The translations under genes were made by a program, and so were the position numbers. Of a stretch of 64,000 bases of DNA, positions 1-64,000 are shown in pieces. Every line of letters starts with the position of its first letter. Position 1 is the stretch's first letter. This DNA comes from Macrostomum lignano (taxonomy: Eukaryota). The notes beneath the pieces were generated by a model. It saw only the letters and a list, made by a program, of their open reading frames with translations. It was not told where the DNA came from and did not search any database. The DNA lies in NCBI GenBank assembly GCA_002269645.1, contig NIVC01003947.1, positions 4,300-68,299 on the forward strand, read 5' to 3'.

Positions 1-1125
1 AAATGAGCATTTCCCAGAGAATTTTTGCCTGAGAAATTCCCTGAGGTATTTTTACTGTTACATTACAGCTTATGCATTGAAACAACTTAATGTCTATCAC
101 AAACTTTTACAGTACAGTGAAATTTTGCGTCAAGAATGCTGGTAAATTTAAGTCTTGCACGCGTAAAGTAAGAATGCATGCATAGCCTAAAGTTTGCCTT
201 CACAAGTGGTCAAAAGTACTGCGGTGTATGCATCAGATTTGAACAATAGCTAAAAAATTCTCAGTTTTGCCTCTGGAAAAAACGTTTTTTGCCAGTTTAC
301 CTAGTTCAAAGCCAAGACTCTAAAAAATGAAAGCCAAATTAATCGGGCCAGGTCCATTGGCAGCTTACGTGTATCGCAAAAATTTGCAAAACTTCACGGT
401 GTTCCAAATGCAAAAAATCCTCATTTGCCAAATACCGACTTGCCGATTTCCCGACTCGCCGAATCTCTGGTAATGCCTGTGGCCTGTGCTAGCTAACAGA
501 TAGCCTTTCTTTGTTCAAACTTTTTGTATATTTTTGCTTATCATCATTTACTCTACTATTTCTTAAATACGAGCGTAGCTATTAGTAGAGATAGTATTAC
601 TTAAGTTAGTCACTTAGTAAGTCGATCGGCGACTCGGGATTCGGCGAGCTGAGAATCGGCAAATCAGGCTTCGGCGAATCGGAGGTAAACCACGTTAAGG
701 TCTTATGCCCTAACGAGCATATTTTTGCAATGTGCATGCTTGATCATCAATAATATGACACATGCTACCATTAAAATAGCACAATTTACACAGCACAACA
801 AAAAATTGAAACATAAAATTATCGTACCCTTTTAATTCTACACCTATAGTTTTCATGTTTTATCGATCAATATGCACAATTTTAAGGCCAGCACAGCCGT
901 TATGTTTAACAATGGTTCAACAATTGTTCAACAATTTCAAAAACCACAATAGGAGCAGTACGCACTAGAGATGCTTTTCCCACGCATGAAATACCTTAGA
1001 AATGGCTTTCGTTGTCAGCTTATCATGCGCAGTGTCCTTTACTGAACATCGCTGTTTACCTTGGGTTGTAGACCGCACACCTTAACTTTTGCACAATTTT
1101 CACTCCACTTGAACACCGGCTTCAG

Positions 1126-1891
1126 GCCAGCGAACTCGCGTCGGCTCCGGCCTGAGCACCCGCAGCAAGGAGCCGCTGAATCTCGCTCAGAGGCTTCGCA
1201 TCGGACTGTTCTATGAGCACAGGACCAAGAAGGTCTTCTACCTGAAATGCGCGGCAGAAGCTGGCTGCAAAATGATGGAGTTTGAGGATGCTGATAAGCT
1301 GTGAGTTTCTTAACCTATTGACAAAAATTGATTTTCATTCACAGCAATTGGCTCTCTAATTAGTTTATACCTTCACACTCCTGAAATTTGAATTCCAGGT
1401 ACCATGCTGTCGAAACTACGAACTCCTTTGTCTCTTGCGGCTCGCTCAGAGCTGTCAATCTGGGAGCTGGTGGTGAGGTACTTTGGCGGGTGAGCTTTAG
1501 GGGCTGCAGTGAGCAGCTTCCGGCTCTGATCAGCTTCCCGGATGCGGCCGGAAACAGATGCGGAAACTCAAGCCAACCTGTGCTGAGCTGGATGCTTGCG
1601 GCTGCCCAGCCGGCTGCGGAAGAAGAACAGACCGAAGGAACTAACTCGAAGTCTAAGAACAGACTAAATCCCAGTCCTGAAGGGATGAGTGTGCTGAGCA
1701 TGGTTCTGCTTGGGGCTTTTGCTACCACTCTATTAGCACTTATCTTTACTTTGACGCTACTTTTTATGAGAAGACGGCCATGCCTTCAATATAGAGCAGT
1801 AACTCCGCCAAAGACGGCCCCAAGCCCGGTTGAAAAAGGAGGAGGGTTTGATAAGGTCTGCCACTCTGACTCTGGAAAACCTCTGGTGTAA
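1126..1891 (+). CDS. Last two exons (1126-1300, 1399-1891) of an uncharacterised type I membrane protein, paralog A1 (upstream exons not seen)
   Basis: AG acceptor 1124-1125, GTGAGT donor 1301, AG acceptor 1397-1398; phases join (ct|g = Leu). C-terminal TM helix VLLGAFATTLLALIFTLTLLF followed by RRR. Both exons stay open in the paralog at 15186-15948. Confidence 0.6.
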
Positions 1892-3396
1892 CGGAGGCAG
1901 CGTCTTAGGCGTCATGCAAACAGATTGACGCAATAATCAGCACCTTTCCCTGGCAACCTGACCAAGGGTAGAACACACACACATAAAAACAGCTTGAAAG
2001 CCTTTTAGCTCGCATTTTGCCCTGCTTATCTTGTTGGCTTGATCAGCCAATAACAGAGCTAGCAACAGATACAGAATTATCCATGACAGCTGAGTCTGAT
2101 CAGCCGAAATCAAGTTTCACTTTCTCATCGGAAGATCCAACAAAACCGTATTTTGGGGATGTTGCTGCTGCTGTTAACTTGTGAACTAAAAAGTAAAATC
2201 TTTCAATTGCCTCCTGAGCAGCAAAAAGAAAGTCTTCGGAAGTTCAATGAAGAGCTTCAACACAGCCCACTGAGTGAGAAACATGCTGCTATATATAACA
2301 GTTAATTGCTTTGTAAATATGCCGCTTTGTTGCAGAATAATAACTTTGCTGTATAAATATGGAACGCACTGCAAATACGCTCGTACGCTCGCATCGGGCA
2401 TTGTAATGTTTATTTTGTGTAAAATTTCTGTACATTTCATTATTTGGTGTTCATTGCTTCCCAAAGTTGCTCCCTAAAGCACATTTACCAATGTTTTGTC
2501 TTGTACCCCTCTTTATCTATTCACTACCGTTAGCGAAGTGTGAAATGATGGTAGACTGTTTAGAATGCATTTTAGCTGAGTTAATTAAATAAGTAGTGGC
2601 TGATAAACGAGTGCATTGAGACTGAGTGTTTCGCACTAATCTACTCGTAGCAGTTGTATACTTAACATTTTGCAAAATTTATGATTTTAATGCAAGTGTA
2701 CCTGAATTAGTGTGAATTTACGAGCGTACCAGGGTATAATAAAAAACTGATTTACCTGTCATTTGAACAATCCAGCAGAAACGCAGTAATTCAAGAATTG
2801 TGCAATCTAATATCTCAATTATCAGTGATTACGGTAGTCAGAGAGCTGCTTTCAAGAATATTCTTGATGAGTAGGCATCGAAAAACTGCCTGTAAGTCAT
2901 CCCTGAGTTGAATAAGAATAAAGGTAAGTAGAATAACAGGGAAGAATAATTGAATGTATTGAATGCATTTCATTATGAAAAGATCATAACCGAGTGCCCA
3001 TAGAATCCGACAAATGGGCGCATTGCACCGACGAATAACGACGTTGGCTGAACGTCCCTGCATTGTAAAAGTACCTGCGTTTACCTGCAGCGTCACGTGT
3101 GTCGGATTTCTGTACGGGATTATTAGAATGATGCGAATTTAACCTTTTTTATTCTTTAGACAACAGAGTATTAAATCTAGATGTAGTTAGTGTTCGGGCT
3201 TCATTTCTTTGTACAAAGTGTCTTGAAGCTGCATCTCTACCCAGTGGGTGGGAGTCAGAATTCGACGGAAATGTTTTATCGTCAAGTTCTAAAATTCCCG
3301 GACCTGGTTTGGAGTTCATCATATCAGGGTTTTCAGCTTTTAGGCTTTTTATTGGGGCTGTGCCTTTCAGGGACGACTGCAATGAGAGGCGCGAGG

Positions 3397-4317
3397 ACCA
3401 AGGGGCTTTAGCACCAAGGGGCTTTAGCACCAAGGGGCTTTAGCACCAAGGGGCTTTAGCACCAAGGGGCTTTAGCACCAAGGGGCTTTAGCACCAAGGG
3501 GCTTTAGCACCAAGGGGCTTTAGCACCAAGGGGCTTTAGCACCAAGGGGCTTTAGCACCAAGGGGCTTTAGCACCAAGGGGCTTTAGCACCAAGGGGCTT
3601 TAGCACCAAGGGGCTTTAGCACCAAGGGGCTTTAGCACCAAGGGGCTTTAGCACCAAGGGGCTTTAGCACCAAGGGGCTTTAGCACCAAGGGGCTTTAGC
3701 ACCAAGGGCTTTAGCACCAAGGGGCTTTAGCACCAAGGGGCTTTAGCACCAAGGGGCTTTAGCACCAAGGGCTTTAGCACCAAGGGGCTTTAGCACCAAG
3801 GGGCTTTAGCACCAAGGGGCTTTAGCACCAAGGGGCTTTAGCACCAAGGGGCTTTAGCACCAAGGGGCTTTAGCACCAAGGGGCTTTAGCACCAAGGGGC
3901 TTTAGCACCAAGGGGCTTTAGCACCAAGGGGCTTTAGCACCAAGGGGCTTTAGCACCAAGGAGCTTTAGCACCAAGGGCTTTAGCACCAAGGGGCTTTAG
4001 CACCAAGGGGCTTTAGCACCAAGGGGCTTTAGCACCAAGGGGCTTTAGCACCAAGGGGCTTTAGCACCAAGGGCTTTAGCACCAAGGGGCGCCAGCACCA
4101 AGGGGCGCCAGCACCAAGGGCTTTAGCACCAAGGGGCTTTAGCACCAAGGGGCTTTAGCACCAAGGGGCTTTAGCACCAAGGGCTTTAGCACCAAGGGGC
4201 TTTAGCACCAAGGGGCTTTAGCACCAAGGGGCTTTAGCACCAAGGGGCTTTAGCACCAAGGGGCGCCAGCACCAAGGGGCGCCAGCACCAAGGGGCGCCA
4301 GCACCAAGGGGCTTTAG
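3397..4317. repeat. 16-bp minisatellite (GGGGCTTTAGCACCAA)n with GGGGCGCCAGCACCAA variants
   Basis: Directly visible head-to-tail array without unique spacers. Confidence 0.97.
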
Positions 4318-6185
4318 TTTTGCCAGCCTATTTGGAGGGCCCTTCCCTGGCCACGCTTCTGATCTTTTTTAATCAAAGAAGAGATTGATAAGAAAGTGGA
4401 AAGAAATTAGATAGAAGGAAAATAGAAGGTAAGATAAAATTAGTATATAAGTTACAAAATATGTTTATTTTGTCATCTGCAGTTTCTTTTATTCTTTTAA
4501 TAACTGTAAGCACCGAAAAAGAGCTTGGTGGTGAAAAGAGCTTGCATCGAAGTGGAAAAACAACGACCTCTACTCGTCTTGACCATGAAGCTATCCAAAC
4601 AGACCAGCTTAAGAAAGCCGACCTCAATTCCCAAAGGACAATAACGAAGCTGAGATTTGAGGGCCAAGCTAGCAGCCTACGAACGCGTGACACAGACTCC
4701 CAGCAAAATGCGGGGGTTGATGGTTGCCTTAACAACAGCACAGAGAGAAACTGCAGGAGCGCTAACTCTACCCAACTCAAAATATTCATTTTCTGCATTG
4801 TGCCTATGCGTTCTTGTTGACTATAAGATACACTGCTTTGAATAATATTCGGTACTGCGAATTCTGAGCTGTGAGCCTCGCGCTCAATAGGGCTTTTGGA
4901 GGCCAGTGTGTTATTATTACATCGCTGAAGTCCTTCAGAAGGAAAAAAACTTGTTAATAACGTTTTAAAAATCAAGGAGCCTTCAGAAAAGACCAGAGAA
5001 TCCCCAAGTTGTACTCTACAGATGTGTTGCTAAAAATAGCTCTGGGGTTCGCCCCTGCGTACATGGGGTGAGGGCGGCGTCCAGCTGGCACAAGCAGGCA
5101 GGCCGCGTATCATGGCTTCGCGCCTTGTTTGCAGCCTGCTGGCTGACGTTAATGTACCGGATTCGGTCGGCGACGTGACAATCCTTCACGACCTGGTCCA
5201 GAGGCGCGCCCTGTGCCGCTTCCGTCTAAGTAATCTGACAGCGTAATCTTATTGATGCTTCTTTACGAAGCCAGGGAAATCAAAGAAATGTAGAATTTGG
5301 GAACGTAATATTTGGGGAATGTAAAATGTAAGAAATGTAAAATTCAGGGATGTGAAATCTGGAAAATATGAAATATGGGGTAATTTGAAACATACCCAGT
5401 GCCCGAAAATTCTAGCTTAAGATGTCCGCCTAAGGTACAAAATGAGAGCAGCGAAATTAATGCTGTTTGTGCACCACACGTACAGTACCTTGAGCTCGCA
5501 GTTGTGAAACTAAACTAAAAGAAAGATTACAAAAATAAACTTTTAATCCCTTAGTTTAGACGAGAGGGACATCCGCCGGACTCAGACGTAATTTCACATG
5601 CTTATAATCTTATTCCTTGCAGTTGAGTGCTTTGAGCCGTGAGATGAGTCTATTAACTACGAACTTTTTGTGGGAACTGTACCATATATTGCGTATTCAT
5701 TTATTTCGCAACCTTTCAAAATAACAACAAAAAAATCTAAAGTAACTTGGAACAAAACTGAAGTTCCTTTTTTGTACAGCACTTGACTTTGGGGGGGGGG
5801 GAGGCGTACAGCGAACAGTGCATGCTGCTTTGGAAACTGCTTTGGTACAAGAAGCGTGCGTCCTTCTGCTTCTCTTTCCTCGCATAGTACTCGGCGGCAT
5901 AGATCCGCATTCCTGTATTGTATCGGCTAAATTTCCATGGAAAAGCCATGGAATGGCCTTTTAAAAGTACTTGGAGACTTATTCACAGAAGAAAAATCCG
6001 CGGAAAAGCCGTGGGTTTCACTTGGACTTGCCACAGAGTTACCGCAGCTTCACCTGTAATTAAAATCATGCGTTTGCCACGGTTGCTACCCCCCATCAAA
6101 ATTTGCAAATATTGCAAGAAGCAGAGAAACTTCTTTTGGTTAGTACACAGAGACAATGAGTTAAGTTTCGTGCACATTTAGTTGA
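4317..6185 (+). repeat. Segmental duplication module B, copy 1 (other copies ~7790-10070 and ~18900-21810)
   Basis: Shared collinear landmarks such as aatcaaagaagagatt, gtactgcgaattctgagctg, ttgctaaaaata, aatttccatgg..gccatggaat and gtgcaca(t/c)ttagtt occur in all three copies. Confidence 0.9.
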
Positions 6186-6196
6186 GTCTGTGGCAG

Positions 6197-6570
6197 TTGA
6201 CTGCCACAATTTGACTGCCACAATTTGACTGCCACAATTTGACTGCCACAATTTGACTGCCACAATTTGACTGCCACAATTTGACTGCCACAATTTGACT
6301 GCCACAATTTGACTGCCACAATTTGACTGCCACAATTTGACTGCCACAATTTGACTGCCACAATTTGACTGCCACAATTTGACTGCCACAATTTGACTGC
6401 CACAATTTGACTGCCACAATTTGACTGCCACAATTTGACTGCCACAATTTGACTGCCACAATTTGACTGCCACAATTTGACTGCCACAATTTGACTGCCA
6501 CAATTTGACTGCCACAATTTGACTGCCACAAGTTGACTGCCACAATTTGACTGCCACAATTTGACTGCCA
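6197..6570. repeat. 14-bp minisatellite (GACTGCCACAATTT)n
   Basis: Near-perfect tandem array; explains the repetitive ORFs 6096-6777. Confidence 0.97.
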
Positions 6571-6589
6571 AAAGTACCAAACGTACCAT

Positions 6590-6790
6590 AGAAACCATAC
6601 TGCTTTGAGTACAAACTCCTCAGTCTTCTGTGACTCACTCAGAACTGTCAATCTTATCATTGATGATAAGAGCCAACAAGAGATGATAATTAAGAGAGAA
6701 AACTCGAGCCAACCTGTGCTCAGCTGGATGCTTGCGGCTGCCCAGCCAACTGCAGAATACGAGCTAAGAACAAGCAAGTCGCAGTCCTAA
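6590..6790 (+). CDS. Diverged paralog of the terminal exon of the membrane-protein gene, lacking the TM helix
   Basis: STNSSVFCDSLRTVNL...NSSQPVLSWMLAAAQPTAE aligns with TTNSFVSCGSLRAVNL...NSSQPVLSWMLAAAQPAAE of 1388-1891 but stops at SKSQS*. Confidence 0.45.
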   Translation, partial: RNHTALSTNSSVFCDSLRTVNLIIDDKSQQEMIIKRENSSQPVLSWMLAAAQPTAEYELRTSKSQS

Positions 6791-8899
6791 AAGAATGAGT
6801 CTGATTTTGGTTCGCCAGTCAACTCTAGCTCGTATTTGATCAGCCAATAACCGCGCTTGCAAAAGAGACCAAACTATCCATAATTATGGAGTCTGATTAC
6901 TCGAAATCCAGCTTCACTTCCTCATCGGCTTCATCGAGTAGATGTCAGGTTTGAAGATTTTGTGTTTTAGTTGTTGGTGTTAACTAAGCTTTACTAATCG
7001 TAAGAATAATAGTTCACAGCCTCAAAGCTCTTCATTGAAACTATAAGAGGATTGAATGAGAAATATGCTGTTACATGCGAGTGATGACTGTATAATTATG
7101 CTGTTACTGTTCTGCTGTTTAAATGCTGTAAATCTCTGCAAATATCGGAAATATTTATCTAGAATCTAGAAAGAAGGCAATCGAAAATGTAATCACTGGA
7201 TTAAACATTTGTAAGAGGAAATAAAACAATAACGAGGAAGAAAATATAATTAAGTAACGATAAAAAATCCGAGAACTTAATTAACAGTAGAACTACCCAG
7301 AGGGGGGCATCCCCCTGACAATTTTTTGCTGCGCCGTACTGGAGCAACGCAGACATACGAAATTCAAGAACACAGGCAAAAATTTTGTTGCGCACCTTCT
7401 CAAACAAGAATCAAGTCGCCAGCCCTCCGGACCGTCGAGATATTTGACGATTCTGCCAGAAGGTCTGATTTTTCCCATAAGCGCCAGTGTATTCAGTACA
7501 CCCCTGTGCGCCAATCAACACTGCGCCTCAGTGCAGCCTTGCCAAGCCTCCAAATTTCATCAGCACGTCGACCACATGTGTCCGCATCAGCTCTTACTTC
7601 GTTGGTCACTAGCCTTCACCCAGGCGGAGCTTCTGGACCTTCCACAGGTGGCACCAGGTGACTATAGACACGCTGTTGCAAATTTATCTAGTTTCGATGA
7701 TCAAGCGAGATCCAGTAGGCAAGCTGCTGGACATCCTCAGCTGGTATCTCAAGCATTCCGTTATCACCCCGGTACTTTTGAGCCAATGAGAGTCAGCACC
7801 AAGGGGCGCCAGCACCAAGGGCTGTTGTTGGGGCCAAAGTAGCCAAAGTGGTGGTCGGGGGAACTGCTAGAATTGGGAAAAGAAGCGCCAAACCTGCTGA
7901 AGAGGCGCCAAGTCAGTAGGTACTCAGCCATTAGCTTTGCCAGCCTATTTGGAGGGCCGGATCGCCCTTTGGCCCTTCCGTGGCCACGCTCCTGATCTTT
8001 TTAATCAAAGAAGAGATTAGTAAGAAAGTGGAAAGAGATTAGAAAGAAAGAAAATAAAAAGTAAGATAACATTCAGTAAGTATCTAAGTTACAAAACTTG
8101 TTCGTGTTATCATTTGCAGTTTCTTTCATTCTTTTAATACTTGTCTGTAAGCACCGGAAAAGCGCTTGCATCGAAGTGGAAAAAACAACAACCTCTACTC
8201 ATCTTGACCAAACCTATCCAAACAGACCAGCTTAAGAAGCCGATCTCAATGCCCAAATGACAATAACGAATCTGAGATTTGAGGGCCAAGCCAGTAGCCT
8301 GCGAACGCGTGACACAGAAGACTCGCAGCAAAATGTGTTGAGAGGCGGGGGTTGATAATTGCCATAAAAACAGCACAGAGAGAAACTGCGTGAGCGCTAA
8401 GCCTACCCCGCTCAAAATATTCATTACTTCTGCATTGTGCGTATGCGTTTTAGTTGACTATAAGATACACTGCTTTGAATAATGTTCAGTACTGCGAATT
8501 CTGAGCTGTGAGCCTCACACTCATAATAGGGCCTTTAGAGGCCAGTGTGTTTGAAGTCTTTCTGCCATGCAAGCAGAAGATAATAGGGAAAAACCTGTTA
8601 ATAACGTTTAAAAATCCAGGAGCGTTCCGCACAGACCAGAGAATCTCCTTGTACTTGCACATGCAGATGGCTCTCTATAGATGTGTTGCTAAAAATAGCT
8701 TTGAGTTTGGCCTGCGTACATGGAGTGAGGGCGGCGTCCAGCTGGCACAAGCAGGCAGGCCATGTATCGCGGGTTCGCGCCTTGTCTCCTGCCTGCTGTC
8801 TGACGCCGGCGCCCCGGATTCAGTCGGCGACGTGGCTTTTCTTTGCGACCTGACCCAGAGGCGCGCCCTGTGCCGCTGTATTGTTGTTTATTGCGACGC

Positions 8900-9260
8900 C
8901 GGAGAAATATGGGGAATGTAAAATTTTTGGAACGTAAAATCTTGGGAATGTGAAATATGGTGAGCGTGAAATGCAAGGAATGTTAAATCTGGGAAATGTG
9001 AAATCTGTTGATGCAAAATCTGGGGAATGGGAATTCTGGTGAATGTGAATTTCGGGGAATGTGAACTCTGGGGGAATGTGAAATCTGGGGAATGTGAAAT
9101 CTGCAGAATGTGAAATCTGCGGAATGTGAAATCTGCGGAATTTTAAATCTGGGGAATGTGACATCTGCGGAATTTTAAATCTGAGGGAATGTCAAATCTG
9201 AGAAATTTTTAAAATCTGGAATGTGAAATCTGGGAGATGTAAATCTGAGGAATGTGAAAC
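8900..9260. repeat. Degenerate ~16-17-bp repeat (GAATGTGAAATCTGGG-like); homologous tracts at ~5280-5395 and ~20560-20880
   Basis: Visible imperfect tandem units at the same position in modules B, B' and B''. Confidence 0.85.
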
Positions 9261-10396
9261 ATACCCTAAAGTTCTAGCTAAAGTTTTCCACCAGAAAAGA
9301 CAAAATGAGAGCGACGAAACTTATATTCAAGCTGTTTCTGCACCATAGCACTTTTAGCTCGCACTGCTCGCAGTTGTTGAACTGAACTAAAAGAAGAATT
9401 CATAAACACATTCTGAAGACCCTTGTGAACCACTAAAGAAAATTTTAGTCTCAACTTTGACGACAATGACATCCGCCAGACCCTACGTATGTCAAATGCT
9501 TGTAATCATTCCCTGCCGTTGACTGCTTTGCCTTTGGGCTTTGAGCTTTGAACAATAAATAAAGAACTCTAAAGTTCACAGAAAAAACTGAAGTTCCCTT
9601 TTTTGTACGAACGTAGAGCGTTAGGCGGCGTCAGAGAACAGTTCATGCTTGGTCTGAAAGCGCATGAACGATACAGATCTCTTCTGTCTCTCTTTCCTGG
9701 CATGCTACGTACTCGTACAATAGGGCGGCAACTGTGCATACACTCACACTCCAACCCTATTTAAATAATTCTACTGACTGAATTTCCATGGGAGAGCCAT
9801 GGAATTGCCTTTTAGTTGTACTTGAAAGGAGGGGCAAATTCCAACTGCTTTAAGAGAAACATTCGCCGCGGAAAAGCCGTGGGTTTTACTTGGATTTTAC
9901 TTGGATCTGCCACAGAGTTACCGCGGCTTCGCCTGTAAAATCATGGGTTTTCCGTGGTGCTCCCTTCCTAAATTTTATTGTATAAAGTCTGCAGGAAGCT
10001 GGAGTTGGCCAACATCTCTTGGTGAGTGAGTCCACATGGACAGTGAGTTGAGTTTCGTGCACACTTAGTTACCATAGTTTTTAAGTGTCCCCTTTTGTCA
10101 AATGATATTTAATTGAGGAAAGATAGAAGGAAGCAAAATAGTAGTTAAGAATGTTAAACAAAATATTTTTTGTTCCCACGGAATTTTCCACTGTCGTTCG
10201 ATTAGGGGCTGTGTATTGTGTATTGTACTTCGATTGCTAAATGATTTTCGAATTCAACGTACGCGATGATTTCTTTGTAATACGAGTGTACATGCAGTAC
10301 ACGTACATACGAGCGTACATAGCTACCGGGTTCATTAGAGTCACTAGAGTATAAGTATGTTCAGGTAAGTCAGAGCAAAGGCTGAGTCTGTCTCAC

Positions 10397-10597
10397 CACT
10401 GGCGTATTCAGGGGGGGGGGCGGCCTGGCCTGGGGGTGGTGGGGTTGGGCGCGGCCGGTACCAAAAACCATGAGACAATTGAGTGCCTGCGGCTCTAAAA
10501 TGAGTGCCTGCGGCGCCAAAAGTGGCACTGCAGGCATGAGACTTGGCCAGCCAGGTCAACCCGGCCCCCCAAATTGAAATTCCTGGCTACGCCACTG
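10397..10597. mobile_element. hAT-type MITE, 201 bp
   Basis: Imperfect TIRs CACTGGCGTA / TACGCCACTG; exact 8-bp TSD TGTCTCAC (10389-10396, 10598-10605); insertion absent from the paralogous site near 22170-22185. Confidence 0.8.
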
Positions 10598-11129
10598 TGT
10601 CTCACCAGATGCAATGTTATATTTAAAATCAAAGAAAGAATTAAATCTACACGATTTTACAGCTATAATTCCTTGACAGCAGGGTTAGGTAAACTACGAG
10701 CTAAAAGCCAAGAAATGTGTCACTACATCCGGGTACTAAAACAGAAATCAGATTGCTAAAATTAGAAATTTCGTATAGTACGCGTACAAGAAGTTTGATG
10801 CAATTTACGAATATCTTTGTTCAGCAGTTTCACGTCTTACCTATAAATGCTGGCGCAGACACAGAATCTCCATGCTGCGCCCACCTCTCATCGCGAATTT
10901 TAGGTGCCGGAAGTGAGCGACATGCGACTGAATTTGCAGATTGTGATAGGCAGAAGCCTGTCGACTCTTCTGCTGCTGTCTGCCACATTTCAAATGTGAG
11001 TGATGCGATGCTCAAGTTCTTGCACCAACTGGGATTTTTGTAGCGGATTTCAGGTTTTGATTGGGGTGGTTTAGATGCTTTTGGATGCCACACTTTGGGT
11101 GCGTCATATTGATTTCGGCGTCACTGATT

Positions 11130-13500
11130 TGGTCATCATACTGATTGGGTCATCATACTGATTGGGTCATCATACTGATTGGGTCATCATACTGATTGGG
11201 TCATCATACTGATTGGGTCATCATACTGATTGGGTCATCATACTGATTGGGTCATCATACTGATTGGGTCATCATACTGATTGGGTCATCATACTGATTG
11301 GGTCATCATACTGATTGAGTCATCATACTGATTGGGTCATGATACTGATTGGGCCATGGGATTTTTGTAGCGGATTTCAGGTTTTGATTGGGGTGGTTTA
11401 GATGCTTTTGGATGCCACACTTTGGGTGCGTCATATTGATTTCGGCGTCACTGATTTGGTCATCATACTGATTGGGTCATCATACTGATTGGGTCATCAT
11501 ACTGATTGGGTCATCATACTGATTGGGTCATCATACTGATTGGGTCATCATACTGATTGGGTCATCATACTGATTGGGTCATCATACTGATTGGGTCATC
11601 ATACTGATTGGGTCATCATACTGATTGGGTCATCATACTGATTGAGTCATCATACTGATTGGGTCATGATACTGATTGGGCCATCATACTGATTGGGGTG
11701 TCATGCTGATTGGGGTGTCACACTGATTGATTGGGGTGTCATGCTGATTGGGGTGTCACACTGATTGATTGGGGTGTCATACTGATTGGGATGTCATACT
11801 GATTGATTGGGGTGTCATACTGATTGATTGGGGTGTCACACTGATTGATTGGGGTGTCATACTGATTGATTGGGGTGTCATACTGATTTGGATGTCATAC
11901 TGATTGATTGGGATGTCATACTGATTGATTGGGGTGTCATACTGATTGATTGGGGTGTCACACTGATTGATTGGGGTGTCATACTGATTGATTGGGGTGT
12001 CATACTGATTTGGATGTCATACTGATTGATTGGCGTGTCATAATGATTGATTGGGGTGTCATACTGATTGATTGGGGTGTCATACTGATTGATTGGGGTG
12101 TCATACTGATTGATTGGGGTGTCATACTGATTGGGGTGTCATTTTGATTGGGTTGTCATACTGATTGGGGGTGTCATACTGATTGATTGGGGTGTCATAC
12201 TGATTGATTGGGGTGTCATACTGATTGATTGGGGTGTCATACTGATTGATTGGGGTGTCATACTGATTGATTGGGGTGTCATACTGATTGGGGTGTCATT
12301 TTGATTGGGTTGTCATACTGATTGGGGGTGTCATACTGATTGGGGTGTCATACTGATTGGGGTGTCATACTGATTGGGGTGTCATACTGATTGGGGGGTT
12401 ATACTGATTGGGGTATCATACTGATTGGGGTGTCATACTGATTGGGGTGTCATACTGATTGGGGGGTCATACTGATTGGGGTGTCATACTGATTAATTTG
12501 GGTGTCATACTGATTAATTTGGGTGTCATACTGATTAATTGGGGTGTCATACTGATTAATTGGAGTGTCATACTGATTGGGGGTGTCATACTGATTGGAG
12601 TGTCATACTGATTGGGGGTGTCATACTGATTGGGGTGTCATACTGATTGGGGTGTCATACTGATTGGGGTGTCATACTGATTGGGGGGTCATACTGATTG
12701 GGGTATCATACTGATTGGGGTGTCATACTGATTGGGGTGTCATACTGATTGGGGTGTCATACTGATTGGGGTGTCATACTGATTGGGGTGTCATACTGAT
12801 TGGGGGGTCATACTGATTGGGGTGTCATGCTGATTGGGGTGTCACACTGATTGATTGGGGTGTCATGCTGATTGGGGTGTCACACTGATTGATTGGGGTG
12901 TCATACTGATTGGGATGTCATACTGATTGATTGGGGTGTCATACTGATTGATTGGGGTGTCACACTGATTGATTGGGGTGTCATACTGATTGATTGGGGT
13001 GTCATACTGATTTGGATGTCATACTGATTGATTGGGATGTCATACTGATTGATTGGGGTGTCATACTGATTGATTGGGGTGTCACACTGATTGATTGGGG
13101 TGTCATACTGATTGATTGGGGTGTCATACTGATTTGGATGTCATACTGATTGATTGGCGTGTCATAATGATTGGGGTGTCATACTGATTAATTAGGGTGT
13201 CATACTGATTAATTTGGGTGTCATACTGATTAATTAGGGTGTCATACTGATTAATTTGGGTGTCATACTGATTAATTTGGGTGTCATACTGATTAATTGG
13301 GGTGTCATACTGATTAATTGGGGTGTCATACTGATTAATTGGAGTGTCATACTGATTGGGGGTGTCATACTGATTGGAGTGTCATACTGATTGGGGTGTC
13401 ATACAGATTGGAATGTCATACTGATTGATTGGGGTGTCACTGATTGAGGTGTCATACAGATTGGAATGTCATACTGATTGATTGGGGCGTCATACTGATT
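11130..13500. repeat. Compound minisatellite: CATACTGATTGGGT (14 bp) grading into 17-bp and 21-bp variants
   Basis: Directly visible; includes a duplicated ~330-bp block (~11027-11350 and ~11357-11690) and a higher-order repeat of ~11690-12060 at ~12830-13150. Confidence 0.97.
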
Positions 13501-13931
13501 GGGGTGGCGATGTACTTTGTGGGGCTGTCTTTTTGGGGGCTTCCCATTATGGGACTGTTATTTGGGGGCCTGTCCTTGCGAGGCTGACGCGGTCAGTGTA
13601 CATTAATGTACGAAATTTAATTGGAATTTTGCCACAAAATCGATGGCATTTCTTCACGTTCATGCGTATTGCTATTGATAATAATATATTACTATGTATT
13701 CTGTATATTTTTAAAATATAACACAAATTAATTAACAGGTCGGTATGCGAGAAATAAACTGAAGTACCGACCGAAAAGTCAATTAATCGCATAATCAACA
13801 ACCCATTTTGCCAATAATAGCTCAGAAAATAACGTTTAAGAGATAAAATTTTAAGTGAGCTGAGCCTTCCAACAACTTTTCACTGTCCATTTACAAAAAA
13901 TCCTACTCCTCCTCATTCTTCTTATCCACAG

Positions 13932-15948
13932 AGCTCTGGCAGGCAACCAGTTCTGCTATCCGCGTGGCAACACCAATGAGTTCCAGCTCAGCAAAAAAAT
14001 CGAGTTCATTGAAGATCGAATCATTCCCAAAACTGATGGAGACCCTGTACCTGAGGAAGGCCTCAGCTGCAAATGGAAGATTCTGACTGACCATCTTGAC
14101 AATGCCGTTGTGGTTCTGACTGGCTTTGACACGGAGACGCACTTAAGCGAGCGGAGGTGGAAAAGATCTGTGGATTCAGCTGCACAGCAACAACCGATGC
14201 GATACGAACTGCATTCAAAGGCTTCGAACTGTAAGCAGCGCTTTGAGCACAGTTAGTGAATAAATAATAATATTCGATTTTGTCTAGTTACTCTTTTGCT
14301 AGAAACAGAACATCTAAAAGCTGTTCAATAACGTTCATTCAGTTAATTACCAACAAAAGGCTCAATACAGATAATAAAGCATCTAATTAGCCGTCTGGTA
14401 GCCAAACGAAGAGAATTAATAACTCTCTTAGAGTTATAAAGAGTTATATAGTTTGAGGAAGTTAAAATCAAATAGTAGAGATGATAAGATTGAACTTCAC
14501 GCCTACTTATAAATGCTTTGTGCAGTAGTGAAGTCTGCACTTGTTGAATGGCAAGTGTGAGCGAGAATTTTGTTTTAATGCCCCACTACTGACTTCTAGT
14601 CGGTACTAGATAAACGCAGTCAACTCCCAATGGAACTTGAACTTTTCAGCGACTTGCTCGTCGCCTTCAACAAGCGAGCCAAAGCCCGTGGAGCTGGAGA
14701 TGTTGCGCGTGCTGCAACTGACGAAAGGGTACGATAGAGCTGGCCTGATGCTGGACCGATTCTTTGAAATCCATAATTCTGTAATTGAACTCAACCACTG
14801 TACTCTACATCAAACTGTAGGAGCTACCTGACGGTCTCATTCCGGCTTAATCGGAGTAGCTCAGCGAATATCCCTGGTCTACAAATTCGGCTGATGGAGC
14901 CGGGATTCTGCTGCAGAAACATTACAAATTTTGAGAGCAACTGCTACACCACAGGATCGGTTCATCGGAACCTGACTGCTGAGCTGGCTGCGATGAGCGC
15001 TGACAGCGGAGTCATGAGGCTCGCCAGCTTCAGCAGCTCCGCGGCTCTGCAGAACTTCGTCACAGAGAGTAAGCTGGAGTTAAGAGGTGGCTTTTGCACA
15101 TATTTGCACAAATGCACATGGGTTTGGGATAGGAAGCACATTTTAAATGTTACACAATTTCACTCCACTTAAACGCCGGCTTCAGGCCAGCGAACTCGCG
15201 TCGGTTCCGGCCTGAACACTCGCAGCAAGGAGCCGCTGAATCTTGCACATTGGCTTCGCATTGGACTGTTCTATGAGCACAGGACCAAGAAGGTCTTCTA
15301 CCTGAACTGCGGGGCAGAAGACTGCAAAATGGCTGAGTTCGAGGATGCTGATAAGCTGTGAGTTTCTTAACTTGACGACAAAAGTTTATTTTCATTCACA
15401 GCAATTGGCTCTCTAATTAGTTTATACCTTCACACTCCTGAAATTTGAATTCCAGGTACCATGCTGTCGAAACTACGAACTCCTTTGTCTCTTGCGGATC
15501 GCTCAGAGCTGTCAATGTGGGAGCTGGTGGTGAGGTACTTTGGCGGGTGAGCTTTAGGGACTGCAGTGAGCAGCTTCCGGCTCTGATCAGCTTCCCGGAT
15601 GCGGCCGGAAACAGATGCGGAGACTGGAGCCAACCTGTGCTGAGCTGGATGCTTGCGGCTGCCCAGCCGGCTGCGAAAGAAGAACAGACCGAAGGAACTA
15701 ACTCTAAGTCTAAGAACAGACTAAGTCCCAGTCCTGAAGGGATGAGTGTGCTGGGTATGGTTCTGCTTGGGGCTTTTGCTACCACTCTATTAGCACTTAT
15801 CTTTACTTTGATGCTACTTTTTATGGGTCGACGGCCATGCCTTCAATATAGAGCAGTAACTCCGCCAAAGACGGTCCCAAGCCCGGTTGAAAAAGGAGGA
15901 GGGTTTGATAAGGTCTGCCACTCTGACTCTGGAAAACCTCTGGTGTAA
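13932..15948 (+). CDS. Multi-exon type I membrane protein, paralog A2 (exons ~13932-14230, 14620-~14728, 14821-15068, 15186-15357, 15456-15948; first exon not identified)
   Basis: GT-AG boundaries with compatible phases; open GC-rich exons with Cys residues, a furin-like RRWKRS site and a C-terminal TM helix plus RR. The exon-2 donor is the least certain. Confidence 0.6.
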
Positions 15949-17430
15949 CGGAGGCAGCGTCTTAGGTGTCATGCAAACAGAGTGACGCAATAATCAGCAC
16001 CTTTCCCTGGCAACCTGACCAAGGGTAGAACACACACATAAAAAGATTGAAAGCCTTTTAGCTCGCATTTTGCCCTGCTTATCTTGTTGGCTTGATCAGC
16101 CAATAACAGAGCTAGCAACAGATACAGAATTATCCATGACAGCTGAGTCTGATCAGCCGAAATCAAGTTTCACTTTCTCATCGGAAGATCCAACAAAACC
16201 GTATTTTGGGGATGTTGCTGCTGCTGTTAACTTGTGAACTAAAAAATAAAATCTTTCAATTGCCTCCTGAGCAGCAAAAAGAAAGTCTTCAGAAGTTCAA
16301 TGAAGAGCTTCAACACAGCCCACTGAGTGAGAAACATGCCAGTTCTATGTAAATATACCAGTTAATTGCTTTGTAAATATGCCGCTTTTGTTGCAGAATA
16401 ATAACTTTGCTGTATAAATACGACAAATACGCTCGCATCGGGCATTGTAATGTTTATTTTGTGTAAAATTTCTGTACATTTCATTATTTGGTGTTCATTG
16501 CTTCCCAAAGTTGCTCCCTAAAGCACATTTACCAATGTTTTGTCTTGTACCCCTCTTTATCTATTCACTACCGTTAGCGAAGTGTGAAATGATGGTAGAC
16601 TGTTTAGAATGCATTTTAGCTGAGTTAATTAAATAAGTAGTGGCTGATAAACGAGTGCATTGAGACTGAGTGTTTCGCACTAATCTACTCGTAGCAGTTG
16701 TATACTTAACATTTTGCAAAATTTATGATTTTAATGCAAGTGTACCTGAATTAGTGTGAATTTACGAGCGTATAATAAAAAACTGATTTACCTGTCATTT
16801 AAACAATCCAGCAGAAACGCAGTAATTCAAGAATTGTGCAATCTAATATCTCAATTATCGGTGATTACGGTAGGCAGAGAGCTGCTTTCAAGAATATTCT
16901 TGATGAGTAGGCATCGAAAAACTGCCTGTAAGTCATCCCTGAGTTGAATAAGAATAAAGGTAAGTAGAATAACAGGGAAGAATAATTGAATGTATTGAAT
17001 GCATTTCATTATGAAAAGATCATAACCGAGTGCCCATAGAATCCGACAAATGGGCGCATTGCACCGACGAATAACGACGTTGGCTGAACGTCCCTGCATT
17101 GTAAAAGTACCTGCGTTTACCTGCAGCGTCACGTGTGTCGGATTTCTGTACGGGATTATTAGAATGATGCGAATTTAACCTTTTTTATTCTTTAGACAAC
17201 AGAGTATTAAATCTAGATGTAGTTAGTGTTCGGGCTTCATTTCTTTGTACAAAGTGTCTTGAAGCTGCATCTCTACCCAGTGGGTGGGAGTCAGAATTCG
17301 ACGGAAATGTTTTATCGTCAAGTTCTAAAATTCCCGGACCTGGTTTGGAGTTCATCATATCAGGGTTTTCAGCTTTTAGGCTTTTTATTGGGGCTGTGCC
17401 TTTCAGGGACGACTGCAATGAGAGGCGCCA
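15145..17430 (+). repeat. Segmental duplicate of ~1090-3400
   Basis: Near-identical sequence; near-identical ORF pairs 1388/15445, 2815/16851 and 3149/17185. Confidence 0.95.
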
Positions 17431-18920
17431 GGACCAAGGGGCTTTAGCACCAAGGGGCTTTAGCACCAAGGGGCTTTAGCACCAAGGGGCTTTAGCACCA
17501 AGGGGCTTTAGCACCAAGGGGCTTTAGCACCAAGGGGCTTTAGCACCAAGGGGCTTTAGCACCAAGAGGCTTTAGCACCAAGGGGCTTTAGCACCAAGGG
17601 GCTTTAGCACCAAGGGGCTTTAGCACCAAGGGGCTTTAGCACCAAGGGGCTTTAGCACCAAGGGGCTTTAGCACCAAGGGGCTTTAGCACCAAGGGGCTT
17701 TAGCACCAAGGGGCTTTAGCACCAAGGGGCTTTAGCACCAAGGGGCTTTAGCACCAAGGGGCTTTAGCACCAAGGGGCTTTAGCACCAAGGAGCTTTAGC
17801 ACCAAGGGGCTTTAGCACCAAGGGGCTTTAGCACCAAGGGGCTTTAGCACCAAGGGGCTTTAGCACCAAGGGGCTTTAGCACCAAGGGGCTTTAGCACCA
17901 AGGGGCTTTAGCACCAAGGGGCTTTAGCACCAAGGGGCTTTAGCACCAAGGGGCTTTAGCACCAAGGGGCTTTAGCACCAAGGGGCTTTAGCACCAAGGG
18001 GCTTTAGCACCAAGGGGCTTTAGCACCAAGGGGCTTTAGCACCAAGGGGCTTTAGCACCAAGGGGCTTTAGCACCAAGGGGCTTTAGCACCAAGGGGCTT
18101 TAGCACCAAGGGGCTTTAGCACCAAGGGGCTTTAGCACCAAGGGGCTTTAGCACCAAGGGGCTTTAGCACCAAGGGGCTTTAGCACCAAGGGGCTTTAGC
18201 ACCAAGGGGCTTTAGCACCAAGGGGCTTTAGCACCAAGGGGCTTTAGCACCAAGGGGCTTTAGCACCAAGGGGCTTTAGCACCAAGGGGCGCCAGCACCA
18301 AGGGGCTTTAGCACCAAGGGGCTTTAGCACCAAGGGGCTTTAGCACCAAGGGGCGCCAGCACCAAGGGGCTTTAGCACCAAGGGGCTTTAGCACCAAGGG
18401 GCTTTAGCACCAAGGGGCTTTAGCACCAAGGGGCGCCAGCACCAAGGGGCTTTAGCACCAAGGGGCTTTAGCACCAAGGGGCGCCAGCACCAAGGGGCTT
18501 TAGCACCAAGGGGCTTTAGCACCAAGGGGCTTTAGCACCAAGGGGCTTTAGCACCAAGGGGCTTTAGCACCAAGGGGCTTTAGCACCAAGGGGCTTTAGC
18601 ACCAAGGGGCGCCAGCACCAAGGGGCGCCAGCACCAAGGGGCGCCAGCACCAAGGGGCTTTAGCACCAAGGGGCTTTAGCACCAAGGGGCTTTAGCACCA
18701 AGGGGCTTTAGCACCAAGGGGCTTTAGCACCAAGGGGCTTTAGCACCAAGGGGCTTTAGCACCAAGGGGCTTTAGCACCAAGGGGCTTTAGCACCAAGGG
18801 GCTTTAGCACCAAGGGGCTTTAGCACCAAGGGGCTTTAGCACCAAGGGGCTTTAGCACCAAGGGGCTTTAGCACCAAGGGGCGCCAGCACGAAGGGGCGC
18901 CAGCACCAAGGGGCGCCAGC
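17431..18920. repeat. 16-bp minisatellite (GGGGCTTTAGCACCAA)n, longer second array
   Basis: Same unit and same left flank as 3397-4317. Confidence 0.97.
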
Positions 18921-19672
18921 ACTATAAGGCTGTTGTTAGGGCCAAAGTGGTCGTCGGGGGAACTGCTAGAATTGGGAAAAGAGCGCCAAACCTGCTGTGA
19001 AGAGGTGCCAAGTGAGTAGGTACTCAGCCATTAGTTTTTCCAGCCTATTTGGTCACGCTGCTCCTAATCATTTTTTATCAAAGAAGAGATTAGTAAGAAA
19101 GTGGAAAGAGATTAGAAAGAAGGAAAATAGAGAGTAAGATAACATTCAGTATCTAAGTTACAAAACTTGTTTGTTTTGTCATCTGTAGTTTCTTCTATTC
19201 TGTTAAATACTGTAAGCACCGGAAAAGCGCTTACATCGAAGTGGAAAAAACAACGACCTCTTAAGACAGCTTAAGAAAGCCGACCTCAATACCCAAAAGA
19301 CAATAACGATCGCTGAGATTTGAGGGACAAGTCAGCAGCCTGCAAATGCGTGACACAGAAGACTGGCAGCAAAATGTGTTGAGAGGCGGGGGTTAATGGT
19401 TGCCTTAACAACAGCACAGACAGAAACTGCAGGAGCGCTAACCCTACCCCGCTCAAACTATTCATTTTTTGCATTGTGCGCATGCGTTCTTGTTGACTAT
19501 AAGATACACTGCCTTTAATAATATTCGGTACTGCGAATTCTGAGCTGCGAGCCTCGCGCTCATAACAGGGCTTTAAGCGGCCAGTGTGTTTTAAAGTCTC
19601 TGCCATTTAAGCACAAGGTAGCAGGGAAAACCTGTTAATAACATTTAAAAATCAAGGACAGGCCAATGCACA

Positions 19673-20302
19673 TGTGAAGAATAAAGGCGGGAAGACGTAC
19701 GATTTGTGTAGCGGTTAAATTTGATAATCTAGAGCCAGTAGCCGACTTCCCTTAGCGTAAATTGCAGATTTGGTAGATTGAATTGAAGGTTAGGTTTGGA
19801 TTGGTAGCTACTTAATTTTAGTGCGACTAAAGCAATTGAGTGCGACGGCTAAGAGGCCCGCGAGAAGCTGAGCGAAAACCCAGTAGTGAAGGCACACTAC
19901 TTCATCGAACGGCGGCTGACTGCAAGCCTATATTTAATTGGTAAGGTAAACAGATAACAAACAACAGCACCCCAAATCCAAAACACAGACAAACCCCCCA
20001 CGCGGCGCGCAATGTACATGTACAAATTAATCGATAAATATATCATGCAAGAATAACACACGTCAGTACAAGTACATAGGTAGAACTACTTTACGAGAAA
20101 TAATAACGATATGAATGAAATACAAATAATAGAATAAATACATACGACCGAGGCTACAAAAACAAAGCAATTAACAGTAAAAATAGCGCGATAATAATAC
20201 GTACGAATATTGTTAAAATAAATGAAAGAATACAGTAGTAGTACGGTATGCATATGAAAATAAAGAAATACGATACACGCTTCTACGAATCACACTGTCA
20301 CA
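19673..20302 (-). mobile_element. Probable solo LTR, 630 bp
   Basis: TGTGA...TCACA ends; 4-bp TSD CACA (19669-19672, 20303-20306); the paralogous site near 8650-8670 is empty (gcacatgcag). Orientation guessed from CCAAT/TATA-like motifs on the minus strand. Confidence 0.6.
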
Positions 20303-22710
20303 CACATGCAGATCTGTTGCTAAAAATACGATACTATATTCTCGTAGCTCTGGGTTTGGCCTGCGTACATGGAGTGAGGGCGGCGTCCAGCTGGCACAAG
20401 CAGGCAGGCCACGTATCGCGGGTTCACGCCTTGTCTCCTGCCTGCTGTCTGACGCCGGCGCCCCGGATTCAATCGGCGACGTGGCTTTTCTATGCGACTT
20501 GTGCTGCTACCGTCAAAGGACTCTGACAGCGTATCTTGTTGTTTCCTTGCGACGCCGGGAAATCTGGGAATGTATAATTTGGGGAATGTAAGATCTTTGG
20601 AATGTAAAATCTTAGGAATTTGAAATCTTAGGAATGTGAAATATGAAGGAATGCAAAATCTGGGAATGTGAAACATGGAGAAAAGCAAAATCTGGGAATG
20701 TGAAAGCTGGGGGTGCAAAATTCGTGGAATGTAAAATTTGGGGAAAGTGAAATCTGGGAAATGTAGAATTGGGGGAATGTAAAATTTGGGGAATGTGAAA
20801 TCTGGGAAATGCAAGTCTTAGGAATGTGAAAGCTGCGGGAGCGTAAAATCTGGGGGAATGTACGAGCTAAAATCTGGGGAATGCAGAATCGAGATAATTT
20901 GGAACATATCCATAAACAGTTCTAGCTAAAGTTTCCACCAAAAAAGACTAAATGAGAGCGATGAAACTGATACTCAAGCTGTTTCTGCACCTCAGTACTT
21001 TTAGCTCGCTCTGCTCGTTGTTGAAATAAACTAAAAGAAGAAATCATAAATACATTTTGAAAAACCTTGTGAACCCCGATAGAACCCATAAAGAAAATTT
21101 TAGTCTCTTAACTTCGACAATAAGGACATCCGCCAGACCCAATGTCACATGCTTGTAATTTTTATTTTATTCCCTGCAGTTGACTGCTTTGAGCTGAACG
21201 GCAGGCTATTATTGTTTACGAACTATTTGTGGGATCTGTATGCATGCAATTTTTTACTTCACTACCTTTAGAAAGAACAAAAAATAAAGAACTCCAAGTT
21301 CTCGGTAAACTGAAGTCCTTTTTTGTACAGCACTGACTATGCGGCGTACAATGAACAGTGCATGCTTGGTCGGGAAGCATTTGCACGATACAGATCGAGC
21401 GTGCGTCCTCTGCTTCTCTTTCCTGGCATGCTACGTACAATAGTGTGATAAAGGCGTAAACTGTGCGCACGCATAGCTCGTACACCTGCACTCCTATAAT
21501 TCAACCCTATTTAAACAATTCTACTGACTGAATTTCCATGGGAGAGCCATGGAATTGCCTTTTAGTTGTACTTGAAAGGAGGGGCAAACTCCAACTGCTT
21601 TAGAGAAAATTCACCGCGGATAAGCCGTGGGTTTCACTTGGATCTTCCTGAGAGTTACCGCGGCTTGGCCTATAAAATCATGGGTTTTCCACGGTGCTCC
21701 CCTCCTAAATTTTCTCTTATAAAGTCTGCAAGAAGTTGGAGTTGGCCAACATCTCTTGGTGAGTATGAGTCCACGTGGACAGTGAGTTGAGCTTTGTGCA
21801 CATTTAGTTACCATAGTTTTTAAGAAATTTGAGCATACTCGTAATTTGATAGCAATGTTAAAGAGTTCTTTTTTGTCAAATGATATTTTTTTAAGGAAAG
21901 ATAAAAGGAGGCAAAAATAGTAGTTATAGGAATGTTAAACAAAATATTTTTTGTTCCACAGAATTTTCTACTGTCGTTTGATTAGCAGACATTCTCGTTC
22001 TCGAGTCATTAGGGGCTGTGTGTGTTGTGTATTTTACTTCGATTGCTAAATGATTTTCGAATTCAACCTACGCGATGATTTATTTGTAATACATGTAGTA
22101 TCATAGCTACAGGGGTTCATTAGAGTCACTAGAATATAATTATACTCGTGTAAGTCAGAGCAAAGGCTGAGTCTGCATCATCAGATGCAATTTTATATTT
22201 AAAATCAAATAAAAAGTTAAATATACACGAGTTTGCACCTGAAATTCCTTGCTAGCAGGGTTGGGTAAACTAAGATCTAAAAGCCAAGAAATGTGTCACT
22301 ACATCAGGTACTAAAACAGAAATCAGATTGCAAAAATTAGAAATTTCGTATAGTAAGCGTACAAGAAGTTTGATGCAATTTACGAATATCCTTGTTCGGC
22401 AGTTTCACGTCTTGCTTATAAATGCTGGCGCAGACACAGAAACTCCATGCTGCGTCCACCTCTCATCGCGATTTTTAGGTGCCGGAAGTGAGCGACATGC
22501 GGCTGAATTTGCAGATAGCGATAGGCAGAAGCCTGGCGACTCTTCTGCTGCTGTCTTCTGCACTTCAAATGTGAGTGATGTGAAGCTTAATTTCTTGCAT
22601 CAGCGGGGATTTCTGTAGCGGATTCCAATTTTTGCTTCAGGTGAATTACGAGTAAATGCTTTTAGTACGCCACGCTTTGGGTGCGTCATATTGATTGAAT
22701 TCATACTGAA

Positions 22711-22854
22711 TTCGAATATGGGAGTAGCTTTTACTGATGGATTTCGAATATGGGAGTAGCTTTTACTGATGGATTTCGAATATGGGAGTAGCTTTTACTG
22801 ATGGATTTCGGATATGGGAGTAGCTTTTACTGATGGATTTCGGATATGGGAGTA
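22711..22854. repeat. 32-bp tandem repeat, 4.5 copies (TTCGAATATGGGAGTAGCTTTTACTGATGGAT)
   Basis: Units start at 22711, 22743, 22775, 22807 and 22839; the last is cut by the Polinton end. Confidence 0.95.
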
Positions 22855-23730
22855 AGTAGTAGTATGTTATAAGGGGCTGCGCCACACTTATCGCTCGGGC
22901 GCATTGCGCGCCAGCTCGCTGGATGACTCAGCCCCTTATAACATACTACTACTACTACCGGGAGGTCATAGTTGCAAGTGTGTGTGTGATAAATATAAAA
23001 ATATATAAATATACATATATCTGTGAGTGAGGGTGTTGAGGGTGAGGGCATGTGGGGGCATTGGCCTGTGGTATATTTCACAGAACACAGATTTTCCGGA
23101 ATTTTTATACTTTTTAAAAAGGGGGGTGCCCTCGCCCTCATGCCCTCACTCATTTTGAAAATCACTAAAAACAGGTGAAAAATGACTAAAAACAGGTGAA
23201 AATGGTCTGAAAACAGCGATTTTTTGTAATTTTAAAAAATTTTGAAAAAGTGCAATTTTCACGATTCCAGCTCTAAAACCATGAGAAAGGTTGGATTCAC
23301 GGGTCAATTTAATGCAATTTCAGGTATATACAATATGAAAGTGTCATCCAATTCAACGATAGTAATATATATATATATATATAAAATGGCCTTCAGTAAA
23401 CCATTATTTCTAGGAAATGCTTTAGATATTCAGTCAGCTATAACAAAACTGCCACTTGTCAACTCTGCAACAATGAAAAGCAGCACTCAACATTTCTATT
23501 GGCTTGCTGAAACATGAATAAATTCTGATGCAGATTTTGCACAATAGAATTACTTCTGAATTGCAAAATAAAATTCTCCTTCACCCTGTGGGACTGAATG
23601 TATTCGAATTGTAGACAGCATTGTTATCACGATGACTAAGAATCATGGCTTCTTCCATATCTTCATCACCTCTGTCTTCTATTCTCTCTGACTCACTTAA
23701 AAACCCTCCAGCATCATGCAAAGAATTAAA
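22855..23730 (+). repeat. Left TIR (~876 bp)
   Basis: Reverse complement of 40254-41112; homology ends at gcaaagaattaaa (23730) / tttaattctttgc (40254). Confidence 0.95.
23386..23517 (+). CDS. 43-aa TIR-encoded ORF, paralogous to exon 1 of the PLA2-integrase gene
   Basis: MAFSKPLFLGNALDIQSAITKLP vs MAFNIPLFLGSALDIQSAMTKLP; TAAAATG start; also open in the right TIR. Confidence 0.45.
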   Translation: MAFSKPLFLGNALDIQSAITKLPLVNSATMKSSTQHFYWLAET

Positions 23731-23907
23731 ATACTCGCAGTAAAATACAATCTACCACTCATGGCACAGGCAGGAAGAGGCACAGGCTCTAAAGGCGACA
23801 GGCGCAAATGTAGCGAAAATTAAGAAGACAAAGTGTAATGCTAAAGTTGGATTATCTATAGAAATTTGCCCAAAAGAAAGCAAAAATGTTAAATTTTCTT
23901 AGAAAAA

Positions 23908-24251
23908 ATGGAAGCTAATAACCCAAATGTTCGAAATCCTCTGCCACAAAAATACTATGATTCTATTATAAATTTCTCTCAAATAAAAACACCCACTCGA
24001 AAGGCTCGACTAATTGAAGAAATTGATAAAGCTTACGATGAATATAAAGCAGAAATATTAAAACACAGCGATTGTAAATGCCCCCATATTTGTATTCATT
24101 CAGAGTATATCTTGCACATGTTGATAAATGGGCATTGATTTCGAGACAGCACATAAGGAATGATGAATTTTTCGTCATGCTTAAGTTGAACATTTTCAAA
24201 CTCCCCATAACCCTTGAGAAGTACATTGAAACTGATGAATTATATTGTTAA
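23908..24251 (+). CDS. Polinton hypothetical protein (one apparent frameshift near 24120)
   Basis: AAAAATG start; ORF 23908-24138 continues in another frame (VDKWALISRQ...DELYC*). Confidence 0.5.
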
Positions 24252-24267
24252 ATTTATTTTAAATAAA

Positions 24268-26724
24268 ATGGAAAGAAAAAATCAAAACGATTCAAGTTTC
24301 TCTCCTGTGATCGTACAGGATCCGCTTCAAAACCATGATGCCCCACCACCAAGATTGACAAATTTAAAACAAACAAAATCGTACGATAAACTAATTAATC
24401 TCTATGGAGAACTTAATTTTATATTCGGAGTTGCAGTATAACATGGAATAGTAAAACAAAGAAAAAAATACCATCAGGAATGCCAACCAAAGCAGATAGG
24501 AATTCAACCTCCCACCATTTCGACCAGAGGTAGACAACATGATTTGGATAGATACTAGAAACTCAAATATAACCGTAATCGATATTGATAATGCTGACCT
24601 ATGCCCTGGTTGAATGAACTGTGTATGACTCATTGTGATTGGATTGTTCAGACAAACAAGGGACACCACTTTTACTTTAACAAGGTAGATGGATTGAAAG
24701 TAACGATTCAACAAAGTGTGGGTTTTGATATTCCAGCTTAGTATTTGCTCCACCAGGTTTCTATTATGTCGATGGTGAAATTAGGGAATACAAACGTATA
24801 AAGCCCGAAAGGTTAATAGACATGCCAGATGTAATTTTGATGAGATAAATAGATTAATTAAGCCACAGGATAAAAATGAAATCCAAGAACAAGATAAACA
24901 GGCACTAAAAAGCACCGTTCCATCACCCAGTTGTGAAGGAGTTTCAAAGTTGTTAAGTATAATACAACACAAAAACCAAGACTATGATTCTTGGTACAAG
25001 GTAGCACTTATACTCCGCGACATAGACAGTGGTGATGAAATGTACAAAGTATTCACTGATTGGTCAAAAGTAAATTATGATAAGTTCGATTCCGAATCAT
25101 GTAAAAATGTGTGGAATAGCACCAGTACCAGCTCTGCTGATGCACAGGACAGACTTACTATCGGTACACTAAAGAAATGGGCTAGTGAAGAAAATTATTG
25201 TAAATATAAGGAATGGAAAAGCAAATATGATTACTATGGTAGGATTGAGTATCTTGATGATAATTTCACTGACGTTAACATAACCAACTTTGTTTATGAA
25301 TATAAGAAGAATAATATAATTTACAATAGCGATGGTGTTTACTATTTTGATGATGATAAGTGGAGAGAACTAAGTAGTATAAATGACATATTTCTTAAAA
25401 TATCACACCTTGTCAGCAGTGAGTTAAACCACCGAAAGACTAGACTCGAAATTGCAATTAAGAAGGCGGCTGATGATAAAGAGAAGTTAAAAGCACTTGA
25501 AAAGAAACTACAGAGTACAATGAAGAATATAAATTCAATACAAGGAGCCAACAAACTCAAACAGGTAACTACTTTGTTCAAAGAGAGGTTTACTAACAAT
25601 GAAATTGAATTCGACATGAAATGGAATTTGCTAGGGTTTAACGATGGAGTATATGATCTCGCTACAGGTGAGTTTCGCGAGTATAGATATGACGATTACG
25701 TTACTAAATCGGTGGGATATAATTACTCGGATGTACTTAGAGTGAGTGATGACGACTATGACTTCATTGTTAATCTGCATAACCAAATTCATCCCGATCC
25801 AGAAAATAGAAAAGTTGGGAATCCGTTATAGCCACAGCTCTAATGGGTAAGAATGTTGAAAACTTTATAATGTTTGATGGCGCTGGTGGAAATGGCAAGG
25901 GGTTGAGGACAACCTACTTCTTAGAACTCTAGGATCTGATTATGCAGCACCACTGAGTCCTGATGTTTTGAATTCACCAATAAGAATAGACAGGCCACAA
26001 CCAGCCCTAGCACAAATTAATAAAAAGAGGTTGGTTATCAGTCAAGAAGTAAGTGGTGTCTTGAACAATGCATCAATAAAATTACTAACTGGCGGTGGGG
26101 TTATCCAAGCTAGAAATTTATATTCAAGCCAGTGTAATGTCGTTTTACACGCAACCCTAATAGTCGAATGCAACAACAAGCCTGACTTTAGACAAAATAT
26201 TGGAGATGCAGAAAAAAGACGAATTATAAATATTAATTACCCATGTAAATATACAACAGATACCGACATCATTGATCCTGAGAAACACACTTACAAGGCC
26301 GATCATATTTAAAAGTGAGGAGTTTAAGACTAAATATAAGTTTGCTGAGATGAAAAACCTACTAGAAATTTTCAAGCAAACAAAGGGTGAAATATATCGA
26401 TCGAAAAGCGTAATTGAAAACACTAATGAATTCATACAAAATTGTAATTGGTTTTCTCACTTCTTTGAAGAGAATTATGAATTTTTAGAAACTGAGGAAA
26501 AAACATTTATGCTTATTAGAGAAATTTACACTGCCGCAACAGAGAGTGAATACTATAGGACTCTAGCCCAACGTGAGAAACGTGAATTCCAACAACAATA
26601 CATAACAGATTTCTTCAAGAATCACAAAGACTATTGTAAGTATTATAAGGATAGATATAGGCGTAGGATAGATGGTAAACAGCAAGAAACTAGAAATATT
26701 CTGTTTTACTGTGTAAAAAAATAA
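24268..26724 (+). pseudogene. D5-like primase-helicase (Prim-Pol/AEP + PriCT-2 + D5_N + SF3 helicase), frameshifted
   Basis: Across frames: VIDID, TNKGHHFYF and VFAPP (Prim-Pol); DYDSWYKVAL..FTDWSK (PriCT-2); LLGFNDGVYDL (D5_N); Walker A GAGGNGKG (~25878-25901); SQE Walker B; ECNNKP. Confidence 0.88.
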
Positions 26725-26933
26725 ACGAAGATGTTATCAATGAGATTACATTGGCTGATGAGGAATAGATCTGATAGGATCCAAATAATATCTTTTATCA
26801 TCTAACGGACTCATTGTTTGTTTCATAATCTCACGAATATATATTTTATTTTTTTCAGATACAGTCATACTTACTCTACCTCTTTGAATATCTTTGTAAT
26901 CTGTCAATAGTATGTTTTTAAATGTTTCAAACT

Positions 26934-29808
26934 TTATATTTGTACTGCCTTTATCAACTCCCTTGATCTTAACACACTCCCTGAAACTGTAGTGAAAGCA
27001 TACTCCTTTGACCGCAGGAATACAGCTTCGGAAATTATTGAGCCATTCATTTCATCTTTCAACTTTCCAATGACTTTCTTGTTCGTCTCGGAGTATAGTG
27101 GATGCTCTGTTGGATAATCCGATGTGTCTAAGTGTTCTTTAATTTTTTCAAGATCCTCATAAACATCCTGAGTAATCACTGAGAATATTAGCGAATCACA
27201 ATCAGAATAGTGCAATTGACAGCTGTTCCAATTCTTCTCAATAACATTGTAATAGCAATCGTACATTAGCATTTTTGCATAATCCAGAATAGCCATTCCT
27301 AAATAAATTGGCTTGTCACACGCAATTGTCTTTTTGTACATTTGGACACCAACTGCATCCTCACTAAACATAATGAAATCTTTGAAATTTGGTTTAGAAA
27401 AATAACGCCTTGCAGTTTTTTCTTCAGCTACAAGATGAAAGTTCGACCTATTCTTTACATTTTCGATTGTTTTACCGTAGAATGAGTTGTTTAGTAGTTT
27501 CCACAGGTCTTTCTCAAATTTAGTTTTTGCTTCCATTCTCCGCCTGGTATTAAATTCGATGTATTTACTCAACCAGTTTGATTCTTTGAATGAAATAATT
27601 CTATGAACTCTCATAACTCGCATGCCCATCTTCTCATAAAACTCAAGTAGTCTGTGATGTAAAACATATTTCTCCTTGTTGTAAAATGTCAACATCAACT
27701 TGGATTGAACAAACTTTTTCTTTTCGACTTCGATATTGCTTCTGTATGTCAGATAAATCCTCAAATCTAGTTGTTCGTTTCTCAGGAGCCAGTGGATATT
27801 TACTTGTAGCTTTCTTACATTCCTCTGTATATTCAAGGTCAACTTCAAGAAAACAACCCCTGCCATTAGGAATATTCTTGTGATACTCTAGATCATTTTC
27901 AAACTTGAAATCTCCCACAGGTAGATTTTTCATCATTGCTTCACCATATAAATTATTCTTGTCCAAGTATAGCATGTACGACGATTCAGAATTGCTGTCA
28001 TAATTTCTAAATACTTGTTATTCATTTTTTTATATCGATCTCCAAGAACTCCAGAGAAACCGCCGCGAATACCACTTTCTACCATGGATATCATTTCTTT
28101 ATCACCAAGTAATTCCAATTCCACATTAGTATATTTCAACCCACATGCCCACGATAATCCAGAAAGGGAAAAGCAATACGCAGGATCTATCTTGAAATAT
28201 TTCAAAAATGTTGATCGAAACTTCTCAAAAGCATTGACAAATGAGTAAATCTTTCTAATTACTGCTGTTGTATCACTGGGTGGCAAATATTTTATTTCTT
28301 CTTCAGAGAGTGTAAATGGTGGTTCCAAAAACCTAGATCCATCTAAAAACACAACACCACTGGTATAATTCCCCAACTTAATTGCAACATGGTCTTCCGA
28401 TGTTTTAGAAATAAAATCCAATATATATTTTTTATTATTCATTCGTGTTAATGGAGCTATCAAATAGTTTAGATCTTTTCCAGATTCATTCAGAGAAACA
28501 ACGGTACTGTTTGATTCGCCTTGCCCTCCTTGGTATTACATGATTGACATGCTGCGCCGCGATATTTACCATTGTAGTGATTATGCTCTCGAATTTTTTT
28601 ACTATTACAAATGGCCTTGAGCAGAGAAAACATTGTTCTGCCGCTTTGTAATCAGTCTCTTCGACATCACTTAAACTTGGATGTTTATATCTATCCATTT
28701 CATTTTTTATATGCTCAAACTTTTTGATTACGGTTTCAACGAATGATTCCACTGTAGTATTTGAAATAATATCTGATTTTATAATGTCCTCATAGTCGGA
28801 ACTAGTAAAAAGTGTCCATTGTGATAGCTCTAGTGATTTATCATCCATCGTTACATAATCTAATATTGCATAAAACACAAATGGTTTTCTTACACTCATG
28901 TGGTAGTTTTTAAACTTTAATATCCTCTTATCAATCTTTGGAACTTCAATTGACACTTTGAAGTCAGTACAGATTGCTTTATGATTATCCAGTGCATCCT
29001 GGGAGTATTTAACTTGAAGACACTTTCGACAAAGAAAAACCCTGTTGTAATTTTGGGACGTGAGGAATAAACACAAGTCTGTTATTAAACAATAATGATT
29101 TTTGACAAGTAGTAAATCAATAACATTGGGGTTGTCGTAATCTTCTGTCAGACGAATAGAATATATTGACTCTTTAGTATTTATATCCCTTAATCCAAAC
29201 ACATTTATATGAAGACTGTTCAACTTTTCAATCTCAGAGATATCTCGAATGTCCACTGGAAATTTAACGTCTCCTAAGTTTATTTCATTTATATACTGTG
29301 TATACTTACCAACTCTATATCTATGTTCCTTCACAGGATGGAGCTTTGCTAAAATAGACCAGAGAAAGCACCTATTGTCTGTAGTGTTCTTAACATTTAC
29401 TAATGCGTTTGATTTAATTGGAATTGGAATATAAGTTCCTCCTTTCAACTGATTAATGCCAACAACTTTCAACACAATCTTTACTAACTTAACAAAATAA
29501 TATCCCGATCCCCTTTCATTAAAACTATCCTTCCATCCATCGAATTCATCCAGAACATCCTGAATTGTACTTTCTATACTAGTTTCCACTTGGAGAAGAT
29601 TTAACAAAGTTCGATACTTTGAATGATATTGGAACTCAATCCAACTGTCGGTAGTTCCTTTATAAAATTCTGCGACAAAGGAAATTCTGTATTTTATTGA
29701 ATCTCTAGCCATCAAATATTCGGAAAGAATTGGGGAGATTAAACCGCGAATTTCTTCAACGGAGTCGAGATCAAATTCATAAGAGGCCGCTGGTATTTTC
29801 CTTTCCAT
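26934..29808 (-). pseudogene. polB: Protein-primed family B DNA polymerase with EndoVII-like Zn module, 3 apparent frameshifts
   Basis: Motif A YLDKNNLYG, motif B KLLNNSFYGKT, motif C YSDCDS, KVIGKLKDE; N-terminal NNRCFLWSILA; CFLC...REHNHYNGKYRGAACQSCN read across a frameshift. Confidence 0.95.
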
Positions 29809-29832
29809 TTTTAAGAAAAAAATTAAACAGAC

Positions 29833-30572
29833 TCAAGCATAGGGGGGTGCACTTGGAGCATTTGATTGAAGATTGAGTGTTGCCGAGTACTCTTTTGGCT
29901 TATCAGCTAGACCCAATTTTTCTCTCAGATCTTTCTCCAGCAGTTCCTTTTTAATTTTTTCCTTCGCTGAATTACCAAGTCTACTCTCTTTGAGGATTTT
30001 ATCAACGACTTCCGAATGGTTAACTTCTTCAGGCGCAACACAGGCGTCTAACAATTGGTCTCTTTTCTCTCTGTATTCTGAATAAATTGCAGCAGCTGCT
30101 TGAACCTCTTCAAGAGTTAATCTATAATCATCAACTGCTTTTTGGGAGTAAATATACAATCTCTCTCTGTATTGATTTGCCAGATCTCTGAGAAAAATGT
30201 ATTTTGCCTTCTGCTTTTGGCAATGAATTTTCACAGTTGCAAACAACGACGTGGATTTTACAGCTTCAAAACCACTCATTGCCCCGATTACTACTCCAAT
30301 AACTAAGGGATTCAATGTCAGTATCGATGTTGCTATGCCAATTCCTGTAGCAGCCAAGAGACTTACATTTCCTGTCACAATGTTGATCCAATTTATCCTG
30401 CTACTTTGTCGTTTGTACTTTTTACCTTTTTGCTATAAATTGTAAGATCTTTAGTAATGCATTCAATACTGCCTTTGATTTCACCCTTTCTCTGATTGAA
30501 ATAGTCCCGCTCCCTCAAATCTGCTTCATGCAGCTCAACCACAGGATAGATGTGTTCATTTTTTTCATTCAT
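29833..30572 (-). CDS. Polinton membrane-associated coiled-coil protein (frameshift near 30420)
   Basis: TAAAAATG start at 30572 overlaps the fiber stop; KYKRQ..NIVTGNVSLLAATGIGIATSILTLNPLVIGVVIGAM hydrophobic segment. Confidence 0.6.
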
Positions 30573-30574
30573 TT

Positions 30575-31984
30575 TTATGTGGCGATTATGTCTAAAATCG
30601 GATAAAGTTGAAAGCCTGAAACTATAAGAACAGTTGATCCTTCAGTGGTTGAATTAATATGCACTCTATAAACAGAGAATTTTTCGGTGGAAGCTACTTC
30701 GAAATACTTCATCACTCCAGGAACTAAACCAGCGTTTTCGGTAGAAAAAATATTCTTAAAGTCTCTCTTGTTATTGCTTCCTTTCAGAATAAAAATTTTT
30801 GGTTGATTTTTTATAATTTCACTACCCACTGCTTTGGTTCCTTTCAACCCGAATTTCCAAATTCGAATGGACTCGGGAAGTTGTACTTCAATGTAAGAAT
30901 TGGGTTCATTCCTCGATGCCCATTCTGAATTAGATACTACATAACCCCAATTATCTGACGTTTCAAATGCTCCTGATGACGCTACATTGAAACCCCTTTC
31001 TCTATAGTTTTGACGTGTTGCTAGTGGGGGAATATATCCTGTATAAGATTTGAAACCTAGTCCCCGCCTTAGTCGCAGCTCCACTGATTCAAGTGCATTG
31101 TCTACGTATAGCTTTGGTACAGCTTGAAGTCTATCTATAGGCCACACTAAATCATTAACCACTGTTTGTCTCTCAAGTAATTCAACTTTTGTAAGCTTTA
31201 CGGAACCAGAAAAATTAAGAGAATAATGGAAATAATATGAGGGATTGGGTATTTTTTTCCTAAGATGTGCATTGCCTCTTCGTAGTTCAATGGGTGCACT
31301 TTGTTCAACAGGTGTCCAGTTTGTTCCATTTAGGCTCACACTAACAGACCAACCAGGCCACACCTCTCCTTCCAACTTTATCTCTACAACTTTCCTAGCT
31401 CTTTTCAGAAATTGAACTCGTATCCACTTGTCTGAGTCATCTACACTGCTCCATTCTGAAGCTGGGTTTGAATCTGCAACATGATATGCTGCTGAAGAGT
31501 TATGAGAAGCGGTCACTTTCATGTCAGGATGGGAAGCGTTTGAAGTCAGTAATGAAAGAATATTGACTAATTTCGAACTCTCTGTACCTCCCGCAGTACC
31601 TTGCCTTTCTGCTAACAAAGTGTCAATCTCAGTTTTAGAATACATCTTAGTGTCAATCTCAGTTTTAGAATACATCTTAGTGTCAATTTCGGTTTTAGAA
31701 TACATCTTAGTGTCAGTTTCGGTTTTTGTGTAGACATTGTTTACGCGCCCATGAGCATCGTCAATTAATTGTAGCATGGTGATATTCATTGCGTCACTAT
31801 CTTCCTTTGAATAAGAGTCTGAAACATTTCTCTTTGCTAACAATAAATTATCTATTTCCTCTCTCTTATATCCTTCATTTTCATTGATGTATCGATCATC
31901 AGCTAACGCTATTGTTATTCCAGGTGCTATATCATTTGAATTTGACGAGTAACCAAATTGATTGGCAGTATTCTTGTAACTCAT
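30575..31984 (-). CDS. Fiber/receptor-binding-like protein with YSKTEID repeats and two discoidin (F5/8 type C)-like domains
   Basis: Intact 469-aa ORF; 4x10-aa Y(T/S)KTE(T/I)DT(K/L)(M/L) repeats; two SEWxS...(W/Y)I(R/E)VQ..(K/W)..(E/G)..G beta-sandwich patterns. Confidence 0.65.
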   Translation of the reverse strand: MSYKNTANQFGYSSNSNDIAPGITIALADDRYINENEGYKREEIDNLLLAKRNVSDSYSKEDSDAMNITMLQLIDDAHGRVNNVYTKTETDTKMYSKTEIDTKMYSKTEIDTKMYSKTEIDTLLAERQGTAGGTESSKLVNILSLLTSNASHPDMKVTASHNSSAAYHVADSNPASEWSSVDDSDKWIRVQFLKRARKVVEIKLEGEVWPGWSVSVSLNGTNWTPVEQSAPIELRRGNAHLRKKIPNPSYYFHYSLNFSGSVKLTKVELLERQTVVNDLVWPIDRLQAVPKLYVDNALESVELRLRRGLGFKSYTGYIPPLATRQNYRERGFNVASSGAFETSDNWGYVVSNSEWASRNEPNSYIEVQLPESIRIWKFGLKGTKAVGSEIIKNQPKIFILKGSNNKRDFKNIFSTENAGLVPGVMKYFEVASTEKFSVYRVHINSTTEGSTVLIVSGFQLYPILDIIAT

Positions 31985-32412
31985 TTTAATTGCTGCAAAA
32001 TTTCATTATAGCTATCTCCTTTATCGATTCGGTGTAAAAAGTACAGCGACATTTGACCACAAAATTTCTTATCAAAAGTTTGAATTTGTTCTTCCATGTC
32101 TCCACATATTCTATTCTTTGTGTGATTAAACTTTTCCATAATTTCCAGTGTGGGCGGTAGTGCATAGGAATCAAAAAAATAAACCTTATCAGGAGCTGAA
32201 AATATAGCTGAATGATGTATACCCCGTTCTTTCGAAGTGTGAATATTTGTCATAAAGTAACCATACTGTGGTAAATCAACAATTTCATCTCTCATGGCAT
32301 AGCGAAATGGTTTTAACTTGAGATATTTTGCCCAATTTATCAGATCAATATTAGTCGTAGTGTCAGTCCCAAACTTTTGTTTAAATGCATTCCATGTCTC
32401 AGCTTCGCTCAT
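31981..32412 (-). CDS. Adenain-like cysteine protease
   Basis: GIHH..YFFDSYALPP..QIQ..CGQ (H-D-Q-C); start placed at the TAAAAATG, 32412. Confidence 0.9.
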   Translation of the reverse strand: MSEAETWNAFKQKFGTDTTTNIDLINWAKYLKLKPFRYAMRDEIVDLPQYGYFMTNIHTSKERGIHHSAIFSAPDKVYFFDSYALPPTLEIMEKFNHTKNRICGDMEEQIQTFDKKFCGQMSLYFLHRIDKGDSYNEILQQLK

Positions 32413-32421
32413 TTTTAACAC

Positions 32422-33213
32422 TCATATTTGTCGTACGTGTAGATTTATAAATATTTCCTCGCCATCAAAGTCGTATAGAACACCAGACTCATCTTCGATG
32501 ACAAAGTCGAATGTGCTCAACATGTTTGTAGTTAGTGGTAGGTACACAGGATTTGCAGGCTCTTGAATAATTTTACTTCCCATTGGGACAGAGAACGATG
32601 GAATTGAAAGAAGTATTTGCTTATCAATTAAATGATTTCCATTGGCTGGATCAGTGATAAAACCCCCTTTGATATTGAGACAACGAACCATGATCGCACT
32701 TCTAGCTCCGTCTATCCGAGCTGGATTTGGAGCTCTCTCAAATGGTTTCAAATACACTTCCGAATTGAATCCCAACAGTCTTCTAAAGTTATTGGAATGT
32801 GCATCCCTGAAATCAACTTGATACTCTGTGGCTAACCGTAACTCAACTCTACGCGTGTCTAGGCTTGCACTGAAGACAATAGCTCCCTCTTTCCAATCAT
32901 TTGCAGCTGTTAGCAATCTTTGAATCTCACTTGACAGACTTTTAACTTCCCAAGATCCTGCTTGAATCTTTATTTTCTTCCATGTTCTACCACTATCCCT
33001 CGAGTATCGCAACTCATTATTGCCTCCTTCAATATTGTTAATAGCATCAAAGACTGCAAACTTTTTTATACCAGCTTCGTATTCTCGATCTTCATACAAA
33101 TTTATAGGAGTGCCTAGAGTTTGTCGAAATGGGTTTTTAATTGAAAAGAAGTCAAATGTGCGTTGAAACTTTTTACTCAAGAGGATGTTGACTTTTTCTA
33201 TTTCTTTTTCCAT
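32422..33213 (-). CDS. Minor capsid protein (penton)
   Basis: Intact 263 aa with the typical Polinton mCP pattern (NNELRY, I.AGSWEV, RRLLGF, IIQEPANPVYLPL, IEDESG..YDFDGE); lies next to the protease. Confidence 0.85.
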   Translation of the reverse strand: MEKEIEKVNILLSKKFQRTFDFFSIKNPFRQTLGTPINLYEDREYEAGIKKFAVFDAINNIEGGNNELRYSRDSGRTWKKIKIQAGSWEVKSLSSEIQRLLTAANDWKEGAIVFSASLDTRRVELRLATEYQVDFRDAHSNNFRRLLGFNSEVYLKPFERAPNPARIDGARSAIMVRCLNIKGGFITDPANGNHLIDKQILLSIPSFSVPMGSKIIQEPANPVYLPLTTNMLSTFDFVIEDESGVLYDFDGEEIFINLHVRQI

Positions 33214-33215
33214 TT

Positions 33216-33945
33216 TTAAGCAAGTAATTCTGCTAGCTCTTTATCAACATTGTTATGTCCCTCTGCTTTTGCGGCTAGTAATGTCAACACTCTTTCACTG
33301 AGTCCAGATCCCGGTTTTACTCGATATCCTGGTGGATTATCTTTCAATATCCTTACTGCTTGCTTATAATTCCCACTTGATTTGGCCGCTGGATTTTTAC
33401 AGTGTTCAATGAGGTTAACATAATCCTGCAATGTTTGCATCTTGAATTGCTTCAGCTCTTCACCATTTTCAGTTACTTTAGGCATTTTGAACAACTCTTC
33501 AAGATCTTCAGAAAATGGCATTCGAATTCGTTGACAATGATGTCTCGACCTTGTTCATGGAATTCAACATCTATTACAGATGATCCAAATATATATCCAG
33601 CATCAGTTTTTTGAATCCGTATACTAGGCGCTGGTCTTTGAGTTATTGGAATCTTTCCAATTTCTTCAATTATTTTGTCAAATACTTCCAGGGTTCAAAT
33701 CGTCCTTTTGGTGTACTTGATTGCGGAACTGGAACTTTTTGATTCTGAAGTTTATCAACAAGGTTGGCATTGACATCAATAAATTCATCGAGCTTTTCTG
33801 TGACAGGTTTTTGAGCTAATGGAGCCACTCTTGCATATAAACTCTCTTCTCCAATTTTCAAATAGCGTTGAGCATCATTTCTGGATTTGTACGTTTCTCG
33901 CTGCTTTGCTAAATTAATGAGTTCTCTTATATATTCATTAGTCAT
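33216..33945 (-). CDS. Conserved Polinton core-like protein (ORFs 33670-33945 and 33216-33521 joined across frameshifts)
   Basis: KPVTEKL N-terminal part, FSEDLEELF..P..Y...I central part and C-terminal GSGL motif resemble a common Polinton protein; TAAAAATG start. Confidence 0.55.
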
Positions 33946-33947
33946 TT

Positions 33948-34710
33948 TTACAATGGGATTTTAGTTAGAACATCCTTATACAAATCTTGCTCATCCTCAT
34001 CAGCTCTTGTATTTATATAGATATAGCCATACTTCTTTTTCCAAGCCTCTCTACATTTAGCCTTGATATAGCGTTTCGTTTCTATATTTCTAGCAATGTG
34101 ATTCAAGTTTGTATCTTTTTGTTTAAAGATTATGTAACATGTCGTATTCTCCCTGACAGTATTGCGATCTAGTTTGGTAAAATTTTGAGCTAGATAAAAA
34201 CCACAACAGTTTCCATGCCTGCCTCTCTGAAACAGACTTTCCTGAAATGTTTGATTAGCCTCTCCCAAAACATCGTCCAAATCACACATGTCTTTAGTCC
34301 ATTATGAAAAATTTCTTCATTTGGAGTATGGGAAAGAGTGACAGGAATTTTCTCTATTACTTCTGAATTTTCTGATGTGCTTTGCACTCGACCAGGGTTG
34401 GCTGCCTCTCGACAAATATGTCTAATATCTTCAGGAGATGCATCCTCACTCACCTGGTAGACATGATAGAGTGAGTTGATAAGAGAAGGTGGGAGACCAT
34501 TTTCAAAGCCATATTTAGAAACTGATACTCTGGATCCATTTGAGATGCTCTGGGAACATATAAAACTAACTCATTAAAGTCAACTAGTTTTTCAGGACTT
34601 GTAAGAATATGGAATAGTAAATATGTTTTACCCGTATTTGTAGCGCCGATAATACAACATAAAAGAGGATTAGGGAAAATAGGATCATGCTGAAATTTTA
34701 CTTTGGGCAT
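33948..34710 (-). pseudogene. A32/FtsK-like genome packaging ATPase, 2 apparent frameshifts
   Basis: Walker A GATNTGKT, Walker B ..LDD, RGRH, AQNF..L...VREN. Confidence 0.92.
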
Positions 34711-34731
34711 TTAAAAAAAGAAAAAATGACC

Positions 34732-36096
34732 TTATTCGACGCGGGTCATTTGATATTCACTGGTAACTTTTATTACATTCTTTGTTTGTTCAAGAATTAG
34801 TGCAAAAGCAGTCAGCTCAACATTTGTTGACTTCTTGATAAATAATTGAATATTCACTCCACTCTTGACCAGAAACTCATCTTGAGCTGTTAGATCAAAG
34901 CAAAAGATTGGATAGATGGTTAGAAAGTCTTGTTTATTGAATGGAGGAGTTACACCGAAACGGCTGCAGATGTCTTCGTACATTTCATACGCTCTGTGAA
35001 TGTCTTGAGCTACTGGATCAATTTCAACATAATCATTCGGATACATCACCTGATTTAATCTGACTTGAAGCTGGGTTATTTTCACTGCATTTGCTCCAGT
35101 TTTGTAAGACACATACTTGTGATCATTAACTATATATGATGGGTTGTTTACGTCATATTTGAAAGCTACAAAGATTGCAAGTGGCATATTGGAGATGTTG
35201 GCTATGTTCCATGTATATGGACTTCCTTGAATGAGTTGTGGTGGAACCGTTACCCTCTCTGGAAATGATACTGTAATGTCCTTGTTGAGTGATTTTAGAA
35301 AAGCTGCTTCAGCACTGGGTGACAAAGTAATAGCAGGGATCCAAATCTCAAAGCTATTAATAGTTAACTTAGCTTCCGTCCCGGCAGCTCCAAAGAAAAT
35401 TTCAGCATCGTTAGTCTTTCTTGTCCATGTGAATTTATATTTAATTCCTTTGCTAATCTTCTGCCAATCAAGGAACCCAATGAGAGGTGTTAATGATAGT
35501 TTGATTGTTCCACCTCTGTTTGGAGCATTAGTGACATTGTTATAATTTTCAAGCCTCCTAATGTATCCAGTATTCGAATCCTTCTTATTGAGTCTATTTT
35601 TCATAGCGATTGCTGCAGTTCTCACAGCTTCAGCATCTGCGTTGTTTGCTAGAGGTATATCAGAAACAGTCCCAGCATCTCCAGTGTCTGGAATCCATCC
35701 GTATGCTTCTCCAACTTCATTCATTAATTTTGAGTACATTACGGACTTTAAGATTGTGTCATACTCTCCAGGATCATTATAGACTTTCTTTGTTCCTCCA
35801 ATGTCAACTATGAGTTGAGAGAAAAGTCTCATAGGCCAATTATGTTCTAGAGTAATGTTCGTATTCAAGTCGGTGTTATCTCGTTGTGTTATTGAGTATT
35901 TTATACAACCGAATGCCTCTGACATGAGAATGTATGACTCTGTTGAATTGACTTCATGAACTATTTGACCTCCTGCAACATTGAGATTATTAGTGCTACC
36001 TGGAGTTGGAGAAATCTTAATATAGTCTTCTTTCTTTTTGAAAAAGCTAAAAGTTTTGTCCTCATATATGCTCAGTATATCCTTTTTGTTCTCCAT
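34732..36096 (-). CDS. Double jelly-roll major capsid protein (hexon-like)
   Basis: Intact 454-aa beta-rich ORF (LEHNWPMRLFSQ, LQVRLNQVMYP, YPIFCFDLT) located beside the ATPase. Confidence 0.88.
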   Translation of the reverse strand: MENKKDILSIYEDKTFSFFKKKEDYIKISPTPGSTNNLNVAGGQIVHEVNSTESYILMSEAFGCIKYSITQRDNTDLNTNITLEHNWPMRLFSQLIVDIGGTKKVYNDPGEYDTILKSVMYSKLMNEVGEAYGWIPDTGDAGTVSDIPLANNADAEAVRTAAIAMKNRLNKKDSNTGYIRRLENYNNVTNAPNRGGTIKLSLTPLIGFLDWQKISKGIKYKFTWTRKTNDAEIFFGAAGTEAKLTINSFEIWIPAITLSPSAEAAFLKSLNKDITVSFPERVTVPPQLIQGSPYTWNIANISNMPLAIFVAFKYDVNNPSYIVNDHKYVSYKTGANAVKITQLQVRLNQVMYPNDYVEIDPVAQDIHRAYEMYEDICSRFGVTPPFNKQDFLTIYPIFCFDLTAQDEFLVKSGVNIQLFIKKSTNVELTAFALILEQTKNVIKVTSEYQMTRVE

Positions 36097-36116
36097 TTTT
36101 ATAAGAGAAATTTCAA

Positions 36117-36569
36117 CTAAGCTTCATGAGGTCTAAGAATTATCCCATTACCCTGTTTCTCCTTTTCAACTTTAAAAGTCTTTAGCAGCCACTTGACTGC
36201 TTCGCTGGGTACTTGTTCGACTCTTTTAGCCGCATCAACTAATACTCCACTCCCTTGAGCCTTTTTCAACTCTTCTAGTTTTTGCCGTTCAATGCTTTCT
36301 ATTGTCTTATTATGTTTAGCATTGTTGGCTGTATTAACACTTTTTGCAATCATTGTACCAACTCCTGAGGCTGCTCCGATACCACCCAAAATTGCTGGTA
36401 GTAAGCCTAATAGAGGAATTATTCCACCTTCATGTTCTTTCTGTTTCTCTTGCAATTCTCGAATCTTCTCTTTAGAAAGATATTGCTTTTGCTTATTTAC
36501 AGTAACATATCTTGGTTTTCCCTCTCGAACATATCGATTGAGTCTTGCTTCAGTGTTTTTCTCGCTCAT
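36117..36569 (-). CDS. Adenovirus pX-like membrane-active virion protein
   Basis: EGGIIPLLGLLPAILGGIGAASGVG resembles the adenoviral pX C-terminal GGFLPALIPIIAAAI segment; basic N-terminus; GSG and GNG motifs. Confidence 0.65.
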   Translation of the reverse strand: MSEKNTEARLNRYVREGKPRYVTVNKQKQYLSKEKIRELQEKQKEHEGGIIPLLGLLPAILGGIGAASGVGTMIAKSVNTANNAKHNKTIESIERQKLEELKKAQGSGVLVDAAKRVEQVPSEAVKWLLKTFKVEKEKQGNGIILRPHEA

Positions 36570-36577
36570 TTTTAAGG

Positions 36578-37000
36578 TCAGAATTTCTTCAAACCATTGC
36601 CTTGTCTCAAAGACACTTGAGACTGTTCTGCTGTTCCTAGAGCCTTTTTAACAATATCTTGAATAGCCTTATTTGATTGAGAAGCTATCTGTTGCTCTTC
36701 TTCCATTCTTTTCTTTGCTTCTTTATCTCTACGTTTCTTTTTAATATATTCCAGTTCCTCACCTGCTTTAGACATGTCACTGTATGATTTCTTCGCATCG
36801 AATATGTTCTTCGCTGTGGTAGCTGTTTTACCTATTGCATCAGCTCCACTCACAATTTTACTTCCATGATTTGATAAAAAGTTTGTGACACCACTGATCA
36901 TATCACCAATTCCTTCACCCTCTTTATCAGCTAGTAGTTGTGAATCAGACGTTTCAATCTGACCTTTCGCCCGTTTGCAGTTTGTTCGATAGGCGCTCAT
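36578..37000 (-). CDS. Small virion protein with an amphipathic helix (pVI-like)
   Basis: Start at CTAAAAATG (37000); GEGIGDMISGVTNFLSNHG amphipathic segment; C-terminal QGNGLKKF. Confidence 0.55.
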   Translation of the reverse strand: MSAYRTNCKRAKGQIETSDSQLLADKEGEGIGDMISGVTNFLSNHGSKIVSGADAIGKTATTAKNIFDAKKSYSDMSKAGEELEYIKKKRRDKEAKKRMEEEQQIASQSNKAIQDIVKKALGTAEQSQVSLRQGNGLKKF

Positions 37001-39203
37001 TTTTAGTTGAAAAATTTGCTGGTAGAAGCTGGGATTTGTAAAATGATCCAATGATTTCTTCTCCATTCTCATCCTCAATAATGTAGGTTATGGGATTGGA
37101 GTAAACTATTTTCTTTATCCTAAACACTTCTGAAATTTTCCAATATCCTCTTCGACCCTTTTCAAAGTGCTCCTTATATCTATAGATATGAACTTTGTCA
37201 CCTACTTTGAAGTTTGGTTTCTCATTTGAATACTCGAAAGTTGGCTTTGGTACTCGCTCAGGATGTTTAGATGCTTCTGAAGGAGTTATCAGAATCTCAG
37301 AATGGATTGTGTTGTTGTATTTTTCAACAATAGCTGGCAATGTGTGGAGCCACTTCTGATTACCCTGTAGATCAAATTCAAACCAGAGTTTATTTGTGAG
37401 AGTACGATTGAACCTCTCAATCATTGCATTCTTGGACTCGCCATAAATTGAAAACATCTTGTTAATATATTCACCCCTTTCATCCTTCTTTCTAATGTTG
37501 TCTTTTGAAAACGAGTATAGCTTGTACATATGCTGATTATAAAACTCCTTGCCTTCATCTACACAAAGTCTCTCTGATCGTCTTCCTGATTCCTTAAATA
37601 CTTTTTGGAAAGCTTCTGCAACTTCCGCTCCCGTCTTTGTTTTCAAAGGAACTGCCCAGGCGTAACGTGTAAAACCATCTATGATAGTTAGAGCATATTT
37701 GTAACCTCTTTCGGGCGGTAGGATAATGATATCTGCATGCCAAATTGTGTCTTTTGCATAGTGAATCATTTTTCTAAATACTCTTGGCTTTCGATATTCT
37801 TTATGCAATTTTACTGCATCTTCATAGCTAAGACCCTTACCATAAATTGTTAGACAGTCTATACAATTGTTGGGGTTGTGAGTATGAATGCCTAATCCAA
37901 ACCGAACTTTAGCCTTGATAATACGCTTTACTAGATTTCGAATGAGTCTCTCTTTCACAGACAAGTCACTGGTTGGAATAGCATCTAAATCAGCTATCAT
38001 TTTTTCATCAGCTATATGCTTCTTTGCTAGAGCTTCCTCTGGATTTGAAGAAGTGTTTTCAGCATCTCTATAGTTTTTGTCATGATAGTAAGCAGTCCAA
38101 TCGATTGGGTTAATTGGTAGACTGTCATACCGAGGCCGGTCTGTAATTGGATTGAGTCTCTTGTCTAAATTTGTACCGGGCAGTTGATCCTCAGTCTTTC
38201 GAAAGAGGCTGGACTTTATCTTAAGGCATCATCAGGATTGACCAGATCCTTCAGCCCCACCTCCATAAAGTCTCTGAACCTTCTCCATATCCTTGTCAAC
38301 TTTAATGGACGTACCATAGGTACTCGATCAAAGATCGGACTTAGGAGCTTGGCTGCGGATTTCCACCATGTCCTCAAGCTTGTTACCGTTGGGAACAGGA
38401 ATTACCTGTGTTCCTTCAGAAGATTTCTCAGCTGAAGTGGTACTTGAGGCTATTGAAGGAGTTCCCGCAATTTGAAGGTGTCGCCATTCACTAAGCACTT
38501 GTTTAACCTTGGTTATAATGTTTGTGTATTTATCCCGATAAAGAAATTTCAATGCAAAATCGCCTGTTACAAGGGTGATTCCATTGTCTAGTAAAATATT
38601 CTTAGGTTCGTTTGCAGTTTTATTGATGCATACATAAAACAACTGGTAGGTGGGATTAGACTTTTTATAGTCTAATAGTTTCCGATAGTTACTTTCACGA
38701 CTTGAGGAATTGTCTGTTTTATCAGAAGATTTAAGCTCTAATGCAATCTTTCGCTCAACGTGAACCAGGTCAATCTTTTTTACCTTTTCGAATCCAAAAT
38801 ATTTTTCTGCTAAAACTTCATATAGTCTACCTAGTCTCATTTGAATAACTTTAATCTTGTGTGAAATTATTAGCTCTTCTTGAAATAAATCGCAAAGAAT
38901 TTGGTCATACCCCACCTTGTCGTCAATTGGTTTCAAGAGAATTTCTCGAATTTTTTGCTCCATTTTTACTTTAAAAAATTTAACAAGTGCTTATCGATCG
39001 CCCTGAAGGGACGCGAGCTCTGCTCGATGACTAGCAAGGACATTGACTTTCCTCACTCAGGCCACAAGGTAACCTGCAAAAGAATACCCTGGAATATGAA
39101 ATTCTCCAGGATATTTTCCAGTAGAGAAGATGGGTGGCAGTTTTGTCATAGCTGACTGAATGTCTAATGCAGAACCAAGAAATAGTGGTATATTGAAGGC
39201 CAT
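36954..39203 (-). CDS. PLA2-like domain fused to a retroviral-type (RVE) integrase; join(39072-39203, 36954-38180), 452 aa after group I splicing
   Basis: Exon 1 (44 codons, TAAAATG start) ends ...EFHIPGYSFAG; exon 2 begins PGTNLDKRL..PINPIDWTAYYHD..Y and is in frame with the integrase (WHAD, CVDEGKEF, IERFNRTL). Confidence 0.88.
38181..39071 (-). ncRNA. Group I self-splicing intron, IC1-like (891 nt)
   Basis: P AAAUUGCGGGAA (38462-38473), Q AAUCCGCAGC (38352-38361), R GUUCAGAGACUUUA (38266-38279), S AAGAUAAAGUCC (38211-38222); exon ends in U paired to G in P1; intron ends in G; removal restores GPGT. Confidence 0.93.
38328..38963 (-). CDS. Intron-encoded PD-(D/E)xK restriction-endonuclease-like protein (candidate homing endonuclease)
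   Basis: Intact 211-aa ORF with Q..LG.LYE...IDL...IALELKS..TDNSSS...Y.KL; TAAAAATG start; looped out by a 12-bp helix. Confidence 0.75.
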   Translation of the reverse strand: MEQKIREILLKPIDDKVGYDQILCDLFQEELIISHKIKVIQMRLGRLYEVLAEKYFGFEKVKKIDLVHVERKIALELKSSDKTDNSSSRESNYRKLLDYKKSNPTYQLFYVCINKTANEPKNILLDNGITLVTGDFALKFLYRDKYTNIITKVKQVLSEWRHLQIAGTPSIASSTTSAEKSSEGTQVIPVPNGNKLEDMVEIRSQAPKSDL

Positions 39204-39470
39204 TTTATAGAGATTTTTTTATTTCTTTATTTTCACTTGTAAAGTGTTTGTATACATTCCATTGAGTACTTAATAGACTGAATTTTAAGACAAGTTGAGA
39301 CAATAATCCAAAGCGACATGTTACACAAAACAGATCGCTGATAAAAGATCTTGGTATATTTTAAAAGAAACTTATAAGACGATGCATAACAATCCTTAGT
39401 CACAGTCACAATGACAATCCTTAGTCACAGTCCTTACAGTCCTCCTTAGTCACAGTCACAGTGATAGTCC

Positions 39471-39887
39471 TTAGTCACTCATGTCTTGGTCTTGAGCAGC
39501 TTGGTCTTGAGCAGCTTGGTTTTGAGCAGCTTGGTCTTGAGCAGCTTGGTCTTGAGCAGCTTGGTTTTGAGCAGCTTGTTGTTGAGCATCCTCGTATGTC
39601 GGAGGTGCCTCTGGAACGTCTACATCTAGCGAGCGCTCGATTTCTAGTTGGCGTTGATTTTCTAAGATAGAACGATCCTTCGCAATGGTTTTTTTAACTA
39701 GCCTAAGCATCGCAATGTCGTTCTCAATTTTGTCGAAGTATACGCGATAATGCTCAAGGAATTGATTCTCATTTGTAGACGTGACGAAGCTAGTATTGGG
39801 GTATTGTGTGTGAATCAAACCTCTCAAATTGTTTCTCTCTTGTGTGTTCACAAGTATTCTAGCACGCCTAGTTGGATTTCCGGGCAT
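39471..39887 (-). CDS. Polinton hypothetical protein with AAQ(N/D)Q repeats
   Basis: 138-aa ORF with a non-repetitive N-terminal part and 15-bp tandem repeats at the C-terminus. Confidence 0.5.
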   Translation of the reverse strand: MPGNPTRRARILVNTQERNNLRGLIHTQYPNTSFVTSTNENQFLEHYRVYFDKIENDIAMLRLVKKTIAKDRSILENQRQLEIERSLDVDVPEAPPTYEDAQQQAAQNQAAQDQAAQDQAAQNQAAQDQAAQDQDMSD

Positions 39888-40253
39888 TCTGTTCGTTCGG
39901 AATGAAAACTGATAATTTAAGCAGAGGACACTTGTTGCGGATACTCTATTTTGGGTATGCCCTTAAATGCTGTCTAAAATGTCTTATGCCAGCCGCTAAT
40001 TGGTTGCCACTGCCCTGCCACTGCCCTGCCACTGCCCTGCCACTGCCTTGCCACTGCCCTGTGGCAGTGACAGATTTTTTCTCTCTAGAGTGAGTGAGTA
40101 GCAGTGTGTTATACGGGGCTGAGTCATCCAGCGGCAGCGAGCTGGCGCGCAATGCGCCCGAGCAATAAGTGTGGCATTGAAGTGGGTTGCAAATGCATGC
40201 TGTAGCAGCTTGGAGGGGAGTTGATGAATGGCTGTTCGCAGCTAATCTAAACC

Positions 40254-41112
40254 TTTAATTCTTTGCATGATGCTGGAGGGTTTTTGAGTGAGTCAGAGAG
40301 AATAGAAGACAGAGGTGATGAAGATATGGAAGAAGCCATGATTCTTAGTCATCGTGATAACAATGCTGTCTACAATTCGAATACATTCAGTCCCACAGGG
40401 TGAAGGAGAATTTTTTTGCAATTCAGAAGTAATTCTATTGTGCAAAATCTGCATCAGAATTTATTCATGTTTCAGCAAGCCAATAGAAATGTTGAGTGCT
40501 GCTTTTCATTGTTGCAGAGTTGACAAGTGGTAGTTTTGTTATAGCTGACTGAATATCTAAAGCATTTCCTAGAAATATTGGTTTACTGAAGGCCATTTTA
40601 TATATATATAATTTACTATCGTTGAATTGGATGACACTTTCATATTGTATATACCTGAAATTGCATTAAATTGACCCGAGGATCCAACTTTTCTCATGGT
40701 TTTAGAGCTGGAATCGTGAAAATTGCACTTTTTCAAAATTTTTGAAAATCACAAAAAATCGCTGTTTTCAGACCATTTTCACCTGTTTTTAGTCATTTTT
40801 CACTTATTTTTAGTGATTTTCAAAATGAGTGAGGGCATGAGGGCGAGGGCACCCCCCCTTTTTAAAAGTATAAAAATTCCGGAAATTCTGTGTTCTGTGA
40901 AATATTCCACAGGCCAATGCCCCCACATGCCCTCACCCTCAACACCCTCAGTCACAGATATATGTATTTTTATATTTATCACACACCCCACTTGAATCCA
41001 TGACCTCCTGGTAGTAGTAGTATGTTATAAGGGGCTGAGTCATCCAGCGAGCTGGCGCGCAATGCGCCCGAGCAATTAAGTGTGGCGCAGCCCCTTATAA
41101 CATACTACTACT
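40254..41112 (-). repeat. Right TIR (~859 bp)
   Basis: Reverse complement of 22855-23730; ends ...CATACTACTACT. Confidence 0.95.
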
Positions 41113-43834
41113 GACGGCAGCCTGAGAATTGTACAAGATTTTAGGAATCTGAACCAGAAATGTGAGTACTTTCTGTACCCGATTCCAAACACCCAAGAAG
41201 CATTTGCCAGCCTCAAAGGAAGCCAGCTATTCAGCACATTTGATTTGAACAGTGGCTATTATCAGATTCTGCTGCATCCAGAAGATCAAGAACTGACTGC
41301 CTTCGCCACGCTGCACCGCAGACAGTTTGCCTACAATTTTATGCCTATGGGATTAAGCTCAGCACTAGCCAGCTTCATGCGATTGATGAACGCTATGCTA
41401 AACGGGATTGCCGTTGCCGCAGTTCAGTGAGGATCCTGAAGTAATTTTTGTCCTGGAAATAGATGCTTCTGCGACCCAAATTGGAGCCTGCCTGAGCCAA
41501 TGCCAAGCTGACAATATCGAACAGCCTATTGGCTATTTTTCCCGGCAACTCAAACCAGCTGAAGCCCGATATATGATAACTAAATAGGAACTCTTGGCAG
41601 TTGTAGACAGTATGCAACATTTCTGCTTCTACCTGCTGGCCAAGTTCATCTGCCATACTGATCATGCCGCGTTGACCTAGATTCTTTGACAAACTCAGCA
41701 AGTAGGCATCTTTGAACAATGGCTACAGAGACTCAGCGAATTCGAGTTTGAAATCCAGCATTGCAAATCAAGTCAGCACCAAAACGCCGACAGTCTCTCA
41801 AGGCGGCCTGAGGATGATGCTGAATGCATAGAGGAGGCTCAGCGAGAGGCAGCTGATGAGGACCAAAGTAAGCAGCTAGCCGCAATAACTGGCACAGCGG
41901 CGCCAAAGGTCCTTGATAGCAACCACCCTAGCCCTCCACCGAGCAAGAAGCCATGGACCCACCAGAAGCAACGGAGACCGCCAATGAATCTGAAGGAGTC
42001 CAACGGCGAGGCTACGCGGCCAGCAACACTGTCAGCCGACAGTAAGCCACTGACAGTGCTACATCCACCGGCAACAAATCCGAGGCTATCAGCCAGCCAT
42101 TACGATGACTTGCAAAGGTCGCCTACCAGCTTCAGTAGCACAACATGTTGCCTATCTAGGAGCTGCCAACTATTAGCTAGAGACAACATAGACAGCGACC
42201 ACAGTGCAGCTAGAGATGACTACTGCCAACCCACTTGCTGCCCGGAGTTCAGGAAGAAGGTAAGATTCAACAGTGACGCAAACAGCTCTGCTGACTCATT
42301 ATCAACTGCTGACCAATCAGAATCTGACAATAGAGATGCCAAAGCCACCAACAAGGATCGACCTTCGGGCACATCAATAGCATGGCAACTGGTTCAAGTA
42401 GCAATCATGCGTAAGAAGCTCCCAACCCCGAACCATGCTGCCATGGCCAAAGCCGCGTCAACAAATTCTACTAATTGGCACTGAACACAAAACCTGACAG
42501 ATCACATCCCGAGGCCAGTCACTCGTGAGGAGCTCCAGACCCATCAGCGTACTGACTCTGCCATCACCATGATGATCAACCTAATCAAGAGTCGACAACT
42601 GTAGCCACCGCTAAATCAGCAATTGAACATGACAAGAGATGAGCAAAATCTCTTAGCATTTTATGAACAATTGGAAGTCCGAGACGATGGACTATTAGTC
42701 ATCCATCTCAACGATGTCAGCAAGGAGGAAAGAGCGAGGATTGTCCTGCCTAAGAGTCTCGACACCACCATGTTTGCTGACCTACATGATTCACCCTACT
42801 GCGGACACATGGGCCGAGACCTCACCATCGCTAAAGTGTGAAAGGTTTTGGCGACCTGCCCTAGCCAAGGCCATGTCCGACTATGTTGTTTCCTGCTAGA
42901 CCTGCACTTAGAGCAAAGGGCAACGACGAATCCTGGCATATGTACAATTGTTTCCAGTCTGTAAGATCTATGGGCGATGCGCAATCGACATTCTAGGCCC
43001 CACTGGAGACCCAACAGACCGAGGCAACAAGTACATCCTAACCTATATCGACACCACATTGAAATACCCCTTTGCCTTTGCCATGAAGAATCAGTAGGCC
43101 AAGAGGATCATAACTCTCCTGCAGGAACAAATGTTTCTAATCATTGGAATCCCAGCATGGATCCACTCTGATCAAGGGAAACAGTTCACAAGGCATGAGT
43201 TCCAACATTTCTGCGAAGTATATGGCATTCAACAGAGTACAATGCTGCCATATTCGCCCTGGGCTAATGGACAAGCCGAGTCATGCAACAAGAATATCAA
43301 GAAAGTGCTCACTTGTCTCCTAGAGGACCATCATCAATGGGACAAGATGCTGCCAGCTGCTTTGACCGCGCTGCGATCAGCAGTCAATTGTATCACCGGG
43401 TTCTTGTCGCATTATGTTGTCTACAGAGTGCCCTATTGATACCCCATTGACAACACCTTACACTGCCTGGACATAGCAGCCAATCCAATCTCCCCGAGTA
43501 CATTGCCAAGCATCAGCACAGACTGGCCAAAACTGAGCGCATTATACGACAATGCCTGCAAGCTGAGATCCAATGCCAAGAGGAGTATTACGAGAATCAA
43601 CCGAAGCCCGTGGAATTGCAACCTGGCGACCTTGTCTGCCTGGCCAACCTGAAGCTCAAATTGGGAGAGCTGCCCAAATTCCACCGGCTATACAAGAGTA
43701 TGTATAAGGTTGTCAAGGAGGTTAGAGAAGTGGCGTATTGGATTAGGCCTGCAATAGCCTGGCAAGGATGCCCAGCCGAGATGTTGGTACATCGCAACAA
43801 TATCATCAAGGAGCCGCAGATGGTGGCAGACTGA
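41113..43834 (+). mobile_element. Decayed Ty3/Gypsy pol (partial RT, RNase H, Zn finger, integrase, GPY/F-like module)
   Basis: DGSLRIVQDFRNLN, FSTFDLNSGYYQI, MPMGL; DAS..IGACL, ELLAVV, TDHAAL; HDSPYCGH; IHSDQGKQF, PWANGQAESCN; many stops and frameshifts. Confidence 0.92.
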
Positions 43835-44395
43835 CCGCAGGAGCCGCTGCACCAAACAGAGCGGCCCATGCTGCCCTATGAGTCAAGTGAAGATAGCGAA
43901 GTTGATCTAGCCAAACAGCCTGCTCCGGAACAGCAACCCACAGCCCAGCCTGACCTGTGAGGCAGCCAGCTATTCAAACCAAGCTTGCGCCATCCGGAGT
44001 GTCTAGCTATTTTGTCCTGCTCAGGTCAAAAGACCCCTAGCTTGAGATCTTGTCCTTAGCTGAGGGCACCTAAGGTGAATCTCCCCTTTGCTGTTTATTC
44101 TTTGTTCCACTCATGCTGAGCCTGGGAAATTTTGTTAGGGCCTTTATTTTTGGCTTGGTTTCCCAGTGCTTTCTATTCTACCCCATTTGTTAAAACTCCT
44201 TATGGAGATCTCTGTATGATAACTTGGTCACCACGTTAGCCTCTACTTTGCGATTTAACCAAGGAGGAGACACTTCTGCTATTCTTAATATCTAAATTCT
44301 ATGCGAGGCTCTGCCTTCTTACTGCAATACCTGTTTAATGTGAGCCTTACGGGCCTTCCTTTTTCAAATTCTGATTGCGCCCCCCTGCCTGGCAG

Positions 44396-45770
44396 GGGAG
44401 TACGAGATTTGCTAGCAGGAAATCTGCTAGCCAAAGTTTGCTAGCGAGAAATTTGATTGCCGAAATCTGCTAGCCAAAGTTTGCTAGCCGAAATCTGCTA
44501 GCCAAAATCTGCTAGCCAAAATTTGCTAGCTGAAGCTTGCTAGCAGGAATTTTGCTAGCAAGGATTTTGCTAGCCGAGATTTGCTAGCAGGAATTTTGCT
44601 GGCCGAAAGTTGCTAGCAGGAATTTTGCTAGCGAGGATTTAGGTAGCCAAAATCTGCTAGCAGGAATTCAACCAAAACCGGCAAGTAGCAATTTGGCTAG
44701 CCGAACTTAGGAAGTTGTAATTAGCTAGAGACAATTTGCTTGTCCAGAATTTCACTAAATCCTCTATAGCGTTGCTCCACTTTTACCTTTACCAATCCTC
44801 TTCAAATTGGACACAATCCAATTTTCAACTATTTTGACAATCGTGTATAAATTTTCCAGTCTCGAAGTTAATCCTAATGGCACTGTGTACTTTTAAAGTT
44901 AGTCTGCTTTTCGTCAGCGAGACAGCCACCCCAACCTCCGCCTCTCTCTCCTTCCTGACCACTGGACAGATGTGTGAAGGGGGTTAAAAATTAACTAACT
45001 TTCAGCTGCCATAAATTTGCTCCACGTACAGCGATTGACTTGATAAACTTGATACAATTCTTCATTGACTCATTCTCTGTCTAAATATAAAGTCTCAACT
45101 TTGTACCTCAGTTGGAACAGAAACTGTAGGCATGTGAAGTTTGTCTGCTTTTTCTGTTGTTTGAGCCCTATCACCAACGATCAGGTGATAGGGCTCAATG
45201 TACATAGCAAATGTACAGTGTTCTGGAATAACTTTTTATAGCCTTCTCTGCTAACATTTAGCTCTGACAGTTCAGTAAGGAATTCAACTACTGTCCTAAC
45301 TACGAGCTATCTGATTGCGACTTGAGAGTATTCTGTCCCCCACAATGACAAACTGACTTTCCAAGCACTTGAACTGATGCTGATGCTTTTAGTTATAAAA
45401 TATTTGGGATTTTTACCCACTTTTCTGGATTTTTTTAGGTAAAACAAAACATTGCTATTGCCAAAAAACAAGCAATCTTTTGACGCCGGTTGCAAGAAGT
45501 TTGGTCAGCAAATTCCTGCAAGCAGATTTCGGCTACCTAAATCCTTGCTAGCAAAATTCCTGCTAGCAACTTTTGGCCAGCAAAATTCCTGCTAGCGAAT
45601 CTCGGCTAGCAAAATCCTTGCTAGCAAAATTCCTGCTAGCAAGCTTCGGCTAGCAAATTTTGGCTAGCAGATTTCGGCTAGCAAACTTCGGCTAGCAGAT
45701 TTTGGCAAGCAAATTTCTCGCTAGCAAACTTCGGCTAGCAGATTTCCTGCTAGAAAAATTTCATAGACCC
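44396..45770. mobile_element. Non-autonomous foldback/MULE-type element, 1375 bp
   Basis: ~270-bp TIRs built of GCTAGC-containing subrepeats; GGG...CCC termini; exact 9-bp TSD GCCTGGCAG (44387-44395, 45771-45779). Confidence 0.85.
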
Positions 45771-46030
45771 GCCTGGCAGTTATCTGTTTTATTGCTCCTT
45801 GTTTAACTCACCTACCCCACCTCCGAATGCCACCTTAGAGTGCAGGGGTGAGGGCCCCCCTTCTTTTCCAGCGGCTGGTCCCCCATGTCCATCGGCTGGC
45901 CCTCTGTAAGACTATTTAAGTCAACTTTTCTCTTTTCTTAGTTGTTCACTGCCCCAATTTGTAATTGTGAAATCATTGAATTTTCTTGTTTATACTAATT
46001 CTCCACGGCACACATAACTTTTGGCCTGCA

Positions 46031-46860
46031 ATGTCTAACAATCCAATGTTTGGAGGCGCCATGCCGCCTATCAACCACTATGCTTGGGGAGCTCCTGAGA
46101 TTGCCAAATCACTGCTAAGTAGCGAACTGCGGGAAGCCTTGGATTAAGCCAATGGCCAAGTCAACAACAATGTTGAGCCGTTTCTCCAGTGGCCTCACAA
46201 TGCTCTCAAATAGGGCAGAGAGAGGCAAGCCCCAGTCCAACTAATCTAGGCAAACTACAACGAGCCGTCTGCAGTGCCTACGCCAGCTAACAGTCTGGGC
46301 GCATGGTTTTATAGACTTTTGGACCATGTCAACGCGATGCCACTGGCCCCCAAGCCAGAACCTATCCAGGTCCTGGAGCCCAATAGGCAAGTTACGCTGC
46401 CCCTCCTGTTGTCCAACTGGATGCCGGACTTGAGCCAGCCATCTCCGGCGGGAGCAAAGGCAGCCGGACAAGAACAAGACTGCGCTCAACTTTTGTGTGA
46501 ATTGCTCCTGTGAGAGCTTGCGACCAACACTGGAGCCAGCTACCTGAGGGATTGCCAGCATTGGTCTGGTTTCGCCCAGCTCTATGGGCCACGTCCAGCC
46601 ACCCACGCCATTGGGATGACGGCCGAGATGCTAAGCAAGCGCTTGCAGACCCAGCCAACCAGCATGCGGTTTGGCCCCGTCGCTGCTATGATCGCACTAG
46701 GCGTCGACCACGCCTCCACACTCGGCCGAGGTTTGCCCAAATCATTTCTGCAACTATGCCATCAGGGATGTCTGGCAAGCTCCAACTGCACTCACAGTGC
46801 TTGCCAAGCTAACTGAGGAGGCCACTCGCCCACCCACTATGGCCGACACTGCCGCGCATG
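46031..46860 (+). pseudogene. Degenerate gag-like ORF, possibly DIRS/Ngaro-type
   Basis: One GC-rich frame with several stops, ending in a CHQGC..SNCTH..C...GGH cysteine/histidine cluster. Confidence 0.3.
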
Positions 46861-49800
46861 TGGTAGTATAGTCTACTACTAAGTCTTTTTGACTGTTTAT
46901 TTTTTGGCATTAATTTTCTACGAAACCATTTCCCTCTCTCTTTGATGACAAAATTTTGTTGTCATCGCCTGTCCCATCTTTAGTCTCCCCCTGTCCTGTC
47001 CTTGTTCCCGTGGCTATTCCCCTTGTTGCCTCATCCTGTGTTTTTCTGTTTTTCACCTGTTTTTCTGCAAGAATCCTTGGGTTGACCCCTCCTATGGGAA
47101 CCTTTTCCCCTGGTTGACCCACTGGTTGCCCCGCTCGCTGCCCCACTGGTGGCACCAGTGGCCAGCACTGCTTGTTGTTATTATTTATATGGCCATCCTG
47201 GCCACCTTTATGGCATACTTCTTCTTCTTCCTCCTTTTCCCTTTTCCTTGTTTCTTTTTTGCTCTTTGTTCATGTTTTGTGCTCTCTATCTAGCATTTTT
47301 GCTTAAACCTTAATAGCAACTGCCGTTAATTAAATTTACTAATTGTTCCGCACCTCGGCACAGCCAGATTACCCTCTTTTGTAGCTAAAATATCTGTTGG
47401 AAAAATAACAAATAATTTGGTGACCTGCTCTCTACTTAATTTCACTAATCTATTGAAGTCCTTAATAGTTTATCTTGAGTTATTTGCCATGGGGCATTAA
47501 ACTACCAAATCAATTTCATCTCCAAACAAGCTCTGAGATCTCAATGTTCTATAATATGTAAATTATGGTGGTAGCAGCACTACACTACTAAAAATAAACA
47601 GTTCAGAAAACTCAGAAAATGAAATTGTGGTGTCTAGATCATTGAATCTACTATCTAAATGACCGTGCTTGCTCAAGACCACTCAACTACAATTATGACT
47701 ATCCTTCTCTGGAATTGAGGACCTGGCAGATGGAGTATCTAGAGGAGAAAGCAATTTGAGTTTTGTAGTAACAATTTCTGGCTTTATGAGTGCCGAGATA
47801 ACACAGGTAGCAATTCAAACATTAGAAACTGCCACAACCATGCCCCCCACTTTTCTTCTCCACCCCACCTTAATACCTAAAGATAAATTTTATAACCATT
47901 TTTAGTGCTAGGCTTAGTATAATTTTTATTGATTTTGCTTTTTTAATTTAATAATTTTATATTTACTAAATTAATAAGCAAAATTTTCAAATGTTGATAT
48001 GGGCCTAATTATAAATATTTTGTCAATTAGAAAATAAAATACCTTTATATATAATTATTATACAACAAATTTAGAGTTGTGTAGGCCTTATATAAGTTTA
48101 ACAAAAAATATATTTATGCAAGTTTTTGTCAATGTGAATAGTATGCATACAGGATTCTGTATAAAAACTTTATCTTGATATACAATATAGTAGGCCTAGG
48201 CCTAATCTTTTATTATATAATATATATACTAGATAAATTGGAAATTTGTACTTGATATAAAATATCAAAAGGCAATAAGCAGGCACAGCCATAGGGTATA
48301 TACTATATATTATATATCTTATAGTCATATAGGCTTTTCATATTACTAATTCTAGACCTAGAATTATATTGATTCAAAGCTTTTATTAATGTCTGTTCTA
48401 TTTTTAGAATCAATTCCAGAACTATAATCTAATTTTGAAATTTAGCTCAAGAAATTTTCTTAATCTTGTTATATTTCCATGGAAACAATAGGAGTAAATA
48501 GTCTAGGCCTAGGCGGCATAGGCGCCACCTAATTTGAAATAACATTATAAATATTTCAAAAAGAATACTGGTTTTTCAATTTTTGATAAAAAGTTATTGA
48601 ATTTTGAGAAGTAATGTAATTAGACAGAAATAAAATAAAAGATTCAAAGCTTTTCATTTTTGTAACAATTCTGAATCCTGATTCTAGAATAAGAAATTAG
48701 AATTATTCTGGTTCTGGAACCAATCTTTGTGAAAAAAGTGTAATATAGGCCCTATGGCTATACTACAATAAAAAACTTTTAAAGTTTTTTTGCCGAATTT
48801 ATTTTAAATAAAATCGGCAAACCCTGGCCTGAACGCTACATCTGTCTGGCAAAGCCTCTACATCTCGTATCTGACTTTTGTCAAGTTGGAATTGGAACTT
48901 GACAAAAGCAATCTCGCCTGCTCAATCTTCTCTCTTCTTATGCTCACCCATATCCCTAATATTCCTATATGTGACTTTATGTCTTTATCAGTTGCTTAGC
49001 ACACTTTGCTTTACTGAAACTGAATATTTATCATGTCATCCAATGCTTTGAAAAATTACGCGGTATACAAAGCTTTTTTGCCGTCTTTCTTTGGTCGCGT
49101 TCACGCACTAATTAGTAATTACAAGTTGCACCTGACTTCATTTGCCTTAGTCAAAGTATGCAGCTTGTAAAGACCTGCTCTTCTATTTTAGTTAGCATAT
49201 ACTGATAAGCTAGGAGGACAAAGTAACTAAGTAAGTACAGTACAGTCAGGTTCAATGGCCAAAGTTCATTTAAGAAGAGAGCCGCGAGGCATGCGGATTT
49301 CTTTCCTTGAAAAAAATAGAAATTTAAATCTTTAACCTGGCAGAATAACAATTGTCTTTAAATATAATAAAGTAACTTTCTAAAATGTTTATTGAACAGT
49401 TGTAAATGAGTAAAAAGTAGAATTTATAAATACATTTTAATAAGAAATGCCTAATATAAAAATAAATTTAAAATAAAAATTGGTAAACGGCGATAATTCA
49501 ATTATTGTATTCGTTGTGCTTCGCGCGCGCGGCTAAAACTGTCTAACATAGAAAGACAACCGTGATCCAAAAGTAGTGCTTTCGATATGATAACTTCTCA
49601 TTACTTTCAAGTCTAATTCATCATCTATTTTATTATACATTTACTTTTTTTATCTTACCTATATGGCTGTCTCTACAAAACTTTTACTCTTAGTAGTTGC
49701 TCTAGTTCATGTAAGGTAATGTTTATTGCATAAAAATAGTTCAGTCAGTAGGCCTAGTTATTAGGCCTATGTAAAGTTCTCAGCATATATTTTGAATTTA

Positions 49801-49990
49801 TAGCATTTTAGATAAGGATAACCACAGTTTTTATGCACTAAAGCTCTAAATATTTTAGTTAATAATCCCTATATACATTACAAAATAAGTTTTAAAAGGC
49901 CTATCTTGCTATTTCTAGTAGGCCTATGCTATATTATTATTGAATTAAAAAACATAGAAAAATTCTAATACAAAAGGGGGTTAGACAATT

Positions 49991-50863
49991 CAGTGTTGCC
50001 ACCACTGCAATTTTTAATTGCTCAGTGATTATTTTGTCCATTTTGCTCGTTTCCTGCAATTTTTTGTGGATACCAATCCTTTCAACTTTTTATCAAGTAC
50101 TGTGTTTCATTTTGTGCTCAATTTAAGTGTCATGAATGTCATCAATATAGCATGAGGCGAGGCTGTGCAAGCCTCCAGTTTTGAAGCTTGACAAAAGTAG
50201 ATTGAGCATGCTGCAGTCAAGCGAGCTCTGAAGAAAGCTGCTGACAAAACAGCTTGGCAAAAGAGACAGGCTGAGTTCGGCGCTTGATCTGTCCTACCAA
50301 AGGTTCCAAAGAAAAAATGAACATCCATTGAAGAGCCTGTAGTTTTGCCTGACTAACGGTTGACTAGCAAAATAAGATTCATGTAAAAGTATTTCTTCCC
50401 ATATAGTTTCCAACATTGATTAACAATTAAAATATTAAAAGAATTCATTTTAGCTATATAGAATTAAGAACAGATTCAGACAACTGGAATATAGCACAAA
50501 ATTTAGTTGTAAAATTGTTATTACTCATCAATGGTCATATTATCTTATGTTTTAGTTGGTTGCTTAGGTCGGTTCATAATGAACATCAGTAATCTATATT
50601 ATATGTATGCCTGTCTTCCCTTAAGAAAATGCTTGTGTTGTATAACTACTTCACTGATTTGGCGTAAATGAGAGTTGCATGTAGTTGTTGCAAATTGTAG
50701 TAGTTCTTTTTTGTCAAATAAATGGAACTAAAAATGGAAAGCTAAAAAAGAAAGTTGTTTTCGCATACTAGCACCTTTTTCTCGATGACAAAAAAGAAAT
50801 TTGTTCCTGTGATGTTTTTCTTATCTTGCAATAATTTCTTTGGTTGTTGTAGTGGCAACACTG
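49991..50863. mobile_element. hAT-like non-autonomous element
   Basis: Perfect 12-bp TIR CAGTGTTGCCAC / GTGGCAACACTG; flanks TTAGACAA(TT) and TTAGACAT give only an imperfect TSD. Confidence 0.55.
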
Positions 50864-51693
50864 TTAGACATGTTCTGCACTAGACATGCTCCATGCTGGC
50901 GCATTCTGGCATAATAGCCATAGTCTGGATCATGTTGGGTGCACACCCAAAAAACAAATAATTAAAAATGCATGCCAAAAATTGAGTGCATGCCCATTCT
51001 CAAAACTATACTAGTGTTGCAACGATAAAAGATTTGTTTTATGTTGTGACAATAAATGACCTTTTTGAATTAAGGACCCTTTTTGATAAATAATTACGTT
51101 TATTTTTATGCTTTGTTTGACAATACTATTTATAGTAGAAAATTGATACATGCAAAGATTTGTTTAAATGCTTTGTTATAAGCTTAAAAAACATAGAAAG
51201 CTTAAAATTTATATTAAGAATTAACATTTTTTTTCTACTTTATAATAACTTCTCCACATGATTTTATGAAATATATGCCAGATATGCATGCACACTATTT
51301 TATTAGGAGTGATGCACGTCAACTGTGTATGCCTACTTTTGGCATCTAAAGCCAATGCATGCCCAAATTTTTAGGCATATACTACATAATCTAAATTGTG
51401 ATAAAACAGTAGGCAAGGAAAAAAATCTAGCTTAGTATAGTGCAAGACAAAAAATTAGTAAAAAAACTATTTTTACAGATAGAAAATTTGCATATAATTT
51501 CTTTTTATTAATACTATTTTATTTGCAAATATGGCTTTCTTAAAAAAATATGTTAACATTGCATTTTCTATGAAATTGATTCAAATACAAGTTTTACAGG
51601 TATTTTTCAAATGGATAACACAGATTCTTGTTTTTTTTTATTTCTTTTAAAAAAGTTCTAGCATAGCACACAGTGCAAATATACGTATTTATT

Positions 51694-54600
51694 CACGGTG
51701 CTACCATAGTCGGAAAATTGCTAAAACAATTCATCGGAAAAGTTATTTGTCACAATTGATACTCAAATTAGTAAGGATTCCTTTGAAGAAAAAATAAAAA
51801 TCGTAGTTGTTCGTTTTAGCTCAAAAAGTGCTATTTTCAGTTTTTACCATAGATGAATTAATAAAAAAGCAAAGTATCACCGTACTGTTTAGAAATCAAT
51901 TTGATTGAGTCCAGGATCAAAGGCAAGCATTAAAAAACATGTTACTGATATTCATCAATGATTGGTTGATGCCTAAAAGCTACACATTTGACTTGGATGG
52001 GCCTACCACAAGAGAGTCTTAAGGCCCATTCACACCGCCGTCAAACGAGACCAAATTTCAAGTGATCACACGACATTTGCATAGTTTTTCATCCCTTTGT
52101 ACGTAAGTCATGTGAGTATGGTTGCTTGTTTGATGGCGTTGTGAATGAGCCTTTATACTCGTACTCACCCTGTTTGGATGAGTCACTAGTTCAGATCCAC
52201 CCAGCCCACCCAGACCCAAAGCTTTACCCTCAGCCAATCCCTCCACCATTCTACATACGTAGGTAAGCACTCGTACGCTGTGGCTTGCTCTCTCTCTTCC
52301 TGAGCTGTACATACAAAGTATGATATTGTACATTGGTGTGTGCTCTTTGCACCAAGCACTCGCCAAACCACCCTCAGTCTTGTAATGCCATCGTGCTCAT
52401 TTATGTTTTTCATCAATATAAACGTCAAACCTCAAACGTAAGGAGGTCCCATTTGAAGAGGTTTTGTTGTCCAACTCTGTCTAAAAGTGTTTCATCCAAA
52501 CATTTAGTTGCAACGATTGTGCTTGTGTGTACACAGTTTTTGTCATGCCACTGTCACACGAAGATTGCCTCAATCGGATCTGCATTTTGTGCTTTTCGAA
52601 GGCAAAAGAGTTGCAATCCGTTACGCCCTGGATGCTGGCCATCATCAATCAGCACAGTGGCTGGCTCTACGATCTGCACGATAATCGCGTTCCTAAGGCA
52701 ATTTGTGGCACGTGCAGATTCGCTCTGCAGCAGCTGGAGAAGGGCCAATGGGCTGATGTGCCACCGATGTATGACTTCAGGGATGTGCAGCCACTGCCGG
52801 TGACCCGATCAGTGGGCCAAGATCGATGCGACTGTAAGATCTGCAGCACTGCCAGATGCAGAGTCCATCCTCCAGAAGCCAATGTCCCAAAGCGGTCTGT
52901 TGGGCGGCCAAGTTTGACGGTGGACGAGGCTACAACGCCCAAGCCCAAAATGGTCAAGGTCTGCTCCTTCTGCATCAGTCCTATTGGCAGGGGCAAGCCG
53001 CACACATGCAACAGACCCACAAGACTGCAGAATGCGCATGCCCTGTTGCAGGAAGCGTCCCCGGAATTCCCAGAGCGGCTCGCCACAACAATTGTGCGGC
53101 AGAAACTTATTACTTCAGGCTCCGGAGACACAGCCTCGGGCATCACCGTGCTGGCATCCAACGCTGGACCCTCAATGAGGCTGGCCGTGAATCTGCCGCC
53201 TCCGAAGCCAACAGCAGTCTTCACGGCGGATAATATGCGTCATTGCAAGGTGAGCTGGGCCTCAGTTCGCGCAAAATGGAGGTTGTACTTAGAAATCTTT
53301 GGTCTTCGATTGGCGCCTCAGCTGTCCAGAGCAACATCCGGCAGACATTGAGGGAGATGGATCACGAACTGGATGACCTCTTCCAAGCAAAGCAGCTGGC
53401 GTTTATCGAGAAGAGAGGGGAAGGCAGACTCCAGCTGAGCAGTGGGCCGTTGTCTGCACTGATGTGGTCAAGCTCCTGGGCTGCATGATTGCAAACCGCC
53501 GGCTGATGGATGTTGCTTCCACAGTCGTCAGAATTGGAATCAATGGTGGAGGTGGGTTCTTGAAGCTCTCGATATCCGTTTTTGACCTGTGCGTGTGTGC
53601 TGGTGAGGAGCAGCAGAAGGGGGCTGATCGCCGATTCCTCGACACTGGCGTGCATCGGGCCGTCATCCTTGGCATCGCTCCCAACACACAGGAGAACCAC
53701 AGGAACCTGGAGTGTTTCTGGGAGAGCTGCCGCCTGCAGCTTCTGTCGGCGAACATCAGCATCGCGTGCGACCTGAAGCTTGCCAACATCCTGCTCGGCT
53801 TGATGGCCCACAGCAGCTCGCATCCCTGCACCTGGTGCAACGTCAATAAAGGGAGCCTTGACAGCTGCGGCGAGCCAAGGACCTTTGGCAGCCTCAGTGA
53901 GAAATACCAGGCCTACCTGGCTGCTGGTGGTGAACGCCAACTAGCTAAGCACTTCGATAACGTCGTCCAGCCCAGCATCTTTTCCGCTGGAGTTGAAGTC
54001 CCGGTGTTGCACATTGTCCCTCCGCCGGAGCTGCACCTGCTGACCGGTGCGGTCCATGTACTGTACGAGGGTCTGCATGGTGTGTGGCCCGAGAGCGAAG
54101 CTTGGCTTACAGCTTGCAATGTCCAACATGACAAGCATCACGGTGGCAGCTTCACTGGCAATGCGAGCCGCAAGTTGCTGCGCAACGTGGACCTGCTAGA
54201 AGCAATGTGCCCGATGGCAGCGCTGCCATTTGTTGCCGCCCTTCGAGCGTTGAACTCGGTCGTGGTGTCATGCTTCGGGAGTGAGCTGCGTCCCAATTTC
54301 GAGCAGGCGATTCAGGAATTTCGCACCAGTTATGCCGATCTCGGCATTTCCATCAGTCCAAAAATCCACGCGATTTTACACCACGTTGGTGACTTCTGCC
54401 GCGCCAAAGACAAAACAGGCCTGGGGCCATGGAGCGAACAATGCACAGAGTCGATGCACAGAGACTTCCTCCTGCATTGGGAGAGATACAAGGTGGCGAG
54501 CACGCATCCTCTCTTCGCTGAAAGGCTCCTGGCAGCTGTGCGGTGTTACAACAGTCACCATTTGTGAGCGTTTTGTGGAAAGTGCGAATCCAGAACTGCA

Positions 54601-55302
54601 ACAGTTGAACTGCAACGAAAGTATTGGACAGTTATGAAGTCAGAAAATTTAGTAGCACAATTTTTCGACCCACTCAGTTATTGTAGTCAAAACCTCCAGG
54701 AAAATCAACCCGCTAAATGTCCCCTTTGAAGTCTATATATTAAATTGCAATTGTAACGATTCTAATTTGAATTGTAAGGTAATACAAAACCTTGTACGAT
54801 AGGGGTGCTTTCACAAACCCGAAATTTCATAGCATCAAAAACATATTCACATGGTTTGGGGTTATATATTAAGGTGAAAGAATATAAAAAATAATTTTTA
54901 TGTTGTAAAATTTGGGGTTTGTGAAATGCCGCAGCACCATGCTGCTTTGAGTTGTTTTACTTCATGTAAGACAGTGTGCTAAGCTTCGAGTAGATTTAAA
55001 ATATGCATACAATATAATATTCATGGACTTGCTGAAAAAAATTGTGAATTTGTTTCGATTTAAATTGTAATAACTCTTCTTTAATACGCATATTGACAAC
55101 AATTTGAAAGAATTCAATTACATTGCAGTAAATTTCCAATATAATCTATGGTAAAAACAGAAAATTGTTTTTTAAGCTAAAACGAACAAGTACAATTTTA
55201 ATTTTTTCTTCCATGGAATCCTTAATAACTCGATTGTCAATTGTGACAAATAACTTTTCCGGTGAATTTTTAAAGCAATTTTCCACCTATGGTAGCACCG
55301 TG
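51694..55302 (+). mobile_element. Chapaev-like DNA transposon, 3.6 kb
   Basis: ~160-bp imperfect TIRs (51694-51853, 55145-55302) starting CACGGTGCTACCATAG; encloses a transposase. No TSD seen. Confidence 0.85.
52545..54567 (+). pseudogene. Chapaev-type transposase with N-terminal Chapa-like zinc finger, 2 frameshifts (~53242, ~53440)
   Basis: H-x7-C-x2-C-x33-P-x3-C-x2-C; CDLKLANILLG..HPCTWC, PPELH, SPKIHAILHH, WSEQCTESMH; GINGGGG where the first catalytic Asp is expected. Confidence 0.85.
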
Positions 55303-55723
55303 AATAGGAATAGCTCTAGCTCACAGCACAAGCAAAATTTTTTGATAGGATTTTTTCTAGTACAAGGTGCAATCAGATTTTTTGATAGCATTTGATGGCA
55401 CAATCAAACTTTTTTTATAATTTTTTTCCAGTGCAGGTATGCTATTATCTTGACTATGGCATTGGAATTAGTCTTGCTTACCTAATATAAGAAATAGATT
55501 GTTTAAATATGTATAAAACATAATTTACTTTTAGAAACTAGGTTTTAGACCCAACTAATTTTAAAATAAAATCATTTATATTGAAAAACTGGAAAATCTT
55601 TTTTTCAATCAATATTTTAAATATATTTTTTTCTTTTTTTACAATTATTAAAGGATATAAAAAAGGTAAGTAATACTAGCAATAATATTTTTAATGCAAC
55701 TTGCAATGAATGTGTAGATCAAT

Positions 55724-55724
<1 letters not shown>

Positions 55725-55768
<44 letters not shown>
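55725..55768. repeat. (AAT)n microsatellite
   Basis: Direct observation. Confidence 0.95.
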
Positions 55769-55769
<1 letters not shown>

Positions 55770-56747
55770 TAGATATATATCAAATGTCCAGCAAAAATGG
55801 GCCATAGGGTCACTTTCTAAGGTATATAGGCTACATCTAGGAATCACCAAGTATGTGCTAGGGCCAAGAGGCATTTTAAGAATGAAGGACATTTTTGGCA
55901 TTTTGCATTACTCTAACAATGGTAGCATACTAACAAAACAATCTTGCTATAAGGAGCATACCAAATAACATTGCCAACCTTTGATATTTAGGCCATTCTG
56001 TGCATTCTATTAGTATCTCCAACAGTCTAGGCATTCTATTAGTATAATAGTCATAATCTGTTAGACTTTATAATAGCCTATACTCTATAATGGCTTATAA
56101 TAGTTAGTTATTATGTCAGTTTGACTATATACATTTGAATATTGTTATATAATCAATATTATATATTATTTACTCTTACTCTTACTTTTTTTACAATCCT
56201 TATTTATCAAGCCTATAATTGCTGTAGCTTCTGCTGCATAGCATCCAATTGACAATAGTAAACTTTGGTTATGATAGTAATGCGATTTTATAAGTACTTC
56301 ATATGCATTCTTTTATAAAATATCTATTATATATGTAAGCATTACCTTGAAATATAGGTCATACTGGTGAATAGTCATTTAAAATCCAGTCTCATGTTTA
56401 AGATGAGATTTTCTAAGATAAGATGATTCAGTTACATATTTTGTTACATCATTATGCTAAGAATCATAAAATAGATTCATAAAACCAGTGAGCCAAGTTG
56501 TGCACCATTCCTTATGATTTTAGGCACTGAATATACATTTTTATGTATGAATATAAAGTTGACAATAAAATACCAATCTTCTAAACAAAAATATTTACAA
56601 ATATCAACCAATAGAACTAAAAGAAAGACAGTGCACATCAAAAGTTTAACAACTGGATCTGCTTCCTATCAAAAGCAATAACAGTTTAGCTCTGAAAAAT
56701 GAATACCTCCTATCTCCATATTGCATTTTTGGTACTTAGAATCTCAT

Positions 56748-57170
56748 CTTAGAATCGCCCCATAGAATCCTCCATAGAATCGCCTTTTAGAATCGCCCCA
56801 TAGAATCGCCTCTTAGAATCGCCCCATAGAATCGCCCCTTAGAATCTCTCCGTAGAATCGCCCTTTAGAATCGCCCCATAGAATCGCCTCATAGAATCAC
56901 CTCTTAGAATGGCCCCTTAAAATCGCCCCATAGAATCGCCCCTTAGAATCTCTCCGTAGAATCGCCCTTTAGAATCGCCCCATAGAATCGCCCCATAGAA
57001 TCCTCCATAGAATCGCCCCTTAGAATCTCCATATAATCACCCTTTAGAATCGCCCCATAGAATCGCCTCTTAGAATCGCCCCATAGAATCGCCGATTAGA
57101 ATCGCCCCGTAGAATCGCCCCATAGAATCGCCCTGTAGAATCGCCTTTTAAAATCGCCCCATAGAATCGC
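56748..57170. repeat. ~13-bp minisatellite (AGAATCGCCCCAT)n
   Basis: Imperfect tandem array; same family at ~60510-60680. Confidence 0.93.
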
Positions 57171-57273
57171 CTATCTCCATAATGTATTTTTTTCGGTAAA
57201 ACATGCCTCCTAAAAGTTTCCAAGAAAAATTCAGCTCCAAGAAATTTCTCATCCAATCATATATATATCTGAG

Positions 57274-57768
57274 ATGATGGCACTGATTGCAGCCAGAATG
57301 AGAGTACTATTCGCTATTGACAGCAGCGAGCACGCCAAACGTGCATTGACTTGGTTTGCCAAACTATACGCCAATCGTTTATCGCCTGGCGACACGGCTC
57401 TGCTGTTTCTGTTTGTGGCCGAGCCGCCGTCCTTCGGTCCGAGCCTGTCCACGCCGGAGCTGTACGCCGGCGCAATCAACGATGCCGTCGCTGAAGGCCG
57501 CTCCCTGGCCGTGGAGATCAAGACCACCTGCGCTCGGCTGGGGCTCGCCAGTTTGGCCAATCGGCTGGAATTTCTCGAACGGCTGGGCCACGGAGCTGGC
57601 CCGTCTATAGTTCAGGTGGCTCACGAGGAAGCCGTCGAGCTTATTGTTATGGGTAGCCGCGGCTCCGGCCTACTTCGGCGCACCTTTCTAGGCAGCGTTA
57701 GCGACTACGTGCTGCATCATTCTCATGTGCCTGTGATTGTTGTGCCGCCCCCTGCGGTGCAGCACTAG
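57274..57768 (+). CDS. Universal stress protein (USP domain), intronless
   Basis: RVLFAIDSSEHAKRAL, IVMGSRGSGLLRRTFLGSVSDYVLHHSHVPVIVVP; start may be 57298. Confidence 0.93.
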   Translation: MMALIAARMRVLFAIDSSEHAKRALTWFAKLYANRLSPGDTALLFLFVAEPPSFGPSLSTPELYAGAINDAVAEGRSLAVEIKTTCARLGLASLANRLEFLERLGHGAGPSIVQVAHEEAVELIVMGSRGSGLLRRTFLGSVSDYVLHHSHVPVIVVPPPAVQH

Positions 57769-58059
57769 TGATGTATATAATCATATTGTGTTTAGTTCTA
57801 TATCGGCAAATATTTCCTTCTTTCTACTATTAGTAGCTTGATAGCTTGAATTTAGGGAATATATAGGATTTAACCGTGCTACTACCGATTGAGGAAAATT
57901 TCTCTCAGCAAGATCAGCAAAACAAATATTTATCAGATATTTAAAGATCCTAAATTATGCGCAAATGATCCTTAATCTAACCCATAGAAACAGCCCTTAA
58001 ACACCCAATGGAATGGGCCCTTTTTTAAACACCTCAAAAAATGGGAACTTACAACACCT

Positions 58060-58652
58060 CAAAGAATCGGCCCTTAAACACCCCATAGAATCGGCCCTTA
58101 AACACCCCAAAGAATCGGCCCTTAAACACCCCAAAGAATCGGCCCTTAAACACCCCATAGAATCGGCCCTTAAACACCCCAAAGAATCGGCCCTTAAACA
58201 CCCCAAAGAATCGGCCCTTAAACACCCCACAGAATCGGCCCTTAAACACCCCATAGAATCGGCCCTTAAACACCCCACAGAATCGGCCCTTAAACACCCC
58301 AAAGAATCGGCCCTTAAACACCCTATAAAATTGGCCCTTAAACACCCCAAAAAATTGGCCCTTAAACACCCCATAGAATCGGCCCTTAAACACCCCAAAA
58401 ATTGGCCCTTAAACACCCCATAGAATCGGCCCTTAAACACCCATAGAATCGGCCCTTAAACACCCCATAGAATCGGCCCTTAAACACCCCAAAGAATCGG
58501 CTCTTAAACACCCCACAGAATCGGCCCTTAAACACCCCAAAGAATCGGCCCTTAAACACCCTATAAAATTGGCCCTTAAACACCCCAAAGAATCGGCCCT
58601 TAAACACCCCATAGAATCGGCCCTAAACACCCCACAGAATCGGTCCTTAAAC
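58060..58652 (+). repeat. 24-bp minisatellite (AGAATCGGCCCTTAAACACCCCAT)n
   Basis: Tandem array; explains the ESALKHP / LRADS ORFs. Confidence 0.96.
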
Positions 58653-59449
58653 ATCATATTCTATAATGCATGCACTTTTGCTTACCGAACACAAACGGTT
58701 TGGCATAATATGTTATTGTGGTTGTTCATGGCTGCCATTTTGTCGTTTGAACTTTGTGTTAGTTATGTGTCTAGTTTTATTTATTTATCTATTAGTTGAT
58801 GTTTATCCTTGTCACATGTAAATATACAGGTGCAGAAAGTTTCTCATTAATTATTATTATTATGAAGTGATGTGCTTGATCATCATTTTTTCAAAAAATA
58901 TTTACATAGAGCAATAGTTTTCGCAAGAGAACACAAAAAGGTATAATTCTGAATTAATTTTGCTTAGAGGGGCGATGTAGCGTTCCTTCAAAGTCAGTAA
59001 TTTTTATTCGTTTCGTTAGTTGTGTCTTGTGTCTACTAGTCTATTCCTGTCTGCCTGTCTGTCCTGTCATATCTTGTTTTTTATTTTTCTGTATTTTCCA
59101 CCTGGAGGCCATAAGCAGTTTTAGTTGCATTCTTTCAAGGCTAAGAGTAAACTTCGTCAGATGCTCAACTTTTATGCGCACTGTTTTTCTTGTTTCGACC
59201 CGGTCAGCTCTTGTCATTGCAGTGTCTCTTGTTTATCTTGGCAGGCTTTTTTGGTGGCTGTGCCATTGTCAGGCTAGGGTATATGTACTCCAGTTTTCAG
59301 GAACGAAAGCTAGCTAGGCCAATGTTTTTCATTGTCTCTGGCAGGGCTAATTTCTTAGCTTTCATATTTTCGCATCGTCTTCAGTTTTATGTGAGTTTTT
59401 GGCAGCTAACTTTTTTGTTCTAAGGTAACTATGTTTTGAAGTACCTGTC

Positions 59450-59750
59450 TAAAGACACTGTCTTCAGATACTGGCTTGTCTAAAGACACTGTCCTCGGTA
59501 CTGATCTGTCTAAAGACACTGTGTTCGGGTACTGATCTGTCTGAAGACACTGTCCTCAGGTACTGATCTGTCTAAAGACACTGTCCTCGGGTACTGATCT
59601 GTCTTAAGACACTGTCCTCGGGTACTGATCTGTCTAAAGACACTGTCCTCGGGTACTGATCTGTCTAAAGACACTGTCCTCGGGTACTGATCTGTCTTAA
59701 GACACTGTCCTCGGGTACTGATCTGTCTAAAGACAGTGCCCTCAGGTAAC
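59450..59750. repeat. 31-bp tandem repeat (TACTGATCTGTCTAAAGACACTGTCCTCGGG)
   Basis: Period 31 (e.g. 59581, 59612); about 9 copies upstream of the second USP gene. Confidence 0.93.
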
Positions 59751-59857
59751 TGGCCTGTCCTCAGTGTCTAGAGACATTCTCATCGGGTACCTTTCTTAAC
59801 TAGACAAACCTTTTGGTTGGTTTGGTACAGCCATCACCATCCCTAATTGCAGCCACA

Positions 59858-60944
59858 ATGACTCGCAAGATCCTCATGCCCATGGATGGCGGGCAGCACA
59901 GTCACCGGGCGCTAAACTGGTACGTTCGCAATTTCAACGCGCGCGATGACGAGCTGGTGTTCGCCTTTGTTGCCGAGCCGCCGCGCTCTGCCATCGGTGA
60001 TGTCACATCTGCGGACAAAGTGTCTTCCAGCATGGCTGAGAACATTGCCAAGGCGAAGGCACTGGCGAACGATGCGTCGCAAAAGTGCGTGTTAATATCA
60101 ATAGCAAAGCGATTCTTTAGGAGGAATTCCTCTTAGAATCGCCCCATTTTTTTATTAGAGGCAGGGGGGTTGTGTGCACCCTGGCGCACTTTAAGCGACA
60201 TAGGCACACAACCGGCGAGAGGCATTACTGCCCATTCCGCCGACTCCCCTGAGCAGGCATACAAGCGCGCGGATACGTACGCAGGCACACACTCACACAG
60301 GAGTGTACAGCGGCCCTAACTTTATATTATCGTTAGGCATGTACACTTCACTGCGCCTTGGGGTGTTGGCTCTCAAGGCCGTTAATTGCACGAGCAGAGC
60401 CAAGCCGAGATTCCAATTCAGCCCCAAATTAATGTGACTGCACTTGGAATCGAGCCTGGGTCGCTGGCACACCAGAGCAGCTGCGCTACCGCTGGGCTAC
60501 GCCCCACTTCGCCCCATGGAATCGCCCCATAGAATCGCCTCAAATAATCGCCTCTTAAAATCGCCCCATAGAATTGACTCATAGAATCGCCTTTTAGAAT
60601 TGCCCCCCATAGAATCGCCCCACAGAATCGCCCAATAAAATCGCCCAATGAAAAGCCCCATAGAATCGCCTCTTAGAAATGGGCTCCTATCAAACCCAAC
60701 TCGCAGATGCACGGAGCTGGGCGTGAAGGCCCGCATCAGATTCCTGGAGCGAGTTGACCACAATGCCGGCCAGGCAATCGTAGACCTGGCCAACGAAGAG
60801 AACGCCGATGTCATCCTGATTGGCAATCGGGGCATTCGCGGCATCAAGAAGGCCTTCCTAGGCAGCGTTAGCGACTACGTGCTGCACCATTCGCACAGAA
60901 CCACCATCATTGTGCCGCCGCCGCCCAAGGACACTCATCATTGA
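59858..60944 (+). CDS. Universal stress protein, two exons join(59858-60084, 60707-60944), 154 aa
   Basis: RKILMPMDGGQHSHRAL; GT donor 60085 and CAG acceptor 60706 join as aa|a (Lys); ILIGNRGIRGIKKAFLGSVSDYVLHHSH. Confidence 0.9.
60147..60504 (-). mobile_element. tRNA-derived SINE inside the USP intron
   Basis: Minus strand GGGGCGTAGCCCAGCGG (A box) ... GGCTCGATTCC (B box); A-rich tail at 60147-60156; possible TSD TCGCCCCAT. Confidence 0.6.
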
Positions 60945-61124
60945 TCTGCCAAACTGGATTGCCTCATTCATTGGAGGAGTAATACTTTTTAAAAAACAGG
61001 AGCAGTCTTCCATTCCTTGTCGCGAGTTCTCATCCTTTTTGCGTACTTTTAACGTATGATGTCCTTTTACATTCCTAACATTTTCATTGGTTAGTTTTTT
61101 CTTTAAAATTGCAAATTCTTTTAG

Positions 61125-62768
61125 TTGTTTGATGGCCGATTCTATGGGGTGTTTAAGGGCCGATTCTGTTGGGTGTTTAAGGGCCGATTCTGTTGGGTGT
61201 TTAAGGGCCGATTCTGTGGGGTGTTTAAGGCCAATTCTGTGGGATGTTTAAGGGCCAATTCTGTTGGGTGTTTAAGGGCCGATTCTGTTGGGTGTTTAAG
61301 GGCCGATTCTGTGGGGTGTTTAAGGGCCAATTCTGTGGGTGTTTAAGGGCCGATTCTGTGGGGTGTTTAAGGGCCGATTCTGTGGGGTGTTTAAGGGCCA
61401 ATTCTGTGGGTGTTTAAGGGCCGATTCTGTGGGGTGTTTAAGGGCCAATTCTGTTGGGTGTTTAAGGGCCGATTCTGTGGGTGTTTAAGGGCCGATTCTG
61501 TGGGGTGTTTAAGGGCCGATTCTGTGGGGTGTTTAAGGGCCGATTCTGTGGGTGTTTAAGGGCCAATTCTGTGGGTGTTTAAGGGCCAATTCTGTTGGGT
61601 GTTTAAGGGCCGATTCTGTTGGGTGTTTAAGGGCCGATTCTGTGGGGTGTTTAAGGGCCGATTCTGTGGGGTGTTTAAGGCCGATTCTGTTGGGTGTTTA
61701 AGGGCCAATTCTGTTGGGTGTTTAAGGGCCAATTCTGTGCGGTGTTTAAGGGCCAATTCTGTGGGTGTTTAAGGGCCGATTCTGTGGGTGTTTAAGGACC
61801 AATTCTGTGCGGTGTTTAAGGGCCAATTCTGTGCGGTGTTTAAGGGCCAATTCTGTGGGGTGTTTAAGGACCAATTCTGTGCGGTGTTTAAGGGCCAATT
61901 CTGTGGGTGTTTAAGGGCCGATTCTGTGGGTGTTTAAGGGCCGATTCTGTGGGGTGTTTAAGGGCCGATTCTGTGGGTGTTTAAGGGCCGATTCTGTGGG
62001 GTGTTTAAGGGCCAATTCTGTGTGGTGTTTAAGGGCCAATTCTGTGTGGTGTTTAAGGGCCGATTCTGTGGGTGTTTAAGGGCAATTCTGTGGGATGTTT
62101 AAGGGCCAATTCTGTTGGGTGTTTAAGGGCCGATTCTGTTGGGTGTTTAAGGGCCGATTCTGTGGGGTGTTTAAGGGCCGATTCTGTTGGGTGTTTAAGG
62201 GCCGATTCTGTTGGGTGTTTAAGGGCCGATTCTGTGGGGTGTTTAAGGGCCAATTCTGTGGGTGTTTAAGGGCCGATTCTGTGGGGTGTTTAAGGGCCAA
62301 TTCTGTTGGGTGTTTAAGGGCCGATTCTGTGGGGTGTTTAAGGGCCGATTCTGTGGGGTGTTTAAGGGCCGATTCTGTGGGTGTTTAAGGGCCGATTCTG
62401 TGGGGTGTTTAAGGGCCAATTCTGTGGGGTGTTTAAGGGCCAATTCTGTTGGGTGTTTAAGGGCCGATTCTGTTGGGTGTTTAAGGGCCGATTCTGTGGG
62501 GTGTTTAAGGGCCGATTCTGTGGGGTGTTTAAGGGCCAATTCTGTGGGGTGTTTAAGGACCAATTCTGTGCGGTGTTTAAGGGCCAATTCTGTGGGTGTT
62601 TAAGGGCCGATTCTGTGGGTGTTTAAGGGCCGATTCTGTGGGGTGTTTAAGGGCCGATTCTGTGGGTGTTTAAGGGCCGATTCTGTGTGGTGTTTAAGGG
62701 CCAATTCTGTGTGGTGTTTAAGGGCCGATTCTGTGGGTGTTTAAGGGCCAATTCTGTGTGGTGTTTAA
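61125..62768 (-). repeat. 24-bp minisatellite, reverse orientation relative to 58060-58652
   Basis: (GTGTTTAAGGGCCGATTCTGTGGG)n. Confidence 0.96.
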
Positions 62769-63322
62769 GAGCAAGTGTTAGAGATGTTTTTATAGGTGGT
62801 GATTCCGGTCAGATATAAAGTACAGATCTGGAAATTATTCAGTGGCGATTTTCGATTGCTTAAAATCGATGTCAGTGAGCCTCTTCATATCGCCGGTTCG
62901 AAAAACGGAACCAGTTCCGAACCGGTTCGACGCTCTTCATATCGATGGTTCTGTTTTTCGAACAATGTTCGGAACCAGGTTCTGGTTCTGGAATATGGTT
63001 CGAGAAAATTTCTCGAACCGTTTATTCGTATCTATAGCAACGAGTAAATTTTCAATTTATTTTATTGTCGTCTTTAATAATTTTTGCTTTGTATTGCTTT
63101 TTAAGACAGTAGATTTATTTCTTTTTTTACCCAATCGTTAGTGACGTCTTAGTTTTTGGCTTACTACGTAGTCCGTATATAATAAGATAAGTATTAGTGG
63201 TTTTAGATCTTAGTTGCTAAACTATAGAATACATATTATCATTTTAGTCATTCCATTACTCATTTCAAAAAAGAATTGAATTGCGACATACTTAAGCATA
63301 TAGAGTTGTAATTATTCAACGA

Positions 63323-63662
63323 ATGGACTCTGCAACTGCTTTTATAGTTCAGCAATTGTTTTTTACTGAAGACAGTAGTGAAACTTCCATTCTTGTAGAC
63401 CAAGCTAATAGGGATAACGTCCTGGCAGCAACAGCAGCCCTTACAACTGTGATTGCTTCTTTAAATAACAAGACCGAGGAGAAGCGCCATAGGGTTAAAG
63501 TACCTGGTTTTGTCGTAAATACGGTGCCATTATTTACTATTGACGAGTTTAGAAGCCGATACCGACTCACGCGAAGTGCATTCGAATTTGTGCTGGGCGA
63601 GTTGATGAAATATGAGCTGCTGAACCAACATGAGGAACCAACGTCTTCAAAAGGAATACCAG
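63323..63662 (+). CDS. First exon of a PIF/Harbinger (HARBI1-like) transposase
   Basis: RVKVPGFVVNTVPLFTIDEFRSRYRLTRSAFEFVLGEL matches the Harbinger N-terminal pattern; AG|GTAAT donor at 63663; DDE domain not in the window. Confidence 0.6.
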
Positions 63663-64000
63663 GTAATAAGGCTCTTATTAATGCTCTACTTATTGCAAGT
63701 TGCAACTTTTGATTGTTTCTGTGTTCTGTAGAAAATCACTCATCAGTCCAAAAATATAAGTAAATGGCTAATGCCATAATATAGAAAAAAGAATTTTCTA
63801 AGTACATCATTCTACTGCTATATACTTTATGCTACTAATTGAAATAGTTCTAACTTTTTCTAAGTGCAACTTTAGGGGTCTAAAATATTTTTTCAACTTT
63901 TCTGGGTGGCAATACTGCTTTTTGATTTTTTTATTTTGGCACTTTGTATTTGATTTTGGAATCCTGTGTTTAAGAAAAAAAACATAAGTTGTCCCTTTTA

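Follow-up and report, generated by a model that had tools for sequence, protein, structure and literature searches.

A group I intron with an Eco47II-like nuclease frame in an integrated Polinton that lacks GGNCC

The window, as we call the whole stretch of 64,000 nucleotides analysed here, contains an integrated Polinton whose phospholipase-A2-like/integrase gene is interrupted by a group I intron. The most unusual features of the system are the nuclease encoded in the intron, which resembles restriction enzymes of the Eco47II family, and the loss of the word GGNCC from the element. We consider it rather probable that this is a mobile Polinton intron, homing by means of a nuclease that would cut GGNCC, and that its specificity comes from the purging of these sites.

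The intron and the gene it interrupts

The only Rfam match in the 64-kb window is to RF00028, at 38550-38190 on the minus strand, with 82.6 bits (E 1.7e-19) against a cut-off of 50 bits. A preliminary description of this DNA had claimed a group I intron at 39071-38181 on the minus strand and proposed a covariance-model search as a check, and the claim is borne out by this score and by the covariation described below. The intron-less alleles of the same genome, in which exon 1 joins exon 2 directly, give an independent fix of both boundaries, the first U at 39071 and the terminal G at 38181, and an uninterrupted natural homologue of the gene (P0178) gives a second one. Reading on from unspliced exon 1 leads to a stop after 4 codons, as had been claimed. 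We rejected a spliceosomal intron, as the last two letters are UG and the intron-less alleles place the cut at GGT/CC and not at a GT-AG pair. The features are collected in Table 1.

Table 1. Features of the Polinton, the interrupted gene and the intron (positions in the window).
Feature	Positions	Strand	Basis or remark
Integrated Polinton, 18,258 bp	22855..41112	.	AGT-repeat termini, no GGNCC
Left terminal inverted repeat	22855..23571	+	
Right terminal inverted repeat	40411..41112	-	
Exon 1, phospholipase-A2-like/integrase gene, 44 codons	39072..39203	-	last codon is the PLA2 loop motif glycine
Exon 2, 408 codons	36954..38180	-	remaining PLA2-like domain and rve integrase
Group I intron, 891 nt, first U to terminal G	38181..39071	minus	Rfam and intron-less alleles
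P1 and P2	39033..39076	minus	P1 is exon end with internal guide 39065-39058, U.G at splice site
Intron ORF, 211 aa, Eco47II-like PD-(D/E)xK nuclease	38328..38963	-	PF09553, homologues, model, dN/dS
Ribozyme core: P2.1 3' strand, P3, P4, P5abc, P6, P7, P8, P9, terminal G	38181..38487	minus	
Double-jelly-roll major capsid protein of the element	34732..36096	-	PF21738, E 1.9e-13

The sequence shows the hallmarks of a group I intron: the U.G pair of P1 at the 5' splice site, the terminal G, and a G-C pair in P7. The helices P1, P2, P2.1, P4 and P5a, the A-rich bulge, P5b with its GAAA loop, P5c, P6a, P7 with a CUU/AAG change, and P9 all lie where they had been placed before. The 3' strand of P3 does not; GGAGGUG at 38264-38258 is this strand and CACCUUC at 38480-38474 its partner, and the GAAGGU assigned to it earlier belongs to the P6/J6-7 region. 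The structure first proposed was thus right in the intron and its helices and wrong in this one strand, and the nuclease ORF of 211 codons had been overlooked. P5abc with an A-rich bulge, the GAAA loop and P2.1, all found here, are IC1 features known from Tetrahymena, and P9 is short before the terminal G, with P9.1 and P9.2 absent. IC2 introns are described as having P5a-d likewise (PMC11835236).

To look for covariation we compared six cores, those of the window, three sister copies, a sister intron from the same genome (L080) and an outside contig (L075), using a structure of 59 pairs. In 98.3% of the 352 cells the bases were paired and 15 of the 59 pairs had changed on both sides, but the six are relatives of one another and one of them, the window, supplied the structure, so these figures are to be read as support and not as a probability. 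None of 500 shuffles scored as high, and the slid controls gave 0-2 two-sided pairs. Compensatory changes are found in P2 of the outside contig, and also between the two intron families within one genome. Free-energy folding of the core by itself was weakly above chance (z -1.74; 7 of 100 shuffles were equally good), and the case for the structure rests on the covariance model and the covariation.

It is very likely that the intron splices itself out, which is suggested by the structure together with the need for exon 2. The stretch is present in 20 sequencing runs from 8 studies, all with one organism label and none on record as RNA. Four runs that we guessed to be RNA were assembled into contigs for a splice search, and no clear spliced form was seen in these contigs. 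The joints in X1 and X6 were rejected as splicing, as they carry letters of the intron-less DNA allele. In one contig from X2 (depth 3.3) an exon-1 end of intron type runs straight into exon 2; it differs at the start of exon 2 from 28 of 28 assembly copies and may be the DNA allele of another strain.

The element has long terminal inverted repeats, an rve integrase and a jelly-roll capsid protein, the hallmarks of Polintons, and Pfam recognizes the capsid, the integrase and a D5-like primase, which agrees with the Polinton gene setting proposed earlier. Exon 2 matches PF08398 with E 0.0012, under the cut-off when taken alone, and PF00665 with E 5.9e-10, while the uninterrupted homologue P0178 matches the two families with E 3.5e-10 and E 6.7e-10. 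In the window copy the polymerase-, ATPase- and primase-helicase-like genes are in pieces, and the polymerase- and ATPase-like ORFs, which have no Pfam match, are putative and labelled by their motifs. The 6-bp target duplication expected of Polinton/Maverick elements was not seen at the element ends, and a Pfam scan of 21 ORFs of the element turned up no methyltransferase family.

Copies and intron-less alleles

A search of the 764-Mb assembly, in which 40 of 202 candidates were scored, gave at least 44 matches to the intron, 28 of them full length and with 80-100% identity. The end of exon 1 is common to all 30 loci that were fetched, and 28 of these run on into exon 2; a motif count of the 3' junctions also gave 28. 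The insertion site is identical in 28 of 28 full copies, in the sister intron and in the outside contig. This contig comes from a JGI metagenome and is Polinton-like, with the same arrangement and an ORF that is 50% identical. Another locus, L077, was dropped as a control; it is not Polinton DNA.

The sister intron was revealed by loose ends in the contigs of the read assembly, and its motif matches 113 places. The single copy that was read, L080, is 333 nt long and ORF-less, with a score of 64.6 bits; its insertion point is the same codon boundary, in a second Polinton family. A motif search found no intron-less junction of this type. The family-wide RF00028 search, which scored 28 candidates, missed the sister intron, and our copy counts are therefore lower bounds.

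A survey of intron-minus alleles had been recommended in the preliminary description. The motif of the uninterrupted junction occurs in 36 places. Of these, 19 are close intron-less alleles and 8 belong to distant Polinton families, and the other 9 are chance matches, rejected as tandem repeats outside Polintons. Thirteen of the close alleles were fetched; their exon 2 is 94-98% identical and they fix the boundary exactly.

A comparison of the alleles gives some indications of mobility. Between the window and the locus L010 the intron ORFs differ with a dS of 0.25 and the exon-2 alleles with a dS of 0.04. The presence or absence of the intron tracks the first ~300 nt of exon 2 and not the rest: in nt 43-291, 8-10 of 12 intron-less alleles differ from most intron-carrying ones at most informative sites, and past nt 400 haplotypes are shared between the two states. 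This pattern and the contrast in dS fit what co-conversion would give, but with few haplotypes and recombination across all of exon 2 the pattern is not proof. On the other side of the junction all intron-less sister alleles differ from the intron-carrying ones at -6, -4 and -1, an association at -6 to -1 that is built in by the junction patterns used to pick the loci. Exon 1 ends in C and not U in 19 of 19 close intron-less alleles, with GGCCC intact. As they keep GGNCC these alleles should still be targets for homing, and their persistence means that the intron is not fixed by homing in the family.

The nuclease and the loss of GGNCC

The intron ORF begins within the P2.1 loop and extends through P3-P6a with its last ~50 codons. 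It matches PF09553 (RE_Eco47II) with 22.9 bits (E 7e-5), under the curated cut-off of 25.9, and for this reason we call it Eco47II-like and do not file it as a member; a close homologue, P0004, clears the cut-off at 30.2. Twelve close homologues were found, all unnamed, and the relatives come from metagenomes. All the close ones that are long enough to judge end in peptides reading through an intron core. A profile search collected 275 proteins, and among the 42 that were scanned PF09553 was found in 35 and a fusion to a C5 methyltransferase in 2. In the Atlas ranking viral hypothetical clusters came first, followed by Eco47II and EcoO109I clusters at 0.91. No relatives of the nuclease were found in IMG/VR, and one weak relative was found among the host genes.

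The predicted model (pLDDT 73.7) is a bare restriction fold of ~160 residues with a disordered tail, residues 162-211, and without an added DNA-binding domain. Its top structural match is EcoO109I (Z 9.7, rmsd 3.9, 163 aligned residues; the next match has Z 6.1), Ecl18kI and AvaII are among the Foldseek matches, and a viral fold library held no named close match. The residues E49, D65, E76 and K78 are conserved in 13 sequences, and we take them to be the PD-(D/E)xK set. Of the 27 copies that were parsed, 14 have an intact frame and 13 a broken one. Two subfamilies differ by 20 synonymous and 22 non-synonymous changes, a dN/dS of 0.25 (p 3e-5), which means that the ORF is under purifying selection.

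EcoO109I recognizes RGGNCCY and AvaII GGWCC. The Eco47II homologues have been assigned GGNCC (PMC10305163), and Eco47II (PF09553) is listed only as a bacterial type II restriction family (PMC3424549). It is quite probable, judging from the family and from the loss of sites, that the nuclease of the intron cleaves GGNCC as well.

This loss is seen throughout the element, which has no GGNCC where 20.1 are expected. Among all 1,024 5-mers the four GGNCC words are the only ones absent, and the other 15 words of the same shape occur at 0.8-2.1 times expectation. The dipeptide Gly-Pro is missing from 4,399 aa (zero was reached in 2 of 5,000 shuffles), as compared to 11 occurrences of Pro-Gly, and synonymous redraws gave no GGNCC in 2 cases of 2,000. 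The splice site itself lies inside such a word, GGT/CC, a Gly-Pro codon pair; the word is intact at the junction of the intron-less alleles and is split by the insertion of the intron. In the copies that we compared, the one GGNCC retained by the virus family is the Gly-Pro pair that houses the intron. Taking the element-like portions of 30 loci with the intron, which are not independent of one another, we counted 2 sites where 116 are expected, and both belong to copies whose nuclease frame is broken. Neither of two intron-less sister copies has a site, over lengths of 9.7 kb and 9.9 kb (for each, about 9.5 would be expected), and 13 short intron-less loci have a single extra GGNCC beyond the junction site.

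As controls, the AT-rich parts of a distant intron-less Polinton have 12 sites where 7.2 are expected, and Wnt loci of the host have 153 where 140 are expected. The left flank of the window has 28 against 61, about half, and some viral contigs in which we found no intron are short of the word as well (L212, with 0 sites against 11.3; L207, with 1 against 20.1), so the loss of sites can have outside causes. A word of 5 bp that is lost from the whole element argues for a short recognition site, and it appears that the element is protected from the nuclease by this loss.

The mechanism that we propose starts with the intron entering animal chromosomes together with an integrating Polinton virus, after which the ribozyme would excise itself from the phospholipase-integrase transcript and the ORF would give a restriction-type nuclease cutting GGNCC. 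An enzyme with a five-base site is normally useless for homing. If the virus family has rid itself of GGNCC, giving up even Gly-Pro dipeptides for it, an intron-carrying virus would have no site at all, and its intron-less sister would have one, in the Gly-Pro pair of the PLA2 loop. A cut in the sister, repaired from the intron-carrying copy, would then be homing, with a specificity set by the target genome and not by a long recognition sequence. The ORF-less sister intron of the second family may represent a late stage of the usual cycle of invasion, fixation and loss. A point against the proposal is the normal GGNCC density of host DNA, which would make expression of the nuclease in the nucleus dangerous. 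Unrelated viruses and the host keep many sites that would be cut, which suggests that the integrated copies are silent or that the protein is kept off the chromatin; its activity could also be limited to a lytic or cytoplasmic phase.

It is conceivable that an outside agent brought about the loss of sites, such as the restriction system of a helper giant virus, and that the nuclease was captured from a system of this kind and has become a conventional homing enzyme with a longer, GGNCC-centred site that is safe for the host. The methyltransferase fusions in 2 of 42 homologues point to a family from restriction-modification systems, and methylases of Polinton-like viruses have been suggested to protect against giant-virus restriction (PMC12220804). 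Other viral contigs avoid GGNCC too, the differences of the intron-less alleles at -6, -4 and -1 are such as escape from a longer site would give, and a PD-(D/E)xK homing enzyme with a 17-bp site is known in I-Ssp6803I (PMC3424549). We still find this explanation unlikely, as the modelled protein seems to have nothing beyond the restriction fold with which to bind DNA, a distant Polinton in the same host is not depleted, and no helper virus was seen.

Slightly less probable again is a nuclease that serves mainly as a viral weapon against host chromatin or competing viruses, with purging in the place of a methylase, the intron as a vehicle and homing as something incidental. Chlorovirus enzymes with sites of 2-4 bp are thought to degrade host chromatin (PMC7019647), and here an element without GGNCC and without a methylase among its ORFs lives in site-rich host DNA. 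Such a role does not account for an intron placed exactly within the one retained site, nor for the close homologues, all of which, where this can be judged, read into the intron core. In addition, the second family thrives, with its 113 motif matches, and has lost the ORF in the copy that was read, so the nuclease is dispensable.

The intron could also work solely in another host or compartment, such as a protist or a cytoplasmic virus factory, with passive copies in the animal nucleus that never splice. This is improbable in our view, even though the four presumed-RNA runs did not demonstrate a spliced RNA in their contigs, the polymerase, ATPase and primase-helicase genes of the window copy are fragmented, the nuclease frame is broken in 13 of 27 copies, and the relatives are metagenomic. 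There are many near-identical, young copies with intact cores, compensatory changes have arisen between two families inside the genome, and the runs of 8 studies contain the stretch.

The host and relations to known introns

The assembly has 86 Wnt matches and 18 troponin matches, and troponin has been called a bilaterian novelty (PMC5167519). On contig C67 a copy of the intron at 365,389 is 129 kb from a Wnt exon at 494,225, on C952 a sister intron at 223,056 is 24 kb from Wnt exons, and C506 carries Wnt and an intron too. The host is an animal and probably a bilaterian, with the linkage to the markers coming from other contigs than the window's own, and the animal nuclear setting assumed earlier is upheld by the presence of both intron types on contigs with Wnt. 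A mitochondrial cox1 gene was not found in the assembly, except for one weak fragment, and mir-124 and mir-2 had no match among the 59-60 candidates scored of 50,000-110,000. That the elements come from a non-animal contaminant or symbiont co-assembled with the animal is very improbable: the flanks of the window share no repeat with ten Wnt loci by BLAST, but the intron types occur on the three Wnt-bearing contigs, the copies are spread over more than 100 contigs, and the 13 scored 18S copies are alike (1,780-1,783 bits).

The motif of the intron core was found in at least 121 stretches in IMG/VR, several of them from giant-virus bins. Among the closest are L090 and L115, ~75% alike over P3-P5c, which lie in an RNA polymerase gene and have a GIY-YIG-like ORF in the same position as the ORF of the window, also reading into P3-P4. 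Of 62 long upstream frames, taken from 122 motif sites, not one matched the Eco47II-like profile. The P1 motif was found at 14 viral loci; by tblastn no Polinton was among them, and the 8 that were scanned all stayed under the Rfam cut-off. It may be that the intron is a viral scaffold in which the nuclease cassette has been exchanged for a restriction enzyme. As its closest outside relatives are viral, the metagenomic Polinton-like contig and introns of giant-virus type, it was probably brought in by a virus, as suggested before.

The earlier statement that no such intron was described in Polinton-type viruses does not hold, as RF00028 introns have been reported in Polinton-like viruses of Paulinella, Desmodesmus and Rhodomonas (PMC12220804). 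Like the intron of the window they lie in genes of nuclear-integrated Polinton-type viruses. They differ in having protist hosts, a length of 309-376 nt, a location in a short gene lying upstream of that for the capsid, and no annotated nuclease. Chlorovirus and giant-virus introns (PMC7019647; L090 and L115) share the location in protein genes of eukaryotic DNA viruses.

Nuclear group I introns are described as confined to rRNA genes of microbial eukaryotes (PMC3679873; PMC9223047). The IC1/IE introns of rDNA with His-Cys box enzymes share with the intron of the window the nuclear location, a P5abc-type scaffold, an ORF in a peripheral loop and the occurrence of ORF-less derivatives, but their enzymes have sites of 15-20 bp (PMC3679873). 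The Polinton intron, in contrast, is found in a protein gene of a provirus in an animal, has a nuclease with a restriction-type fold, and lacks P9.1 and P9.2.

A restriction fold in a mobile intron is not in itself new; it is found in I-Ssp6803I and in PD-(D/E)xK nucleases of mirusviruses (PMC3424549, PMC12768974). I-Ssp6803I is bacterial and belongs to PF11645, whereas the ORF of the window is PF09553-like with evidence toward a 5-bp site, and the mirusvirus introns are spliceosomal (PMC12768974) and not group I. Long recognition sites are regarded as a hallmark of homing enzymes (PMC3943268). With Eco47II and EcoO109I the ORF shares the fold, the catalytic residues and probably the GGNCC site; unlike theirs, its gene is intronic and belongs to a eukaryotic virus, and no partner methyltransferase was found in the element. 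Alpha adintoviruses with PLA2X are also animal Polintons with a parvovirus-like PLA2 domain, which in them has a pX-like tail (PMC8502044) and here is fused to the integrase; the main text of that paper makes no mention of a group I intron. A survey of 42,459 introns gives animal group I introns only in placozoans, corals and sponges, and mostly in mitochondria (PMC11835236). In the literature that we searched, mostly of non-subscription kind, there was no report of animal nuclear DNA with a group I intron, or of an Eco47II-like intron nuclease (further related literature: PMC11296320, 10.1101/2023.08.22.554363).

For the full interpretation, an active self-splicing intron spread in a bilaterian nuclear genome by Polintons and homing with a captured five-base enzyme whose sites are purged and not methylated, except for a single one that cannot be removed and holds the intron, we see about an even chance. 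If true, this would make it the first group I intron from the nucleus of an animal, and specificity in homing would be reached by a new route. With more than 100 copies of two related introns in a probable bilaterian, the function of a ribozyme in the animal nucleus could be tested under natural conditions. Homing and site purging would also imply that the copies meet, replicate as viruses in one cell, and fight with nucleases.

Small inserts in the loops of the intron

Hairpin-rich inserts of about 30 nt were found in the group I intron, and they occupy differing loops from copy to copy (P2.1, P5, P5c and P6b). Those that are located within the intron ORF preserve its reading frame. The P5c insert is common to two of the other intron-carrying copies, L010 and L027, and to L080, a copy of the ORF-less sister intron. 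The small inserts could represent a very small mobile element, or else a trace of exchange between the ORF-carrying and the sister introns. P3, P4 and P7 of the sister intron, as seen in L080, contain several compensatory changes, and in sequencing runs assembled into contigs this intron is commoner than the ORF-carrying form.

Features of the element, its right flank and related copies (window positions unless a contig is named)
Feature	Position	Strand	Remarks
Small hairpin-rich inserts	39027-38992 and 38338-38296	minus	Also in L010, L025, L027 (intron-carrying copies) and L080
ORF-less sister intron, second Polinton family	L080:34-367		Motif at 113 places in the assembly (G000)
Short exon-1-like ORFs in inverted repeats	23281-23517 and about 40595-40455	+ and -	
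Terminal palindromes	22855-22960 and 41010-41112		Long, imperfect
Partial repeat of terminal hairpin	about 40100-40175		Within element, near 40.1 kb
TAAA(A)ATG	Window		Upstream of MCP, mCP, protease, pol, nuclease and exon-1 ORFs
Broken retrotransposon-like integrase region	41200-44000		Adjoins element's right end; rve at 43134-43439
Universal stress protein domain gene	57274-57768	+	PF00582, E 1e-24; right flank
Other-family polymerase region	L076:7469-8758		42-63% identical

Termini and start codons of the element

The element ends in palindromes, and the terminal hairpin sequence recurs in part internally. Each inverted repeat carries a short ORF with an exon-1-like beginning (MAFSKPLFLG...), similar to that of the PLA2-integrase gene, and a divergent sequence afterwards. 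About 9 of the 21 ORFs of the element, that of the intron among them, start with TAAA(A)ATG, which resembles a late promoter of the poxvirus type. Judged from this start context, the intron ORF may have its own promoter.

Related elements and possibly related introns elsewhere

In L076, an intron-less copy is followed by an oppositely oriented polymerase region that belongs to another family and is also without GGNCC across 2.8 kb. In the IMG/VR giant-virus contigs L202 (at position 10001) and L203, an RNA-polymerase-like frame ending ...DKFSSRAG is followed by a P1-like start, and from their sequence these starts possibly belong to a related intron. The cluster of P0006, a homologue of the intron nuclease, has 30 members on ENA contigs of up to 65 kb, and this type of intron nuclease appears to be multicopy in another eukaryote-like sample.
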